Position numbers and translations under genes: made by a program. A stretch of 61,138 nt of DNA, filler included, from Candidatus Tectimicrobiota bacterium (lineage in GTDB: Bacteria; JACPSX01): NCBI GenBank assembly GCA_016193065.1. It is 5 parts of 5 records of this genome, joined end to end, with 100 filler letters (N's around TTAATTAATTAA, not from the genome) between each part and the next. Parts side by side here need not be neighbours in the genome. Positions count along the whole stretch, not along the records: positions 54,309 to 61,138 come from JACPSX010000227.1; 4 more parts are not named here. One strand, 5' to 3'. Shown piece after piece: positions 1 to 61,138 of this stretch. Below the pieces are notes generated by a model. It saw nothing but the letters and a program-made list of their open reading frames with translations. It ran no database searches and was not told where the DNA came from. How positions within the stretch are numbered: the stretch's first letter is position 1; every line of letters begins with the position of its first letter.

Positions 1-67
1 GCAAAGAGAACGAAACTGCCCTATGTCAAAGTGAAGGCAATATTTTGGGGAAACCGCCAGCAACTCA

Positions 68-97
68 TTGACAACGGGACGGCGGTCTATTTATACT
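68..97 (+). promoter_or_regulatory. sigma70-type promoter of the molybdo-flavoprotein operon
   Basis: TTGACA (68-73), 18-bp spacer, TATACT (92-97), 30 bp before the GTG at 128. Confidence 0.6.
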
Positions 98-127
98 GCG
101 GGCCGATCTTGCCGGGAGCCACAAGCC

Positions 128-619
128 GTGAAAATTAAAAAGCGCTGGAAGGTTTTCTTCCTCATCAACGGAAAACGTCGCTCTCTTACCATCGAGCCTC
201 ACTGGACTCTACTGGAAGTCCTGCGCGATCAACTGGGCCTCACGGGGACCAAGAAAGGTTGCGACCGGGCGGAGTGCGGAAGCTGCACCGTTCTACTTGA
301 AAGGGAACCGGTCTATTCCTGCCAGGTTCTGGCCGTCCAGGCCCGCGGCCAGAGGATCACCACCATCGAAGGGCTGACCCGCAACGGCAAGCTCCACCCC
401 GTGCAGCAATCCTTCATCGATCACGACGGGGTGCAGTGCGGCTTCTGCACTCCGGGCTTCGTTTTGACGGCAAGCGCCTTCCTCGATCGTACCCGACGGC
501 CCACACCCGACCAGGTCAAGCAGGCCCTGTCGGGAAACATCTGCCGCTGCAACGCCTACGTGAAGATCATAGAATCCGTCCTTTCCGCTTCCAAGAGAGG
601 GAAGAGGATCCGTGACTAG
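128..619 (+). CDS. (2Fe-2S)-binding small subunit, xanthine dehydrogenase/CoxS family
   Basis: GTKKGCDRAECGSCTV, QCGFCTPG and GNICRC motifs; start moved to the in-frame GTG at 128 because the ORF-track start lies inside the promoter. Confidence 0.93.
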   Translation: MKIKKRWKVFFLINGKRRSLTIEPHWTLLEVLRDQLGLTGTKKGCDRAECGSCTVLLEREPVYSCQVLAVQARGQRITTIEGLTRNGKLHPVQQSFIDHDGVQCGFCTPGFVLTASAFLDRTRRPTPDQVKQALSGNICRCNAYVKIIESVLSASKRGKRIRD

Positions 620-2829
620 ATCTCTTGCCGTGGTGGGAAAAAGTCTCACGCGCCTCGGGGCCCTGGAAAAGGTCACCGGCCGCAGCCAGTATACGGGAGA
701 CCTGACGTTACCCGGAATGCTGCACGCCAAAATCCTGCGCAGCCCCCACCCACATGCGCGCATCGTGAGCATCGACACTTGCGCTGCACAGGCTCTGCCC
801 GGAGTTGCGGCGGTCGTTACTCCAAGGGACGTGGCTCCCGACACTCGCCTGCAGCCCGATCGTGCGTGAAGAAGTCGCCGAAGCGGCCCTGGATCTCATT
901 CAGGTGGAGTACGAGATCTTGCCGGCTTTCTTCGACCCCATGCAAGCCATGAAGCCGGATGCTTTTTCCATCCACCCCGGCGGCAACATAGCCGGGGGCA
1001 AGCCCATTGTTCTGGAGCGGGGCAGCGTGGAGGAGGGCTTTGCCCAGGCCGAACGGACCTTCGAGGGCACCTACACGACCCAGGTGCACTGCGCCGCCGG
1101 AATGGAGCCCCGGGTGGCCCTGGCCCAGTGGGATGGGGATTTTCTGACCGTCTGGAAATCCAGCCGGGGAATTCACATGCTCGATCGTCCCGCGCTGGCG
1201 CGGGGCCTCGGCATCCCCGCGCAGCAGGTCCGGGTGATCTGCCCCGCCATGGGGGGCGGGTTCGGCAGCAAGGACGAAACCCGAATGGGAACCCTCACGG
1301 CACTTCTGGCCCGCAAGTGCGGAAAACCCGTGCGCATGGAATACACGCGGCAGGAAGAGTTCGTGGCCGGACGCACCCGCCACCCTTCCATCACCCATCT
1401 CAAGGTGGGGATCGGCCGCAACGGGGAGATCACCGCGATCCACGCCAGAACCATCATGAGCAAGGGAGCCTACATGTCCTCGGGCAGCGCAGTGATCCGG
1501 CGCTGCGGACAAGGGGCTCTTTACCTGTACCAGACCCCCAACGCCAAGTTTGAAGGGACCCTGGTCTACACCAACGTCCCCCCGGCCGGTTCCTACCGGG
1601 CACTGGGAGCTCCGCAAGGGCAGTTTGCCCTGGAAGTCCACATGGACAAGATTGCAGAGGCTCTGGGCCTCAATCCCCTGGAATTCCGCCGCCGCCACCA
1701 CGTGAAGCCGGAGGGGCAACCCGGACGGCGCCTGACTCCCCCCGGAGAACTGGTCTCCGACCAGCCCGTGGAGGGAGGAATCCCGTTTTCGAGCAACCGG
1801 CTGTCCGAATGTGTGCGACTGGGGTCCAGGGCCATGGGCTGGCAGCGTCGTTGGCGTCCTCCCAATTCCTCCCCGGGCCCCAAGAAGCGGGGACTGGGCA
1901 TGGCCCTTGGACTTTACCGGGGAGGTCTCGCCCAGAAAGCCGGTGCGGAAGTGGAAGCCCGCCTCGATGGCAGCGTCGAGATTCGGGTGGGGACGATTGA
2001 CGTCGGAGAAGGGGCCTTCACGACGCTGCTCCAGATCGGTGCGGAAGCTCTGGAGATCGAACCGGCCCGCGTCACCATCCTGGGTGGAGATACCGCCACA
2101 ACCCCGGAGGCTCCGGTCACATCGGGTTCCTCGACCACATTCTCCATGGGAACCGCCGTGCAGCAGGCGGCAGCCACCCTGAAGGAGAGGATTCTCGACC
2201 GGGTATGCGCTCAGTTGGGGGCAGATCGAGAAAACGTGAAGTGGAACAAGGGCGCCATCCAGATGAACAGGCCCACGAAAAAGACGGTTGCCTGGAAGCA
2301 GGCGCTGGCTCTGCTTTCCCCCGAGGAGCGCCGGGTGCGGCTGGCGATCCAGCCGGGCAGCACGGAATTCGTCATTAATTCCTTCGCGGCTCACTTTGCC
2401 GAAGTCGAGGTGGATACGGAAACCGGGAAGGTTGCGGTCGTAAAATATGTGGCGGCCCACGATTCGGGCCGCATCGTCAACCCGGCTGCCGCCCAGAATC
2501 AGGTGGAGGGGGGCGTGATGCAGATGCTCGGGTATGCTCTGACCGAGGAATTGCTCGTCGATCCGAAAACCGGCATTCCTCTCAATGGAAATTTTCTGGA
2601 GCACAAGGTCCCCGTGATCGTGGACCTTCCGCCTCTCAAGACCATCTTCGTGAATGCTCCCGACCCTGCGGGTCCTTTTGGAGCCAAAGCCCTCGGCGAG
2701 CCTCCATCGATTCCTGTGGCGCCCGCGATTTCCAACGCGATATACAACGCAATCGGGATCCGGTTCCAGGATCTGCCGATCACTCCCGGCAAGATACTGG
2801 ACCAGCTCCCCCTGAAAGGGAGAGGTTAG
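612..2829 (+). pseudogene. Molybdopterin-binding large subunit (xanthine dehydrogenase/CoxL family), frameshifted or internally deleted near 850-870
   Basis: N-terminus (EKVTGRSQY...LRSPHPHARI) is in ORF 612-869; the rest (EEVAEAALDLIQVEY...GGGFGSKD...GAKALGEP) is in another frame (805-2829); the usual VRYxGxxVAAVxA-type segment is missing. Confidence 0.8.
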
Positions 2830-2832
2830 ACC

Positions 2833-3810
2833 TTGCATCCCTTCCGCTACGCCGAACCCGAGTCCGTGGCAGAGGCCTGCCGGTTTTTGAAGCGGCAGGG
2901 GACTTCCGCCATGCCGATCGCCGGCGGGACGGACCTCCTGAGCGAAATCAAGGACGGGGTGGCCAAGCCGGAATCCGTTCTAAACTTAAAGAGGTTGCCG
3001 AGCCTGGCGCACATCCGTGAACAGGATGGGGCGCTGAGGATCGGCGGCATGACCACTCTGTCCCAGTTGCAGGTATATCCGGTCCTGCGCCGGAATTTCC
3101 GGATCATAGAAGAGGCGCTCTCCACCCTCGCCACCCCGCAGATCCGGGCGGTGGGAACCGTAGCAGGAAACCTCTGCCAGCGCCCCCGCTGCCTCTATTA
3201 CCGCCACCCTCTTTTCCTCTGCGCCAAGAAGGGAGGGACGACTTGCTTCGCGCTGGATGGCGACAGCCGCTACCACGCCATTTTGCAGAACGACCTATGC
3301 CCGATGGTCCACCCTTCGGATTTAGCCCCTGCGTTCATTGCCTTGGAAGCCCAGGTCTTGCTGGCCGGCCCGGAGGAGAAACGTCTCCTCCCTTTGGAGG
3401 AGTTTTTCCTGCTCCCCGGTCAGAACTTGAGCCGGGAGACGGTTCTAAAACCAGGGGAGATTTTGGTCGAAGTCCGGGTCCCCAAGCCGAAGGCGGGGAC
3501 CCGGGGGACGTATTTAAAGTTCCGGGAGCGCGGAGCGGGTGATTTTGCGCTGGTAAGCGCGGCGTGCTCCGGCCGGGTTCTGAGGGGGACGGTCGCCGAG
3601 CTTCGCCTGGTCCTGGGAGGGGTGGCACCCATTCCCTTCCGGGCCCGTCAAGCCGAGGAGATGCTCATGGGGCAGAGGCCCAAAAAGGAATTCTTCGCGG
3701 CAGCCGCCCAAGCGGTCCTCGCGGCAGCCACCCCCCTCTCCGGCAACCGCTACAAGATCGAAGCCGCCCGAACGCTCATGGTCAGGGCCATGCAGGCCGT
3801 CCTGAAGTGA
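2833..3810 (+). CDS. FAD-binding medium subunit, PaoB/YagS type with a Cys-rich insertion
   Basis: IAGGTDL, ATPQIRAVGTVAGNLCQRPRCLYYR...CAKKGGTTC, HPSDLAPA motifs. Confidence 0.9.
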   Translation: MHPFRYAEPESVAEACRFLKRQGTSAMPIAGGTDLLSEIKDGVAKPESVLNLKRLPSLAHIREQDGALRIGGMTTLSQLQVYPVLRRNFRIIEEALSTLATPQIRAVGTVAGNLCQRPRCLYYRHPLFLCAKKGGTTCFALDGDSRYHAILQNDLCPMVHPSDLAPAFIALEAQVLLAGPEEKRLLPLEEFFLLPGQNLSRETVLKPGEILVEVRVPKPKAGTRGTYLKFRERGAGDFALVSAACSGRVLRGTVAELRLVLGGVAPIPFRARQAEEMLMGQRPKKEFFAAAAQAVLAAATPLSGNRYKIEAARTLMVRAMQAVLK

Positions 3811-3897
3811 GAAAATCCTCAATTTTCCGGATCTTCTCGCCGACAATTTTGCTATATTAAGCAGTTGGAATTTCCGTTGCCTTACGGGAGAGGGCGA

Positions 3898-4317
3898 ATG
3901 AAAAGCAAGATCGGGCTTTGGATGGTGATCGCACTGGGGCTGATGGCTGCCGGGATGGGTACCACAGGCCGCGGACCGGGAGAAATCCCCATCCCCAGCA
4001 AGGACTTCTCCGCCACCATCGTGGACCGCCAAAACATCGCCACCCATGTAACCCAGATCAGCTTCAACGGGCAGGCCACCCTCCAGGGAGCCCGCGGAGA
4101 AGGCTCGCTGATCATTCCCTTCGACCGGATCAAGACCATCTCGTTCAGCGAGGCCAACACCCAAAAGCGCCGCGCCCGCATCACCTTCAAGGATGCCGGC
4201 GAGAGCGTGGACGTGGTGGTCGACGGGCAACTCAAGGTTTACGGAAAAAGCCGCTTTGGTGCCTTTGAAATCACCATGAAAAACATCCAACGTATAGACT
4301 TCACAGAGACCCCTTGA
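3898..4317 (+). CDS. Hypothetical exported or membrane-anchored protein
   Basis: ATG at 3898 after GAGAGGG; basic then hydrophobic N-terminus (MKSKIGLWMVIALGLMAAG). Confidence 0.7.
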   Translation: MKSKIGLWMVIALGLMAAGMGTTGRGPGEIPIPSKDFSATIVDRQNIATHVTQISFNGQATLQGARGEGSLIIPFDRIKTISFSEANTQKRRARITFKDAGESVDVVVDGQLKVYGKSRFGAFEITMKNIQRIDFTETP

Positions 4318-4332
4318 GGAGATCCCCAAAGC

Positions 4333-4935
4333 ATGTCCACTCTTAAAGAGCAATATTTCCAGAGATTCGCCTCTCAAGGACTGGCCCGCCTCACGGAAGA
4401 ATACCAGAAGAAGTATCATCCCAAGAAAGGGGACCGCTTCTTCTACAACGAGGTGACTTACGAGATCAGCAACGCCAACGTCGTGAACGGGGAGATCGAA
4501 TTCGAGATCTCCTCCAAGATTCCGCAAGATCTCCTCGCCAAGAAGATGACCCTGGAAGAGTACTTTGAGGCCGTCAAAAAGACAGTGCTGAAAGAGGCCG
4601 AGAAACCCGTGTCGATCGACATGGAGAACATTATTCGGGAAGTGCGGGCCGACGAGACCAAGGAGCGGGACTACGTAAAGCTGCTCTACCGCTACCCTCC
4701 CGACAAAGTTTATGACGAAAAAAAGGTCATTCGGGAGGCGGAGGAAATCCGGCAGGGTAAATCTCCCCTACCGGGGCCGGAGATCCCCGGCGTCTCAACG
4801 CTGGCCGGAAAGCTCGTCCTGCTGGCCGTAGAGCGGGGTATCCAGGAAAAGGCCAAGGCCCATCTCGAAACTCTCATAAAAGCCAACGATGAAGTGATTG
4901 CAGAGCTCAAGCAGAAGAGCCGCAAGGGATCCTGA
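4333..4935 (+). CDS. Hypothetical protein
   Basis: 200-aa ORF with GAGGA RBS, protein-like composition, co-oriented with upstream gene. Confidence 0.75.
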   Translation: MSTLKEQYFQRFASQGLARLTEEYQKKYHPKKGDRFFYNEVTYEISNANVVNGEIEFEISSKIPQDLLAKKMTLEEYFEAVKKTVLKEAEKPVSIDMENIIREVRADETKERDYVKLLYRYPPDKVYDEKKVIREAEEIRQGKSPLPGPEIPGVSTLAGKLVLLAVERGIQEKAKAHLETLIKANDEVIAELKQKSRKGS

Positions 4936-4956
4936 GAAAGTCCCTCAAAAAACCCC

Positions 4957-4985
4957 TTGCCTTTTTCTCTCCCTGCCTGTAAACT
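4957..4985 (+). promoter_or_regulatory. sigma70-type promoter
   Basis: TTGCCT, 17 bp, TAAACT; followed by a GC hairpin (GCCCGGGG...CCCCGGGC, 4999-5020) in the leader. Confidence 0.45.
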
Positions 4986-5055
4986 ACCACTTTTGTGTGC
5001 CCGGGGTTCCGGCCCCGGGCTTTCCTGTGATTGTCTATGAGAGGAGGTGATTCCA

Positions 5056-5343
5056 ATGATTTGCGCTACCGTGCGGTCCGGCACCGAATGCGTCTTTATG
5101 AAGGAAAAGGGGTGCTCTTTCAACGGCGGGGAGTGCTATCCCATTGTGGAGGCTTGCCAGGGTTGCGCCCATGTCCTGGAGCTGCCCACGGGGAAATTCT
5201 GTGATGCCTACGGAAACCCCGCCGTCAAGTGGGTGCTGGGCCGCTGCAATTATGCCACCCACGTAAACAACGGCCACCAGAACAACGGGTCCACCAAGAA
5301 GCTGAATCCTCTCAAGGCTTCCAAGAGAAGCGCCCGCGGCTGA
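5056..5343 (+). CDS. PxxKW-family cysteine-rich small protein
   Basis: GAGGAGG RBS; CxF...GCSFNGGxC...CxGC...PAVKW...C and C-terminal KKLNPLKASKR. Confidence 0.8.
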   Translation: MICATVRSGTECVFMKEKGCSFNGGECYPIVEACQGCAHVLELPTGKFCDAYGNPAVKWVLGRCNYATHVNNGHQNNGSTKKLNPLKASKRSARG

Positions 5344-5398
5344 CATAAACGCGGAGGAGAGGCCCCGGATCACACCGCACCCGGAGCCTCGAGCGGCT

Positions 5399-5878
5399 CT
5401 ACGGCAAGAGGAGCTCCATCATCAGGGCATCCTCGCGCGTGTCCTCATAGTAGCCCCGGCGCACCCCGATCGGCGAAAACCCCAGGCCGCGGTAAAGGTT
5501 TTGGGCGGGAACATTCGAGCGCCGTACTTCCAGGAGCAGCCGCCTGGCCTCGTGGGCTGCGGCAAACCTCCGGACCTCACGGATCAAACTGCGGCCCAGC
5601 CCGTGCCGCCGCAGGTCGGGGTGAACGGCGAGGTTCGTAATATGGACTTCGTCAACGACGTGCCAGAAACAGACATATCCCGCCACACCTCTGGGGAAGC
5701 CGCTGTTGGGGTAGCGAATCACCAGATTGTACGAGAGGCCATCGAGCTTCAATTCGTGAACGAAGGACGATCGGGGCCAGGGGGAGGAGAAGGAAAGGTT
5801 CTCGATGGCCATGACCGAGTCCAGGTCCTCAGGCGTCATGGGCTCGATGGTTGTTTTCCTGTCCACTTCCTGCGACAT
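5399..5878 (-). CDS. rimI: Ribosomal protein S18-alanine N-acetyltransferase
   Basis: IENLSFSSPW, EVHITNLAVHP, RRHGLG, LEVRRSN, RRGYY...EDA motifs. Confidence 0.9.
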   Translation of the reverse strand: MSQEVDRKTTIEPMTPEDLDSVMAIENLSFSSPWPRSSFVHELKLDGLSYNLVIRYPNSGFPRGVAGYVCFWHVVDEVHITNLAVHPDLRRHGLGRSLIREVRRFAAAHEARRLLLEVRRSNVPAQNLYRGLGFSPIGVRRGYYEDTREDALMMELLLP

Positions 5879-5892
5879 TGCTATGGAAAGCC

Positions 5893-8184
5893 CTACTGCG
5901 CCTCCCGGGAACGGATGAGATCCTGCATCTTTTTTTCCGTCTCATCGATCAGAAAGCGCAGCTCGGAGGCCTTTTCCTGAGCCCGCTCCACGAGCTGGGT
6001 TTCCTGGGCGAGGTTGGTCAGTTTCACCTTCATGTCTTCGTAGGAAATCTGCAGTTGATTGAGGCGTTCCTCGGCGCGCTGGATCTCGGCCTTCCTGTGG
6101 GCCAACTCTTCCATCTCAGAGGAAACCTGGCGGTTCAGTTGGCTGAGGCCATCCACCCTTTGAGCCACGTCCTCAAGCCGCTTGCTTTCCGACTGCAGGG
6201 TCTTGATTTCCTGGCGAGCTTCCTCCAGGAGAGAATGAACCGTCGCCACGTCCTGCTGCACGCCCCTCAGGAGCTTTTCCTTCTCCGAGATCTGCCCCAT
6301 CCGGGTGTCGATGGTGTCGAGCATGGCGCTCAACTGCCCCACTCTCTTCTCGGTCTGCAGCAGCAATTCCTCCTCGTCCTTGAGAGAGTCGATGCGGACC
6401 TCCAGCTCCCGGATCTTCCCCTCGGAGGTGATCAGCTTCTCTTCGACCTCGTCCACGGCCCGTGTTTTTGCATTGACCCGCTCCACCTTGCCGTCAATTT
6501 CCTGGAGCATGACGATCAAGTTGTCCTTGATCTCGCTCAGCTTGGCGAACTCCTCCTGGCCCTTGACGAGCTGGCTGATCTTCTTGTCCACCGTCTCGCT
6601 GAGCTGCTCCAGTGTGATGACCAGCTTGTTAATCCGCTTTTCCTGGGCATCCACCGAGACCTTATCCTTGGTTAGATCCAGGATCCGGTTTTCCACCTCG
6701 TCCATGAGATCCCGCAGGGAATCCATGCGCTTGTCGACCTTTTCGATATAGGCAATCCGGTTGCTCGTCTTGTCCACCTTGAGGTTGGCGTCTTCCAGGT
6801 AAAAATCGAGCGCGTCGAGCTTCTTTTCCAGCTTGTCGACCAGGCCCTTGCGCTGGAGCTGGGTCTCCATTTTCATGTCGATGTTGATCACCGTATTGTT
6901 CAGGTCATTGAGCTTGCGCTCGACCTGTTCGACGAGCTGGCGGCGGGCGGCCACCTCCTCGACCTTCACGGTGACTTCCTGCGACAACTGGCCCAGACGC
7001 TTCAGGTTCGCCTCGATGGCATCCACCCCTTTGAGTTCCTCACGGAAACCCGCGAATTTTCCCTCCACCTCCCGCAGGCTGTAGGCAAAATCCTCCAGCT
7101 TGTGCCGGGTCTCCTCCACGTTGGCGGCCTGCACCATGAGGGTCTCCATCTTCTTTTCCACCTCGTCCGTGAGAAAAACGTGGAGTTGGCGGACCTTCTG
7201 CTCGATCTTGTCGACCTCTCCCTTGTCCTCGGCTACTTTGGCGACCTTCTCGGCCAACTGGGCGTTCAGGGCGTCCAGCTCCTTGAGACGCTGGCCCACC
7301 CTTTGCAAGACCTCCCCCCGCTGGGACAGGCTTCTCATCTCCATCCGGATCGCCTCCAGAGAGGGGCCCAGGACGTTGATCTCTTTGCGCATCTCCTCGA
7401 CCTGGCTGTCCTGCTTGAAGAGCTCATCCATGTTGCGCTGGCAGTTTTCCAGGGTCTCCCGCAGGATGTCCGCGTCCACCGTCAGGGTTTCGACGAACTC
7501 CCGGTCCTTCTGGAATTTGGTGAGAGTCCCCTCCAGTCCCTCGGAAAGGTTCTCCAGCGCGTCGATTTTTTGCGAAGCCTCGCTGATCACGTCCCGAAGA
7601 GCGCCCACCTGGTTCATCCGGCTCGTTAAAGCCTCGACCATCCCCTCCAGTTTCGCCACATTTTTATCCGCTTTCTTGATGAGCTTGTTCTCTTCGGCCA
7701 GTTTGTTGACCTTGGATTCCATATCCCACAGGAGGACGTTGAGCCGGCCCGCTTCCTCGTTGGCCTTCTCCACCAGGCGGCGTTGCTGGCTTAAGGCCTT
7801 GGTCTTGGCCATGACGTGCTCGACCAGGGAATTGAGGCTGGTCACCTCCCGTTTCACCGTGGCGCCGAGATCATCGAGCCGGTGCATCCAGCGTTCGGCC
7901 TCGTCGAGCCGCTCCTGGGCCCGGTCGATGGAGGAAACCCGGTCTTCCACCTTCTTGGCATTGGCCTGCAGGTGGGTAATCCTCTCCTCAATCGACTCGA
8001 AAACCCCGCTCTTGTCCGCCAGCTCCTTGGTCTTCATGTCGGCGTAATCGAGCATGGTCTTCAGACTGCGCCGCTCCTGGGCAATCTCCTGCAACAGCTC
8101 CCGGAGAGTCTCGATCTCCTGCCTGGCTCCCGAGGCTGTGCTTTCCCCAGACGAATCTCTGGCCACCTGATCCTGTTCCGGCAT
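5893..8184 (-). CDS. Long coiled-coil protein (about 763 aa), function unknown
   Basis: E/K/L/Q-rich heptad-like sequence throughout; GGAGG RBS before ATG 8184; TTGACA-17-TAGAAG promoter at 8289-8261. Confidence 0.85.
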   Translation of the reverse strand: MPEQDQVARDSSGESTASGARQEIETLRELLQEIAQERRSLKTMLDYADMKTKELADKSGVFESIEERITHLQANAKKVEDRVSSIDRAQERLDEAERWMHRLDDLGATVKREVTSLNSLVEHVMAKTKALSQQRRLVEKANEEAGRLNVLLWDMESKVNKLAEENKLIKKADKNVAKLEGMVEALTSRMNQVGALRDVISEASQKIDALENLSEGLEGTLTKFQKDREFVETLTVDADILRETLENCQRNMDELFKQDSQVEEMRKEINVLGPSLEAIRMEMRSLSQRGEVLQRVGQRLKELDALNAQLAEKVAKVAEDKGEVDKIEQKVRQLHVFLTDEVEKKMETLMVQAANVEETRHKLEDFAYSLREVEGKFAGFREELKGVDAIEANLKRLGQLSQEVTVKVEEVAARRQLVEQVERKLNDLNNTVINIDMKMETQLQRKGLVDKLEKKLDALDFYLEDANLKVDKTSNRIAYIEKVDKRMDSLRDLMDEVENRILDLTKDKVSVDAQEKRINKLVITLEQLSETVDKKISQLVKGQEEFAKLSEIKDNLIVMLQEIDGKVERVNAKTRAVDEVEEKLITSEGKIRELEVRIDSLKDEEELLLQTEKRVGQLSAMLDTIDTRMGQISEKEKLLRGVQQDVATVHSLLEEARQEIKTLQSESKRLEDVAQRVDGLSQLNRQVSSEMEELAHRKAEIQRAEERLNQLQISYEDMKVKLTNLAQETQLVERAQEKASELRFLIDETEKKMQDLIRSREAQ

Positions 8185-8508
8185 GCTCGATTCCTCCCTG
8201 AGTCCTCCCAATGATCAGCACCCCGGCTAAGCCGGGGAAAAACCCTGGGTTTCTAGCTCCCTTCTAAAGGATCTTCCCGGGCTTGTCAAGCGAACGGAAA
8301 GCCGGCCAAACCTTCTCTCTTTCTATCTATATCGTCCCGGCCGGGCGGTATCTCCAGCCAATCATTGCGCCAGGCGACTATACCTTCTGGCCATTTTTGT
8401 CGTTGACCGATGGGTTATCACCCGGCTAAGATAAGGCATTTCAAAGAATATGGCGAAAACAGCCCTCTGGGGCCGGCCCTTATTTCCAATCAAATGCGGC
8501 AGAGCGAG

Positions 8509-9477
8509 ATGAAAAACTTTCTGGAACAATTCCCCCAGTTCGGCGTCCTGGTCGTCGGGGATCTGATGACGGACCGCTACCTGTGGGGGACGCCCGTGCG
8601 GATGTCCCACGAGGCCCCGGTTCCGATCCTCAAGATTGACCGGGAGGAATACAAGCTCGGAGGGGCGGCAAACGTGGCCAACAACCTCCGCGCCCTGGAA
8701 GCCAGGGTCTTCCTGTCCGGGATCGTGGGCTACGACGACGCGGCTCACTGGTTCCGCAAGGCCTGCATCGAGGCCGGGATCGACACGGGGGGGATTTTTC
8801 CCTCTGAAAACCGGCCCACGACCTTGAAGGCCCGCATCATGTCCACGGGCCACAACCGCCAGATGCTCCGCTACGATCAGGAATCCAGCGAGCCCATCGC
8901 GGAGTCGGAAATGGCCTCCCTGATCAAGTACGTGGAATCCCACCTGGAGGTGGTGCAGGCCATCGTGCTCTCCGATTACGACAAAGGGGTCTTCAGCAAT
9001 CCGGAGCTGGCCCGCAGCATCCTCGCCCTGGCCAACGAGCACGGTAAGCTGACCGTGGTGGAATCCAAGCCCCGTCACGCGGATTACTTTGCCAGCCCGA
9101 CCCTCGTCGCCTTTGACTACGATCAATCCCAGGAGTTCGTCTTCCGGCGCGTGAACAGCTTGATGACCGACAGCGCCACCATCGCCTACACGATCAGCGA
9201 CCTGCTGGGAGCCAAAGGGGTCATCATGATCAAGGGGGACGAGGAGATTTGCCTGTACACCTCGGAGCGTCAGGCCTTCCAGTTCCTGCTGCCGCGGGAA
9301 TCGATCGTGGACAGCACCGGGATGAAAGATACGCTGATCGGGGTGGTGACCCTGAGCCTTCTGGCCGGAGCCGATTTCGGCAGCGCCGTCCGCATCGCGA
9401 ACCAGGCCGTGGTGCGCAAGATCGGCAAGGTGGGCACGGCCACAGTTTCCCTCCGGGAACTCATGCAGCAAGAGTGA
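8509..9477 (+). CDS. PfkB-family kinase-like protein related to the HldE/RfaE heptose-7-phosphate kinase domain (degenerate motifs)
   Basis: VLVVGDLMTDRY, EAPVP, LGGAANVANN, RPTTLKAR, SDYDKG; C-terminal DSTGMKDT instead of DVTGAGDT. Confidence 0.75.
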   Translation: MKNFLEQFPQFGVLVVGDLMTDRYLWGTPVRMSHEAPVPILKIDREEYKLGGAANVANNLRALEARVFLSGIVGYDDAAHWFRKACIEAGIDTGGIFPSENRPTTLKARIMSTGHNRQMLRYDQESSEPIAESEMASLIKYVESHLEVVQAIVLSDYDKGVFSNPELARSILALANEHGKLTVVESKPRHADYFASPTLVAFDYDQSQEFVFRRVNSLMTDSATIAYTISDLLGAKGVIMIKGDEEICLYTSERQAFQFLLPRESIVDSTGMKDTLIGVVTLSLLAGADFGSAVRIANQAVVRKIGKVGTATVSLRELMQQE

Positions 9478-9480
9478 CCC

Positions 9481-9525
9481 GGGTACCCGGCTCTGCGGGT
9501 GCCCGGCTCTGCGGGTGCCCGGCTC
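9481..9525. repeat. 16-bp tandem repeat (about 2.8 copies) between convergent genes
   Basis: GGGTACCCGGCTCTGC GGGTGCCCGGCTCTGC GGGTGCCCGGCTC. Confidence 0.8.
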
Positions 9526-11031
9526 CTACTTTTTCTTTCCCATCTCGTTGAGCAGGAAGCGGGTCAGGAGCCGGACTCCAACTCCCGTAGAACCCTTCCC
9601 CATCCAGCCGTTTCCCGTCTCATTCCAGGCCGTGCCGGCGATGTCCAGGTGGACCCAGGGGACGTCCCCGACAAACTTGCCGAGAAATGCCGCCCCCGCA
9701 ATCGTCCCGGCCTTGCCGTCGCCCACGTTCTTCACGTCGGCGATGGAGCTCTTGATCGCCTCGTAGTACTCCTTCCAGAGCGGCAGTTCCCAGACCCGCT
9801 CCCCGGACTCCTCCCCGGCCCGGCGGATCTTCCCCTTGAGGGCGTCGTTGTTGCCCAGCATCCCGGTGGCGTGGCTCCCCAGAGCCACCACGACGGCTCC
9901 CGTCAGGGTGGCCATGTCGATGATCCCGTCGGGTTTGTAGCGCTGGACGTAGGCCAGGGCGTCGGCCAGGATCAAGCGCCCCTCGGCGTCCGTGTTGATG
10001 ATCTCGACCGTCTTCCCGGAGAGGGAGCGCACCACGTCCCCGGGCTTCACGGCCGCGCCGCTAGGGAGGTTCTCCGTGGCCGGGGCAAGAAAGATCAGGT
10101 GGAAGGGGAGCTTCAGGCGGGCGGCGACCCGGGCCAAGCCCATGGTGGCAGCCGCACCTGACATGTCGTATTTCATCTCCTCCATGGACTTGCTGGGCTT
10201 GATGGAGATCCCCCCGCTGTCAAACGTGATCCCCTTGCCCACGACGGCGTAGCGACCGCGGATCCGGCCTGAGGGCTTGTACTCCAGGATGATGAACTTG
10301 GGGGGCTGCTGAGAGCCCTGGGCCACAGCGAGCAGGGCCCCCATGCCGAGCTTCTCCATTTCCGCCCGATCGAGGATTCGGCAGTCCAGCCTCTCCTCCT
10401 TGGCGAGCTTGCGGGCTTCCTGGGCCAGGAACGTGGGGGTGGCCTTGTTGCCTGGATAGTTGGCCAGGGTGCGCGTCCAGTTCACCGCCTCCGAGATCGT
10501 CTCTCCCCGACGGGCCCCCCGTTGGGCCGCGGCGAGATCCTGGGACCTCTCGACCAGAAACTTCACCTCCTGCACGTCCTTGATCTTGTCCAGCTCCTCC
10601 GTCCTGTACTCCGTGAGCTGGTAGTTCGACAGCAGCGCCCCCTCCACGAGCGCCCAGAGCTTCTCGTCCAGAGGGAGATCCCTCCGGCTGGTCCCCGGAA
10701 CCGCGAGAGTAAAGCTCTTCACCCCGATATCCTTGGCCCGCCGCACGGCTGCGGCCGATCCCGCCCGCAGCTTTTCGCGGTCCAGCTCGCGCATCTTCCC
10801 GAGTCCTACGAGAAGGACGCGCTCAGCGCCCACGCCCCCTTGCGGGTAGAGGAGAAGCGTCTGCTTGGACTCCCCCTTGAAGTCCCCTTTCTCGCGCACC
10901 TTGCGGAGGAACCCCTGCAGGGCCTTGTCCAGGCGGTTTTCCACGGCGGGAAGCCGCTCCTCGAAAAGGTTCACCACCAGCAGTTCCGTCTTCTCCTGCT
11001 CCAACGCGCCGGCCTTCACGGATATCTTCAT
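9526..11031 (-). CDS. pepA: Leucyl aminopeptidase (M17)
   Basis: VGKGITFDSGGISIKP, MKYDMSGAA, NTDAEGRL, HLDIAG motifs. Confidence 0.96.
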   Translation of the reverse strand: MKISVKAGALEQEKTELLVVNLFEERLPAVENRLDKALQGFLRKVREKGDFKGESKQTLLLYPQGGVGAERVLLVGLGKMRELDREKLRAGSAAAVRRAKDIGVKSFTLAVPGTSRRDLPLDEKLWALVEGALLSNYQLTEYRTEELDKIKDVQEVKFLVERSQDLAAAQRGARRGETISEAVNWTRTLANYPGNKATPTFLAQEARKLAKEERLDCRILDRAEMEKLGMGALLAVAQGSQQPPKFIILEYKPSGRIRGRYAVVGKGITFDSGGISIKPSKSMEEMKYDMSGAAATMGLARVAARLKLPFHLIFLAPATENLPSGAAVKPGDVVRSLSGKTVEIINTDAEGRLILADALAYVQRYKPDGIIDMATLTGAVVVALGSHATGMLGNNDALKGKIRRAGEESGERVWELPLWKEYYEAIKSSIADVKNVGDGKAGTIAGAAFLGKFVGDVPWVHLDIAGTAWNETGNGWMGKGSTGVGVRLLTRFLLNEMGKKK

Positions 11032-11265
11032 GGAAATCTCCTCATCACTCTTATGAATTGCAGATCAGGAACTTACGGAATGCTAACTATACCAGAGGCG
11101 GGCCCAATTGCCTAGCTTGCAGAATACCCCCGGTTCCTGCCGAGCCTCTCTAAGACAAGCAACTTGGCTTTCTTTTGACCAACCTTCACCACCCCCTCTC
11201 TTCGTGCCAAGAAGTACGACGAGGCGCGAGATATCTGGCAAGCCCGAGTGGATGGCGATTACTGC

Positions 11266-11913
11266 TTACAGGGCCTTGCCGATAACGTCCAGATCATCCA
11301 ATTTTGACTTGATGCTCAAGAAGTCGTCCTCAATCTGTTGTAACCCAGACTGTAGTTCTGCGATCGCTGTAGTCGTGCTCTTTTTCTGTCGTCGGTTGAT
11401 ATCATCCATGAACCGGTTTACCAAGCGAAGAAACTCTTTCATCTCCTCCACCAAGTCATTATCGTTAACTAGCCACTCCGCACAGAGACCCTTGAGACGG
11501 GCATATGATTTCCTGAGAAGGGGCAGATTGCCCATCCAGCCTTTACGCTTCTGCAAGAAGAGCATCTTGTCCCTCACGACATGGCAGTGCGTCCGAACCA
11601 AACCATCCGTTTTGAGAAACACTTTTTTATAGGCGGCGCGGGTTTCGGGAAAATGCTTGGTAAACTTTTGGGGCGTGTTCATCTGGTAGAGGGGGCCGAT
11701 CGTATCCACAACCGTGTCGTAGCTCTTCCGCACTTCGGCAATCATCTCCTTAAGAGCATGCCTCACGTCTTGATGTTGCACGGCCCCGGACAAGGTCTTC
11801 ACGATCGTCACGAACTCCCCCAGCTTGACCTTCAGTTTCGCGAGGCCTAGGCTGAGCTCGATTTCGGGACTCAGTCTTTCCCAACCGAGTTCGTCGGTAT
11901 TCGCAAGGGTCAT
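11266..11913 (-). CDS. Hypothetical alpha-helical protein
   Basis: 215-aa ORF with GGAGG RBS; amphipathic helical composition; last gene of the minus-strand unknown cluster. Confidence 0.7.
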   Translation of the reverse strand: MTLANTDELGWERLSPEIELSLGLAKLKVKLGEFVTIVKTLSGAVQHQDVRHALKEMIAEVRKSYDTVVDTIGPLYQMNTPQKFTKHFPETRAAYKKVFLKTDGLVRTHCHVVRDKMLFLQKRKGWMGNLPLLRKSYARLKGLCAEWLVNDNDLVEEMKEFLRLVNRFMDDINRRQKKSTTTAIAELQSGLQQIEDDFLSIKSKLDDLDVIGKAL

Positions 11914-12415
11914 TTTGACCTCCTAGAGCGAGCGCCTCCTGGGCGTCCTCTGCGCTCCCGCTGATGTTAATCTGCCCGTTGCCGAAGCTGTCCGCAATGG
12001 ACGTCAGCGTCACACCGCTCACGCTCACGCCGCCTGAACCGCCGCAACTCGGCGGCAGGCCGTTGGGGCTCACGCCGAGAGCCGCCGCAACAGCCGGACA
12101 GAAGGCAAGCGAATGGAACGTTCCCGGCGAGATCGAGATCGCCAGGTCGCGCCCGGAGGCGATCGCGGTCGAAGTCTTGTTGACGTGATTGCCGTTGTTC
12201 TGCGTCGACGCCAGAAGGTTGCCGAAGAGCCCCAGCGCCTGCTTGCTGCGGTCGCTGTTGCCGATGCAGTGCACTTGGAGGCTGCTGAACTGCAGCGGCG
12301 AGAACGATCCGTTCGTCCCCGGCACGCCGCCGATCTGCATGTTCTTCTTGATCAGCTTCAAAATAGTGGGATTGGAGATTTCGGTGACCAGATCGAATCC
12401 TGCTAGCAAGCTCAT
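11750..12415 (-). CDS. Hypothetical Ser/Gly/Asn-rich protein, probably truncated or frameshifted near 11940
   Basis: AAGGAGG RBS and ATGA overlap with upstream frame; the 3' part overlaps the next gene by 164 bp and loses protein-like character. Confidence 0.55.
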   Translation of the reverse strand: MSLLAGFDLVTEISNPTILKLIKKNMQIGGVPGTNGSFSPLQFSSLQVHCIGNSDRSKQALGLFGNLLASTQNNGNHVNKTSTAIASGRDLAISISPGTFHSLAFCPAVAAALGVSPNGLPPSCGGSGGVSVSGVTLTSIADSFGNGQINISGSAEDAQEALALGGQNDPCEYRRTRLGKTESRNRAQPRPRETEGQAGGVRDDREDLVRGRATSRREACS

Positions 12416-13017
12416 GCTGACCTCCTTGCAAACAGACCCTTCAGGTGGATCCGGTAGTTCTGAGGCGATTTGCTCGCTTTTAACGCCCTATAGGGCACGG
12501 CCGACAGGCCGGCCAACCGCGGCTCCGTAGCCAGGATCTCGGTCTTTGCCTTCTCCTACAGTTCCACACCGATGTCTTCAAACAGCAAGAACGGATGGAT
12601 CAGGAACAGGTTGCCTCCGTTCGGCACGGCCCGAATCCGCCGGAGAATCTCTTGCTCGTGCTTGAGCAGCTCGGCGTACGAGCCGATCGACAGACGGTTC
12701 ACGGTTGACTCCTCCCGGTCTGGCTGCAAGTCAAGAGCCAGACGCGCAGACAGCCGCCCGCGGCCGGACGACCGCCAACTCTGCTCGGCCACGTCCAGTG
12801 CCTCGTCACCCCGAAACACATGAAACGTCAGTTGCGACGTCGGCCGTCCGCTCGGTAGCCCCTGTGGAATCTCGATCTTCTGAACGAACTCGCCGCGAGC
12901 GCTGGTTATCGCGGTGGCGACATGAGATGAGCCGCAGTGGATGTCGACACGCAGAGCCTCGAGCTCTCGCTCGTTGGACGCGTCAACCACTACGCCTGTC
13001 AAGAGTAATGTGGACAT
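12412..13017 (-). pseudogene. Hypothetical protein interrupted by a single in-frame TAG at 12556-12558
   Basis: After ...EDIGVEL-TAG the frame stays open for 47 codons (EKAKTEILATEPRLAGLSAVPYRALK...LFARRSA) and ends in a TGA overlapping the next ATG. Confidence 0.7.
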
Positions 13018-13068
13018 GACGAACCTCCTCTAAGTCTTCAGTTGCAGGCGTCCCCGGTGACGCGTGGT

Positions 13069-13344
13069 TTAGAGACTGCTCACCTGTCTCAAGTGGGGCA
13101 CAGCAGCCAGTGAAGGCCTGTCTCTTAGGTCCACTGCGACTCTGGCGGCATGCCCGTCGAAGCGATACCGTTTGCCCGTGATCGGCCCCAGCACGGTTAA
13201 TCCCGTCTTGCCGAGGTACTCGAAATAAACGACGGCATAGCGCGTCGGCCGGGGTTGTGGAGAGGCACCTGGAGCGGGCTCAAAAGCCCGGCCCGTCTGA
13301 ACGATGCCGTGGAACTGTCCCCTTTGCTTGCCGCAACAGGACAT
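13069..13344 (-). CDS. Small hypothetical protein with N-terminal MSCCG
   Basis: AAGGAGG RBS before MSCCGKQR; protein-like core YFEYLGKTGLTVLGPITGKRYRF...VDLRD; abuts upstream gene. Confidence 0.75.
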   Translation of the reverse strand: MSCCGKQRGQFHGIVQTGRAFEPAPGASPQPRPTRYAVVYFEYLGKTGLTVLGPITGKRYRFDGHAARVAVDLRDRPSLAAVPHLRQVSSL

Positions 13345-13345
13345 C

Positions 13346-13666
13346 TCAGTCCTCCTTATCTTCAATGTATGCGGCCGGCGGTGCGCCGTGCTCGCGGTTC
13401 GTGACGCGCTCCAGCAAAATCGCTCCCGCCGACAACGCCGGCCACAACAGGAGCCGCTCCATCCACCCGTCTCCGAGGAGATAAGCGAAGGGAGCGGCGA
13501 TCCAAAGGCTCAAGCAATAAAAGCAATCGAGCAGGCTTCCCCAGAATCCCGCTCCTAGTCTCTGGCGCAAGCGGACCAGGAGATCCCACGGTCCGTCTTC
13601 CGCCTGGAGGAGATGGGTGATGCGCCAGACGCAGAGGATCCCGAGCCCAAGCCAATAAAAACGCAT
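13346..13666 (-). CDS. DUF1360-like small membrane protein
   Basis: WRITHLL..EDGP..L..LR...LLDCFYCLSLW pattern with hydrophobic helices. Confidence 0.75.
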   Translation of the reverse strand: MRFYWLGLGILCVWRITHLLQAEDGPWDLLVRLRQRLGAGFWGSLLDCFYCLSLWIAAPFAYLLGDGWMERLLLWPALSAGAILLERVTNREHGAPPAAYIEDKED

Positions 13667-13718
13667 CGCCGATCACCAGTGGGCGCGAAGCGCGGCTCCC
13701 GGCGGCGCGCCCTCCGCC

Positions 13719-13753
13719 GCTGGGTCTGCCGCCTCGTGGACGGCAGACCCAGC
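13719..13753. other. Perfect 13-bp intergenic stem-loop inside the operon
   Basis: GCTGGGTCTGCCG-CCTCGTGGA-CGGCAGACCCAGC; no U-tract on the minus strand. Confidence 0.7.
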
Positions 13754-13760
13754 AGAAAGC

Positions 13761-15932
13761 TCAGAAGGTCACCCCAAAGGTGAACTCGCTGAGATTGTTG
13801 TGGGAAAAGTCATAGTTGCAGCCGGCAATCGTGCGCTTATAGGCGCGCAGTTCCAACTGATAGCAGCAAGGTTCCGGGAACGCCGTGTTGACGGGAACGC
13901 TCAAGTGCAGCATGCCTCCGGCCCAGGTCGGAGCCGCAGCGCCCTGAGCTAATGCGGCGCCATACGTGGGGCCTTTCTGCAGCGCCGCCGGCGCGGGTCC
14001 CGCCGCTCCAACCGAGAGCGTCCCCACGGCCAAGAGGTTCACGAACAGGTTCTCGCCGTAGGTGGCAATCAGCGTGTAGTACGCCAGGTGTCCATCCGGG
14101 TCATAGGTCATGAAGTCGATTTCCAGGTTACCCCCTTTCTTGACATCCACATTGGTGCACGCCCCGACAGGGGTCACCGCGCCGTCTCCATCGATGACTT
14201 TGACGGCGGTGAAGTCGGTATCGGGCTCCAGGGTGCAGAGGTGGACAGTGCCCGGTCCGCACGGGTGGTCGGGGACGCTGGGCGGATGACCACTGGCCGG
14301 ACCAACCACACGATTGTCAATGGTCAGCACGAGGTAGTTGTCTTTGTCTGTATCGCACAAGGGGAGTATGCGCGAATTGACCAGGTTGCCCGCCGCGAGG
14401 TCCCAGCCCCGCAAGCGCAGGTAATACGTCCCATTCGCGAAGTTGTTCTCCGTGAGCCATACCATCAGGAGGTCCCTGTTGGAGATCCAGAAGCGGGTCA
14501 TTCCCCAGCTCCCGGGGTCGTTGTTCGCCTCGAAGTGCTCGCGGCTTTGGACGACGTTTCGTCCACTGATAAACGCAAAGGAGAAGGGGACAGAATGGAA
14601 ACCAACCGGACCTGCGGGCAATTGAGGCCCCCAGAAAGACCGCGCGAAGCCCCCGCTGGCCGGCGGCGGCATCGGGTTCCACGGCCCGGCGGCGGTCGGG
14701 GCCCACTCAAACTCGTAATAGTCCACCCCCGCTGTGTCCCCGAACACGCCGGAAATGGGTACCGCACCCGCGTACGGCCGGTCGCCGTGGCTCGCGGCAA
14801 CTCCGGGATTCGCGTAACCTGCCGGGGTCGCCGGTGCCCCGGGATTCCCACCGATATTGTTGACCTGATTGCTGCAGGCGTGGGAAATCACGATGCAGTT
14901 GCCTTCCGGGCAATCTTTGGGATCGTGGCAGATGGGGATGCAGCAGGCCCTCTCGTTGGCGATCAACGTCACGGTGAGGTCAGTCGGTATATCCCAGCGC
15001 ACGTCTGCAAAGCCCTCGTCCACGATCACAGTTCCTGGCTGAGGGCAGTCCTGCGTCACCCGGAAGACGATGTCCGGGGTGCAGTCCCACCACGGCGACC
15101 AGGGCCACCAGGGCCAGATGCGCAACTGCTCGAGTTCCGGCACGCGCGGTAACCGCTTTAACAGCCGGTCACGCAGGCTGGGCAGTACAGCCGGATCGAC
15201 GGTGGTCGATGCCGGCCGCGTGAGGACCCCTTCTTCGGCAAGCAACTGCTCGAAGATGGCGAGGGTGGGCGCGGGGCTTGGGGTTGGAAGCTTGGGGAGC
15301 TTCGGATCACGCTGCAGGACGGGTACGATCCGCTCGGCCAGGATCGGCTCGAGCCGCCAGACTCGATACTTCCACCACCACCAAGGCCACCAGCCGCAGC
15401 ACCAGCGGAACTTGATCTCAAAGGCGCCCGTCGCATCCGACGTGTCACAGCCCACTTGTTGGTTGCTGCTCCACCACCACCACCAGTCCACATCATAGGC
15501 GCAAACCTTGGCGCCGGGAACCGGGCTGCCGTCCGGACACAGGATGCGGCCGCGGATGGTAAAGGTTCGGCACCACCGCAACCACCAATACCAATAGTAT
15601 GGGTGGATCTGGATGGGCGGGAGCTTAAGTTCCCGCCGGTCCGCCCACTGCCGGGCCGACAGCTCGACGTTGATCGTCTGCATGCCCAGCAGCTCTTCAT
15701 CCGACGCATTTTCCGGGCCTACTAAAATACGCAATGCGCCAGGATTTGCGAAGAAGGTGAAGGTAGCGATACCCTGCCCCTTCGCGTCGAGCTTGACCGT
15801 CTGTGAAGAAACAGACCATTTGCGATTTTGGACGGCGACCTTAACTGACTGGTCAGGTTTGAAATCCCAGATACCGGATGCGTCTAAAGGTATCTCAAGC
15901 CTGTAGGTGTCGTGGTCTTCTCTTGCAGTCAT
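13761..15932 (-). CDS. Large Trp/Cys-rich hypothetical protein with a carboxypeptidase-regulatory-like beta-sandwich segment
   Basis: 723 aa; AGGAGG RBS; IRGRILCPDGSPVPGAKVCAYDVD...TSDATGAFEIKF; Trp runs such as DWWWWWSS and RWCCGWWPWWWWKY. Confidence 0.85.
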   Translation of the reverse strand: MTAREDHDTYRLEIPLDASGIWDFKPDQSVKVAVQNRKWSVSSQTVKLDAKGQGIATFTFFANPGALRILVGPENASDEELLGMQTINVELSARQWADRRELKLPPIQIHPYYWYWWLRWCRTFTIRGRILCPDGSPVPGAKVCAYDVDWWWWWSSNQQVGCDTSDATGAFEIKFRWCCGWWPWWWWKYRVWRLEPILAERIVPVLQRDPKLPKLPTPSPAPTLAIFEQLLAEEGVLTRPASTTVDPAVLPSLRDRLLKRLPRVPELEQLRIWPWWPWSPWWDCTPDIVFRVTQDCPQPGTVIVDEGFADVRWDIPTDLTVTLIANERACCIPICHDPKDCPEGNCIVISHACSNQVNNIGGNPGAPATPAGYANPGVAASHGDRPYAGAVPISGVFGDTAGVDYYEFEWAPTAAGPWNPMPPPASGGFARSFWGPQLPAGPVGFHSVPFSFAFISGRNVVQSREHFEANNDPGSWGMTRFWISNRDLLMVWLTENNFANGTYYLRLRGWDLAAGNLVNSRILPLCDTDKDNYLVLTIDNRVVGPASGHPPSVPDHPCGPGTVHLCTLEPDTDFTAVKVIDGDGAVTPVGACTNVDVKKGGNLEIDFMTYDPDGHLAYYTLIATYGENLFVNLLAVGTLSVGAAGPAPAALQKGPTYGAALAQGAAAPTWAGGMLHLSVPVNTAFPEPCCYQLELRAYKRTIAGCNYDFSHNNLSEFTFGVTF

Positions 15933-16039
15933 ACCCCCCTCCTTTCAATAACAACCGTTGATACCGCTAACCGTACTCCTTTCCCCTCACCTGAGCCGGC
16001 TTCCTTGATTGAAACCCTTATCCTTTCACCGCGACCGTC

Positions 16040-16177
16040 AAGGTTCAGCGCCTGGTTCCGTGTCGAAGCGCTCAGCCTGCCTTCGACCGCAAGCGACCAG
16101 AAGAGGCTGTCGTGTTGGGCGCGGATCGTCTGTTGTACCCTGTCCAGGAGCCTCGCTTTCGGCGAGCTCTCAGGCAT
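16040..16177 (-). pseudogene. Integron integrase (IntI-like) N-terminal remnant
   Basis: PKARLLDRVQQTIRAQH joined to LAVEGRLSASTRNQAL, two hallmark segments of the IntI N-terminal domain; the intervening segment and catalytic domain are absent. Confidence 0.7.
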
Positions 16178-16621
16178 GGAATGACCTCCGGCGGCCGCCA
16201 GACTCCACTCAGGGGCGATTCATTCTTGTACAGGATTAGCCTATTCCGCTTAGGATGCTCCGCGGAAGTTATCCACTGCCATCCATGAGAGAGGACATCG
16301 CGATCCATGCTCCGTCCCCAAGCGATGAGGCTATGGACAGGAAGAGAAACTGTTTACTGCTGATGGAAAAAGGGTAGCTCCCGATCCTGACTTGCGCAAG
16401 GGACTTTTTCGCCCTCCAGGACGCCCCCCAGGCATTCGGCTGGAGCGCCACGAGGGCACACCTCCCAGGGGAAGGGGGTATGTTCGGCGATTCCTTACGG
16501 GGATGGGAAATCGGAAAACAGGGGCGATTCAGAATTGAGGCCGCCGATTTCGAGACCGTCTTCGGAATAAGAGAACCTCGATTTCGCGTGGGCCGAAGGG
16601 GAGCAAATCGCGGCGGCCGAC

Positions 16622-17776
16622 TCACCGCCAGAGCTGCTCCGTGGCCAGCCGTGCGCCCTCCGCCATGGCCTGGAATTTGGCCCACACCACGGTCGGGTGG
16701 ACTTCCGGGTGATAGGTGGCCTGGGAAGAGAAGCCGCAGTCGCTCCCGGCGATCACGTTGTCCCGGCCCACCAGCTTGGCATACCGAGTGAGGCGCTCAG
16801 CGATGAGCTCGGGGTGTTCGACGATGTTGCTCGCGTGAGTGATCACTCCGGGGATGAGCACCTTGCCCTCGGGCAGCTTCACGGTTTCCCAGACGTGGTA
16901 CTCGTGCTCGTGACGCGGGTTCGCGGCCTCAAACGAGTAGGCGCCGGCATTCACCTTCAACATGACGTCCAAGATGTCCCTCAGCGGCGCGTCGTGGACC
17001 CGCGGCCCTTCATTAATCCCGTAGCACGTGTGGAAGCGCACCTTCTCCGGGGGGATCCCCCGCAGGCCGTGGTTGAGCGCCTCCGCATACATCTCGGCCG
17101 TCTTCCGCCGCTCGGCGGCGCTCTCTCGCGAATAACTGTACACATCCGTGAGGAAAGGGTCGTCCACCTGCACGAGGAAGCCCGCATCCACGATCGCCTG
17201 GTACTCCGTGTGCATGGCCTCCGCCAGCGCGTGCAGGTATTCCTCTTCGGTTCCGTAGTACTCGTTCCGGCCCACGCCGCTCGGCGCCACGGCGGGCATA
17301 AAGACGTCCTCGGCTCTCACCCCCTCCAGGGCGGCTTTGAGGTTGTCGATGTCTCGGCGCACGGCCTCTTGTCCCCGATAGCTGACGGGCCCGGTGCACA
17401 CCAGCGGGACCACAGGGGCGATGGAACCCCCAAGCATGGCCTGGCTGAAGTACTGCTGGTAGTACTCCGGGAAGGCCTCCACTTCCGCTGCAAAGATCGC
17501 CAAGCGAGCGCCGGGCTTCGGTTCAAAACCGCTAAGCCGCTCGCTCACGTACGTAAAGAAGCCAGGCTTTCCCTGCTCGCCGTCCGTCACAATGTCCATG
17601 CCGCTCTCGACCTGCTTGCGGACAATCTCAGCGACGGCGCTCCGCACCCGCCTGGTATAGGCATCGTGGTCGTAAGGCTCGCCGTTGACTTTCGCCTTCA
17701 TCATGTCGAGCAGGTCCTTGGGGCGCGGCAAGCTGCCGCAGTGGGTGGTCAGAATGCGATCGGTACTCCGCTTCAT
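16622..17776 (-). CDS. Cobalamin-independent methionine synthase II family protein
   Basis: ILTTHCGSLPRP, TDGE, HTCYG, EAANPRHEHE, GSDCGF Zn-ligand motifs. Confidence 0.92.
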   Translation of the reverse strand: MKRSTDRILTTHCGSLPRPKDLLDMMKAKVNGEPYDHDAYTRRVRSAVAEIVRKQVESGMDIVTDGEQGKPGFFTYVSERLSGFEPKPGARLAIFAAEVEAFPEYYQQYFSQAMLGGSIAPVVPLVCTGPVSYRGQEAVRRDIDNLKAALEGVRAEDVFMPAVAPSGVGRNEYYGTEEEYLHALAEAMHTEYQAIVDAGFLVQVDDPFLTDVYSYSRESAAERRKTAEMYAEALNHGLRGIPPEKVRFHTCYGINEGPRVHDAPLRDILDVMLKVNAGAYSFEAANPRHEHEYHVWETVKLPEGKVLIPGVITHASNIVEHPELIAERLTRYAKLVGRDNVIAGSDCGFSSQATYHPEVHPTVVWAKFQAMAEGARLATEQLWR

Positions 17777-17893
17777 GTTCCTTTGACCCTCCTTGCCGGT
17801 TTTCCTCGAGCATCGGCGACTCTTTTGCACAGGACTTTGGACTCTGGGCAATCACGTCCGTCATACTGTCCGTAAAAGGGACGCGGACTAAAA

Positions 17894-18052
17894 GGGGGAC
17901 TTGTTTCCGGGTGGACGACCTTCGTCCTCTCGCTACCCCGTCCCATCCCGTGAGGCAGGGTCCCGGGGGGATCCAAACTCGACTGTCTGGGCATGCCCTC
18001 TCATTACCCCAAGGAAGTGAACCCGTAAAGCTCATTCCGAAGCAACGTCCCC
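17894..18052 (-). mobile_element. Miniature RAYT (Y1 transposase)-derived element, copy A
   Basis: Encodes MPRQSSLDPPGTLPHGMGRGSERTKV (RAYT-like N-terminus); ends GGGGAC.. and ..CAACGTCCCC; close sequence match to 22028-22162. Confidence 0.7.
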
Positions 18053-18132
18053 TATCCCATTCTTTGTTGAGCGACTCCGCGAACACTGCGGACTCTGACG
18101 CCCACGCCATTTGAACACCTTGTGCGCCCTGG

Positions 18133-18489
18133 CTATTCAATTTCCCGGGGTTCGAGAATTAAGTGGAGGCCTTCCAGAATTTGATGCACGCGCTTCTTGG
18201 ATAGCACCCCAATGTATTCACCCAGCTCGCCCTTATCCACGGTGAAAATTTGCGAGACGGCCACGACACTCTGCTTGGGGAGGCCAGCCTCTCCCGGATC
18301 AAGGAGCACATTACCCGGAGCCGCCGCGCGCCTGAGGTTCGAAGTGAGCGCACACACTACTACAGTGTTGATGCGACTCCGATTGAAGACATTATTCTGA
18401 ACAACCACATGCGGATGCCGATAGCCGGGGCCGGAGCCATCAGGTTCGTCCAGGTCAATCCAGAAAACATCGCCTTGATTGATTACCAT
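18133..18489 (-). CDS. PemK/MazF-family toxin
   Basis: QGDVFWIDL..GSGPGYRHPHVVVQNN..N.S.I.TVVVCALTSN, SQIFTVDK. Confidence 0.92.
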   Translation of the reverse strand: MVINQGDVFWIDLDEPDGSGPGYRHPHVVVQNNVFNRSRINTVVVCALTSNLRRAAAPGNVLLDPGEAGLPKQSVVAVSQIFTVDKGELGEYIGVLSKKRVHQILEGLHLILEPREIE

Positions 18490-18737
18490 TCGCCTTCCAC
18501 CACTTCGCGATGGAGGCGGCGCATCTTGCGCAGGCGCTTTTGCTCCGTGGGGTCGGGCGCGTCTTGATAAGCTTGGTTGATTTTCTCGAGAAGTTGCCGA
18601 TGTTGATGGCGCTGCATGAAGTCCTGCAGTGCCAGCGCAAAAAGGCGGCTGCGCGAGACCTTCATTTTGCGGGCCAGGGCTTCCGCTTGCTCAAAGAGCG
18701 ACTTTTGGAGAGAAATTGCAGTTTTGACATTCGCCAT
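18483..18737 (-). CDS. Ribbon-helix-helix antitoxin of the MazF-like toxin
   Basis: VKTAISL..LFEQAEALARKMKVSRSRLF; overlaps the toxin start. Confidence 0.85.
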   Translation of the reverse strand: MANVKTAISLQKSLFEQAEALARKMKVSRSRLFALALQDFMQRHQHRQLLEKINQAYQDAPDPTEQKRLRKMRRLHREVVEGEW

Positions 18738-18740
18738 TTG

Positions 18741-18771
18741 GTTATACCTTTCTATGCAGCCCGAGTATAAC
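18741..18771. promoter_or_regulatory. Putative TA autoregulatory operator
   Basis: Inverted repeat GTTATAC...GTATAAC immediately upstream of the antitoxin start. Confidence 0.5.
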
Positions 18772-18905
18772 CTCGCGTTGTACTAGAGTCAATACCAAAT
18801 ATGCGGATCAGCTTATGGACAACTGCGCTGAAGGTGCGCGGTCTATCCTGCAAGCTCAGAGGCAAGGGTCCAAGCTCTGGCAACGCGGTGTAAGGTCTCA
18901 AGGCT

Positions 18906-19003
18906 AGGGTCCCGGGGGCATCCAATCTCGACCGCCTGGGCAGGCCCTCTCATTACCCAAGGGAAGTGAACCGGTCAAGTTCACTCAGAATCAAAAACCA
19001 ACG
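18906..19003 (-). mobile_element. RAYT-derived repeat, copy B (shorter)
   Basis: AGGGTCCCGGGGGCATCCAATCTCGAC...CTCTCATTACCC..GGAAGTGAA matches copies A and C; translates LPRRSRLDAPGTL. Confidence 0.7.
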
Positions 19004-19020
19004 CGTTTGGCAAGAGACCG

Positions 19021-20331
19021 CTATTCGGGTACGTAGACCGCGTAGCCTCTGGGCGCCGCGTACACCTGGGACCATCCGCCCCCATCGGAGCGCTGATCCA
19101 AGGGCCTGTTCCGGTCGTGTCCCCACCAGGCGGCGCAGGTGAGTTTCGTATTGGGCCACTTCGTCTGCACCCAGGCGCCGCGCCAGGAGTCCGGGTCCGC
19201 GTTGACCACCACCACGAGCCCCCGCTGGTTCCCGTATCCGTGACGTTGGGCGATGTAGAGGCGGCGATCGCTGTACAGCAGAGCCGTCCCTCCTCCCGCA
19301 TAGTCCCGGTGGACCTGGCACAGCTTCGCAATCCCGTTCGGGCTGTTCGGCAGCGCCAGACCGTAGTTGTAGTAGTCCTTCCAGAACACGCAGGGCACCC
19401 CCTCGTGCGTCAGGATAAAGGCGTAGGCGAGCAGCTTGTCGCGGACAATGGGCTGGTTTCGATCGGTGTCGTGGTTGTCGCAGAAAGTCACGGAGTGCAT
19501 GGGGATATCAAAGACCAGCCCGCTTCCCCACAGCCCCCTCATGTCGTACCCGGAGTTGTTGCACATCTCGCGCAGGGAGTAAAAGAGCGGAAAGTCAAAG
19601 GCCGACGCCGACCACCGAATGTAATCCAGGTAGCCCTTCACGGCGTCCTTGTTCCCGTCCCAGTACTCCACCACGCCGAAGCACTTCTGCCACTCTTGAA
19701 TGCTCTGCACGATCCACGAGTCGAAATACTTGACGGCGTCGTAGCGGAACCCGTCGTACCCGATCCCGGCCTGCCGATCCCGGAGCCAGCGGATGGACTC
19801 GATGACCTCCAGGTAGGTGTACGGGTTGTCATGGCAGAGGTCGGGGAGCTCGTAGCCTTCCAGGTCGCCGTAAAAGGCGCCGGCATCGCGGGAGGAGTAC
19901 TCGCAGGGATGGAAATAGGTCCAGTCCCGGGGAAACTTTCCGGACTTCGGGGCGTACTTCGTCATCATCTCCTTGCCGGTCAGGGGATTGCGCTCCTTCG
20001 CGTCGCCGATGTCACAGTGGTTCAGCACGGCATCGGCGAGAACCATCATACCGTTCTCATGGGCTGTCTGCAGGAGCGCCCGCAGCTCCGCTTTGGACCC
20101 GAACCAGGTCTTTACTCCCCCCTTCTGGTCGAACTCTCCTTGATCGTAGTAATCATACGGGGCGTACCCCATGCTGTCCACGTGGCTCGATTTCGCCGAC
20201 GGCGGCAGCCACAAGCCCGTGATCCCGATCCCGGCGAGCTCGGGGACTTTGGCGCGTACGCGCTCCCACCACTCCCCTTCCTTCCCCTCGGCCCGCGGGC
20301 AATCCCAGTAGAAGGCTTGCAGGATTCTCAT
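19021..20331 (-). CDS. Alpha-amylase, GH13, no signal peptide
   Basis: QAFYWD, MGYAPYDYYD.GEFDQKG, DAVLNH, DGFRYDAVK, VVEYWD, FCDNHDTD conserved regions. Confidence 0.92.
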   Translation of the reverse strand: MRILQAFYWDCPRAEGKEGEWWERVRAKVPELAGIGITGLWLPPSAKSSHVDSMGYAPYDYYDQGEFDQKGGVKTWFGSKAELRALLQTAHENGMMVLADAVLNHCDIGDAKERNPLTGKEMMTKYAPKSGKFPRDWTYFHPCEYSSRDAGAFYGDLEGYELPDLCHDNPYTYLEVIESIRWLRDRQAGIGYDGFRYDAVKYFDSWIVQSIQEWQKCFGVVEYWDGNKDAVKGYLDYIRWSASAFDFPLFYSLREMCNNSGYDMRGLWGSGLVFDIPMHSVTFCDNHDTDRNQPIVRDKLLAYAFILTHEGVPCVFWKDYYNYGLALPNSPNGIAKLCQVHRDYAGGGTALLYSDRRLYIAQRHGYGNQRGLVVVVNADPDSWRGAWVQTKWPNTKLTCAAWWGHDRNRPLDQRSDGGGWSQVYAAPRGYAVYVPE

Positions 20332-20443
20332 GACGAGCCTCCTTTCCTCGTGCTACCGATACACAAGGAAGCTTCAGTGTGATCCACATGCCAAGTGCAA
20401 CATTTCTACTGTCTGGGCATGTCCTCTGGTTACCAAATTCAGA

Positions 20444-20770
20444 AATTCAGGGGACACCTTACTTAATTTGGTACCTCCTTGCTCCCTTCGGGCCTGGCTT
20501 CTGCCGCCTCAGTATCCGTTCTATGACCAGCTCCAGCTTTTCCGTAAAGCTTTCACTTCCAAGCGGCCTGCCGGTTCGCTCGTGTTTCCTGATGTCGCTC
20601 ATTTCTTCTCCCTCTCCGGCAGAGGACAGGTGGGCATCCGCCGGTTGCCCCGTTGGGTAACGTGGTGAGGTATGCCGGCAGCTATAACACGCGCAATTCG
20701 AGCCATGGGGCGAATTTAATGGAAGCAAATCACAAGTCAAGGAAGAATTAAGTACGGTGTCCCCGGAATT
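20444..20770 (-). mobile_element. MITE-like internally deleted RAYT element with 25-bp terminal inverted repeats
   Basis: TIRs AATTCAGGGGACACCTTACTTAATT (20444-20468) and AATTAAGTACGGTGTCCCCGGAATT (20746-20770), 23/25 complementary; inside, MARIARVIAAGIPHHVTQRGNRR is joined out of frame to IRKHERTGRPLGSESF...KPGPK. Confidence 0.8.
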
Positions 20771-20815
20771 TCGGAATTCCCGGAATTCTGGAATTCGCGG
20801 AATTCGGACGGAATT
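20765..20815 (+). repeat. Six irregularly spaced GGAATT iterations at the element end
   Basis: ggaatt tc ggaatt ccc ggaatt ct ggaatt cgc ggaatt cggac ggaatt. Confidence 0.8.
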
Positions 20816-20942
20816 ACCTCCGCGAGCGATGTGGTCGCGGCGGCAAAGAACCTTTCGTCACGGAAGTTTCCCGCCCTTAACATCCGGGAGTCTCATAGGT
20901 GTCAGCCCCGGCCTGGCGAGCCCGTAAGCATCTCCTTGCCGC

Positions 20943-21440
20943 TCACCGCTCATCCTCCTGGGATTCCGCTCGCAGGGCTTGGAGGGCCTTCAGTTCAGGC
21001 AGAAGCCTGAGATCTTTGGGACGACCCGCGGCCTGCTTGGTGAGGATGAGGCCTTCCAGCGTTAACACCCAGACGCTGTACCCATACAGCTCCACCTCTT
21101 CCGCATGGGCTTTAACCGCTTCATAGTCTCCAAGCCCAGCCACCTCTCCCATCAGATCGAGATCGCCTCCCTCCGTGGTCAAGGTGAAATTCAGTCCGGC
21201 TTTGAGGGTCGTGTCGTCCAGCGCAAAGGGGAGATCGGCAGGGGCACCCCGGAGCCGGGGGTTGAAGGGGTGGAGGGCCTGGCTGAGCCGTTGGTAATTA
21301 TCCCGCTGCCGCTGGTAGCAAATGTCCAAGTCCGCTGTGACATACGAGGAGCCCTGCGCGACAGCGGCCATGCCGCCGATGATCACAAACGCCACCTCAG
21401 CCTTGCACAGGGCGGTCAGCAATCTCTCGGCCTCGAGCAC
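20943..21440 (-). CDS. Small nucleotidyltransferase-fold protein (putative TA component)
   Basis: VAFVIIGGMAA...TADLDI, GDLDL, K.AAGRPKD; probable GTG start at 21440. Confidence 0.8.
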   Translation of the reverse strand: MLEAERLLTALCKAEVAFVIIGGMAAVAQGSSYVTADLDICYQRQRDNYQRLSQALHPFNPRLRGAPADLPFALDDTTLKAGLNFTLTTEGGDLDLMGEVAGLGDYEAVKAHAEEVELYGYSVWVLTLEGLILTKQAAGRPKDLRLLPELKALQALRAESQEDER

Positions 21441-21612
21441 GTCTCGGTTTCCTCTTGACGTAGCGCAGCGTCTCGACCAGTGCCAGCGCCGCTTGGTGAC
21501 GTTGCAAGCGTTCCGTCGGTGTCCACTCGAGGCGCTCGCGCAACATGGACAGGTCAACCCCGTCCTGTTCAGCCCAGGCCAGGATCTCTGCAGGAGAAGG
21601 AATTAGTTGCAC
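21397..21612 (-). CDS. Small partner protein of the nucleotidyltransferase (putative antitoxin)
   Basis: GVDLSMLRERLEWTPTERL motif; overlaps the downstream gene; AGAGG RBS. Confidence 0.65.
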   Translation of the reverse strand: MQLIPSPAEILAWAEQDGVDLSMLRERLEWTPTERLQRHQAALALVETLRYVKRKPRRARGREIADRPVQG

Positions 21613-21920
21613 CCTCTACCCTCCGTACGTCCTTATCCACGCTTATTGATAGTACAACTCCTTTGCCCAAAGCAAGCAATTCTTCCACACCCCTTGTAGG
21701 ACCGTCAGTAGACAGGCTCTGTTTCTCCGTGCCTGTTTTGGCAGTTTTCTCCGTCCGAGGGTCTGATGGATCAGGCATGAACCGCGCGCCGTAGCGCGCC
21801 GGCGCCATGCCTTTCTCAAAGTAAGCCGCGTCGCGGCAGCATTTTCTTCCTACTGTAACAGACTTCCTTCCTCCTGCCCCTAAAAAATTGTTCCCAGGGC
21901 CTTTCGTGGACGCGAAACGG

Positions 21921-22162
21921 GGGACGTTGCAATCTGTGCTCCAGGATACCCCATCTTGCCTATGGCCAGTTGACAAAACAGCCTCAATGCGACCCAGATA
22001 ATCCTCTCAATCGGTCCGGTTTCAAAAGACCTTCGTCCCCTCCATACCCCGTCCCATCACGTGATGCAGGGTCCCGGGGGCATCCAATCTCGACTGTCTG
22101 GGCATTCCCTCTCATCACCCCGAGGAGGTGAATCCGTCAAGCTCATTCACAAACAACGTCCC
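21921..22162 (-). mobile_element. Miniature RAYT-derived element, copy C
   Basis: 9-bp TIR GGGACGTTG / CAACGTCCC; MPRQSRLDAPGTLHHVMGRGMEGR N-terminus followed by RLFCQLAIGKMGYPGAQIA (RAYT C-terminal HTH-like). Confidence 0.78.
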
Positions 22163-22179
22163 TGATTGCCGCGTGTCGG

Positions 22180-22428
22180 CTAACCTGTCGCCCGTTTGCG
22201 AGCGGTCCGGGTTGAACGACGAGATGGAAGTTGTGCCTGAGCATCAACGTAAGCATCGATCAGACGTCGGATCATCCGTTGATATTGTGTGTGATGCTTC
22301 GCAGCCTCGGATTTGAAAAATTCGATGCTCCTCTTGCTCAAGGCGATCGTAACCTTTACCCCCTCTTCCCGAAATGCGAGTTCCTCAGGAGAAGGAAGAA
22401 AGTCCGGGATTACCTTGAGATCACCCAG
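22180..22428 (-). CDS. CopG/BrnA-like antitoxin, 5'-truncated by contig end (absent from the ORF track)
   Basis: Manual translation LGDLKVIPDFLPSPEELAFREEGVKVTIALSKRSIEFFKSEAAKHHTQYQRMIRRLIDAY...TG*. Confidence 0.75.
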   Translation of the reverse strand: MGDLKVIPDFLPSPEELAFREEGVKVTIALSKRSIEFFKSEAAKHHTQYQRMIRRLIDAYVDAQAQLPSRRSTRTARKRATG

Positions 22429-22528
22429 NNNNNNNNNNNNNNNNNNNNNNNNNNNNNNNNNNNNNNNNNNNNTTAATTAATTAANNNNNNNNNNNNNNNN
22501 NNNNNNNNNNNNNNNNNNNNNNNNNNNN
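22429..22528. other. Artificial contig spacer
   Basis: N-run / TTAATTAATTAA (stops in all frames) / N-run. Confidence 0.98.
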
Positions 22529-24226
22529 AATCTGGGTTTTAACCTGGTCGCAAAGAGAAAGCTTCCACTGGAATCTCACAGCATCCAGGATCTAACTGCC
22601 TTGCAGAACCTAGCTGCGCTTTCCGGACCATTTCTGAAGGAAGATGCCCCGAGCTCCAAGCATGTAGCGGTCATCGGCTCCGGCGTTGCGGGCATGACCT
22701 GCGCTCACGACCTGGCAATCCTGGGAAACCGGGTAAGGGTCTTTGAGGCGCAGCAGGTTCCCGGGGGCATGCTGGTTCTCGGGGTGCCAGAGTACCGCCT
22801 CCCGAGATCTCTCATCCGGGCGGAGATTGACGCGATCCTCGATCTGGGCGTTGAAATCAGGTTCGGGCAGACACTGGGGAAAGACTTTTTGATTCGTGAC
22901 CTCTGGTCTCAGGGCTTCGATGCCGTCTTCCTTGCTATCGGAGCCCATAAGAGCCGGGAATTGCGGATGGAAGGGGTAGAGCTGGACGGGGTCTTTCGGG
23001 CCCTCGAATTCCTGCTCAACGTGAATCTGGATTATAGGGTCAATCTGGGCCGCCGTGTTGTGGTTGTGGGTGGAGGGGATGTGGCCATGGACGCCGCCCG
23101 GTCCGCGGCCCGGGAACTTCTCGCGGAGGAAGTGCGGCTCTCCACCGCGCACGTGGGAGTCATCAACGGGTCCCTGGATGCTGCCTCGGCCATGCGAGAG
23201 GCCATGGATGTGGCCCGGGAGGCCATGAGACGGGGGACCCGGGAAGTGCAGGTGGTCTGTCTGGAAAGCTGGGAAGAGATGCCCGCCCAGCGGTTTGAAG
23301 TGGAAGAAGCTATCGAGGAGGGAGTGATGCTCCACACCCGCCTGGGTCCCAAGCGAATTCTGGGAGAAGACGGAAAAGTGCGGGGGATCGAGATGCTCGC
23401 GGTGCGCTCCGTTTTTGATGAAAAGGGCCGCTTCAACCCCGCCTTCGTGGAAGGCTCCGAGCAAGTCATGGAAGCGGATTCCGTCATCCTGGCGGTGGGT
23501 CAGACTTCCGACCTGTCCTTCCTGACCCCCGAGGACAGCGTGGAATTGACGCCGCGGGGGACGATCAAGGTGGATCTGGAAACCATGGCCACCACGGCCC
23601 CGGGGATTTTTGCGGGCGGCGACGTGGCCCTGGGCCCGCGCATCTTCATCGAAGGGGTGGAGACCGGCCACCGGGCCGCCCGGGGGATCCACGAGTATCT
23701 CTCGGGGCGGAAAATCCGGGTTGAAAAAAGAGAGCACTGGGCCGGGATCGACTTCCGGGAGCAGCACTTCTTCGGCGCCGCGGAGACGCGAAGGCCCTGG
23801 CTCCCCGTCGTTCAACAGGGCTACGAGAAGATCCCGCGGGAATCCCCGCCCGCCATCCCCGTCGACCGCCGGATCGGAATCGCCGAGGTGGAGCTCTGCT
23901 ACGGAGAAATGGAAGCCCGGCGCCAGGCCAGCCGCTGCCTGCGCTGCGGCATGAATCCTATTTTTGACGCGACCAGATGCATCCTGTGCGGGGGGTGCGT
24001 GGACGTATGTCCGCACTGGTGTCTGCGCATGGTCCCGCTGCCGGAAATCGAGGAAGGGGAAACGCTTTCCCGGCTTGTGGAGGCTCCATTGGGATCGCCT
24101 GCGGGCAGCGCGATGATCATGGACACCACAGCCTGCATCCGCTGCTCCCTCTGCGCCCTGCGCTGTCCCACGGGGGCCATCACGATGGAGAGCTTCCAGT
24201 TTGTGGAGGAATTAACCTATGAGTGA
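22529..24226 (+). CDS. NAD(P)/FAD-dependent oxidoreductase (GltD-like) with C-terminal 2x[4Fe-4S] domain, 5'-partial
   Basis: VIGSGVAG, GVPEYRLP, VVGGGDVAMD, FAGGD, RCLRC, CILCGGCVDVCP, CIRCSLCALRCP; frame open from the contig start. Confidence 0.9.
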   Translation, partial: NLGFNLVAKRKLPLESHSIQDLTALQNLAALSGPFLKEDAPSSKHVAVIGSGVAGMTCAHDLAILGNRVRVFEAQQVPGGMLVLGVPEYRLPRSLIRAEIDAILDLGVEIRFGQTLGKDFLIRDLWSQGFDAVFLAIGAHKSRELRMEGVELDGVFRALEFLLNVNLDYRVNLGRRVVVVGGGDVAMDAARSAARELLAEEVRLSTAHVGVINGSLDAASAMREAMDVAREAMRRGTREVQVVCLESWEEMPAQRFEVEEAIEEGVMLHTRLGPKRILGEDGKVRGIEMLAVRSVFDEKGRFNPAFVEGSEQVMEADSVILAVGQTSDLSFLTPEDSVELTPRGTIKVDLETMATTAPGIFAGGDVALGPRIFIEGVETGHRAARGIHEYLSGRKIRVEKREHWAGIDFREQHFFGAAETRRPWLPVVQQGYEKIPRESPPAIPVDRRIGIAEVELCYGEMEARRQASRCLRCGMNPIFDATRCILCGGCVDVCPHWCLRMVPLPEIEEGETLSRLVEAPLGSPAGSAMIMDTTACIRCSLCALRCPTGAITMESFQFVEELTYE

Positions 24227-24710
24227 GTCGAAAAAAGGCGGCATCTTCAGCCGGCGCGGTCTGCTGGGAATCGGCTGGTTTAGCTTCATTGTTTCCATGG
24301 TGGGTCCCGCCCTGGCCAACATCCGCTTTCTCTTCCCCAACGTGGTGTATGAACCCCCCAGCCGGGTCAAGCTCGGCAAACCGGAAGAGTACGCCCGCGG
24401 CTCCGCCACTTTCGTGGAGGACCAGAGGTTTTACTTGTTCCGGGATGGAGAGGGGTTCCGGGCCATCTCCGCCGTGTGCACCCACCTGCGCTGCACGATC
24501 AACTCCTTTGGACCCGCGGACGCCGAGTACGGGGAACCCCACGCCCACTGTCCCTGCCACGGCAGCGTGTTTGCGCAAAAAGACGGCCGGGTCCTGAAAG
24601 GCCCCGCTCCCGTCGCCCTGGAAATATACGAGGTCGGCCTGGCACCCGACGGCCGGCTCGTGGTGGACACGGCCCGGCGGGTGGACGCCGGGTTCCGGTT
24701 CAGGGTCTAG
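24219..24710 (+). CDS. Rieske iron-sulfur protein of a Rieske/cytochrome b complex
   Basis: Tat-like FSRRGLL plus TM helix; CTHLRC and CPCHGS boxes; GPAP. Confidence 0.93.
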
Positions 24711-24727
24711 CAGGGGAGAAGAAGAAC

Positions 24728-26194
24728 ATGGCCAAACTCACCGAGAACCGCTTCTGGCGCTCCCTGTTCCGCAGACCGCTCCCTGACAGCGACCTCGACC
24801 GCATGCTGACCATGTTCAGCAACTTCTTCCTCCATATCCTGCCCGCCAAGGTCCACCGCCACAGCTTGAAGCCCGGCGCCACCTGGGGCCTCGGGGTGAT
24901 CTCGTTCGTCCTGTTCCTGGTCCTCATCGTCACCGGCGTTCTGCTGATGTTTTTCTACGTCCCCTCGGTGGAGAGGGCCTACCGGGATATGAAGGACCTC
25001 AAGTACGTGGTTTCCTACGGAGTCATCCTGCGCAACATGCACCGCTGGGCGGCCCACGGCATGGTGGCGGCGGTCTTTCTTCACATGGTGCGGGTGTTCT
25101 TCACGGGTTCGTACAAGCCGCCGCGGGAATTCAACTGGGTTCTCGGGATCCTCCTCTGGGGGATCACCCTGCTGTTGAGCTTCACGGGCTACCTGCTCCC
25201 CTGGGACCAGCTCGCTTACTGGGCGATCACCGTGGGGACGAGCATCGCCAGCTATCCCCCCTGGATCGGAGAGAAGATCCGCGTCCTTCTTCTGGGAGGG
25301 AACATTGTCGGGGAAAGCGCACTGCTGCGCTTCTATGTGCTCCACGTGGTATTTCTCCCCATGGTCTTGATGGTCCTGGCGGCCGTCCATTTCTGGAGAG
25401 TCCGCAAGGACGGCGGCATCGCCCGACCCATCGCCCTGGCTCTCCACCCCGTTGCCGGCGGGGGCCCCACTTCGGCGGAAGCGACGGCGCGCTTCGTGCC
25501 GGGTCCCCTCAAGACCTACACCCTGGTGGAGCTTGTCCGTGGGACCTCGCCTCAGGTCGGCATCCAGGCTCCTGAGGAGGAGGTACCCTCCTGGCCCCAT
25601 CTCACCATGCGCCTGCTCATCGTGTTCGAGCTGGTCCTCGTTGTGCTCACGGCCGTAAGCTTCCTGTTCGATGCCCCGCTGCTGGAACAGGCGAATCCGG
25701 TGCGGCCCGACAATCCCGCCAAAGCCCCCTGGTACTTCCTGGGGATTCAGGAGCTCGTCAGCTACTCGGCCCTGGTGGGAGGGGTCCTGGTCCCTGCCAT
25801 CGCTCTTCTGGGACTCATGAGTATCCCTTACATGGATCGGGATCGATCAGACCAGGGGATCTGGTTCGGGAGTCCGGCGGGAAAACGAGCCGCATGGATC
25901 TCGTTCCTCCTCACGGTTCTGGTGATCCCCGCTCTTCTCTTCCTGGACTCCCGCTTTGGCGTGCGCCAGGTGGCCCCCGGGGCTCCCCAGTTTTTCACGG
26001 ATCTTCTAAACCCGGCCAGCGTCCTTACCACTCTTATGGCCGTGAGTTCCTTTCTCACCTGGCGCGCAACCCGCTCCCGGCGCCTGGGCGCCATGGTGCT
26101 CTTCACAGCCTTCGTTTCGGCCTACCTGGTCTTTACGGTCATCGGGACCTATTTCCGGGGGCCGAACTGGGTATGGGTCTGGCCATGGCAGTAA
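24728..26194 (+). CDS. Cytochrome b with fused subunit IV and C-terminal extension
   Basis: [61 protein letters not shown]; true start ATG 24728. Confidence 0.93.
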
Positions 26195-26237
26195 AACGGT
26201 TGCGGAAACTTCTTCCCTCGGACCTCGGAGGGTTCTG

Positions 26238-27536
26238 ATGCTGCGCATCTATCGCCTGTTCGCCCTGATGAGCCTGATCACACTGGCTCTTTTTCTCCTC
26301 TCTCTGTGGAAGGACTCTAACCGGGAGTGGAAGAAGTACCAGGATGAGTACCGGAATCTCCTGATCGCCAAGGCCAAAGACGCCGACCAGCGCCGCGCGG
26401 CTGAAAACGTCGGATACGAGTTCGCCCAGGTCAGCGTCGCGGAAGGGGCTCGGGTGGACCGCTGCATCATGTGCCACAGGGCCGTCGAGGACCCCAGGTT
26501 TGTGGACGCCCCCCAACCCCTGCGCGCGCACCCGAAGATCCCCTCCCACCCCTTCGAGCGCTTTGGCTGTACCGGTTGCCATGGGGGGGACGGCAGCGCC
26601 ACGGAGGTCCAAGCGGCCCATCAGGGGATCCAGAAAAAAGAAGGGGCCGTTCTTCCCGATGGCCGGATCGTTTACCTAACCGAGAGGGAAGAACCCCTTC
26701 TGCCCGGCAATCTGGTCCAGGCTTCCTGTGGATCCTGTCACCTGACGGAGGACCCGGGGAAGATCGGGGCTCCCGTGCTATCCCGGGGCAAGACCCTGTT
26801 TCAAGAAAAGGGGTGCATCGGCTGCCACCGGGTTGGTAGAATTGGAGGAAAGGTGGGACCCGAGTTGACTTTTGCCGGGGAAAAGCGCTCGGACCCGGAA
26901 TGGTTGCTCAAACACTTCCGGGATCCTGAGTCCCTGGTTCCAGACTCGGCCATGCCTTCCTACAAGAATCTTGGAGAAGAGGAGTTGCAGGCTTTGACCG
27001 CTTTTGTTCTGAGTCTCCGGGAGGTTCCCTTTACGTTGATCGCTTCGGCTCCCCTGCAACCACAGACCGTCGTTGCCTTGACCCCGCCTCCGGTGCCCCG
27101 GGAAGCCCACTGGGAAGCCCCCCGAAACGAAAACCTCCGGCCGAATCCTGTCCCGGCTAGTGCGGAGTCCGTAGCAAACGGGAAAAAGCTCTACGGCAAG
27201 TACTGCGCGGGCTGCCACGGGGAGTCGGGCAAAGGAGACGGGCCCGGGGCGCCGAAAGACTTGAAGCCGGAACCCGCGAATTTTGCCGACCCCCGCATGA
27301 TGGCCCACGAGCGGGAAGGCGGACTCTACTGGAAGATCACCCGCGGCCGGGGATTGATGCCGGGCTGGGAAGCCACGATCCCCCAAAAAGACCGCTGGGA
27401 TCTGGTCAACTTTCTCCGCACTCTGCCGCCGAAAGTCCAGATGCCTCCCGGCATGATGGAGCAGCCCCACGGCGCAATGGGAGGGGAGAAAGAGCCCGCC
27501 GGTCACATGGAGGAATCCCGGCCCGGCGGTCATTAG
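26238..27536 (+). CDS. Membrane-anchored pentaheme c-type cytochrome
   Basis: N-terminal TM helix; five CxxCH motifs (CIMCH, CTGCH, CGSCH, CIGCH, CAGCH). Confidence 0.9.
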   Translation: MLRIYRLFALMSLITLALFLLSLWKDSNREWKKYQDEYRNLLIAKAKDADQRRAAENVGYEFAQVSVAEGARVDRCIMCHRAVEDPRFVDAPQPLRAHPKIPSHPFERFGCTGCHGGDGSATEVQAAHQGIQKKEGAVLPDGRIVYLTEREEPLLPGNLVQASCGSCHLTEDPGKIGAPVLSRGKTLFQEKGCIGCHRVGRIGGKVGPELTFAGEKRSDPEWLLKHFRDPESLVPDSAMPSYKNLGEEELQALTAFVLSLREVPFTLIASAPLQPQTVVALTPPPVPREAHWEAPRNENLRPNPVPASAESVANGKKLYGKYCAGCHGESGKGDGPGAPKDLKPEPANFADPRMMAHEREGGLYWKITRGRGLMPGWEATIPQKDRWDLVNFLRTLPPKVQMPPGMMEQPHGAMGGEKEPAGHMEESRPGGH

Positions 27537-27546
27537 CCAAGGTCCC

Positions 27547-29502
27547 ATGGAAGATCTGCAGCCATCACGCTTGAAAGATCCGAGACCTTTTCCCGGCAGG
27601 ATCGGCCGGAAGCTCAGCCTTTCTCTCGCGGTGATCATCACCCTGGTTCTGATCGTGGGAGGAGTTTCCCTGTTGCTGGCCCGTTCCATTTCCCGCACCA
27701 ACCAGGAGATCAAGCAGCAAAGCCAGCACACGGAGGTGATGAGCGCTGTCCAGTTCCAGGCCCAGCAATTGATCGTGGAAGTAACACAGGTGGTCGTTAC
27801 CGGCGACGGGACCCGCACTTCTCGAGTTGACTCTCTAGCTCAGCGTATCGTCTCCTTGCTGCAGGAGTACGGAGAAATTCACGAATCCAAAGAAGACTTC
27901 CCTGAAAAGCGCCGGGAGCAAAGGGCAATTGTAGAAGTACGGGCCACCATCTCGAAACTTCTCCCAGTCTCTCGCAAGGTCCTGGAGACTCTGAGCGCCG
28001 GGAAAACCATCGACCGCCAGACGATCGATTTCCTGAACGGCGTGAACCTCAGGATGCCCGCTCTCTTTGGCGAAGTGAACGAGATCCACCAGGCCAAGAT
28101 CCAGCGGCTGATCGGCGACAGCAGCAACCGGATGAACGTCTTGCTGGGCATCTACCTGGCCTTCGTTCTCGTAGGAGCCGCCCTGCTCATCGGGGGCAGC
28201 GTGATTTTCTCGAGAAGGATCGTTTCCCCGATCCAGATCCTGGCGGAAGCCACCCGGGAGATCGCCCGGGGGAATCTGGATCGCGAGGTCCCGGTGACCT
28301 CCGGGGATGAGATCGGAGAACTTTCCCATTCCTTCAACCAGATGGCCAGAAAGCTGGAGGAGCACGAACGGCAGTTGCACGAGGTGAACCAGCAGCTGCA
28401 GAGCAGGGTGCGGGAGGCCCAAGCGCTGAACTGCATCGGAGTGGAAATCTCCAAGCTCCTGGACCTGGACAAGATTCTTCAGTCCGTGGTAGAGCGGGCG
28501 CGTGAACTCCTGCAGTGTGAGGTGGTGGCTCTGTGTCTGGTGGAAAATGGCGACCGCTTGGTCCTCAAGGCCACCAGTGGCCCTCCGGAGGCATTTTCCA
28601 CCCGACTCGACAGCAGCGGATCAGAGAAGTCAGTCGGTGTCCCGGCGGACCTGCCGGACCATCTGGTGCTCTGCTCCTTGATTGCGGAAAAATACCGAAG
28701 CGTCCACTGTGCGGTCCCACTAAAATCCGGAGAGAATGTTGTCGGCGCGCTGTGCGCGGCAGACAGCCGGCCCCGTGACTTTTCCGAAGCAGAGAGAGAA
28801 CTTCTCGCCGGCCTGGCCACCCAGGCGACCATCGCCATACAGAATGCCCGTCTGTACGAGCAGATGCAGGGCCTCGCGGTCCTGAAAGAAAGAGAACGCA
28901 TCGCCCGGGAGATGCACGACGGGCTGGCGCAGAGCCTGGGTTACCTCCATCTCAAGATCCGATCCGCCGAGAACCTGCTGGGACCGTCGCCGGACCCGAA
29001 GGTGGCCGAGGAAGTGCGCGCCATGCGCAGGGTGATCGAGGAAGCCTACGAAGAGGTCCGCCAGTCCATCTTCGGATTGCGGACCATGGTTTCCCGCGGC
29101 CTGGGCGTGATCCCCACCCTGACCGAGTATCTCCACGACTTCAGTGAGCGGAACGGAATCCCGGTCGATCTGCAAATTCCGACGGGACAGGAGATCTCAT
29201 TCCCTCCCGCCGGGGAAGTGCAGCTCATCCGGATTATCCAGGAAGCCCTGGCCAACGTGCGCAAACACGCCCAGGCGAAGCGCGCCCGGATCGCCTTTGA
29301 GGTGAACGGCACTTCCACTCAAGTCACCGTCGCGGACGACGGGCGGGGATTCGACCCGAAGGAGACCCTGAAGGCGGGCCGGCTCCAGTTCGGGCTGCAG
29401 ACCATGCGGGAAAGGGCTGAATCCCTGGGAGGGAAGCTGGAGGTGATCAGCGCGCCGGGAAAGGGGACCCGGGTTCTCGTCCACATCCCCCGGGGCGCGT
29501 GA
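27547..29502 (+). CDS. NarX/UhpB-type sensor histidine kinase (2 TM, HAMP, GAF, HisKA_3, HATPase)
   Basis: DEIGELSHSFNQM, ERERIAREMHDGLAQSL, QEALANVRKHA, DDGRGF, FGLQTMRERA. Confidence 0.93.
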   Translation: MEDLQPSRLKDPRPFPGRIGRKLSLSLAVIITLVLIVGGVSLLLARSISRTNQEIKQQSQHTEVMSAVQFQAQQLIVEVTQVVVTGDGTRTSRVDSLAQRIVSLLQEYGEIHESKEDFPEKRREQRAIVEVRATISKLLPVSRKVLETLSAGKTIDRQTIDFLNGVNLRMPALFGEVNEIHQAKIQRLIGDSSNRMNVLLGIYLAFVLVGAALLIGGSVIFSRRIVSPIQILAEATREIARGNLDREVPVTSGDEIGELSHSFNQMARKLEEHERQLHEVNQQLQSRVREAQALNCIGVEISKLLDLDKILQSVVERARELLQCEVVALCLVENGDRLVLKATSGPPEAFSTRLDSSGSEKSVGVPADLPDHLVLCSLIAEKYRSVHCAVPLKSGENVVGALCAADSRPRDFSEAERELLAGLATQATIAIQNARLYEQMQGLAVLKERERIAREMHDGLAQSLGYLHLKIRSAENLLGPSPDPKVAEEVRAMRRVIEEAYEEVRQSIFGLRTMVSRGLGVIPTLTEYLHDFSERNGIPVDLQIPTGQEISFPPAGEVQLIRIIQEALANVRKHAQAKRARIAFEVNGTSTQVTVADDGRGFDPKETLKAGRLQFGLQTMRERAESLGGKLEVISAPGKGTRVLVHIPRGA

Positions 29503-29514
29503 GGAGGCTCAAGA

Positions 29515-30186
29515 TTGGACCCCATCCGAGTCCTGCTGGTTGACGATCACGCCCTGTTTCGCCAGGGAGTCCGCAGCGCACTGGAAAGCGAAGCCGACAT
29601 CGAAGTAGTGGGCGAGGCGCGCACCGGGACCGAGGCCATCGTGAAATCCCGGGAGATCATGCCCGACGTCATCTTGATGGATATCTACATGCCCGAGGCC
29701 GACGGCCTGGAGGCGACCCGAAAGATCATGTCCGAGATCCCTTACGTGAAGATCATCATGCTGACGGTGGCCGAGGAAGACGCGAAGCTATTTGAGGCGA
29801 TCAAGGCCGGGGCCAAAGGCTATCTCTTGAAGAACATTGATCCCAAGGATCTCCTCGAGATGGTCCGCGGGGTGTCTGGAGGGGAGGCCCCGATCAGCCG
29901 CGTGATGGCGGCAAAGATCCTTGGGGAATTTTCCCGGCAGGGCAGAGATGATGTCGTCTGTCCGGCATCCGGGGGGAAATTGAGTCCCCGGGAGATGGAG
30001 GTTCTGAAGCATCTGACGGATGGGGCAAGTAATCGGGAGATCGCCACCGCCCTGGGGATCAGCGAGAACACGGTGAAGAATCATCTGCGGAACATCCTGG
30101 AGAAGCTGCACCTCCAGAACCGCGTGCAGGCCGCCGCCTACGCCCTGCGGCAGGGGCTCACCGGCCCCCCCCGGGGCCCGGAGTAG
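29515..30186 (+). CDS. NarL/LuxR-family response regulator
   Basis: VLLVDDHALFRQG, MDIYMP, LSPREMEVL...SNREIA..L.ISENTVKNH. Confidence 0.95.
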   Translation: MDPIRVLLVDDHALFRQGVRSALESEADIEVVGEARTGTEAIVKSREIMPDVILMDIYMPEADGLEATRKIMSEIPYVKIIMLTVAEEDAKLFEAIKAGAKGYLLKNIDPKDLLEMVRGVSGGEAPISRVMAAKILGEFSRQGRDDVVCPASGGKLSPREMEVLKHLTDGASNREIATALGISENTVKNHLRNILEKLHLQNRVQAAAYALRQGLTGPPRGPE

Positions 30187-30436
30187 GAGTCTTCCCTTTC
30201 TCGCGGGCAAGCCGCCGGCGCAAGGTTTTCTCGTCCACCCGAAACTTGAATGCCAAGCGTCCGTTGAGAAAAACCAATGGGATCCGCTCCTTGTAGGTCT
30301 CGTAGAGCTCCGGCGTGGACTCGATGTCGATCTCGCGGAGATCAAATGGGATCTCTCGCTGGACCTTGCGCAGCGTCGCCTTCACCTCCTCGCACAGATG
30401 GCACTCGCGCTTTCCATAGATCTCAACGTGAATCAT
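30158..30436 (-). CDS. Glutaredoxin-like (DUF836-type) protein
   Basis: YGKRECHLCEE, EIDI, Y..RIPLVFLNG. Confidence 0.85.
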   Translation of the reverse strand: MIHVEIYGKRECHLCEEVKATLRKVQREIPFDLREIDIESTPELYETYKERIPLVFLNGRLAFKFRVDEKTLRRRLAREKGKTPTPGPGGGR

Positions 30437-30445
30437 TCCACACCT

Positions 30446-31111
30446 TCACGGTTTCACCTCGCCGGACGAACGTGTCTCGTCGAGAAGCCGCCGCCACTTT
30501 TCGCGGCTTGGGAAGAACATGGGAACGCGATGACGGTAGGCCAGGTACTCGTCGCCAAACCGCTCGATCATCCGGGCTTCCTCCTTCCGCGCGAGCCGCA
30601 CGTAGGCCCACACGATGATCGGGAAGAGCGCGAGCGTGGGGATCGTCGGCCAGTGGATAAGCTGGCCAAACACCGCCAGGAAGATCCCCGTGTACTGCGG
30701 GTGCCGGACCACGCCGTAGAGACGGTCGGTAGCCAGACGCCCCTCCCGCCTTGCATGGTACACCTCCCACCATCCCTTGATCACCAGGGAAAGTCCGAAG
30801 AAGAGGAAGCCGTACCCGAGCATCATCTCGACGATTGCACCAAGATCACCCCATCCGAACAAAGTCGCCCAGAGATGGCCGCTCTGGTGGAGCCAGGGGA
30901 TGTCCAAACCCAGGAAACCGCTCAAGACGTAGATGGTGAGCGGGAAGCCGTACATCTCGGCGTAGAGGGCGATGATGAAAGCCTGGACCAATCCAGCTCG
31001 GCTCCATTCCCGCCACCCCTTGGGGGCCACATAGCGATAGAGGAGCCACGAGGCGATCACCACCATGATCACCGTGACTTCCCAATATCCGGTTTCCTTT
31101 GCGGCTTCCAT
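30446..31111 (-). CDS. Isoprenylcysteine carboxyl methyltransferase-family membrane protein
   Basis: ALYAEMYGFPLTIY, LYGVVRHPQYTG, EEARM..RFG.EY..Y. Confidence 0.88.
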   Translation of the reverse strand: MEAAKETGYWEVTVIMVVIASWLLYRYVAPKGWREWSRAGLVQAFIIALYAEMYGFPLTIYVLSGFLGLDIPWLHQSGHLWATLFGWGDLGAIVEMMLGYGFLFFGLSLVIKGWWEVYHARREGRLATDRLYGVVRHPQYTGIFLAVFGQLIHWPTIPTLALFPIIVWAYVRLARKEEARMIERFGDEYLAYRHRVPMFFPSREKWRRLLDETRSSGEVKP

Positions 31112-31256
31112 TCTTCTCTTCCCGCTCCCTTAGGAGTTCAGCATCAATGCGGTCGTCGCGATGACTCCAACCCATCGTGGGGTGCGCATTTTCTCGGGCC
31201 CTTCTCACTCTCACTCAGGTGCGTTCTCATGGCTGTGCCACGCTTCCGCGAACAGA

Positions 31257-31694
31257 TCACATAGTCCCGCCCTCGCCCTCCGCCGAGTTGGTGGCCGAAG
31301 CGTGCGGCGCTCGAATGCCGCGGCGAGCCAGGGCCTTGCGGGCCGCCATGAGGATTTTGTCGCGGTGCACGGACTTGCTGAGATAATCCTCGCAGCCGCA
31401 GTCCAAAGCCTCAATGTAAGTGGTCCACTCTCCGAAAGCAGTGAGAATCAGCACGGGCACGTGGGGGCTCATGGCCCGGATGCTCCGGAGAAGCTCCAGG
31501 CCGTTCATGCGCGGCATCTCCAGGTCGGTGATGACCAAGTCAAAGGGCCGGTCTGTCAGTATCCTTAGAGCCTCCTGGCCATCGCCGGCGGTGCACACGC
31601 GGTACCCGGCACGCTCAAAGATCTTGGCCAGTGCACGACTGTACTCCCGGTTGTCATCCACAACGAGGAGGGTCGGCGTCCGTTCCGGATTCAT
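31257..31694 (-). CDS. Single-domain response regulator (receiver)
   Basis: LLVVDDN, ITDLEMPRMNG, LTAFG, DYLSK. Confidence 0.88.
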   Translation of the reverse strand: MNPERTPTLLVVDDNREYSRALAKIFERAGYRVCTAGDGQEALRILTDRPFDLVITDLEMPRMNGLELLRSIRAMSPHVPVLILTAFGEWTTYIEALDCGCEDYLSKSVHRDKILMAARKALARRGIRAPHASATNSAEGEGGTM

Positions 31695-31761
31695 GACCCA
31701 AAGGCTCCTTTTCCGCCAAGTTCAGTCCAAAAATTTCATGGCCATACGCCTCAGTTCGAGC

Positions 31762-32778
31762 TCATTGGGGCTGCTGGATCGCTGTGAGCTGCCAGTCTGC
31801 CCCGCCCGAAGGCCGGACGAAGGTCCAGTACTCCTCAAACTTCACCGGATTCTCTTTGCTCCCACTCACCAGGCGTCCACTTTGCTCTTCAACCGTATAG
31901 TCCAGCAGATTCGCCAGGAAGCGGATCGTGACGAACGCTGTCCCGGCCTCGACCCAGGCCTCCTCAATTTCGCTGCGGCGCACGGCGATGTTTTCCAGGC
32001 GATTGATCTTCCCCTGGGACTTCAATTCATCGATACCCCGCTGGAGCTCCTGTCGAACCTCCGGGGCCAGAAGATCGCTGACCAGATCGAGATTGCGATT
32101 GGCCCAGGCCCCCTGAATCCGGAAAAAGATGTCCATGGCCTCCTCCGGGAAGCGCTCGACGTTAAAATCGGGTACGACCATGCTCACCTTGTCCAGCCCC
32201 CGCTGGAGGTCCGCCAACTCGGGCGGTTCTTCCACAGCCGTGTCCGTGCGATCTGCATAAGAGGAACCACAGCCCCCTGCGTAACCGCCAGACCCCATGG
32301 TGTAATGCCCTCCATGGGCTCCCGCCAATCCCTCCTGTCTCCGACGCCGGAAATAAGACACCACCCCAAATGCGATGGCCCCAAACAAAAGGATCTCCAG
32401 GAGACCGATGCCTCCTCCCCCACCCCCCAAGCCGCCGAAGCCAGCGCCAAACCCCAGGCTGCTGAAGAGCAGCGATCCCAGGAAGCCCCCGGCAATTCCT
32501 CCGGCAAGACCTCGTAGGAATCCGCCGCCGCCCGCCGGCTGGCTAGCTGGGGCGCTCGGTGTAGCCGGTTGTCTCGGCGTCTGGCTCGATCGGTACTGGT
32601 CTCGTTGAACCGGGCTTCGATTACTCCTGTACGGTGCGGAGTAGGAGCGGGAGCTGCCACCGCCAAAGGAGCGGCCACCGCCCGCCCGAGCCCAGGCATC
32701 CAGTTCCAGGACGCCCAAGAAAAGGAACAGAACCATTGCCATCACCGCGCCAACTCGCCATCCACGACCATGTTTCAT
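31762..32778 (-). CDS. Tim44-domain membrane protein
   Basis: Signal peptide then ARAGGGRSFG, Gly-rich GLAGGIAGGFLG, FFRIQGAW, ANLLDYT, FEEYWTF.R, WQLTAIQQ. Confidence 0.9.
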   Translation of the reverse strand: MKHGRGWRVGAVMAMVLFLFLGVLELDAWARAGGGRSFGGGSSRSYSAPYRSNRSPVQRDQYRSSQTPRQPATPSAPASQPAGGGGFLRGLAGGIAGGFLGSLLFSSLGFGAGFGGLGGGGGGIGLLEILLFGAIAFGVVSYFRRRRQEGLAGAHGGHYTMGSGGYAGGCGSSYADRTDTAVEEPPELADLQRGLDKVSMVVPDFNVERFPEEAMDIFFRIQGAWANRNLDLVSDLLAPEVRQELQRGIDELKSQGKINRLENIAVRRSEIEEAWVEAGTAFVTIRFLANLLDYTVEEQSGRLVSGSKENPVKFEEYWTFVRPSGGADWQLTAIQQPQ

Positions 32779-32838
32779 GATCTCCCTCCTTAAGTAGTGC
32801 GCTCCATGTGGCCCCACAGGGCATCTGACAATAAGGGA

Positions 32839-32855
32839 AGCAAGAGGGATGCCAA
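32839..32855 (-). promoter_or_regulatory. sigma54 (-24/-12) promoter upstream of the Tim44 gene
   Basis: Minus strand TTGGCATCCCTCTTGCT: GG-N10-GC with TGGCA and TTGC cores, about 60 bp before the ATG. Confidence 0.65.
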
Positions 32856-33145
32856 AAAGCGGGCATCGGTGACCAGTATCGGCTGACTTTGCAAACTCTT
32901 ATCGTAACAAGGGTTGCGGCGCCTGTGGGTCAATGAGGATTCCTCACCCTCGATCAGAAACTTGGCCTTTGACAGATTGGCAAAGAGAGGGAATTTCACG
33001 GAATTCAGCAGGACTCAATGTCAATCGAACGGAAGCACAATCTGAAGCTCCACACTGAGAGGCCGGACGGGCTGAAATCTCCGGCGACAACAACGTGCAA
33101 AGGCTGCAGCGGTTGCCATGGTGAGGGTCGCCACTATAGTTCAGG

Positions 33146-33553
33146 CTATGCTTTTGAGGCCCAGTTTTCCACGCGAAGGCCCGGCACCTGTCTGAATTCC
33201 TTCTCGTTGCTGGTGACCAGGCGCGCACCCAGACTCAGTGCGTGCGCGGCGATCAGCAGGTCCATCGCGCCTATCGGACGGCCCCTCTTTTTGAGTCCTG
33301 CCCTGATTCTGCCATAGGCTGCAGTTGCCTGCCGATCAAAAGCGGCCACCTCGAGCGGAGACAGGAACAGATCCAGGGCTTCCTGATTCCTCTTCGGCTG
33401 GCTGCTCTTGCTGACGCCATACTGGAGCTCGGCAAGAGTAATGACGGAGATTCCTATGTCGCCGATCGAAAAGGAGCGAAACCGATCCAGAACAGAGAGA
33501 GGACGCTGTTTGATGAGGTAAATGCAGATGTTGGTGTCCAGCATGAGCTTCAC
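33146..33553 (-). CDS. vapC: PIN-domain toxin
   Basis: MLDTNICIY, ISVITLAEL.YG, IGAMDLLIAAHA, LVTSNEKEF.QVPGL..ENW. Confidence 0.93.
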   Translation of the reverse strand: MKLMLDTNICIYLIKQRPLSVLDRFRSFSIGDIGISVITLAELQYGVSKSSQPKRNQEALDLFLSPLEVAAFDRQATAAYGRIRAGLKKRGRPIGAMDLLIAAHALSLGARLVTSNEKEFRQVPGLRVENWASKA

Positions 33554-33786
33554 GGAAATGTCCTGGTCCTTTTCTGGAGGCGCGGCTGATTCCGGCCACT
33601 CTGCATAAAGTCATCCGTGAACTTGTCCAGGCTTTTGCTGAGGGCGGCCCAGGATCTCTTCTTTGGCCGGAGCAGCAAGCATTCCCCCTGGCGTTGAATT
33701 TCCGCCTCATCGCCTTCCATCTGAAATTCCTTGGGAATTCTTACCGCCTGGCTGTTCCCGCTGCGAAAAATCCTTACGGTCTTCAC
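33550..33786 (-). CDS. vapB: AbrB/MazE-fold antitoxin
   Basis: VKTVRIFRSGNSQAVRIPKEF; GTGA overlap with vapC; GGAGG RBS. Confidence 0.9.
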   Translation of the reverse strand: MKTVRIFRSGNSQAVRIPKEFQMEGDEAEIQRQGECLLLRPKKRSWAALSKSLDKFTDDFMQSGRNQPRLQKRTRTFP

Positions 33787-33803
33787 GGCTGATTCCTCCC
33801 GAT

Positions 33804-33823
33804 GTATATACAACAGGATATAC
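33804..33823. promoter_or_regulatory. Putative vapBC operator
   Basis: Inverted repeat GTATAT-N8-ATATAC just upstream of vapB. Confidence 0.55.
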
Positions 33824-33839
33824 GGAGGCAAGGAATCTG

Positions 33840-34563
33840 TCAATTCCTCTGGGCCGTCGCCCCCTCGGTCCGGTAACCCGCGTCGCGAACGGCCCGCTCC
33901 AGCGCGGGCAAACCGACCCGGGTCGGGTCATAGAGCCTTCTCCACGGCCTGTACGCAGCGGGCGCAGGTGAGGCCGAAAACTGGCAACTCCACCCGCTGG
34001 GGACCGGCGAGACCCTCCCGCACGCCCGTAGTCGCCGAGGGGACATGTCGCCCACGCTGGGCTGCCGGCTCACCCGCATATCTGCCCGGGTCGACGGCGA
34101 ACGCCGCCTCGCACTTCGCCGAGCAGAAAAAGAAGGTCCGGCCGGCGTGTTCCCGCCAGGCATGAGCCTTCTCCTCCTCGACCTCCATCCCGCAGACCGG
34201 GTCCCTCACCATTTTCCATCCCCCCGACAGGGCGACCGTCATGAATTTTAACCTCCCCGTTCCCATGGACTTCTCCGCCCGCAATGCGATTGTCTCAGGG
34301 CCGGTCCCTGCCAGTTCCATCTCCTTCTCTCGTGCGAGCCGCCGGCGAAGAGCCGCCTCATCCACCCGGAACTTGAATGCCAGCCTCCCGTTGATGAAGA
34401 CCAGCGGGATTCGCTTCTTGTAGGCCTCGTATAACTCTGCCCTGGATTCAATATCGATCTCGCGGAGATCGAAGGGGATCTCGCGCCGGACCTTGAGGAG
34501 GGTTGCCGTAACCTCCTCGCAGAGGCAGCAGTCGCATCTTCCGTAGACCTCAACGCGGATCAT
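33840..34563 (-). pseudogene. Glutaredoxin-like + YHS + HMA in-frame fusion; HMA broken by deletion/frameshift (remnant of a P1B-ATPase N-terminus)
   Basis: Paralog of 30158-30436 reads into DPVCGMEV...FFFCSAKC and GLTCARC..VEKAL*; the HMA tail YDPTRVGLPALERAVRDAGY is in another frame. Confidence 0.65.
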
Positions 34564-34653
34564 CCACCACCTTCCCGGCAAAGATGGGACCTTCCGGCTC
34601 CCGGTCGCATTGGTGACATGGTGCAGATTGTGGTAATCATGAATCGGACTCAA

Positions 34654-35055
34654 TTACTTTGCCTTGGGAACATGGAGATAGGAGATTAGATCAGCCATCT
34701 CGCCATGCTCGAAGTGGTCTTCAGTTTTCATGTGGGCGGCGTGATTCCACAACTTCCCCGCCATATCAACGAGTTCCCTGGGCTGAAGTTTACCCTCCAT
34801 CGAATCCAAAGCAGGGGCACTTCTCCCGCCAACTCCTCTCAGGCTGTGGCACTGCAAACAGGATTTCTCCCCGCTGAGGACCAGCGCGCGCCCCAGCACG
34901 GGATTGCCGGGCAGTTTCAAAGCTCGCCAGTTCCTGACCGGCTGGGGGAGATTGGAAAGAGAGCTCTCCTGCCCTGCCACCCTACCGTCAAAAGGAAACA
35001 CTAACAGTGGAATCATCAGAACCATTATGACGAAGGCTGCAAAAATCTTTCTCAT
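34654..35055 (-). CDS. Exported monoheme c-type cytochrome
   Basis: Signal peptide; CLQCH; LWNHA..M; EMADLISYL. Confidence 0.7.
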   Translation of the reverse strand: MRKIFAAFVIMVLMIPLLVFPFDGRVAGQESSLSNLPQPVRNWRALKLPGNPVLGRALVLSGEKSCLQCHSLRGVGGRSAPALDSMEGKLQPRELVDMAGKLWNHAAHMKTEDHFEHGEMADLISYLHVPKAK

Positions 35056-35284
35056 AGGAAAAACCCTCTCACTTTAGCTGAACCAGGTAGAAGACCGGAG
35101 CCTCCAGCTCTTCTTGGGACAGCTCTTTTAGGCCAGCATCGATGGCTGAAATTCATGGCCTTCGGATCCTGAATGAATTTCTTGGTTCATTCTATTGCTC
35201 ATGATGCATCCCCTATGGCGTTACGTATTAGTTGTCATGAACCGTTGGTCCACCCGTGCATCATGAAAATCCCCCCACTGAAGA

Positions 35285-35329
35285 AAATCCCCCTGCTCCC
35301 CCCTTTAAAAAGGGGGGAAGGGGGGATTT
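35285..35329. repeat. REP-like palindrome
   Basis: AAATCCCCCT..TCCCCCCTTT-AA-AAAGGGGGGA.GGGGGGATTT. Confidence 0.6.
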
Positions 35330-35495
35330 GCGATAAGTTGAAATGGAACGCACGGCAACTCCCTCCTTCCATACCCTCCCGCACCCAGAGAGTACTCGGG
35401 GGGAGGGGGTGAACAGAGCATTTTCTGAGCAGTCGGCATGACGGTATATGGACACCACGACGGATGAAAAATTGCATTTTCGTGACAGGTATTAG

Positions 35496-36453
35496 TCAGC
35501 CGATCTGCCGTCCGAACCGCCAGAGACCCAGGGCAAAGATTGCAAGACCGATGCCTCCCATGGCCAGGGCCTGAGAGGAGCAGCGCTTGCTGAAGGTTCT
35601 GAGCGAGCGTTCCCCATAGGAGACCCAGGCCCAGGCTGCTGAACAGGAAAAGGACGGAGAGCACGAAGAAGAGGAGGAGGCTTCCCCGGATCGACACCTC
35701 GAACCACCATGGTACCCAAAGGGCCAGGGCCAGGGAGACCAGGCTCACGACAAAGGTGGGAACCACCTTCGCGAGCATGATCTCCCACGGCCGCAGCGGC
35801 ATCACGAGCAGTTGCTCGATGGTCCCCGCTTCCTTCTCCCATGCCAGACCAGCCGCCGGCAGAATGACGGCGATCATCATCACCGCCAGGGTCAGCATGG
35901 AGACCACCTCGAAGTCCACGCTCCGCAGGGCGGGGTTGTACCAGGCGCGGCGCTGGTTCCTTACCGCTGGGAGGTATGTGGGTTTCCCTGCCGAGGCAAG
36001 GAGTCTCTCCCGATCCAGCTCCTGCGAATACTGCCGGACAATCCCGGTCGCGTAGCCGAGGGCGATGAGAGCCGAGTTGGAGTTGGAGCCGTCCAGGAGC
36101 AGTTGCGCGGAGGCGGAAAGCCCCTGTCCAAGCTGGCGGGAGAAGTCCGGAGGGATGACCAGACCCACGGTGGCCCGGCCGCTCTCCAGGAGGTCGTCAA
36201 GATCCCGGGAGCTCTGAGGCCAGTAGCCAGCGTCAAAGTACTCCGTTTGGGAAAAGCGGGCGATCAGTTCGCGGCTCTGCGGCGAGCTGTCCAGGTCCTG
36301 GACCGCCAGGCGGAGGTGAATCACGTCATAGGTGATACTATAGGCGCAGATGGCGATCTCCACCGCGATCGTCCAGACGATCAGGATGATCAGCGGCTTC
36401 CGCCGGAAGAACTGGATGAACTCTTTCTTGATGAGCGCGGCTAGCGAGCCCAT
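35496..36453 (-). pseudogene. ABC-2 transporter permease (YbhR-like) with internal deletion and frameshift near 35572
   Basis: IKKEFIQFFR, LDGSNSN, WYNP, EKEAGTIEQLLVMP; after QQALLLS the probable true C-terminus QALAMGGIGLAIFALGLWRFGRQIG* is in another frame. Confidence 0.75.
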
Positions 36454-36456
36454 GGC

Positions 36457-36556
36457 TCAGCCGATCTTCTTCCGGAAGCGGAGTGTCGCCAGGGACAGTA
36501 CCGCACTCCCGTACGCCAGGAGGAGGACCGCGCTGGGCCAGAGGCGCTCCAGGCCG
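36457..36556 (-). CDS. 3' end of an upstream ABC-2 permease (partial)
   Basis: GLERLWPSAVLLLAYGSAVLSLATLRFRKKIG*. Confidence 0.65.
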
Positions 36557-36656
36557 NNNNNNNNNNNNNNNNNNNNNNNNNNNNNNNNNNNNNNNNNNNN
36601 TTAATTAATTAANNNNNNNNNNNNNNNNNNNNNNNNNNNNNNNNNNNNNNNNNNNN
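36557..36656. other. Artificial contig spacer
   Basis: N-run / TTAATTAATTAA / N-run. Confidence 0.98.
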
Positions 36657-37360
36657 AAAGGTCCCCCACTCGCTGCAGACAAGGGGGACGCCTGCGGACG
36701 CGGCTCCCGCGCTTTCTTCTTTTTTCGCTTCTCCCGAATCGCCCGGGCTACTTGTCGAAAATAACTGGCTAACCGTAGAAATCCGAGGCCAAGACTCCGA
36801 AAAGACAGACCCGTCACCCCCATAAAGCTCAGAAAGCCGGCCGCAAGGACCAACAAGTAGGAGCCCGGTCGTCCAAATAAAGTCAGCACGAACCGGCCCA
36901 AAAGCGATCCGACGATGCCTCCGGACTCGAACCCGCTTCGAAAAACAGGATCTCCCGGGAAACGCAGGTGGAAGAACGCATCGATCGCTACGAGGAGCCC
37001 CAGGCTGCTGACTACGAGGATCAAGACACCCCCGCCAGGCCGGCTCCAAAAACGGATCGCGCCAAATAGAGAGAAGACCGGGAGAAGCGCAGCGGCTCCC
37101 CCCAGCAGGTTCACCAGGAGGCCGGCCAGCCGGGCTCCCACAATCCCCCCGTAGTTTTCCACAGCCATGTTGGAGCTGAAATATTCACCGATGGAAGGAT
37201 CGCCGGCATGAAAGGAAATGAGAATCATGAAGAGGAAAATGCCGACGACAAAACAGAGGAACCCTGTAACTTCCCGCCGCCTCCTCCAACTCCGGCGGTG
37301 GTGCCCATCCACATTCTCATAGGACTTAACGCGGATTCCCTTGGACACCTTCCCTCCCAC
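36657..37360 (-). CDS. ftsK: DNA translocase FtsK, N-terminal 4TM region (3'-partial)
   Basis: LISFHAGDPS, VENYGGIVGARLA, SGGIVG and four hydrophobic segments. Confidence 0.8.
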
Positions 37361-37392
37361 TCAGCGCGGGAGCGCAGGAGGCTTCTTTCCCC

Positions 37393-37731
37393 TTAGCCTC
37401 CAGGCCCGCCCGCTTCGTCCACAACCCACTTCAAATATTCGGGCAGGCCGTCCGTGACCGATACGGCGATGATTTCAGGCACCTGGTAGCTGTGAAGCCG
37501 GCGCACGATCTCGATCACGTCAGGAATACGCCGGCGCAGCGTTTTCACCAAAAGCAGGACCTCTTCCTGCCGGCAGAGTTTCCCTTCCCAGGAATAAATG
37601 GAGGTAAGCCCGGGAACCAGGTTCACGCAGGCTGCCTCTTTGCGCTCGATCAGCGCCGTGGCGATTCTCTCCCCCTCTTCACGAGAGCCAACGGTGCTGA
37701 AAATCAGGACCACTTCAGGCTGTTCACCCAT
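37393..37731 (-). CDS. cutA: Divalent-cation tolerance protein
   Basis: AACVNL, SIYSWEG, E.LLLVKT, HSYQVPEII, YLKWV. Confidence 0.93.
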   Translation of the reverse strand: MGEQPEVVLIFSTVGSREEGERIATALIERKEAACVNLVPGLTSIYSWEGKLCRQEEVLLLVKTLRRRIPDVIEIVRRLHSYQVPEIIAVSVTDGLPEYLKWVVDEAGGPGG

Positions 37732-37942
37732 GGACCCTGTCCCCCCGGGCGAGCGCTCGGTACTTGATTCGCCTCCCCGTCATCGCCCGATCACCCTCAC
37801 CCTTCCCCTCTCCCGATTCTTCCCTCTTCTCCGAGGGGGGCTAGGAGTCCATCCTAGTAATCGCGATTGCGAACATTCAACACTTTCCAGTACCCCAGAA
37901 CGCCCATCGACCCTCGCTTGCGTCACCCCGGCGAAGCCCCGT

Positions 37943-38012
37943 GGGCGTCATGAATGACGCCCCTACCGGGTACCCGCCCGGCGGGGGGGCGCAATTCATT
38001 GCGCCCCCCCGC
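37943..38012. repeat. Pair of GTAG-family REP-like hairpins
   Basis: GGGCGTCAT-GA-ATGACGCCC followed by CTAC; perfect 15-bp stem GCGGGGGGGCGCAAT-TC-ATTGCGCCCCCCCGC. Confidence 0.65.
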
Positions 38013-38024
38013 CTCAACACACTC

Positions 38025-38813
38025 CTAGCTCATGACGGTGCCACCGCACACGTTAATCCCCTGGCCGTTAATCCCACGGGCGTCATCCGTGGACAGGTAA
38101 ACCGCCAACGCCGCCACCTCTTCCGGCTCAATGGCCCGCTTCTGGGGGCTTTCCGAGATCAATGCCTCCTTGGCCTGTTCCGGCGTCATCCCCGTTTTGC
38201 CAACGATATTCTCGACGCTCCCGCTGAGCATGCCTGCTTCAGTCCATCCCGGACAGATGGCGTTCACCGTGATGTTGTAGCGGGTCACCTCCAAAGCCAA
38301 GGAACGGACCAGCCCCAGCACGCCGTGCTTGGAAGCGCTGTAAGCCCCGCTGTAGGCATGACCGCTCTTCGCTAGAGTCGAGGCAACGCTAATGATGCGG
38401 CCGTAGCGCTGGGCCATCAGGTGAGGAAGTACGGCCTTAATGCAGTAGTAGGACCCCGTGAGGTTCGTCTGGATGATGCGTTCCCAGAGCTCGTCTTCCA
38501 TCTTGGCGATGAGCACTCCCGCCGTGATCCCCGCATTGTTGACCAGAATGTGGACGCCCCCCAGTTTCTCCACGGTCTGCTGCACCAGATTGTTTACGGA
38601 ACTGCGGTTCGCTACGTCCGTGGCCACTGCCAGAGCCTGACCTCCGCCGGACCTGATTTGTGAGGCCACCTCCTCGATCTCGCCGGAACTGCGAGCCGCC
38701 AGGGCCACCTTAGCCCCCGCCCCTGCAAACGCCAGCGCAATGGCCCGCCCGATCCCCCGGCCCGCGCCAGTGATGATCGCCACTTTCCCGTCCAGCTTTC
38801 CGGATGAACCCAC
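38025..38813 (-). CDS. Short-chain dehydrogenase/reductase
   Basis: TGAGRGIG, NNAG, YSASK, NAICPG. Confidence 0.93.
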   Translation of the reverse strand: MGSSGKLDGKVAIITGAGRGIGRAIALAFAGAGAKVALAARSSGEIEEVASQIRSGGGQALAVATDVANRSSVNNLVQQTVEKLGGVHILVNNAGITAGVLIAKMEDELWERIIQTNLTGSYYCIKAVLPHLMAQRYGRIISVASTLAKSGHAYSGAYSASKHGVLGLVRSLALEVTRYNITVNAICPGWTEAGMLSGSVENIVGKTGMTPEQAKEALISESPQKRAIEPEEVAALAVYLSTDDARGINGQGINVCGGTVMS

Positions 38814-38961
38814 AATTGACCTCCCTTTTTAAACGCTGGAGAAGACTGCTGTTGCCACGCCGCCTGAACATCTCTTTTGCAAATCGTTGTTACTATAGTG
38901 GAATCCGCTGAGAAATCAAGGAGAGCATTCAGCACTTAGCTCTTAGCCCTTAAAAGTAGGA

Positions 38962-38994
38962 GGGGTGCCAGATCCTACAGGAACCTGGCACCCC
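38962..38994 (-). terminator. Putative terminator hairpin after the small Cys-rich gene
   Basis: Minus strand GGGGTGCCAGG...TCTGGCACCCC followed by TCCTACTTTT. Confidence 0.45.
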
Positions 38995-39062
38995 CAGGGT
39001 GGCAGTCAAGGGAAACCCCTTGCTGTGCAGGAAGGCGCGATGAACTCTAAATGACGAAGCTT

Positions 39063-39281
39063 TTAGGAAGCGAAGGCTACCTGGGAAATGAATGCGGCTA
39101 CAGTCTGCTGAATCCTGGGCAGGGGAGAAATGGCAAATTGATCCTGGGCACAATGAGAGCAAAAAACCACCTCTTCAGGGGTGTATGCACAGGCGGGACA
39201 GCATGAGGCTCCGCACTCGAAGCATCCGAGATCTTCAAAGGGTGAATGGTACTCGTGTCCGCAGTGACATTTCCTCCGCAT
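39063..39281 (-). CDS. Small Cys-rich putative zinc-finger protein
   Basis: CHCGH, CFECG, CCPAC, CSHC motifs in 72 aa; AAGGA RBS. Confidence 0.65.
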   Translation of the reverse strand: MRRKCHCGHEYHSPFEDLGCFECGASCCPACAYTPEEVVFCSHCAQDQFAISPLPRIQQTVAAFISQVAFAS

Positions 39282-39363
39282 GGCCGTTTCCTTTCTCGAT
39301 ACGCCCACCAGTCACCTCAGGTCATTTTGCTAGGGGACCGTCCCCTCGCTTCTCTAGATATAG

Positions 39364-39379
39364 AGCAAAAGGCATTCCT
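39364..39379 (-). promoter_or_regulatory. sigma54 (-24/-12) promoter candidate
   Basis: Minus strand AGGAATGCCTTTTGCT (GG-N10-GC), about 80 bp upstream of the small gene. Confidence 0.5.
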
Positions 39380-39484
39380 TTTTCGCAGCCCCCGAAAGTA
39401 ACCACATAAGAATCAATATTACAAATAGTTACACGAAGAGAGAAAAAATAGTCCCACATTTGCAGAGACTCATCTTCTTCAAGG

Positions 39485-39614
39485 TGAGACATTAATGTCT
39501 CATAAAAGATGAAAAAATTCAAAGCTCTGGTCGCCAGCCGCTGGAAGATGGCCGAAAAGAAGAGATTTTCCTGTGAGACATAATTGCCACACCGATTGGG
39601 ACAATCGCGACTCA
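39485..39614. promoter_or_regulatory. Candidate upstream activator sequences
   Basis: Perfect palindrome TGAGACATTAATGTCTCA (39485-39502); variants TGAGACATAATTGCCACA (39574-39591) and TGGGACAATCGCGACTCA (39597-39614). Confidence 0.6.
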
Positions 39615-40961
39615 GTTTGGCAGGCGAAAGTGTTGCGGCGAAATAGCGTGCTTAACCAGAAGGCGGTGGAAAGTCCGGCGGGGAATCCGGGCCTTCTGAG
39701 CCGCCCGGGATACATTCCCCTTTGTTTCCATCAAATAGCGTATCAAAGCCTCGCGCTCGAACCGAGCCAAGCTTTTCTCCCGCGCATCCATGAAGCCTTC
39801 GACCGCTGCCGGATCGGCCGTTGACTGCTGGATATGGTGGGGGAGATGCTCCACCTCAATTTGCCGGGAAGGAGTCAGCACCACCGCCCTTTCGATGATG
39901 TTCTCCAGCTCCCGGAGATTTCCCGGCCAGTGGTACTGCTGCATGAATTCCATGGCGTGATCCGAGATCTTCTCCACTTTCTTATTGACCTTGGCCTCGG
40001 CTTTGCGCAGGAAGTGGTAGGCCAGGATCGGGATATCTTCGACCCGCTCCCGCAGGGGTGGGAGGGTGATGGTGAACGTATTGAAGCGGTAAAACAGATC
40101 CTCCCGAAACTCCCCCCCGGCAATGGCCCGATCAAGATCCCGGTTCGTGGCCGCCACCACTCGGATCCCCACCTTTTTTGTGGTCACATCCCCGACCGCG
40201 CGGATCTCACCCGTTTGCAGCACCCGCAGCAGTTTGGATTGCATCTCCAAGCTGATGTCTCCAATCTCATCCAAAAAAATCGTGCCGCCGTTCGCTTTCT
40301 CAAACAACCCCATCTTGTCCTGAATGGCTCCAGTAAACGACCCTTTCTTATGGCCGAACAGCTCGCTTTCCATGAGCGTAGGAGTCAGCGCGGTGCAGTT
40401 CACCGTGATCAGAGGCTTGTCCTTCAAGCGGCTGTAACGGTGGATGGCGCGGGCGACAACCTCTTTGCCGGTGCCGCTTTCCCCCCGGATCAGGACAGTG
40501 GTCGGGGTGGGCGCCACTTTCAGGAGCAGGCGGGCGATCTCCTTCATCTTGGGATTCTTTCCCACGATGAACTCGCTGTCTGAACGCGCCTCGATCTCCT
40601 GCTGGATCTGCCGGTAGCGATCTTCCAGGTCTTCCTTCTTTTTTTTCTCCTCGATCAAGTCCCACAAAAACCGCGCTCCTGCCCCGCCCAAAATCTCCGA
40701 GCCCGGAGGCTTCAGGCCCTGCAGCTCTTCCCCAATTTGCGGGTTTCCTGTGACGTTGATGATCAGGTCAGCCTGGCACTTGCGGAGCAGACGCCGGTAA
40801 TCGGGGGCCACGGGGATCCCGAGGCTGCGGGCCAGCTTCATGCCGGGTGCCTGCGGGTTCACGTCGCAGACGGCAACCACCTTCACCGCAGGATCCCGAT
40901 GAAGCAAATCCAGGAGGGCGGTCCCTCCCTTCCCGGCACCCAGGATGACTACGCTCGACAT
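39612..40961 (-). CDS. sigma54-dependent activator (bEBP) with N-terminal Rossmann-like domain and Fis-type HTH
   Basis: GESGTGKE, ESELFGH..GSFTGA, FLDEIG, WPGNLREL; N-terminal VILGAGKGG. Confidence 0.93.
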   Translation of the reverse strand: MSSVVILGAGKGGTALLDLLHRDPAVKVVAVCDVNPQAPGMKLARSLGIPVAPDYRRLLRKCQADLIINVTGNPQIGEELQGLKPPGSEILGGAGARFLWDLIEEKKKKEDLEDRYRQIQQEIEARSDSEFIVGKNPKMKEIARLLLKVAPTPTTVLIRGESGTGKEVVARAIHRYSRLKDKPLITVNCTALTPTLMESELFGHKKGSFTGAIQDKMGLFEKANGGTIFLDEIGDISLEMQSKLLRVLQTGEIRAVGDVTTKKVGIRVVAATNRDLDRAIAGGEFREDLFYRFNTFTITLPPLRERVEDIPILAYHFLRKAEAKVNKKVEKISDHAMEFMQQYHWPGNLRELENIIERAVVLTPSRQIEVEHLPHHIQQSTADPAAVEGFMDAREKSLARFEREALIRYLMETKGNVSRAAQKARIPRRTFHRLLVKHAISPQHFRLPN

Positions 40962-41054
40962 CGCTGCGCCCCTACTCCAACCGCAAACAAATAGGGCAGC
41001 CGAGGTCTTGTACTCCGACTCAACTGCCCCACGGAAACCCTGCAACTGACATTT

Positions 41055-41441
41055 TCAATGGCGTCTGCGGAAGTCCTCAACAGCAGCCCGCGCGGCACGG
41101 CAGGCCATCTCCGGATAGCACCACTTCTCCGGAGGCAATCCGTCCAACGCCCTCACCACCTCTTCGGGTCTCAGAGCCTCGGCCTCCTCCAGGGTCTTGC
41201 CGGTGAGAAGCTCCGTGGTTACGCTGCTGGCGGCGATGGCCGTGCTGCAGCCCATGGTCTTGAACCGGACCTGCCGGATGACCCCATCATCCACCTGAAT
41301 CGAGAAGCGCATGAACGCGCCCAGGGAAAAATCCCCGGCTTCGCCGATTCCGCTGGCCCCGGGAATCTGCCCCACGTTGCGCGGGTTCAGGAAGTGATCC
41401 CGTACGGTGGGATTGACCTGCGTGTCAGTGCCGGCAGGCAA
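41055..41441 (-). CDS. IscU/NifU N-terminal-like scaffold protein with altered Cys ligands
   Basis: DHFLNPRNVG, FKTMGCSTAIAASS, ALDGLPPEK. Confidence 0.82.
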   Translation of the reverse strand: MPAGTDTQVNPTVRDHFLNPRNVGQIPGASGIGEAGDFSLGAFMRFSIQVDDGVIRQVRFKTMGCSTAIAASSVTTELLTGKTLEEAEALRPEEVVRALDGLPPEKWCYPEMACRAARAAVEDFRRRH

Positions 41442-41461
41442 GGCGCTCGCCCCCCCCGATT

Positions 41462-42343
41462 CTAGACCCTAAATGTGTCGAGCACCGCGTCCAGGTCGGG
41501 AGTGTCGCTTCCTTTGTGAGCCTTTTTCAGGGCTTCCAAGCGGTCTCCCAGCGTGGGTGCCTGCACCTCGTAGTAGACGCCGATGGGAACTTTCCCGTCG
41601 GTATTGGTCGACATGGCCAGCTCCAAAGCCCTGCCTTTATGACTCGGGTCATGCGTGGCGTCAATCTTCTTCACCAGCGGCTTGTAATAGTCGTACGTGT
41701 CATCCTTGTTGAACACCGGGCAAGGTGAGACCACATCGATGATTGAAAATCCCTTGTGTCGGACTCCCCGGGCAATCAGGTCCGCCAAGTGATTCCGCTC
41801 CGCAGAGAAGCCGCGAGCGACAAATGTGGCCCCGTAGATGATCGAGAAGGCCACGGGATCCACGGGTTCCTCTTGGGATCCAAACGGGGTCGTGGTGGCG
41901 ACAAAGCCCAGGCTGCTGGTCGGAGAGACCTGCCCCTTGGTGAGGCCGTAGATGCGGTTATTCATGACCACGTAAGTAATGTCGATATTCTTGCGGGCCA
42001 CGTGCGGCACGTGGCCGGCGCCGATACTGAACCCGTCTCCGTCCCCACCGGTCACGATCACGCTCAAGTCCGGCCGCGCCACTTTAATACCGAGGGCGGC
42101 CGGCAGCGCCCTGCCGTGGCAGCCATGGAACCCGTAGGTCTTCACGAAAAACGGCAGCCGGCTCGAGCAGCCGATGCCGGATACGACGACCGTCTTGTAC
42201 AAGTCCAGACCCAGTTGGGCCATCGCCTGATAGAGGGCACTTAAAACCCCGAAATCCCCGCACCCCGGACACCACGTGGGATGGACGTCGCTCTTATAAT
42301 CTTTCGGCTTCAGTGCTACCGAGGCCGCCGCCTGCGCATTCAT
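41462..42343 (-). CDS. 2-oxoacid:ferredoxin oxidoreductase beta subunit
   Basis: WCPGCGD, SGIGCS, GGDGD, NN.IYGLTKGQ.SPT, SPCPVF. Confidence 0.95.
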   Translation of the reverse strand: MNAQAAASVALKPKDYKSDVHPTWCPGCGDFGVLSALYQAMAQLGLDLYKTVVVSGIGCSSRLPFFVKTYGFHGCHGRALPAALGIKVARPDLSVIVTGGDGDGFSIGAGHVPHVARKNIDITYVVMNNRIYGLTKGQVSPTSSLGFVATTTPFGSQEEPVDPVAFSIIYGATFVARGFSAERNHLADLIARGVRHKGFSIIDVVSPCPVFNKDDTYDYYKPLVKKIDATHDPSHKGRALELAMSTNTDGKVPIGVYYEVQAPTLGDRLEALKKAHKGSDTPDLDAVLDTFRV

Positions 42344-44103
42344 TTCTGGAGGACCTCCTTTACTTTGTTGACAATCATCTCCGGATTAAAGGGCAGGCCA
42401 CCGTAAATCGTGTGCTTGATCGGCTTTACTGAGGTGTGGGCACTGATCAGGTCGGCGAACTGTCCCTGGTAATTGACCTCGGGAACCAGAATCCTTTTGC
42501 TCGGGACCCGCTCCGCAAACCGCTCAATGGCGATCGCAGGCACCGGGAACAACAAGTGAGGATAGAGAGCGGCCACCTTGTAGCCGGCGGAGCGCAGGCG
42601 GGCCAGCGCTTCTTGAACGGAGCCGTGGGTGGAACCCCAACTGATGATCCCCAAGTCGGCGGGATCATCCCCTTCCCGAGAAACGGAGGGAAAATCGTCC
42701 TCCTCCAAGCGAGCCAGCTTGCGGAACCTCTTTTCCGTCATCCGCGAATGGCCGGCCTGCGAGTAGATGGGCGCCGAACTTTCATCGTGCTCCAGACCCG
42801 TGGCAATATAAGCGCCACCGACCTGCCCCGGGATGGACATCGGGGAAACCCCGCTTTCGGTGATCTCGTAACGCTGGAATGGCTTGCCGCCGTTGCCGTC
42901 GCCGTTTTCGCTCAGGGTCAAGCGGTTGACCAACTGAATTCCCTTTAAATTCGGCTTCTTGATCCCCTGGGTGCGGATGCCCAGGGAAGTGTCACTCAAA
43001 AAGAGAACCGGAACCTGATACTTCTCGGCAAGGTTGAACGCCTTGATGATCAGGTAGAAGCAGTCTTCCACGCTCCCCGGAGCCAAGACGATCCGGGGGA
43101 TATCTCCGTGCCCTCCGTGGGCCGCCAGAAAGAGATCGGACTGCTCGTGTTTGGTGGGCATGCCCGTGCTGGGGCCGGCCCGCTGCACGTCCACGACCAC
43201 CAGAGGGATCTCGGTCATCCCCGCCAGACCCAAGAGCTCCGTCATCAGGGAGAGGCCGGGTCCGGAAGTAGCGGTCATGGCTTTCACACCCGCGTAGGAA
43301 GCGCCAATGGCGCTGGCAATCGAGGCAATCTCGTCCTCCTCCTGAAGCAAAACGCCGTTTACTTTGGGGAGATAGCGGGCAAGCCAGTTGGCAATCTCGG
43401 TGGCGGGTGTGATGGGATAGGCGGCATAGTAGCGGCAACCCGCCGCGAGGGCTGCCGCAGCGACGGCCTCATTGCCCGATAGGATCAACACATCCTCGAT
43501 GCCGGCACCGTTGGTGTGGAGGGAGTAAGGGTCCGTCTTTTTCAACTCGTTCTGAACGTAGAAAGCCCCCATGTCCAGCGCCTTCAGGTTCATCTCAACG
43601 ACGTCGGCACCCCGCTTCCGGAACTTGTGCTGGATGGTCTCCCTGAGTTGCTCCATGGGGATGGAAAAGAGCTGCGCTACAGCGCCCAGCGCCACCATGT
43701 TTTTTGCCCGTATGGACCCCAGGTCCCCCTTGCTGATTTTGGTCATCGGGACAGGATACATATAAACTCCGGGCAGGTTGTCGGGCTCGAAATCCCCGCC
43801 TGGGCCGTCGTAAACAAACACAGTGCCCTCCCGAAGGAGGGACTTGTTCATCTCATAGGCCTCACCGTTAAAGGCGACCATCACATCAAAATTGTCCCCC
43901 TGGGAAGTCAGCGGATCATTTGAGACCCGCAACTGATACATGGCATAGCCGCCCTTAATCTCGGCCGGGAAGGTCTTAAAGGTGAGCACATGCAATCCAG
44001 AGCGGACTGCAGCCTGGGTGATGAACTCACCGGCACTAATGATTCCCTCTCCGCCTTCACCTCCGATCCTGATGATTAACTCTTTACTCTCTTTCACGAT
44101 CAT
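42340..44103 (-). CDS. 2-oxoacid:ferredoxin oxidoreductase alpha subunit (fused gamma)
   Basis: GGEGGEG, YPITPAT, EDEIA, TATSGPG, QRAGPSTGMPT. Confidence 0.95.
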   Translation of the reverse strand: MIVKESKELIIRIGGEGGEGIISAGEFITQAAVRSGLHVLTFKTFPAEIKGGYAMYQLRVSNDPLTSQGDNFDVMVAFNGEAYEMNKSLLREGTVFVYDGPGGDFEPDNLPGVYMYPVPMTKISKGDLGSIRAKNMVALGAVAQLFSIPMEQLRETIQHKFRKRGADVVEMNLKALDMGAFYVQNELKKTDPYSLHTNGAGIEDVLILSGNEAVAAAALAAGCRYYAAYPITPATEIANWLARYLPKVNGVLLQEEDEIASIASAIGASYAGVKAMTATSGPGLSLMTELLGLAGMTEIPLVVVDVQRAGPSTGMPTKHEQSDLFLAAHGGHGDIPRIVLAPGSVEDCFYLIIKAFNLAEKYQVPVLFLSDTSLGIRTQGIKKPNLKGIQLVNRLTLSENGDGNGGKPFQRYEITESGVSPMSIPGQVGGAYIATGLEHDESSAPIYSQAGHSRMTEKRFRKLARLEEDDFPSVSREGDDPADLGIISWGSTHGSVQEALARLRSAGYKVAALYPHLLFPVPAIAIERFAERVPSKRILVPEVNYQGQFADLISAHTSVKPIKHTIYGGLPFNPEMIVNKVKEVLQK

Positions 44104-44420
44104 TTCGCTCCGCGGTGCCAAGTCTTTACGCCGCTCCTCCAGCATCCTGGCACACATGTTGGTTGGTACCACCCGCGCTACGATCCTGGAAATCCTGGAT
44201 AATTCACAAGGACGACCCGATAATTCAGACCACTTTCCCCTCCTTTCCCAAGGGCCCAAATCATCGACTCTTTTTGTAGGCTATAGTATTTTATCATCAG
44301 ATGATGAAAGTGCAAGGGAAATTCTGCTTTACAGATCTCAAAAGGCCCTTTAGAATGAGACTTTATCGTGACCCGGGGTTCTCCACCGCACCCCCAAAAC
44401 CTTTTGGAGGAAGGAAGGAA

Positions 44421-44927
44421 ATGGTAGGCGCCGGCGCAGCAACGAAGCAGTTAGTTATCTACCCGGAGCGCTGCACAGCCTGTCGCATGTGCGAGCTGGC
44501 CTGTTCTTTTGAGCACGAAGGGGTTTTCAACCCGAATCGCTCCCGAATCAAAGTCGAGATCTTCGCCGAGGAACCCTTCTACCTTCCCATGGCCTGCTAC
44601 CACTGCGACGATTACCCGTGCGGCCAGGTATGCCCGACGGAAGCCATCGTCAAGGATCCGAATACCCGCTGGATTACCGTGGTCGATCAAAAATGCATCG
44701 GCTGCAAGATGTGCATGCAAGCCTGCCCGTTCGGAGTTATGGGGTTTTCCGCCGAGGTTGGAGTTGCCCAGAACTGTGACCTGTGCGGCGGGGACCCGCA
44801 ATGCGTCAAATTCTGCTCCCCCAAGGCCTTGGAGTTCCTTGACGTGGAGGAAACCCGCCACCACAAGAGGGGCATTTTCGCCGCCAAAGTCAAGGAGGCC
44901 ATGAAAGGGGAGGCAGCCGTTCGCTAG
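44421..44927 (+). CDS. 4Fe-4S polyferredoxin (CooF/AorB-like electron-transfer subunit)
   Basis: CTACRMCELAC, CYHCDDYPCGQVCP, CIGCKMCMQACP, CDLCGGDPQCVKFC. Confidence 0.92.
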   Translation: MVGAGAATKQLVIYPERCTACRMCELACSFEHEGVFNPNRSRIKVEIFAEEPFYLPMACYHCDDYPCGQVCPTEAIVKDPNTRWITVVDQKCIGCKMCMQACPFGVMGFSAEVGVAQNCDLCGGDPQCVKFCSPKALEFLDVEETRHHKRGIFAAKVKEAMKGEAAVR

Positions 44928-45049
44928 TGCCGTTCCAACTATTTTCGGCTCCTTTCCCGGTTCGCGTGGTCTATACTTTTGCTGCCAAGCAGGTCGCTCA
45001 AATTAGGCACATTAAGTTGTAACGGTACTAGGCTGGCAGGGTACCCCGG

Positions 45050-45921
45050 ATGACTTCTCCCAAACCTCATCAAGCCCACTATGTCATCGTGGGAAATAGC
45101 GCGGCAGGCCTGAACGCCGTCGATGCAATACGGGCCGGCGATCCCTCTTCTTCCCTGCTCCTCATCGCGGACGAAGACACCGTCGCCTACTCCCGCGTGG
45201 CAACCCCCTATTACATCAGCCGGGAAATCGATGACTCGGTCCTATTTTACAAGTCCGAGGAATACTATCGGCAACGCCAGGTGACAACCCTCTTCGGACA
45301 CCGGGTGGTCGCCCTCCATACCGATCGCCACCAAGTGGAGCTGGCAGACGGCTCGCAGATCTCATACAGGAAGCTGCTCTTGGCCACCGGATCGACGCCC
45401 TCCCGCCCCCCGATCAAGGGACTGGAGCGGGTCAAAGTGTTCCCTCATTGGACCCTGGCGCAAGCGAGAAACATCCTGGAACAGACTCCCCTTGCGGAGA
45501 ATGCAGCCGTTCTCGGTGGAGGGTTTATCAGCCTTCTGACCGTCAATGCCATGAAGGCACTGAAGCCCTCCATCCGGTTCACCGTTATCGAGCGCCTTCC
45601 TCAGGTGATGCCGAACCTGCTGGACGAACAGGCCGCCCGCATGCTCGAACAGCGGATGGTGGCTCAGGGGATCCAGGTCAAGACCGGAGTCGAGGCCACA
45701 GAGTTAGCTGAATTACCGGGGGGAAAAACCCGGGTGATCTTGAGCGACGGCACCGAACAAAAAGTGGATATGGTTGTCCTGGGCACCGGAGTCCGTCCCA
45801 ATGTGGACTTTCTGCTGGACTCGGGACTGAAGATTCAAAGAGGAATCCTGGTCAACGAGCGCATGGAGACCAATCTTCCCGCCGTGTATGCTGCCGGGGA
45901 CTGCGCCGAATCGTTCGGCCT
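45050..45921 (+). CDS. FAD-dependent pyridine nucleotide-disulfide oxidoreductase (3'-partial)
   Basis: IVGNSAAG, LLLATGS, VLGGGFI, GVRPN, YAAGDCAE. Confidence 0.9.
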
Positions 45922-46021
45922 NNNNNNNNNNNNNNNNNNNNNNNNNNNNNNNNNNNNNNNNNNNNTTAATTAATTAANNNNNNNNNNNNNNNNNNNNNNN
46001 NNNNNNNNNNNNNNNNNNNNN
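45922..46021. other. Artificial contig spacer
   Basis: N-run / TTAATTAATTAA / N-run. Confidence 0.98.
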
Positions 46022-47028
46022 ACCGTGGAGGTATCGAAATAGACCGCCCGGGCCACCCCCTCGACCTCGAAAAAGGACGGGTAGAGGATCAGGGCCACAC
46101 TGTAGAGATAAGCCGCCGAGGTACCCACGGCAATCAACGTATTCATGTTCGCCGTGCGGTGCTTCAGGGCGGCCCAGGCCCCGGCGTAAAACTGCCCGCC
46201 GGCCCAGAACTGGATCGGGGTAGCCAGAATCCACAGGACCACGAAATTCTGCAGAAAGCCCGGCATCCAGGGGAACAGGTGGGGGGTGCTGCCCATCATC
46301 ACCCCGAGACCGACGATGGCGCTGGTGATGAGCTTTACCCGCAGCCGCTTGAGAAGCCTCTCGTGCTCCACCTTCTGGCGGTCGACGATCTCCCCCTCTT
46401 TTCCCTCTTCCTCCAGGACCGGCTCATAACCCGCTTCCCGGATCGCTCTGGCCAGATCGGCCATGCCGGTCAGCGCCGGCACGTATTCGACGGCTGCTGT
46501 CTCCGTGGCAAAGTTGACGGTGGCGGAGGCTACCCCCTTCGCCTCTCGCAAAGCCGTCTCGATCCGCTCGACGCAGGAGGCGCACGACATTCCCTGCACG
46601 GGGATATTCGCCTTCACCGTGGGCACCCGATACCCCAGGTCCCCCACGCTCTTGACCAAGTCGGCAAGCCCCAGCTTCCGGGGATCGAAGACCACGGTGG
46701 CCTTTTCCGCAGCAAAGTTCACCGATGCCTGAAAAACCCCCGCTAGATCACCAAGCCCTTCCTCGATGTGAGCAGCGCAACTCGCACAGGTCATCCCTTC
46801 CAAGGTCAGATCGACTCTCTCCCCCTCACCCTCGGAAACTGCGGCTTTCACGCTGCCGTGGGAGCCATTACCAGTAGCCTTATCACCGTTCAGGGCAGCC
46901 GCCGGGTCCTGATCAAACTTCTCCTTGCAGCTCACGGCGCAAAAATAGTACTCCTGTCCCTCGTAGGAGCTGTTCCCCGCCGCCGTTTCTTTCTCGACTT
47001 CCATTCCACAGATGGGATCTGTAGGCAT
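46022..47028 (-). CDS. copA: Cu(I)-translocating P1B-type ATPase with YHS and two HMA domains (3'-partial)
   Basis: DPICGM, GMTCASC, GMSCASC, ANMNTLIAVGT, YFDT. Confidence 0.92.
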
Positions 47029-47043
47029 GATCTCCCCCTTCTT

Positions 47044-47319
47044 TTAACGCCGGAACTGCGAGAGGATCTGCATCACCTCGTCAATCTTCTCGTCCTGCTC
47101 CTTTACGGAACCCGACCTCATGGCCCCGCTGACACAGGTCTCCAGGTGTCGGCGCAGGATGAGCTCCTCCACCTTGCCCAGGGCGGCTACCACCGAGCGC
47201 AGTACGGTGAGGACTTCAATGCAGTAACGCTCCTCCTCAACCATTTTCTGAATGCCGCGCACTTGCCCCTCGATGCGCCGCAGGCGATCGAGAACTTCTT
47301 TGTGATGATTGTTTGCCAT
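47044..47319 (-). CDS. csoR: Copper-sensing transcriptional repressor
   Basis: RLRRIEGQVRGIQKM..ERYC..HLETCV; directly upstream of copA. Confidence 0.92.
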   Translation of the reverse strand: MANNHHKEVLDRLRRIEGQVRGIQKMVEEERYCIEVLTVLRSVVAALGKVEELILRRHLETCVSGAMRSGSVKEQDEKIDEVMQILSQFRR

Positions 47320-47343
47320 GGTCACCTCCGTTGCTGGAGGATG

Positions 47344-47373
47344 AATATAGTATACCCCCCTATACTATGTCAA
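47344..47373 (-). promoter_or_regulatory. csoR-copA promoter with CsoR-type operator
   Basis: ATAGTATA-CCCCCC-TATACTAT palindrome (47347-47368) lying between TTGACA and TATATT on the minus strand. Confidence 0.8.
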
Positions 47374-47570
47374 GGATTTTTTCAACCGGCCTGAAAACCC
47401 AGGAAAGAATCTGCCAGGATGGTATAGCTCCCTCCTGGATCATTTCGAATGCTGTCTTGAGAAAGGCGGGGTCTGGCCCCCGGAACTACCGGGGACCAGA
47501 TGGGTGGAAGGTTCAAGCGGGGTATACGAGGAGGAAAAGCGGAATCCAAAGCAAGAGAGAAGTCCAGCCT

Positions 47571-47798
47571 TTAGCCTACTGCGATTGGTTCTATAGTATT
47601 CTTATCGCACCCCTTCTCCATATCCCAACCGCAACAGCAAATCCCATAGTGAATTGAGGAAAAGAGCGTCATCCGGGTCTCTTCTTTATATTCGGCCTCG
47701 GTCCCGTACTCGGCTCCGCAGCAGGGGCATTTCCGGTAGTATTCCCACCCCCGAACTCCCCCCGGTCTTCCGTGACGACTTCCATCCAGCGCCAGCAT
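47571..47798 (-). CDS. Small Cys-rich hypothetical protein
   Basis: AAGGAGG RBS; CPCCG and ICCCG motifs. Confidence 0.4.
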   Translation of the reverse strand: MLALDGSRHGRPGGVRGWEYYRKCPCCGAEYGTEAEYKEETRMTLFSSIHYGICCCGWDMEKGCDKNTIEPIAVG

Positions 47799-47960
47799 GG
47801 CCCCCACCTCCTTGCCCCTAAAGCATCTCTAGTGACCTAAAGCACATCCTGGCCACCATCGGCTCTAGAGCGATTACTCTTATCTCAATATTTAATGCGG
47901 ACCTGGCGCACAGTAAATGAGCCGTTTGCAGCGATTTTCTAGTGCAGTTGTACTAGATGC

Positions 47961-48368
47961 CTATTTGGTGACTTTCAGGAGAAGGACCGGGATGGAGACG
48001 GAGTGTCTGACCTTGTCGGCGGTGCTGCCATAGAGAAGGTCGGAGAGAAAGCGGTGGCCGTGGGTGGCCATGGCGGCAAGCTCTGCGGTAATCCAGAAGA
48101 AGTAGTTGGTCTTTTTCCCGAAATGAGCCTGGCAGTTTTCGGGCAACGTGCGGCCCGTGGCAATCCCCAGCTTGGCCGACAGGCTCTGTAGAAGGACGGC
48201 CATCAAATTGCTCAGCAGGATCACCCAGAGGAGCCGGTAGCCGAACCGGGCGCCCCCCTCGATGTCCGTTCCCCAGTTTCCCGGGTCCATGTAGCCCACG
48301 CTGACCAGAAAGGCCGGGCCCAGGTAGGCCAGGGACTGCCGATTAAAAAGGCGATGTTTCACCCTCAT
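47961..48368 (-). pseudogene. mntH: Nramp Mn2+ transporter-USP fusion collapsed by an in-frame internal deletion
   Basis: GPAFLVSVGYMDPGNW...AELAAMAT runs straight into the USP C-terminus HGHRFLSDLLYGSTADKVRH..IPVLL. Confidence 0.82.
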
Positions 48369-48784
48369 CCTCCCGCATTTGAATCCTTTTATCACCAAAT
48401 ACGCAAAGAGCCAATGAGTTAGAGCGTTCAGAGAAATTGATGTATCCGTATCATTTACACAGCGCTGGCGGCTGCCTAGACTTGGCCAGCATGGAGGGGG
48501 GCTCTGCTCACAGTCTCGGATATTGCAGCGGGCGGGAACCACTATTGGAACAAAGGGGATTGTTTGTGCCCTGTTTGCGCAGTGTTGACGGTCGCGCGGA
48601 CCGGTTCAAGAAACCGCAGGAAGATACAGAGTTTGCACAGGACCGGACCCGGGTTCTTCCCGGCGCCCAGGAGTTGAGGGCCCTGGTTTCCCTATTTCCG
48701 GAAGGGGATTGGATTGTCCAAGTTGCATAGGGACTCCCCACGATGTACCCGCAAGGACGCGGCTTGTCGCCAAAGGGGGACTCG

Positions 48785-50011
48785 ATGCCTGCAGACGAAA
48801 TAACCGCATCTCTGCTGGAAACCACCCGCACGGTAGTTCACGACCTGATCCGTCGCCAGGCCTCAAAAATCGATGAGACCGGGGAATTCCCCCGGGAGAT
48901 TTTCCAGGCCTTTTGGGAAACCGGCCTTCTGAATCTGAACCTGCCCAAGGAATACGGGGGCACAGGCGCCAGTCTCTACCAGATCTGCCAGGTGGTCGAG
49001 GAGATCTCCCGTGTCTCTCCCGCCACGGCCCTCCTGATCATCGTGCAATCCCTGACCATCCAGACGATCCTGTATGCCGCCACAGAAGAACAGAGGCGCG
49101 CCATTCTCCCCGCCATCGCCCGGGAGGGGAAGCTGATCGCCTTCGGGCTCACCGAAAGGTCTGCAGGCTCCGACGCCGCCGCCATCAAAACCCAGGTCAC
49201 TCCCAACGGCTCCGGCTACCTTCTCAACGGCAACAAGAACTTCGTAACCTTCGGCACCATGGCGGACAAATATATCGTGTTTTCCACGACAGATCCGTCC
49301 CTGAGAGCCAAGGGGATCTGCGTTCTCCTCATCGACCGGAACTTCCCCGGCATCCGGGTGGGCCCCTCTCTGAAGGGAATCCTCGGGATGCGAGGAACGG
49401 GGATCAACAACATCCAGTTCCGGAATGTCCCTCTGGAAAGCAGTTGCCTGCTCGGGGAGGAAGGGACGGGATTCAAGGCCTGCATGCGCGCATTTGACAA
49501 GTCACGGGTCATCATCGGAGCCCAGGCTGTGGGCATTGCCCAGGGAGCCCTGGATCACGCCCTGAAACACGCCCAGATGCGCAAACAGTTCGGGGAACCG
49601 ATCGGGAATCTCCAGAGCCTGCAGTTCATGCTGGCCGACATGGCCACCAAGGTAGAGGCCTGCCGCTGCCTGGTCGCCGAAACCGCCAGGCGCCTGGCAT
49701 CAGACCCGCCCGATGCGGGGAAGTACTCCTCCATGGCCAAGATGTACGCTTCCGACATTGCGGTCACTGTAGCCACCGACGCCATGCAGATCCTGGGAAG
49801 CTATGGATGTTTCCAGGGATCGATTGTGGAGCGTCTCTACCGGGACGCCAAGCTGACCCAGATCTACGAAGGGACCAACCAGATCCAGCGCCTGGTCATC
49901 GCGCGGCACCTGTTGAGCAAAAAGGAAGTGAAGAAAGAGGCGGATAGGATCCCTCTCCCCCAGGAGTTCCTGCTTCACCGGGTACCCAGCGTGATCGGCA
50001 AACCCCGCTGA
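48785..50011 (+). CDS. Acyl-CoA dehydrogenase
   Basis: FGLTERSAGSDA, LGMRG, RKQFG..I, SMAK, YRDAKLTQIYEGTNQIQR. Confidence 0.95.
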   Translation: MPADEITASLLETTRTVVHDLIRRQASKIDETGEFPREIFQAFWETGLLNLNLPKEYGGTGASLYQICQVVEEISRVSPATALLIIVQSLTIQTILYAATEEQRRAILPAIAREGKLIAFGLTERSAGSDAAAIKTQVTPNGSGYLLNGNKNFVTFGTMADKYIVFSTTDPSLRAKGICVLLIDRNFPGIRVGPSLKGILGMRGTGINNIQFRNVPLESSCLLGEEGTGFKACMRAFDKSRVIIGAQAVGIAQGALDHALKHAQMRKQFGEPIGNLQSLQFMLADMATKVEACRCLVAETARRLASDPPDAGKYSSMAKMYASDIAVTVATDAMQILGSYGCFQGSIVERLYRDAKLTQIYEGTNQIQRLVIARHLLSKKEVKKEADRIPLPQEFLLHRVPSVIGKPR

Positions 50012-50048
50012 CGGGCAATCTCGCGCTCCCAGGGGAGAGCGCGGGGAG

Positions 50049-52031
50049 TCAGCCCTCCAGGCTCCGAAAGTAGCCCATGATTCCCGCGATCTTATCGGGC
50101 GGCCCGAGGACAAAGAGCACGTCATTCGCCCGGAGCTTCACGTCTCCCTGAAGACTCGACAAAATCTCCGAGTCCCGGCGTATGGCCAACACCGTGACTC
50201 CCAATTTCTTCCTGAACTCAACCTCACCCAGAGACTTGCCCACCAGGGGGAAACCCTCTCCCACCCGAAGCGTGCCGATCTCCACATCGGGGAAGTGAAA
50301 CTTGAAGTCGGACAAGGAATAGAAAGGACGAGAAAGGCTGCGAAACATCTCGTAACCGTCCGCCCGCACCTCGGCGACAAGCTTTTCCACATCGTCTCTG
50401 GGGATAAGATACTTGGCCAGGAGGCGGGCAAAAATCTCCACCGAGGTTTCAAACTCCTCGGGGACGACCTCGTTCGCCCCCAATTCATACAACGGTTTCA
50501 TTTCCTGGATATAGCGCGTCCTCACGATGACATGAACCCTGGGGTTGAGGCTGCGGGCGATGGCGGTGATGTGCCGGGTCGCCGCCGGATCCGAGATGGC
50601 CACCACCAGGACCCGCGCTTCCTTGATGCCCGCGTGCTGCAACACCGCCTCGTGGACCGCGTCTCCATAATAAATCGGCTCGCCTCTGGTCTGCTCGTTC
50701 TTCACCGTATCCGCATTGATCTCAATGATCAGATAGGAGATGCCGGCCACCTTGGCGGCCCGGGCCACGTTCTTTCCGACCAGGCCAAAACCGACGATGA
50801 TCAGATGATCCTTGATTCCTGCGGCGCGCGCCGCCCCCGCCGGGGAAAAACCGGATCGCGCCGGCAGCGGCAACCTGAGGACGGACTCCGCGACGGCGGG
50901 CGCCAGGGCGATGACGAAGGGCGTAGCGGCCATGGTCACTACGGAGACGGCCAGAAAGAGCTGGTTGACGTCTCCGGAAAGCAACCCGTGCCGGACGCCC
51001 GTCTCGGACAGGATGAAGGAAAACTCCCCGACCTGACTCAGCGTCAGCCCCACCAGGATCGCCGTCCGTAAGGGGAAACCCAGGAGCGCCGTCGCCAGCC
51101 CGGCGATGACGGCCTTCAAGGCCATCACGCCCAGAGCCACCAGCCCGATGACCTGCGGTCGGGCCAGGAGGAAACCGACGTCCAGCAGCATGCCGATGGA
51201 CACGAAAAAAAAGCTCGCAAAGACATCCCGGAACGGCAGAACATTGCCGAAGGCCTGGTGACTGTATTCCGACTCGGAGATGATCAAGCCCGCCAGGAAC
51301 GCGCCCAGGGCGAGGGAGAGCCCCAGGCTGGAGGTCACCCAGGCCACGGCCAGGCAGAGGACGACCACGCTCAACAGGAACAATTCCCGGACCCGCGTCC
51401 TCGCCACTTGATGCAGGATATAGGGGACGACCCATTTCGCGGCCAGGGCCACCAGCAGGATGATCGCCACCCCTTTGGCCAGCAGGACGAGGAGGGCAAG
51501 GCCGAAGTTCCCACTCTTTCCGGCCAGCAGGGGCGTGAACAGGATCATCGGCACGATGATCACATCCTGGAAAATCAGCATGGCAACGGACGTGCGGCCG
51601 TGGGGACTGTCCACCTCGGCCCTTTCCTGGAGGATTTTGAGCACAATGGCCGTGCTGCTCAGGGAGATCAGAAAACCGATGAAGATGGATTCACCCCAGG
51701 GGTGGCCGAACCGGCCGGCAATGAGAGCCGCGGCCAGGAAGGTGAGCACCACCTGAAGAGATCCCCCCGCCAGGACCGATTTCTTGACTTGCAGCAGGTT
51801 TTTCAGCGAGAACTCGATGCCGATCGTGAACAGCAGCAGCACGACGCCGACTTCCGCCAGCGTCTCCACTTCCCGCACCTCCCCGATCAGGCCCAGCCCG
51901 TGAGGGCCCGCCAGCACGCCCGTCAGCAGAAACCCCACAACGGCCGGCACCCGGAAGCGCTGGCAGATGAAGATCACGACCAGGGATAACCCGAAGATGA
52001 TCACGATGGCCTTGAGCAACGGCATTTCCAT
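50049..52031 (-). CDS. CPA2/Kef-type cation:proton antiporter with TrkA-N and TrkA-C domains
   Basis: LLFTIGIEF, SLSSTAIV, FQD, QVGEFSF, IIVGFGLVG, YGDA. Confidence 0.93.
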   Translation of the reverse strand: MEMPLLKAIVIIFGLSLVVIFICQRFRVPAVVGFLLTGVLAGPHGLGLIGEVREVETLAEVGVVLLLFTIGIEFSLKNLLQVKKSVLAGGSLQVVLTFLAAALIAGRFGHPWGESIFIGFLISLSSTAIVLKILQERAEVDSPHGRTSVAMLIFQDVIIVPMILFTPLLAGKSGNFGLALLVLLAKGVAIILLVALAAKWVVPYILHQVARTRVRELFLLSVVVLCLAVAWVTSSLGLSLALGAFLAGLIISESEYSHQAFGNVLPFRDVFASFFFVSIGMLLDVGFLLARPQVIGLVALGVMALKAVIAGLATALLGFPLRTAILVGLTLSQVGEFSFILSETGVRHGLLSGDVNQLFLAVSVVTMAATPFVIALAPAVAESVLRLPLPARSGFSPAGAARAAGIKDHLIIVGFGLVGKNVARAAKVAGISYLIIEINADTVKNEQTRGEPIYYGDAVHEAVLQHAGIKEARVLVVAISDPAATRHITAIARSLNPRVHVIVRTRYIQEMKPLYELGANEVVPEEFETSVEIFARLLAKYLIPRDDVEKLVAEVRADGYEMFRSLSRPFYSLSDFKFHFPDVEIGTLRVGEGFPLVGKSLGEVEFRKKLGVTVLAIRRDSEILSSLQGDVKLRANDVLFVLGPPDKIAGIMGYFRSLEG

Positions 52032-52408
52032 ATCTTACTCCAGGACGGATCTGCGAAAAAAACGGGCCGTCCTCTCCCCCGAGGGGCACATGGGCGCGGA
52101 TACCCCGAGGCTCTGCGCGCAGCGGGGCGTCCAAAGCGGGAAAAAGTCCATCACCCAACGCTCGGCGGAATCCAGCGGGCCCGCACTGCTTTCCTGCCCC
52201 GGGCCCGCGAGTGGACCCGACCGGGATCCCGAAGGCGGAAATTCCGCTTCCATAAAGGCGTACACCGGATCATTCGAATTACCTGCTTGTGAACTGCTTC
52301 GGGCTGACCGAGAAGGTCCGGGTCGGAATCGTCGGGGGAATGACGAACATCCTGGCGGCGCACTGGAAGGTCGAGAAGGTGATCACGATTCAGTCCCGAC
52401 CTTGGGCC

Positions 52409-53047
52409 TTAGAATGAAGACCCGGGCTGCCTCAAGAATTCGGTTTCCTCCGGAGTCGAGGCCCGGCCCAAAATCTCGTTGCGGTGAGGAAACCGGCCAA
52501 ACCTCTTCACCACATCACGATGCCGGACCGCGTAGTCCAGGAAAGAGCTGAAAGTCTCCTTCCACTCCGGACCCACCCCGTCCAGCAATTCCTGGAAACA
52601 CCGGACGCTGCGCTCCTGCAGAGCTATGTCCTCGGAGTGCTCCAGGGGCAGGTAGAAAAAGGCGCGCTCGAAGGTTCCCAGGTCGCGATCGACGCCCGTC
52701 CGCAGACCTTCCAAACACAGTTCCCGCGCCTGCGCGTCGTTCGCGAAGGCCCCCGGTGTATCCCGGTAGATGTTCCGGGAGAATTGATCCAGGAGGATGA
52801 TGAGGGCCAGGCGCCCGCGGGCTGATTCCTTCCAGCGGTCGAGCCTTCCCGCGGCGGCGCGCTCCACATCTCCCGCAAACTCCGTTTGGATCGCCCGGTC
52901 TACTCCCTCTCCGCCCTGGAACCAGAAGCGGATGCGATCCGCAATGCGCTCCCGGTCTCCGGCCTCCCCGAACCAAAACCGCAGGACCGCATCGAGGCGC
53001 TCCTCATCGGCCTGTTTCACCTTCCCACCCTTCCTCAAAACGATCAA
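52409..53047 (-). CDS. DUF924-family protein
   Basis: VLRFWFG, IILLDQFSRN, FFYLPLEHSE, RFGRFPHRN.ILGR.STPEE. Confidence 0.9.
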   Translation of the reverse strand: MIVLRKGGKVKQADEERLDAVLRFWFGEAGDRERIADRIRFWFQGGEGVDRAIQTEFAGDVERAAAGRLDRWKESARGRLALIILLDQFSRNIYRDTPGAFANDAQARELCLEGLRTGVDRDLGTFERAFFYLPLEHSEDIALQERSVRCFQELLDGVGPEWKETFSSFLDYAVRHRDVVKRFGRFPHRNEILGRASTPEETEFLRQPGSSF

Positions 53048-53472
53048 ACAATGTCCACGAGCTGGAGATCAAACGTGAGGTCCTTCCCCGCCAAGGGATG
53101 GTTCGCATCCAGCGTCACGTCGGATTCCGAGACTTCAGTCACCCGGACAACGATCGTGTGCTCATCCCCCCGGCGCATCTGCAACTGCTGACCGACCTCC
53201 GGCTTCAAATCCGGCGGGAACTGGTCCCGCTCGACCACCAGAACCATTTCCTCCTGGTGAGGGCCATAGGCCTCGCCCGACGGAATCATGATCGTTTTCG
53301 ATTCACCCGGATTCATCCCGACGACCGCCCGCTCAAAAGCCGGGATGATCTGTTCCTCTCCGATCGTAAACTGCAGGGGATCCCGGTCCATGGAGGTGTC
53401 GAATATCGAACCATCCGCCAGCGTGCCCGTGTAGTGAACCCTCACCGTATCCCCGGATTTTGCCTCTGTCAT
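53044..53472 (-). CDS. slyD: FKBP-type peptidyl-prolyl isomerase (SlyD-like, no His tail)
   Basis: GDTVRVHYTGTL.DG..FDTS, AYG, LDANHPLAGKDLTF. Confidence 0.9.
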   Translation of the reverse strand: MTEAKSGDTVRVHYTGTLADGSIFDTSMDRDPLQFTIGEEQIIPAFERAVVGMNPGESKTIMIPSGEAYGPHQEEMVLVVERDQFPPDLKPEVGQQLQMRRGDEHTIVVRVTEVSESDVTLDANHPLAGKDLTFDLQLVDIV

Positions 53473-53752
53473 GCCTTCTCCTTTCAGTTGATTGCGGGTC
53501 CACGCAGGGCGGAACGACGGATTCATTTCAATTGATTCCTGGGAGGGAATACCGAGGGCATTCGTTCACGGGATCAACGACAGACCAACCCGTCCGTCTT
53601 GCGCGCGCTGGACCTGAGCTCGACCATTGCTCCCTCAATGGTCTCGTGGGCCGGTCATAGAGATGGGGGAGCATTCAGCATGGTCGCGGTCAAATTGTAC
53701 CCTTTTCAAACATTGAGGGCAAACCCATCTTTTCTTTAGGGCGGTAACGAGA

Positions 53753-54063
53753 TTATCTCCCCGTGGCGAGAAGTCCGGCCACTTGAGGGCGGAGTTCATC
53801 GATGACCGTCGTGTAGGATGGGAGTGTGGGGACCAAGGGACCGAGCCATTGCTTCCACGTCTTCTCCACGATCGAGAGCATGGCGTCCGGGAAAAAGGCC
53901 TCGGGTCCCGCGAAGGCAACATCTCGAAGCGCGCACTTCTCACGAAGGAATAAGGTGCAACCTCACGGACCCGTTCGGTCGTGAAGATCCGTTCCCCGGC
54001 GTCGGCCAGCTTTCTGACCAGCGTGATTCCCACCAACGTGTGGATTAGACGTTCTCTGGTCAT
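53753..54063 (-). pseudogene. Collapsed type IV TA (AbiEi/AbiEii-like) remnant
   Basis: GITLVRKLADAGERIFTTERVREVAP (antitoxin-like N-terminus) joined out of frame to EKCALRDVAFAGPEAFF...KTWKQWLGPLVPTLPSY..V..EL (toxin-like C-terminus); recognised from memory only. Confidence 0.5.
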
Positions 54064-54208
54064 CATTCGCCATTATCAAATGATATCCACCTATATTCTA
54101 ATAGATCCCTGTGGAAAGATGGTCCCGAACTATCCGCAAGGGACGTTTGGAGGGATTTGCCGGAAACCCGACAGGTAGGCGCTGGGCCACGGAGCGGCCA
54201 GCGCCGTG

Positions 54209-54308
54209 NNNNNNNNNNNNNNNNNNNNNNNNNNNNNNNNNNNNNNNNNNNNTTAATTAATTAANNNNNNNNNNNNNNNNNNNNNNNNNNNNNNNNNNNN
54301 NNNNNNNN
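54209..54308. other. Artificial contig spacer
   Basis: N-run / TTAATTAATTAA / N-run. Confidence 0.98.
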
Positions 54309-54599
54309 CGGAGCACGAAGAAGAGGCTCGAAATGCCCTCGAAAAGGTGATCCACACTGTGACCGGAAAAAACGAGTCCTTGCAACTCCCCGAAATTGCA
54401 AGCGCAAAGGTCTAAGCGGATGCGACTCCCACGCTCCTCCGCCAGCAATCTGGTAGCCCCTTGTCGAATGCGTCAACCGCGTGCTGGCAAGGGGTTTTCT
54501 GTTTGCCACGAGCTCACCACGGCTGGCCCTTTCCGGTGCGGAGGCTCCCCTCTTCCGCAGGCTCTCGGAGAACTTCGAGTTGTGCGTCTACGGTCTGGG

Positions 54600-55058
54600 C
54601 TATGTTCGGGCGGAGCTGGAGCGCTTGAGGGACCCGACCCCGTGCAGCACCCAGGTTCGATAGTGCTCGAAGTGATTCTGCAGCGCCCGCGACGTGACCG
54701 CGCCGTCGATGAACAGATGGACTGCCTCGCTCAGAATCAGCAGCGTCTCCGCGTTCCCTTTAATGGTGACGGTCCCACCGGCGAGCAGGCGCAGCAGAGT
54801 GGCTGTTCCGTCCACCAGATCCAGGATGTCGCGGGGGGTGATCGCGGCCTCTACCTTCGTGGTCTTTGCCCGCCAGCCGGGGGCCACGGAGATGCGACTC
54901 CGTGCCGCCGTCAGCGTGAACCGTTCCGTCCCGACCTGATACCGTCCCGGCGCCGCTTCGAGAGAGACGCACAGCGCGGCGTAGCGGTCCGGCGATTCTG
55001 CCTTGAGAATCTCAAACGCACGCCGGAAAAACTGAAGCGTGGAGTCTGCACGTGCCAC
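54600..55058 (-). CDS. SCP2-like lipid-binding domain protein
   Basis: GTG start at 55058; ITPRDILDLVDGTATLLRLLAGGTVTIKGNAETL matches the SCP2 C-terminal pattern. Confidence 0.65.
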   Translation of the reverse strand: MARADSTLQFFRRAFEILKAESPDRYAALCVSLEAAPGRYQVGTERFTLTAARSRISVAPGWRAKTTKVEAAITPRDILDLVDGTATLLRLLAGGTVTIKGNAETLLILSEAVHLFIDGAVTSRALQNHFEHYRTWVLHGVGSLKRSSSART

Positions 55059-55078
55059 AGTGCCGCAAGATCCCTTGC

Positions 55079-56122
55079 TCAACCGGCCAGCTCGGCAAAC
55101 CCGGCATAGGTAAAGGCGAAGGCGCGCCCGCCCAGCACCCCCTGGGCCTGGTACGGCCCCACGAGCTCGGCGATGGTCGTGGTCCCGCCTCCCACCGGAT
55201 GGGGAACGAGGAACTGGAGAGCATTTTCCACATCCATCCGAATCTCGACCCGGTCCTCCCCGTCCTCGGCACGGATGCGGAGTTGGCGCGGAATGCCGGA
55301 GACCCGGGGCGGAGCGAGCAGCGCCATCACGCCGGGAACACGCGGGATCGCCACTCCGGTCAGTTCCCCCGCCGTCGCAATGTCCACGGCCTCGTCGAGG
55401 AAGACCTGCGCGCACCTCTCGCCGACCCAGACCAGCAGCACGAGATCGGACTTGGCGGCGGCGCGCGTGGCATCCGTGACTTGCCCGAACACGATGGACA
55501 CCGGAGGGGACCCGTTCCTGGTTCGTGGCGGCGATTGGATGAGGTAGCCCCAGTCCCACCCGAGGTCCGTGCCCCAGTTCCAGTACCCCCAGTTGTGGTC
55601 GTGATAGCCGGTGGCGCCCTCGATCCGGTACTCGCAGCCAGCGATGCGCACGGAGCCTTCAACGGCCAGGCGCGGCAGGATGAACGTGTTGATCATCCCC
55701 CCGATGTTGTCGACGCGGATGGCCGATGCTTCGGGCGTCCACGAAGCCTTCAGGACGACTGAGCCGTCCTTGAGCGCTGCCGAGACGAGGTAGCGGTCCT
55801 TTCGGAACCGCACGGAGTTAGCGCCGATTTGCAAATCGACCGATCCCGGCGAGAAACGCGCTTCCTCGATCGAGTACAGGTTCATCGTTCCGCGCCACCC
55901 CTTTTTCCGGTCGCACACGACGAGGGAAACCCCGGCCCGTCCCTGCGCGGGATCCTGGATGTTGCCCGACAGCGCCAGGTTGAGGACGCCGTACAGCCCG
56001 TTGGCGTCATCGTTAAAGTTGAAGTGATGCCACTCGCTGTACTTCTGCAGTTCGCCCGGATCGGTCCGTGGACGACTCAGCGCATCATCCTGTTGGATGC
56101 GGGTGACGAACCTCAGCTTCAC
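55079..56122 (-). CDS. CrtC/AttH/tocopherol-cyclase-like protein
   Basis: YSEWHHFN near the N-terminus and GATGYHDHNWGYWNW...WDWG; beta-strand-rich. Confidence 0.65.
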   Translation of the reverse strand: MKLRFVTRIQQDDALSRPRTDPGELQKYSEWHHFNFNDDANGLYGVLNLALSGNIQDPAQGRAGVSLVVCDRKKGWRGTMNLYSIEEARFSPGSVDLQIGANSVRFRKDRYLVSAALKDGSVVLKASWTPEASAIRVDNIGGMINTFILPRLAVEGSVRIAGCEYRIEGATGYHDHNWGYWNWGTDLGWDWGYLIQSPPRTRNGSPPVSIVFGQVTDATRAAAKSDLVLLVWVGERCAQVFLDEAVDIATAGELTGVAIPRVPGVMALLAPPRVSGIPRQLRIRAEDGEDRVEIRMDVENALQFLVPHPVGGGTTTIAELVGPYQAQGVLGGRAFAFTYAGFAELAG

Positions 56123-56134
56123 GTCAGCATCGCC

Positions 56135-56437
56135 TCATCGGAGCAGAGATGAATGGAGATCGGGCTTGTCGCTCCCGGCATGTGCCTCTGGCGCATGGGC
56201 CGGGTCGTCCAGGAAGAAAGAAGAGACTTGCCTGAGCTGATTCTCCACGAGCTGTGTGGCCAGCCGCAATTCGGCCCGATGGTTTTGGAAAAACGCCCCC
56301 GGCCGCCATAGCAAATCAGTGACTTCCGGCGTCGGGAGCAGCAGGCGCAGGATCAGATACAGGTCGTTGGCGGGAGTCTCTTCGATCCTGATCCGAGGGA
56401 GCGTCGCTCGCGGTGGAGCTTTCACAGAGCGCCTCAC
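56135..56437 (-). CDS. Small hypothetical protein
   Basis: GTGA overlap with upstream gene; fills the operon gap exactly. Confidence 0.5.
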   Translation of the reverse strand: MRRSVKAPPRATLPRIRIEETPANDLYLILRLLLPTPEVTDLLWRPGAFFQNHRAELRLATQLVENQLRQVSSFFLDDPAHAPEAHAGSDKPDLHSSLLR

Positions 56438-57141
56438 GACGCGCGCCGCTTTTTCGCCGGCTTGGCACGCTTGACTGTCTGGCCCGCCGGTTTGGCCTCC
56501 TTCCCGGGCGGCCGGACCGTGATCGCAAGTGCCACTTCCTTGGCCTGGAATCCCAGCACGCGGATCGTCGTGCTGTAGGTCTGCCCCACCACGAAGTCTT
56601 TTGTCAGAGTGACTGCGGCGTTCACCACCGCCTGGCCCTTCGGGGCCACCATCAAGGTGGCGGGCTCAAAGGAGATATGCGAAGCCGGAAGGGCGCGCCC
56701 GCTCCCGGGGACCAGGTCACTGGCCTGGAAGGCCACATCAAGGGCACGGTCGTAGCGGTTCTCCACAAGAAATGGCGCAGTCACTCGTTCCCCCTGCCGC
56801 CCCTCGAGTCGCATTTCGACCTTCTGTTCGGCTGACGGGCCGGGTTCCGGAGCAGGGCGCGCCTTGGTACCCAGGGCTTGTTCTGCCGCCGAGACGATGC
56901 CGTTGAGGAGCGCCATCCCTTGCGTGCTGATCACCGAGTAGGACGCGAGGTTGAACTCCATCCAGCGCGCGAACAATGTGGACGCGTCGATCGGCTCCTT
57001 CTGGCGGGCGGTGGCGGCTTTCACCAGTTCGTTGATACGGGCCATCAGTTGGACGTTCCCGGCAAGGTTAGCCGATATCAGCGCTTTCAACTCCTCGACG
57101 AAGGTCTCCGGCGACATGCGTTCGGTCGAACCCTTCGACAT
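56434..57141 (-). CDS. Hypothetical protein: helical N-domain, predicted Ig-like C-domain, Lys-rich tail
   Basis: AAGGAGG RBS; FLVEN...ISFEPATLMVAP...GQTYSTTIRV; ends KRAKPAKKRRAS. Confidence 0.8.
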   Translation of the reverse strand: MSKGSTERMSPETFVEELKALISANLAGNVQLMARINELVKAATARQKEPIDASTLFARWMEFNLASYSVISTQGMALLNGIVSAAEQALGTKARPAPEPGPSAEQKVEMRLEGRQGERVTAPFLVENRYDRALDVAFQASDLVPGSGRALPASHISFEPATLMVAPKGQAVVNAAVTLTKDFVVGQTYSTTIRVLGFQAKEVALAITVRPPGKEAKPAGQTVKRAKPAKKRRAS

Positions 57142-57217
57142 CGTCACTGCCCTCCTTGTCGTCACCCGGTTTGTATTCGAGCGAACCCTCTCCCCAACAG
57201 CGCGGCGTGGTCGGCGG

Positions 57218-57910
57218 TCACCGTGGATTGGTGTCGGTGGCGAACTCCGTCACCACCTTGCCCATTCCTGGCTTCCCCACGGGTTGTGGCGCACAGGGTT
57301 CGGCGCACTGGAAGTGATCATGCCAACGATGCGCACGAATCCGGACCGGGGGATCCCCCTGCGCCACCTCGCAAGCACAATGCTGCTCGCCCTGGACCTC
57401 CAGGGTGACGCAGACGCACTGCTCATAGGCTCCCTGGACAAGGATCTCCGCCTCGTATCGTCCCGGCGTGAAACCGGCCGGGACCGTAAAGGTCGCAGTC
57501 ACGACACCGGATTGGCCGGCGGGAAGCGTGAGATTGGTGGGCGACAGCGCGATGGTTGCCGACGATCCTCCGGCCCCGACGAAAGGGGTCGCCTGAAAGG
57601 TGAAGGTTCGCCCGGTCTGCGAGGCGTTGGTGACGCGGATCGTGCAGCGCAGCGTTTCTCCCCGACCGGCTTCCCAGGCGATCTCACACGCGCACCGCGG
57701 AGGACATTCGGTCTCGGGGATCTCGCACATGCCCTTCGGCTTGAGCGCGCTCCAGGCAGGCATTGCAGGGGACAAAATGCCGGCAGCCTGCTGCATGAAG
57801 ACGCGGGCGCTGTCCACAGACATGGCCAGCAGCCTGGGGGCAAGCGTAGCCAGGTTTACCATCGTCGGCTGTTTGGGAGCTGTGGATTTCACGAATACTC
57901 GACTCATCAT
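57218..57910 (-). CDS. Cys-rich hypothetical protein with a predicted Ig-like segment
   Basis: GGAGG RBS and ATGA overlap with upstream stop; 11 Cys (CEIPETECPPRCAC, CVC, CAC, HRWHDHFQCAEPC). Confidence 0.8.
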   Translation of the reverse strand: MMSRVFVKSTAPKQPTMVNLATLAPRLLAMSVDSARVFMQQAAGILSPAMPAWSALKPKGMCEIPETECPPRCACEIAWEAGRGETLRCTIRVTNASQTGRTFTFQATPFVGAGGSSATIALSPTNLTLPAGQSGVVTATFTVPAGFTPGRYEAEILVQGAYEQCVCVTLEVQGEQHCACEVAQGDPPVRIRAHRWHDHFQCAEPCAPQPVGKPGMGKVVTEFATDTNPR

Positions 57911-58698
57911 GGCCTCCGTTTGTTGGAACCGGGTGTGCCGTTGCATTCCACTTCAAAGTACAAGTCGGTGCTCATAAAGGGGATGGCCCGGACGTATGTC
58001 CGGCCCTTGATCAATTTCTCCGGTAAGGTGATCTCCGCGTGGACCTCCCGGGTCTCCCCGGGTCGAATCTCCCGCGGGTTCGCATGGAAGGTCACCCGGG
58101 CAGGACGGATGTCGGTGGCGCGGATCTCGCGCAGGAGCCGGTCGAGATACGCCTGATGGCTTTCGCCTTCTTCCGTCTGGCGCAAGGCATATACGAGCGA
58201 GCGGCCGAACCAATCGCGCTCCTCGAGGTGGACCAGCGCCAGCTCGGGTACCGTGTGCGTCACGTTGCCCCGATTCGTGATGACGAGGGGCTGGGAGAAC
58301 ACCTGCCCGGCAACGCCGCGGAATTGGAGGCGCTCAGGCGCGACGCGCACGTCCAACTTTTCCAGGACGTGGACCACAACCTGCTCCCGTTGCTCCCCGC
58401 AGGCGAGTTCAGCGGTGTACTTGCCGGGCGGCGTGTAGGGGTCCACGAAAAAGTGGGCCCGCACGCGGGCGCGGTCCCGTGGCGCGAGGCGAGCGGCCAG
58501 CCGCACCTCTTGGAGTCCCCGGACGGCGAGCGCCTCCCCCTTGTGACCGGTGGCGCCAATCGCCCGCACTTTCACTTTTTCATCCGACGCATTGATGAGC
58601 TCCAGATCGCCCGAACACATCGGCGGCACGCCGCTGAGTATGAACGGCCCGGCACCGAGCCGCCACGCCTGTCCAGGCGGAGCTGTATGCTTTTGCAT
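57907..58698 (-). CDS. Hypothetical protein with predicted tandem beta-sandwich domains
   Basis: AAGGAGG RBS; TPPGKYTAEL and LVITNRGNV...IRPGETREV patterns. Confidence 0.8.
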   Translation of the reverse strand: MQKHTAPPGQAWRLGAGPFILSGVPPMCSGDLELINASDEKVKVRAIGATGHKGEALAVRGLQEVRLAARLAPRDRARVRAHFFVDPYTPPGKYTAELACGEQREQVVVHVLEKLDVRVAPERLQFRGVAGQVFSQPLVITNRGNVTHTVPELALVHLEERDWFGRSLVYALRQTEEGESHQAYLDRLLREIRATDIRPARVTFHANPREIRPGETREVHAEITLPEKLIKGRTYVRAIPFMSTDLYFEVECNGTPGSNKRRP

Positions 58699-58754
58699 GA
58701 TGGCGTCCCTCCTTTGCCACAGCCGGTGGCGCGCAAGGCTTCACCCGCAGGGGC

Positions 58755-59141
58755 TCACGCGCACGTTTCGGTCTTGTGCGGCACATAGTCCTCGATCACA
58801 ACCATGCTTTCCCCGCACACGCAGAAGGACAGCAGCTCCATTCCCAATGTGCACAGGCCGAACTTGAGGTTGACCGGGAAGTGCACGCGGGTCGGTTTCA
58901 TGGCCATCTCGACATGCAGGTCGATCCGCGGAAGCTCCTTGATACGGATGTTGTCGAGACCCATGTCCACTTTGCTGTCGCTCGTGAGCTTGCTATCGCT
59001 CGTGAGCTTACTGTCGCTGTTGAGCGAGATGGTCGGGAGTTCCTTGACGTGGATATTGTCCAGATCCATGTCCAGACTGCCGCTCAAGGCCATATTCGAG
59101 TCAATGGTGTAATGGGTGGGAACGCTGATACCCTTGCTCAT
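58755..59141 (-). CDS. Small repeat-containing hypothetical protein with Cys-containing C-terminus
   Basis: AAGGAG RBS; duplicated M.LDNI..KELP.I flanking (SDSKLT)x2-SDSK; C-terminal FGLC...FCVCGES...TCA. Confidence 0.8.
   Translation of the reverse strand: MSKGISVPTHYTIDSNMALSGSLDMDLDNIHVKELPTISLNSDSKLTSDSKLTSDSKVDMGLDNIRIKELPRIDLHVEMAMKPTRVHFPVNLKFGLCTLGMELLSFCVCGESMVVIEDYVPHKTETCA
58971..59018 (-). repeat. In-frame 18-bp tandem repeat
   Basis: AGCGACAGTAAGCTCACG AGCGATAGCAAGCTCACG AGCGACAGCAAA. Confidence 0.85.
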
Positions 59142-59179
59142 CTACAATCTCCTTCTTTGTGCCGCGGGCCGTGCAACCT

Positions 59180-60265
59180 TCATAAGTCCCTGTAGATCAC
59201 GTAATCGATCATTTCTTCGAGAAACCGTCTGTGCGGCGTTTCCGCCAAGTCGCCCATCTCGCCAAGGAAAATGGTCCTGGCCGATTCTGCAAACCTCCGG
59301 GACACGTCGCGCCCATAGTCCAGACACCCGTACTTATACATCAACCCCAGCACCTCCTCGACTTCCGGTGCCGTCTTTCCTTCCCGCGGCTTGGACATGA
59401 CGCGCACCATGCGCTGATGCTCGCGCGCGCTGCACCGTTGCAGCAGTTTGATGAGCATCAGCGTCCGCTTCCCTTCCCAGATGTCTCCTGCCGTTTCCTT
59501 GCCGTAGCGCCCCTCTTCGCCGACCAAGTTCAAGAGGTCGTCCTGGATCTGGAAGGCGACACCCATGTAATACCCGAACCGGATGAACGCGTCCAGGTTG
59601 GCGTTGTTGCTGCCGCCGATGATCGCCCCGATCCGGCAGGGCGTGATGCACGTGTACCAGCATGTCTTCTTGCAGGTCATCACGTGATAGTGGCGGTCGG
59701 TGAGGTTCCAGTGCCGATTCTTCACCCACTCCAGCTCCATCGCCTGCCCCTCCACGGATTCCCGCGCCATTCGTTCGATCTCCTTGAAGATTCTCAGCGT
59801 CTTCTCCAGCCCGAGGACCTCGAGGTTGTTCAGGAGCGGGGTCATGGAAAGCACGTTCAGCGCGTCGCCCACGTTGATCGCGATGGCGACTCCGTACTTC
59901 CGGTGAATGGTCGGCTCGCCGCGCCGGTGGATGGATTCATCCTCTACGTCGTCGTGCACCAGAAAGGCATTGTGAAACAGCTCCAGGGCCACCGCCGATT
60001 GCAGCGCGTGCTCCAGCCGTCCCCCGAACGCCTGGCAGGTGGCGAGGCACAGCGCGGGCCGAAGCCCTTTGCCGGCGCGGAGCGGGTATTCGGCCAAGCG
60101 CCCCGCGAGCGCCTTTTGGAATCGCTTCGCCGCGATGATCCGGCGCATCTCGCTGATCACGGCGTCGCGATACGTGAGCAGCATCTCGGAAAAGACGCGG
60201 TCCGCATGCGGCGGCGTACTCCCATGGGGTTGACGTGCCGCACTCCCATTCCCTTGTCTTTCCAT
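59180..60265 (-). CDS. Polyprenyl diphosphate synthase (GGPPS-like)
   Basis: GKGLRP, FARM AFLVHDDVED..RRG, GQAME, KKT, SARM FQIQDDLLN, DIWEGKRT. Confidence 0.93.
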   Translation of the reverse strand: MERQGNGSAARQPHGSTPPHADRVFSEMLLTYRDAVISEMRRIIAAKRFQKALAGRLAEYPLRAGKGLRPALCLATCQAFGGRLEHALQSAVALELFHNAFLVHDDVEDESIHRRGEPTIHRKYGVAIAINVGDALNVLSMTPLLNNLEVLGLEKTLRIFKEIERMARESVEGQAMELEWVKNRHWNLTDRHYHVMTCKKTCWYTCITPCRIGAIIGGSNNANLDAFIRFGYYMGVAFQIQDDLLNLVGEEGRYGKETAGDIWEGKRTLMLIKLLQRCSAREHQRMVRVMSKPREGKTAPEVEEVLGLMYKYGCLDYGRDVSRRFAESARTIFLGEMGDLAETPHRRFLEEMIDYVIYRDL

Positions 60266-60357
60266 AGTTTTCCCAGGGATCCCCTGAAGGACTCTCAGCG
60301 CGTACGGGTCCCGAGAGAACTCCTCCACCCACCCGCCTTTTTTGCCGAGCGCCGCTC

Positions 60358-60912
60358 TCACCGCCAGCCCCCATTGTTCTTCACCTGCTCGGGCATACCG
60401 CGAGCCCGCAGCTCCGCCCAGGCGATCCGAAACCATACCGAATAGCGCCCCGGGCTCGCCGCCACGTCGTCGCTCACCTCGTCGACGCCGGCCCAGCGCC
60501 AGTCATCCACCTCGTCGGGATTGGGCCGGGGATCTCCCTCGAACTCCCCTACGAAGACGTGATCGTACTCATGCTCGGTCAGGCCATGGTCCAACTCGGC
60601 CTTGTAGATGAAGCTGAAGGCCGGGGACAATGCGCAATCGAACCCCATCTCCTCATGCAATCGCCGGCGGGCCGCCTCTCCGATGGGCTCTCCCGGCCGC
60701 GGATGGCCGCAGCAAGTATTCGTCCACAACCCACCGGAATGGTACTTGGTGACCAACCGCCGCTGTAGGAGCAACCGGCCGGCTCCGTTGAACACGAAGA
60801 CGGAAAAGGCGCGGTGCAGCGTGCCTTGTTCGTGCACGGGGATCTTCTCGCCCGTGCCCACTTCCACGTCGTTTTGGTCCACAAGGACGAGCTTTTCTTC
60901 CACTTCACTCAC
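60358..60912 (-). CDS. idi: Isopentenyl-diphosphate delta-isomerase, type 1
   Basis: LHRAFSVFVF, LLLQRR, WTNTCCGHP, RRLHEEMG, EHEYDHVF, NPDEV, WF. Confidence 0.96.
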   Translation of the reverse strand: MSEVEEKLVLVDQNDVEVGTGEKIPVHEQGTLHRAFSVFVFNGAGRLLLQRRLVTKYHSGGLWTNTCCGHPRPGEPIGEAARRRLHEEMGFDCALSPAFSFIYKAELDHGLTEHEYDHVFVGEFEGDPRPNPDEVDDWRWAGVDEVSDDVAASPGRYSVWFRIAWAELRARGMPEQVKNNGGWR

Positions 60913-61138
60913 CCTGCGCGGGAGGACCCGGCAAGCTGGAATGTGTCGGCCGACGGTGTATTATTGATCTGTTCCGGGGGTTTTGCCACATCAGAGCCGC
61001 GGCAACGATTCCACATGGGTCACTACCCCCAACATCGGGTCAATGAGGACACCTTTCCTGTTGTGATGCAGGGGCGCCCCAAACTCTTCTGGATATTTTG
61101 ACGCTACACTTCTTAGAGGGCATGGTCAAGTGGAAAAC

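What the first reader, a model, noticed from the sequence alone, without database searches (positions are those of the whole stretch)
54600..60912. Isoprenoid operon coupling idi and a polyprenyl synthase to five unknown proteins, a CrtC/cyclase-like enzyme and an SCP2-like carrier
Seen: nine co-oriented genes with short gaps, mostly strong RBSs and two 4-bp overlaps (57910/57907, 56437/56434). Known: Idi plus a trans-prenyltransferase supply prenyl diphosphates; the CrtC/tocopherol-cyclase fold acts on prenyl chains; SCP2 domains carry lipids. No crtB/crtI, squalene synthase or recognisable terpene cyclase lies in the cluster. The five middle proteins have no catalytic motif or signal peptide I can see. 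Inference: an undescribed system in which a prenyl-lipid pathway is tied to a cytoplasmic protein assembly (lipid body coat, scaffold or prenylated structural protein). I recognise no named pathway with this layout.
Basis: partly seen in the sequence, partly recalled or inferred. Interest (0 to 1): 0.82.

Follow-up and report, generated by a model that had tools for sequence, protein, structure and literature searches.

The report
Unknown protein module tied to isoprenoid genes
A soil-bacterium operon links enzymes that make a 20-carbon isoprenoid building block to four conserved proteins of no known family, a pairing that recurs in distant phyla and whose purpose is still unknown.

Summary
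Window 54600-60912 carries nine co-oriented minus-strand ORFs with gaps of 92, 38, 56, -4, 52, -4, 12 and 20 nt. They lie on a 6,830-bp metagenomic contig (54309-61138) that artificial linkers join to the rest of the window.

Idi is a firm type-1 IPP isomerase. The prenyl synthase is closest to solved GGPP synthases. The last gene just passes Pfam SCP2. The "CrtC-like" gene matches no Pfam family but has the AttH/CrtC/tocopherol-cyclase fold.

Four of the five "unknown" genes (g3-g6) are real, conserved families with no Pfam, NCBIfam, PDB, PHROG or PADLOC match. The fifth (g7) is conserved nowhere. In 3 of 4 related loci from other phyla, g3-g4-g5-g6 is followed by an AttH-like gene (4-bp overlap with g6), then a prenyl synthase carrying an N-terminal SCP2-like domain. 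The fourth locus has only g3-g5.

The function is not shown. My best reading is a cytoplasmic protein structure that handles a GGPP-derived lipid. Five literature searches found no description.

The parts
60960..60989 (-). sigma-70-like promoter match upstream of idi (weak)
   Evidence: GTGGCA-18-AATAAT, 9 of 12 matches. One site was found against 0.8 expected in shuffles, so this is not evidence on its own. All six frames of 60913-61138 contain stops, so idi is the first gene.
60358..60912 (-). g1: type-1 isopentenyl-diphosphate delta-isomerase (Idi), 184 aa
   Evidence: NF002995 scores 186.7 bits (cut-off 127) and TIGR02150 scores 121.5 (cut-off 105.8). NUDIX, 90.2 bits.
59180..60265 (-). 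g2: trans-prenyl diphosphate synthase, GGPP-synthase-like (361 aa from ATG 60265; the ORF is open to 60436)
   Evidence: PF00348, 203 bits; the three best solved relatives are all GGPP synthases (1wmw 173.7 bits, 1wy0, 5jfq). The sequence carries DDVED and DDLLN motifs. No NCBIfam equivalog cut-off is met.
58755..59141 (-). g3: small acidic repeat protein (128 aa) with two I-x-I-K-E-L-P units, three DSKLTS units, a conserved C-terminal beta-hairpin and a -Cys-X end. It is the founding member of a family absent from Pfam.
57907..58698 (-). g4: protein of two Ig-like beta-sandwiches with a helical insert and a conserved basic tail (STKRRPR), 263 aa
   Evidence: 63 homologues; alignment. AF2 pLDDT 90.5; only generic ASH/PapD-like and Ig-like matches, TM no higher than 0.35.
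57218..57910 (-). g5: N-terminal helical region plus a beta-sandwich, with 8 conserved Cys and the motif H-x-W-x-D-H-F-Q-C, 230 aa. Its start overlaps the g4 stop by 4 bp.
56434..57165 (-). g6: N-terminal helical region plus a beta-sandwich and a Lys/Arg-rich tail, 243 aa (235 aa if it starts at ATG 57141)
56135..56437 (-). g7: doubtful ORF (100 aa) in the 311-nt g6-g8 spacer
   Evidence: No tblastn match in 4 of 4 loci. GC3 is 0.68. No SD. No family.
55079..56122 (-). g8: AttH/CrtC/Svf1/tocopherol-cyclase-fold (double lipocalin) protein, 347 aa, with conserved G-Y-H-D-H-N-W-G-x-W
   Evidence: Atlas TM of 0.73-0.78 to clusters in which 53-71% of members carry PF07143; invariant columns; weak DUF2804 matches in 11 of 33 members and DUF7065 in 7 of 33; no Pfam hit for the protein itself.
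54600..55058 (-). g9: SCP2-like protein, 152 aa
   Evidence: PF02036, 22.1 bits (cut-off 21.3), E 1.9e-4; weak profile hits to SCP2-like structures 3bkr and 2nbm (E 0.8-1); 27% identity over 67 aa (E 3e-4) to the N-terminal domain of the L001 synthase.
54379..54402 (-). terminator-like hairpin plus T-run about 200 nt after g9
   Evidence: 10-pair stem followed by GACTCGTTTT. Five such sites were found in the region against 5.5 expected, so this is a consistent detail only.

Best explanation
This is one operon that joins two things.

(1) A short isoprenoid branch:
- Idi interconverts IPP and DMAPP.
- A GGPP-synthase-like enzyme builds a C15-C20 prenyl diphosphate.
- An SCP2-like lipid-binding protein accompanies it. 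In other phyla this is fused to the synthase.
- An AttH/CrtC-fold protein (g8) follows. By analogy with carotenoid 1,2-hydratase and tocopherol cyclase, I expect it to protonate a prenyl double bond and hydrate or cyclise the chain.

(2) A conserved module of four non-enzymatic cytoplasmic proteins of no known family:
- g3 is small, acidic and highly conserved. It has a variable number of short I-x-I-K-E-L-P units, an amphipathic beta-hairpin and an invariant -Cys-X end.
- g4, g5 and g6 are distantly related beta-sandwich proteins. g4 and g6 have Lys/Arg tails. g5 has eight conserved cysteines.

My reading is that g3 is the abundant, multivalent subunit of a proteinaceous cytoplasmic structure, with g4-g6 as its partners. 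This structure would hold, template or sequester the hydrophobic GGPP-derived product, and the SCP2 domain would pass the lipid between enzyme and structure.

Shown: gene order, family and fold assignments, conservation, and synteny across phyla.
Inferred: that g3-g6 assemble, that the product is C20, the chemistry of g8, and any contact between lipid and proteins.
For: Synteny:
- tblastn of the nine proteins against the 4 related loci found g3, g4, g5, g6, g8 and the synthase in that order in L001 (NC10), L003 (Binatia) and L004 (Vicinamibacterales). L001 also has idi.
- In those 3 loci the g6 stop and the start of the AttH-like gene overlap by 4 bp.
- In L001 and L004 the synthase ORF carries an N-terminal extension of about 200-250 aa before PF00348 begins. 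L003 has the same sequence split over two ORFs. Part of the extension aligns with g9.
- So the same seven components recur in two different arrangements.

g3 behaves like a major structural subunit:
- It is the first gene of the module and has the best SD.
- It is 52-89% identical across 35 aligned homologues.
- It has 157 homologue clusters at 90% identity and 211 at 50%.
- The unit number varies from 0 to 9 over 267 members, with a mode of 2.
- Polar and hydrophobic residues alternate strictly at residues 85-96. The beta moment was reached by 7 of 200 shuffles.
- AF2 folds only the hairpin of the monomer, as expected if the rest orders on assembly.

Other features:
- Charge is complementary: g3 has pI 5.2, g4 9.4 and g6 10.1.
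- g4, g5 and g6 share one sandwich type by hhalign (probabilities 79, 76 and 52%).
- None of them has an enzyme family match.
- For the enzymes: GGPPS-like; g8 fold; SCP2.
Against: - There is no direct evidence that g3-g6 bind each other or any lipid.
- L002 (Desulfobacteraceae) has g3-g4-g5 without g6, g8 or a synthase within its 16-kb locus. So the module can exist apart from the isoprenoid genes.
- L004 has two in-frame stops in g4 and a frameshift in g5. This is either decay or long-read error.
- Only 4 of the 73 non-self homologues of window-type g8 share a contig length with a g3 or g4 hit. Seven of them lie on contigs of 34-342 kb that have no such match (compared by eye). So g8 relatives are mostly found elsewhere.
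- The helical amphipathicity of g5 and g6 is not above shuffles (114 of 200 and 29 of 200 shuffles reach it). That speaks against a phasin-like coat.
- g8 in the three loci is only 22-23% identical to the window's and reads Y-H-E-R-V-H-G-R-W where the window has Y-H-D-H-N-W-G-Y-W.
- The SCP2 call is marginal. The fused domains do not themselves reach Pfam SCP2 (0 of 3 at E up to 5).
Confidence: 0.38

Rival explanations
1. g3 is itself the substrate: a ribosomal protein that is S-prenylated at its penultimate cysteine. The operon's own GGPP would supply the prenyl group, and the synthase (as ComQ does for ComX) or g8 would act as the transferase. g4-g6 would be handling or assembly factors for the lipidated protein.
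For: 117 of 120 close g3 homologues, and 50 of 147 remote ones, end exactly one residue after a Cys. Such fixed spacing from the C-terminus is the hallmark of C-terminal lipidation signals (recalled). The operon makes a prenyl diphosphate but encodes no recognisable enzyme that would use it. ComQ, a member of the same synthase family, prenylates a peptide (recalled).
Against: No protein prenyltransferase, ABBA or UbiA family was found. The motif is -C-X, not CaaX, CC or CXC. g3 has no Trp, so it is not ComX-like. The L002 g3 keeps the -C-A end without isoprenoid genes nearby. The synthase keeps both Asp-rich motifs of a normal chain-elongating enzyme. The Cys, together with C109 and H122, could equally be a metal site. 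27 of 147 remote members have CxxC there instead.
Confidence: 0.12
2. g3-g6 (or g3-g5) is a self-standing structural or stress module with no physical tie to isoprenoids. The isoprenoid genes are only co-regulated neighbours in some lineages, for example as a common response to membrane or oxidative stress.
For: L002 has g3-g5 alone. The ESM Atlas finds g5-like clusters of 93, 51 and 205 members, mostly in Pseudomonadota and Bacteroidota, none with a family name. Most g8 relatives do not share contigs with g3 or g4.
Against: g6 and the AttH-like gene overlap by 4 bp in 3 of 3 loci. The same seven components are kept in two different orders across four phyla. That is hard to get from co-regulation alone.
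Confidence: 0.2
3. The beta-sandwich proteins are cell-surface or envelope components exported by a non-classical route. The isoprenoid genes would supply a lipid carrier or anchor.
For: There are weak matches of g5 and g6 to fn3_5, NPCBM_assoc and a putative S-layer model, all below cut-offs. The Atlas row 'COG1470 family protein' appears for g5. Ig-like folds and many cysteines are common outside the cell.
Against: No signal peptide or membrane helix was found by the crude hydropathy test in any of the nine proteins. No secretion or transporter gene is in the operon or in the 3 syntenic loci. The synthase is a short-chain trans enzyme, not an undecaprenyl (cis) synthase.
Confidence: 0.08
4. 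This is a fragment of an ordinary carotenoid or quinone pathway (Idi, CrtE, CrtC) with unrelated hypothetical ORFs between the genes.
For: Idi, a GGPPS-like synthase and a CrtC-fold protein are the usual flanks of crt clusters (recalled). The nearest Atlas cluster but one is auto-named 'carotenoid 1,2-hydratase family protein'.
Against: No phytoene synthase or desaturase is on the contig or in the 19 ORFs scanned from 4 loci. PF07143 is not matched by g8 or by any of its 33 aligned relatives at E up to 1. The 'hypothetical ORFs' are conserved, syntenic and translationally coupled to the AttH-like gene.
Confidence: 0.04

Closest known systems
Family 2B encapsulin operons that compartmentalise terpenoid synthesis
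   Same: These operons genetically couple polyprenyl transferases and terpene enzymes to a self-assembling protein structure. The cargo enzymes carry extra terminal regions (PMC8346489, passages read; PMC11550324 and the 2026 geosmin preprint, search listing and abstract start only). The window's synthase scores 184.6 bits against the encapsulin-cargo model NF041169.
   Different: 184.6 bits is far below that model's cut-off of 450. There is no HK97-fold shell gene: g3-g6 are 128-263 aa, g4 is a pair of Ig-like sandwiches, and PHROGs finds nothing. No cNMP-binding domain and no class I terpene cyclase is present.
Carotenoid (crt) clusters with Idi, CrtE and CrtC
   Same: Both contain Idi, a GGPP-synthase-like enzyme and a protein of the CrtC/AttH fold.
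   Different: crtB and crtI are absent. PF07143 is not met. Four conserved non-enzymatic genes sit in the middle.
Plastoglobules of plastids (tocopherol cyclase VTE1 plus fibrillin coat); recalled, not tested
   Same: An AttH-fold prenyl-lipid enzyme works on a protein-coated neutral-lipid body. An Atlas row with PF14249 Tocopherol_cycl in 45% of members matches g8 at TM 0.74.
   Different: No fibrillin/PAP family is present. There is no evidence here for a lipid body. The g5 and g6 helices are not amphipathic beyond chance.
Gas-vesicle GvpA and other small, highly conserved wall or scaffold proteins such as CsoS2-type repeat scaffolds; recalled analogy
   Same: Like these, g3 is very small, very conserved, probably highly expressed and the first gene of its module. 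It has an amphipathic beta-hairpin and a variable number of short repeats.
   Different: No Pfam or PDB sequence match of any kind was found. No GvpN, GvpF or BMC genes are present.
ComQXPA (a synthase-family enzyme that prenylates a small peptide); recalled
   Same: A PF00348 enzyme is encoded beside a small conserved protein.
   Different: g3 has no Trp. The synthase has normal elongation motifs and an Idi partner. No kinase or regulator pair is present.

Membership tests
Type-1 IPP isomerase (Idi) | Score above the curated equivalog cut-offs; NUDIX fold | tested here: met
   NF002995 186.7 bits against a cut-off of 127; TIGR02150 121.5 against 105.8. PF00293, 90.2 bits.
trans-Prenyl diphosphate synthase (PF00348) | Pfam gathering score and two Asp-rich motifs | tested here: met
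   203.1 bits against 27. DDVED and DDLLN can be read in the translation.
GGPP synthase (named equivalogs) | Score above the NCBIfam equivalog cut-off; product chain length | tested here: not met
   IdsA 202.8 bits against 468, GGPP_syn 178.5 against 500, CrtE 110 against 460. The nearest solved structures are nevertheless all GGPPS. Chain length cannot be tested here.
Family 2 encapsulin system | HK97-fold shell gene next to the cargo; cargo model cut-off | tested here: not met
   NF041169 184.6 bits against 450. No phage-capsid-like protein was found. The g4 fold is Ig-like.
SCP2 sterol/lipid transfer domain (PF02036) | Pfam gathering score | tested here: met
   22.1 bits against 21.3 for the 152-aa protein. 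With the over-long ORF the score was 20.0. The margin is slim. The fused domains of L001, L003 and L004 do not reach it (0 of 3).
Carotenoid 1,2-hydratase CrtC (PF07143) | Pfam match; hydration of an acyclic carotenoid end group | tested here: not met
   There is no match at E up to 0.1. 0 of 33 relatives match at E up to 1. Activity cannot be tested here.
AttH/CrtC/Svf1/tocopherol-cyclase fold superfamily | Double-lipocalin fold | tested here: inconclusive
   the Atlas's own model (pTM 0.90) aligns at TM 0.73-0.78 with clusters carrying PF07143, PF14249 and PF17187. The sequence signal is only weak: DUF2804 in 11 of 33 and DUF7065 in 7 of 33 relatives, best E 0.006-0.009. There is no PDB sequence hit. 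I made no model of my own.
Carotenoid biosynthesis cluster | Phytoene synthase and desaturase present | tested here: not met
   neither is on the contig or among the 19 ORFs scanned from L001-L004.
Gas vesicle, BMC or R-body shell proteins | Pfam family of the shell protein | tested here: not met
   g3-g6 have no family above its cut-off. 144 of 147 remote g3 relatives have no Pfam hit at E up to 0.01. The other 3 hits are below their cut-offs or lie outside the g3 part.
Phasin-like granule coat | Phasin family match; amphipathic helices | tested here: not met
   There is no phasin match. The maximum helical moment of g5 was reached by 114 of 200 shuffles and that of g6 by 29 of 200.
CaaX / Rab-type protein prenylation | CaaX, CC or CXC end plus an alpha/beta prenyltransferase | tested here: not met
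   The end is -C-X in 117 of 120 close homologues. No prenyltransferase family was found.
Anti-phage defence or phage module | PADLOC or PHROG family | tested here: not met
   0 of 7 proteins match.

The most novel reading that the evidence does not exclude
g3-g6 build a previously unknown kind of protein-bounded cytoplasmic body. g3 would form its wall or lattice through its amphipathic hairpin and repeat units. A GGPP-derived neutral isoprenoid would be made and stored in or on this body. That would make it a bacterial counterpart of plastoglobules or encapsulin terpene compartments, built from unrelated proteins. In a bolder variant, g3 is anchored to the lipid by S-geranylgeranylation of its invariant penultimate cysteine. 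As far as I recall, that would be the first endogenous bacterial protein Cys-prenylation.
Probability: 0.15. Interest if true: 0.88.

Novelty: categorically new. Interest (0 to 1): 0.66.

Why it matters
If the coupling is functional, bacteria of at least four phyla would carry a dedicated protein structure for handling an isoprenoid lipid, built from families that no database describes. The four loci come from NC10, Binatia, Acidobacteriota and Desulfobacterota. Source names among the g3 and g4 hits add Gemmatimonadota and Gaiellales.

This bears on three open questions:
- How bacteria sequester hydrophobic terpenoids.
- What AttH-fold proteins do outside carotenoid pathways.
- Whether bacteria lipidate their own proteins with prenyl groups.

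The system is small (about 6 kb, seven or eight genes) and comes from harmless soil bacteria, so it can be tested directly by heterologous expression.

At the least, it defines four new protein families. One of them, g3, has 211 clusters at 50% identity and a striking -Cys-X end.

Tried and rejected
- Complex prediction of g4 with g3, both given as alignments, returned no verdict (score 0.00 against a mark of 0.32). It counts neither for nor against binding.
- The AF2 model of the g3 monomer was poor (pLDDT 60.2, pTM 0.22), so I ran no fold search on it.
- The g4 model matched only generic tandem Ig/ASH/PapD-like domains in the PDB (202 matches at E up to 0.001; TM by query 0.35 or less in every listed row). 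In BFVD it matched tail, BACON and DUF11-like domains. No function follows from these.
- Profile searches of g3, g4 and g8 against PDB sequences gave nothing credible.
- PADLOC and PHROGs matched 0 of 7 proteins.
- tblastn of g3 and g4 against 72,556 plasmids gave no match.
- Rfam on the contig gave one chance-level hit (E 0.85).
- There are no paralogues of the nine proteins elsewhere in the window.
- The phasin-like coat idea was dropped, because helical moments were not above shuffles.
- An EF-hand-like reading of the D-x-D-x-D-N stretch of g3 was dropped by eye, because the spacing is off by one.
- The first related-loci run failed because the 29-sequence alignment was too diverse. A 13-sequence alignment worked.
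- The listing of cluster members could not be run, so I could not check whether gene callers predict g7 elsewhere.
- Five full-text searches for the layout or its parts found no paper describing it. A sixth gave the encapsulin precedent. A seventh, on bacterial prenylation, gave nothing usable.
The contigs of most of the 63 g4, 157 g3 and 74 g8 hits therefore stayed unseen. The co-occurrence count rests on 4 loci plus coincidences of contig length read by eye.

Full report
What the window is. The 61,138-base window is not one molecule. Four pairs of 44-N runs flank the twelve bases TTAATTAATTAA, at 22429-22528, 36557-36656, 45922-46021 and 54209-54308. These are the usual linkers for chaining the contigs of a metagenome bin. 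The finding therefore lies on a contig of 6,830 bases, 54309-61138. That is the contig length the protein database gives for the window's own g4 and g8. Genes left of 54209 are not neighbours. A Pfam scan of 37 ORFs from the rest of the window found ordinary housekeeping and redox genes and no isoprenoid gene. No paralogue of the nine proteins occurs elsewhere in the window.

The observation. Nine ORFs run on the minus strand from 60912 to 54600. With the most plausible starts, the gaps are 92, 38, 56, -4, 52, -4, 12 and 20 nt. Strong Shine-Dalgarno sequences precede g3, g4 and g5. GC3 is 0.74-0.82 for eight of the genes and 0.68 for g7. All six frames of the 226 bases upstream of idi contain stops, so idi is the first gene. 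A promoter-like site lies at 60989-60960 and a terminator-like hairpin at 54402-54379. They fit an operon but are no more frequent than in shuffled sequence. On a crude Kyte-Doolittle test, none of the nine proteins has a membrane-helix-like or signal-peptide-like stretch.

The enzymes.
- g1 passes two NCBIfam equivalog cut-offs for type-1 IPP isomerase.
- g2 is a PF00348 synthase at 203 bits with both Asp-rich motifs. It passes no NCBIfam equivalog cut-off. Its best scores are to short-chain IdsA, the encapsulin-cargo polyprenyl transferase and GGPP synthase models. Its three closest solved structures are all GGPP synthases. A C15-C20 product is therefore likely but not shown.
- g9, delimited at GTG 55058, scores 22.1 bits on Pfam SCP2 against a cut-off of 21.3. 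A four-sequence profile touches two SCP2-like structures only at E of about 1.
- g8 has no Pfam match. Its 33 aligned relatives give only weak DUF2804 (11 of 33) and DUF7065 (7 of 33) matches and none to CrtC. The ESM Atlas holds a confident model of g8 (pTM 0.90). That model aligns at TM 0.73-0.78 with clusters in which 53-71% of members carry PF07143 CrtC, and at 0.74 with one carrying Tocopherol_cycl in 45%. So 'CrtC/cyclase-like' is right for the fold, but membership of CrtC is not met.

The middle genes.

g3 (128 aa):
- It has 157 homologue clusters at 90% identity, with the 35 aligned ones 52-89% identical to it, and 211 clusters at 50% identity.
- Of the 150 listed representatives, I scanned the 147 that were new against Pfam. 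144 had no hit at E up to 0.01. The three hits were below their cut-offs or lay outside the g3-like part.
- A profile search of PDB sequences found nothing.
- The protein has two I-x-I-K-E-L-P units and three DSKLTS units, visible also as DNA repeats.
- Across 267 family members the unit count runs from 0 to 9, with a mode of 2. 234 of the 267 keep a C-G-[EKQ] motif.
- AF2 models only a long hairpin at residues 84-116 with confidence (mean pLDDT 60.2).
- Its first strand alternates polar and hydrophobic residues in all 36 aligned sequences.
- 117 of 120 close homologues end exactly one residue after a cysteine.

g4 (263 aa):
- It has 63 homologues of almost constant length.
- It folds confidently (pLDDT 90.5) into two Ig-like sandwiches with a helical insert.
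- Fold searches return only generic ASH/PapD-like and Ig-like domains at TM of 0.35 or less.
- Its tail S-T-K-R-R-P-R is conserved.

g5 and g6:
- Each has an N-terminal helical part and one sandwich. hhalign relates that sandwich weakly to the other's and to g4's (probabilities 79, 76 and 52%).
- g5 has eight cysteines and an H-x-W-x-D-H-F-Q-C motif conserved in all four aligned sequences.
- g6 ends in a Lys/Arg-rich tail.
- g3 is acidic (pI 5.2), while g4 and g6 are basic (pI 9.4 and 10.1).

g7 has no relative in any locus and looks like a chance ORF in a 311-nt spacer.

Comparative evidence. A scan of 185,579 species genomes with two peptide patterns from a 13-sequence g4 alignment found 49 candidate stretches, of which 4 were confirmed. 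The scan saw only what those two patterns could match.
- In L001 (NC10), L003 (Binatia) and L004 (Vicinamibacterales) the order is g3, g4, g5, g6, an AttH-like gene, then a prenyl synthase. L001 also has idi just upstream.
- In all three, the g6 stop overlaps the start of the AttH-like gene by 4 bp.
- In L001, L002 and L003, g4 and g5 overlap by 4 bp, as in the window.
- In L001 and L004 the synthase ORF has an extra N-terminal region before PF00348 begins at residue 250 or 271. L003 has the same sequence split over two ORFs. Part of it aligns with g9: 27% over 67 residues, E 3e-4 for the single comparison (alignment).
- So the window's separate SCP2-like gene at the end of the operon corresponds to a domain fused to the synthase elsewhere. 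The same seven components are kept in two layouts.

Results that cut the other way:
- L002 (Desulfobacteraceae) has only g3-g5, next to a glycyl-radical enzyme.
- L004 has two in-frame stops in g4 and a frameshift in g5.
- The AttH-like genes of the three loci are only 22-23% identical to the window's.
- By eye, 16 contig lengths are shared between the g4 and g3 hit lists. Only 4 of the 73 non-self g8 hits share a length with either list. Seven g8 hits on contigs of 34-342 kb have no counterpart.
- So g3 and g4 travel together, and the module usually brings an AttH-like gene and a synthase with it. The g8 family, however, is wider than this association.

What it most likely is. No component of g3-g6 looks like an enzyme. 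g3 has the marks of an abundant self-associating or multivalent subunit: it is first in the module, has the best ribosome-binding site, is extremely conserved, has a variable repeat number and an amphipathic hairpin, and its monomer does not fold alone. g4-g6 are sandwich proteins of complementary charge. Their tight and repeated coupling to a GGPP-type supply line, to a lipid-transfer domain and to a fold whose known members protonate prenyl double bonds suggests a function. I read it as a cytoplasmic protein structure that holds or templates a hydrophobic C20-derived isoprenoid. I put this at about 0.38.

The rivals are:
- g3 is itself S-prenylated at its penultimate Cys (0.12).
- The module is independent and merely co-regulated (0.20).
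- It is a surface structure (0.08).
- It is a fragmentary carotenoid pathway (0.04).

The remainder is unassigned. The phasin-like version of the coat idea is not supported. The single complex prediction gave no verdict.

Comparison with what is known. The nearest concept in print is terpenoid synthesis inside family 2B encapsulins. I read passages of PMC8346489. For PMC11550324 and a 2026 preprint I saw only the listing and abstract starts. The present operon fails both defining features of that system: there is no HK97-fold shell gene and the cargo model scores far below its cut-off. It also fails the tests for a crt cluster, for gas-vesicle, BMC or phasin systems, for CaaX prenylation, and for defence or phage modules (see the membership table). 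Five full-text searches aimed at the layout or its parts found no description. Subscription journals and supplements were not covered.

Verdict. By every test I could run, the middle module belongs to no known kind. Interest is 0.66.

Noticed in passing
window 22429-22528, 36557-36656, 45922-46021, 54209-54308: Paired 44-N runs flank TTAATTAATTAA. They are artificial linkers joining at least five separate contigs of a metagenome bin, so adjacency across them is meaningless.
   Followed up: partly
L004 10001-11461: In the Vicinamibacterales locus, g4 has two in-frame stops (one is TAA at 10223) and g5 is split between two frames. This is either a decaying copy of the module or errors of a long-read assembly.
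   Followed up: partly
L003 4542-6265: The SCP2-like-synthase reading frame, which is continuous in L001 and L004, is split here into an 87-aa and a 491-aa ORF that overlap by 16 nt. This is a frameshift or an assembly error.
   Followed up: no
L003 2-748 and window 50049-52031: A Na+/H+ exchanger-family gene lies directly upstream of g3 in L003. A Kef-type exchanger with TrkA domains ends the neighbouring contig of the window. This may be coincidence.
   Followed up: no
L004 5334-7133 (-): A UbiD-family decarboxylase lies about 2.5 kb upstream of the module, on the other strand. Such enzymes use a prenylated flavin (recalled). It is not seen in the other loci.
   Followed up: no
L002 11778-15702: In the Desulfobacteraceae locus, g3-g5 are followed by a 454-aa ORF without a family on the other strand, then a pyruvate-formate-lyase-like glycyl-radical enzyme.
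   Followed up: no
window 54309-54412 (+): One plus-strand frame is open from the contig start for 34 residues and ends in TAA. It is probably the C-terminus of a gene converging on the operon and cut by the contig end.
   Followed up: no
window 5893-8211 (-) and 13761-15932 (-): Two long ORFs (772 and 723 aa, GC3 0.82 and 0.76) have no real family. The first has only coiled-coil-type chance matches.
   Followed up: no
window 58929-59074: The internal repeats of g3 are visible at DNA level: a 41-nt pair at 80% identity, 105 nt apart, and three tandem 18-nt units. This suggests recent unit duplication, in keeping with the variable unit number in the family.
   Followed up: partly
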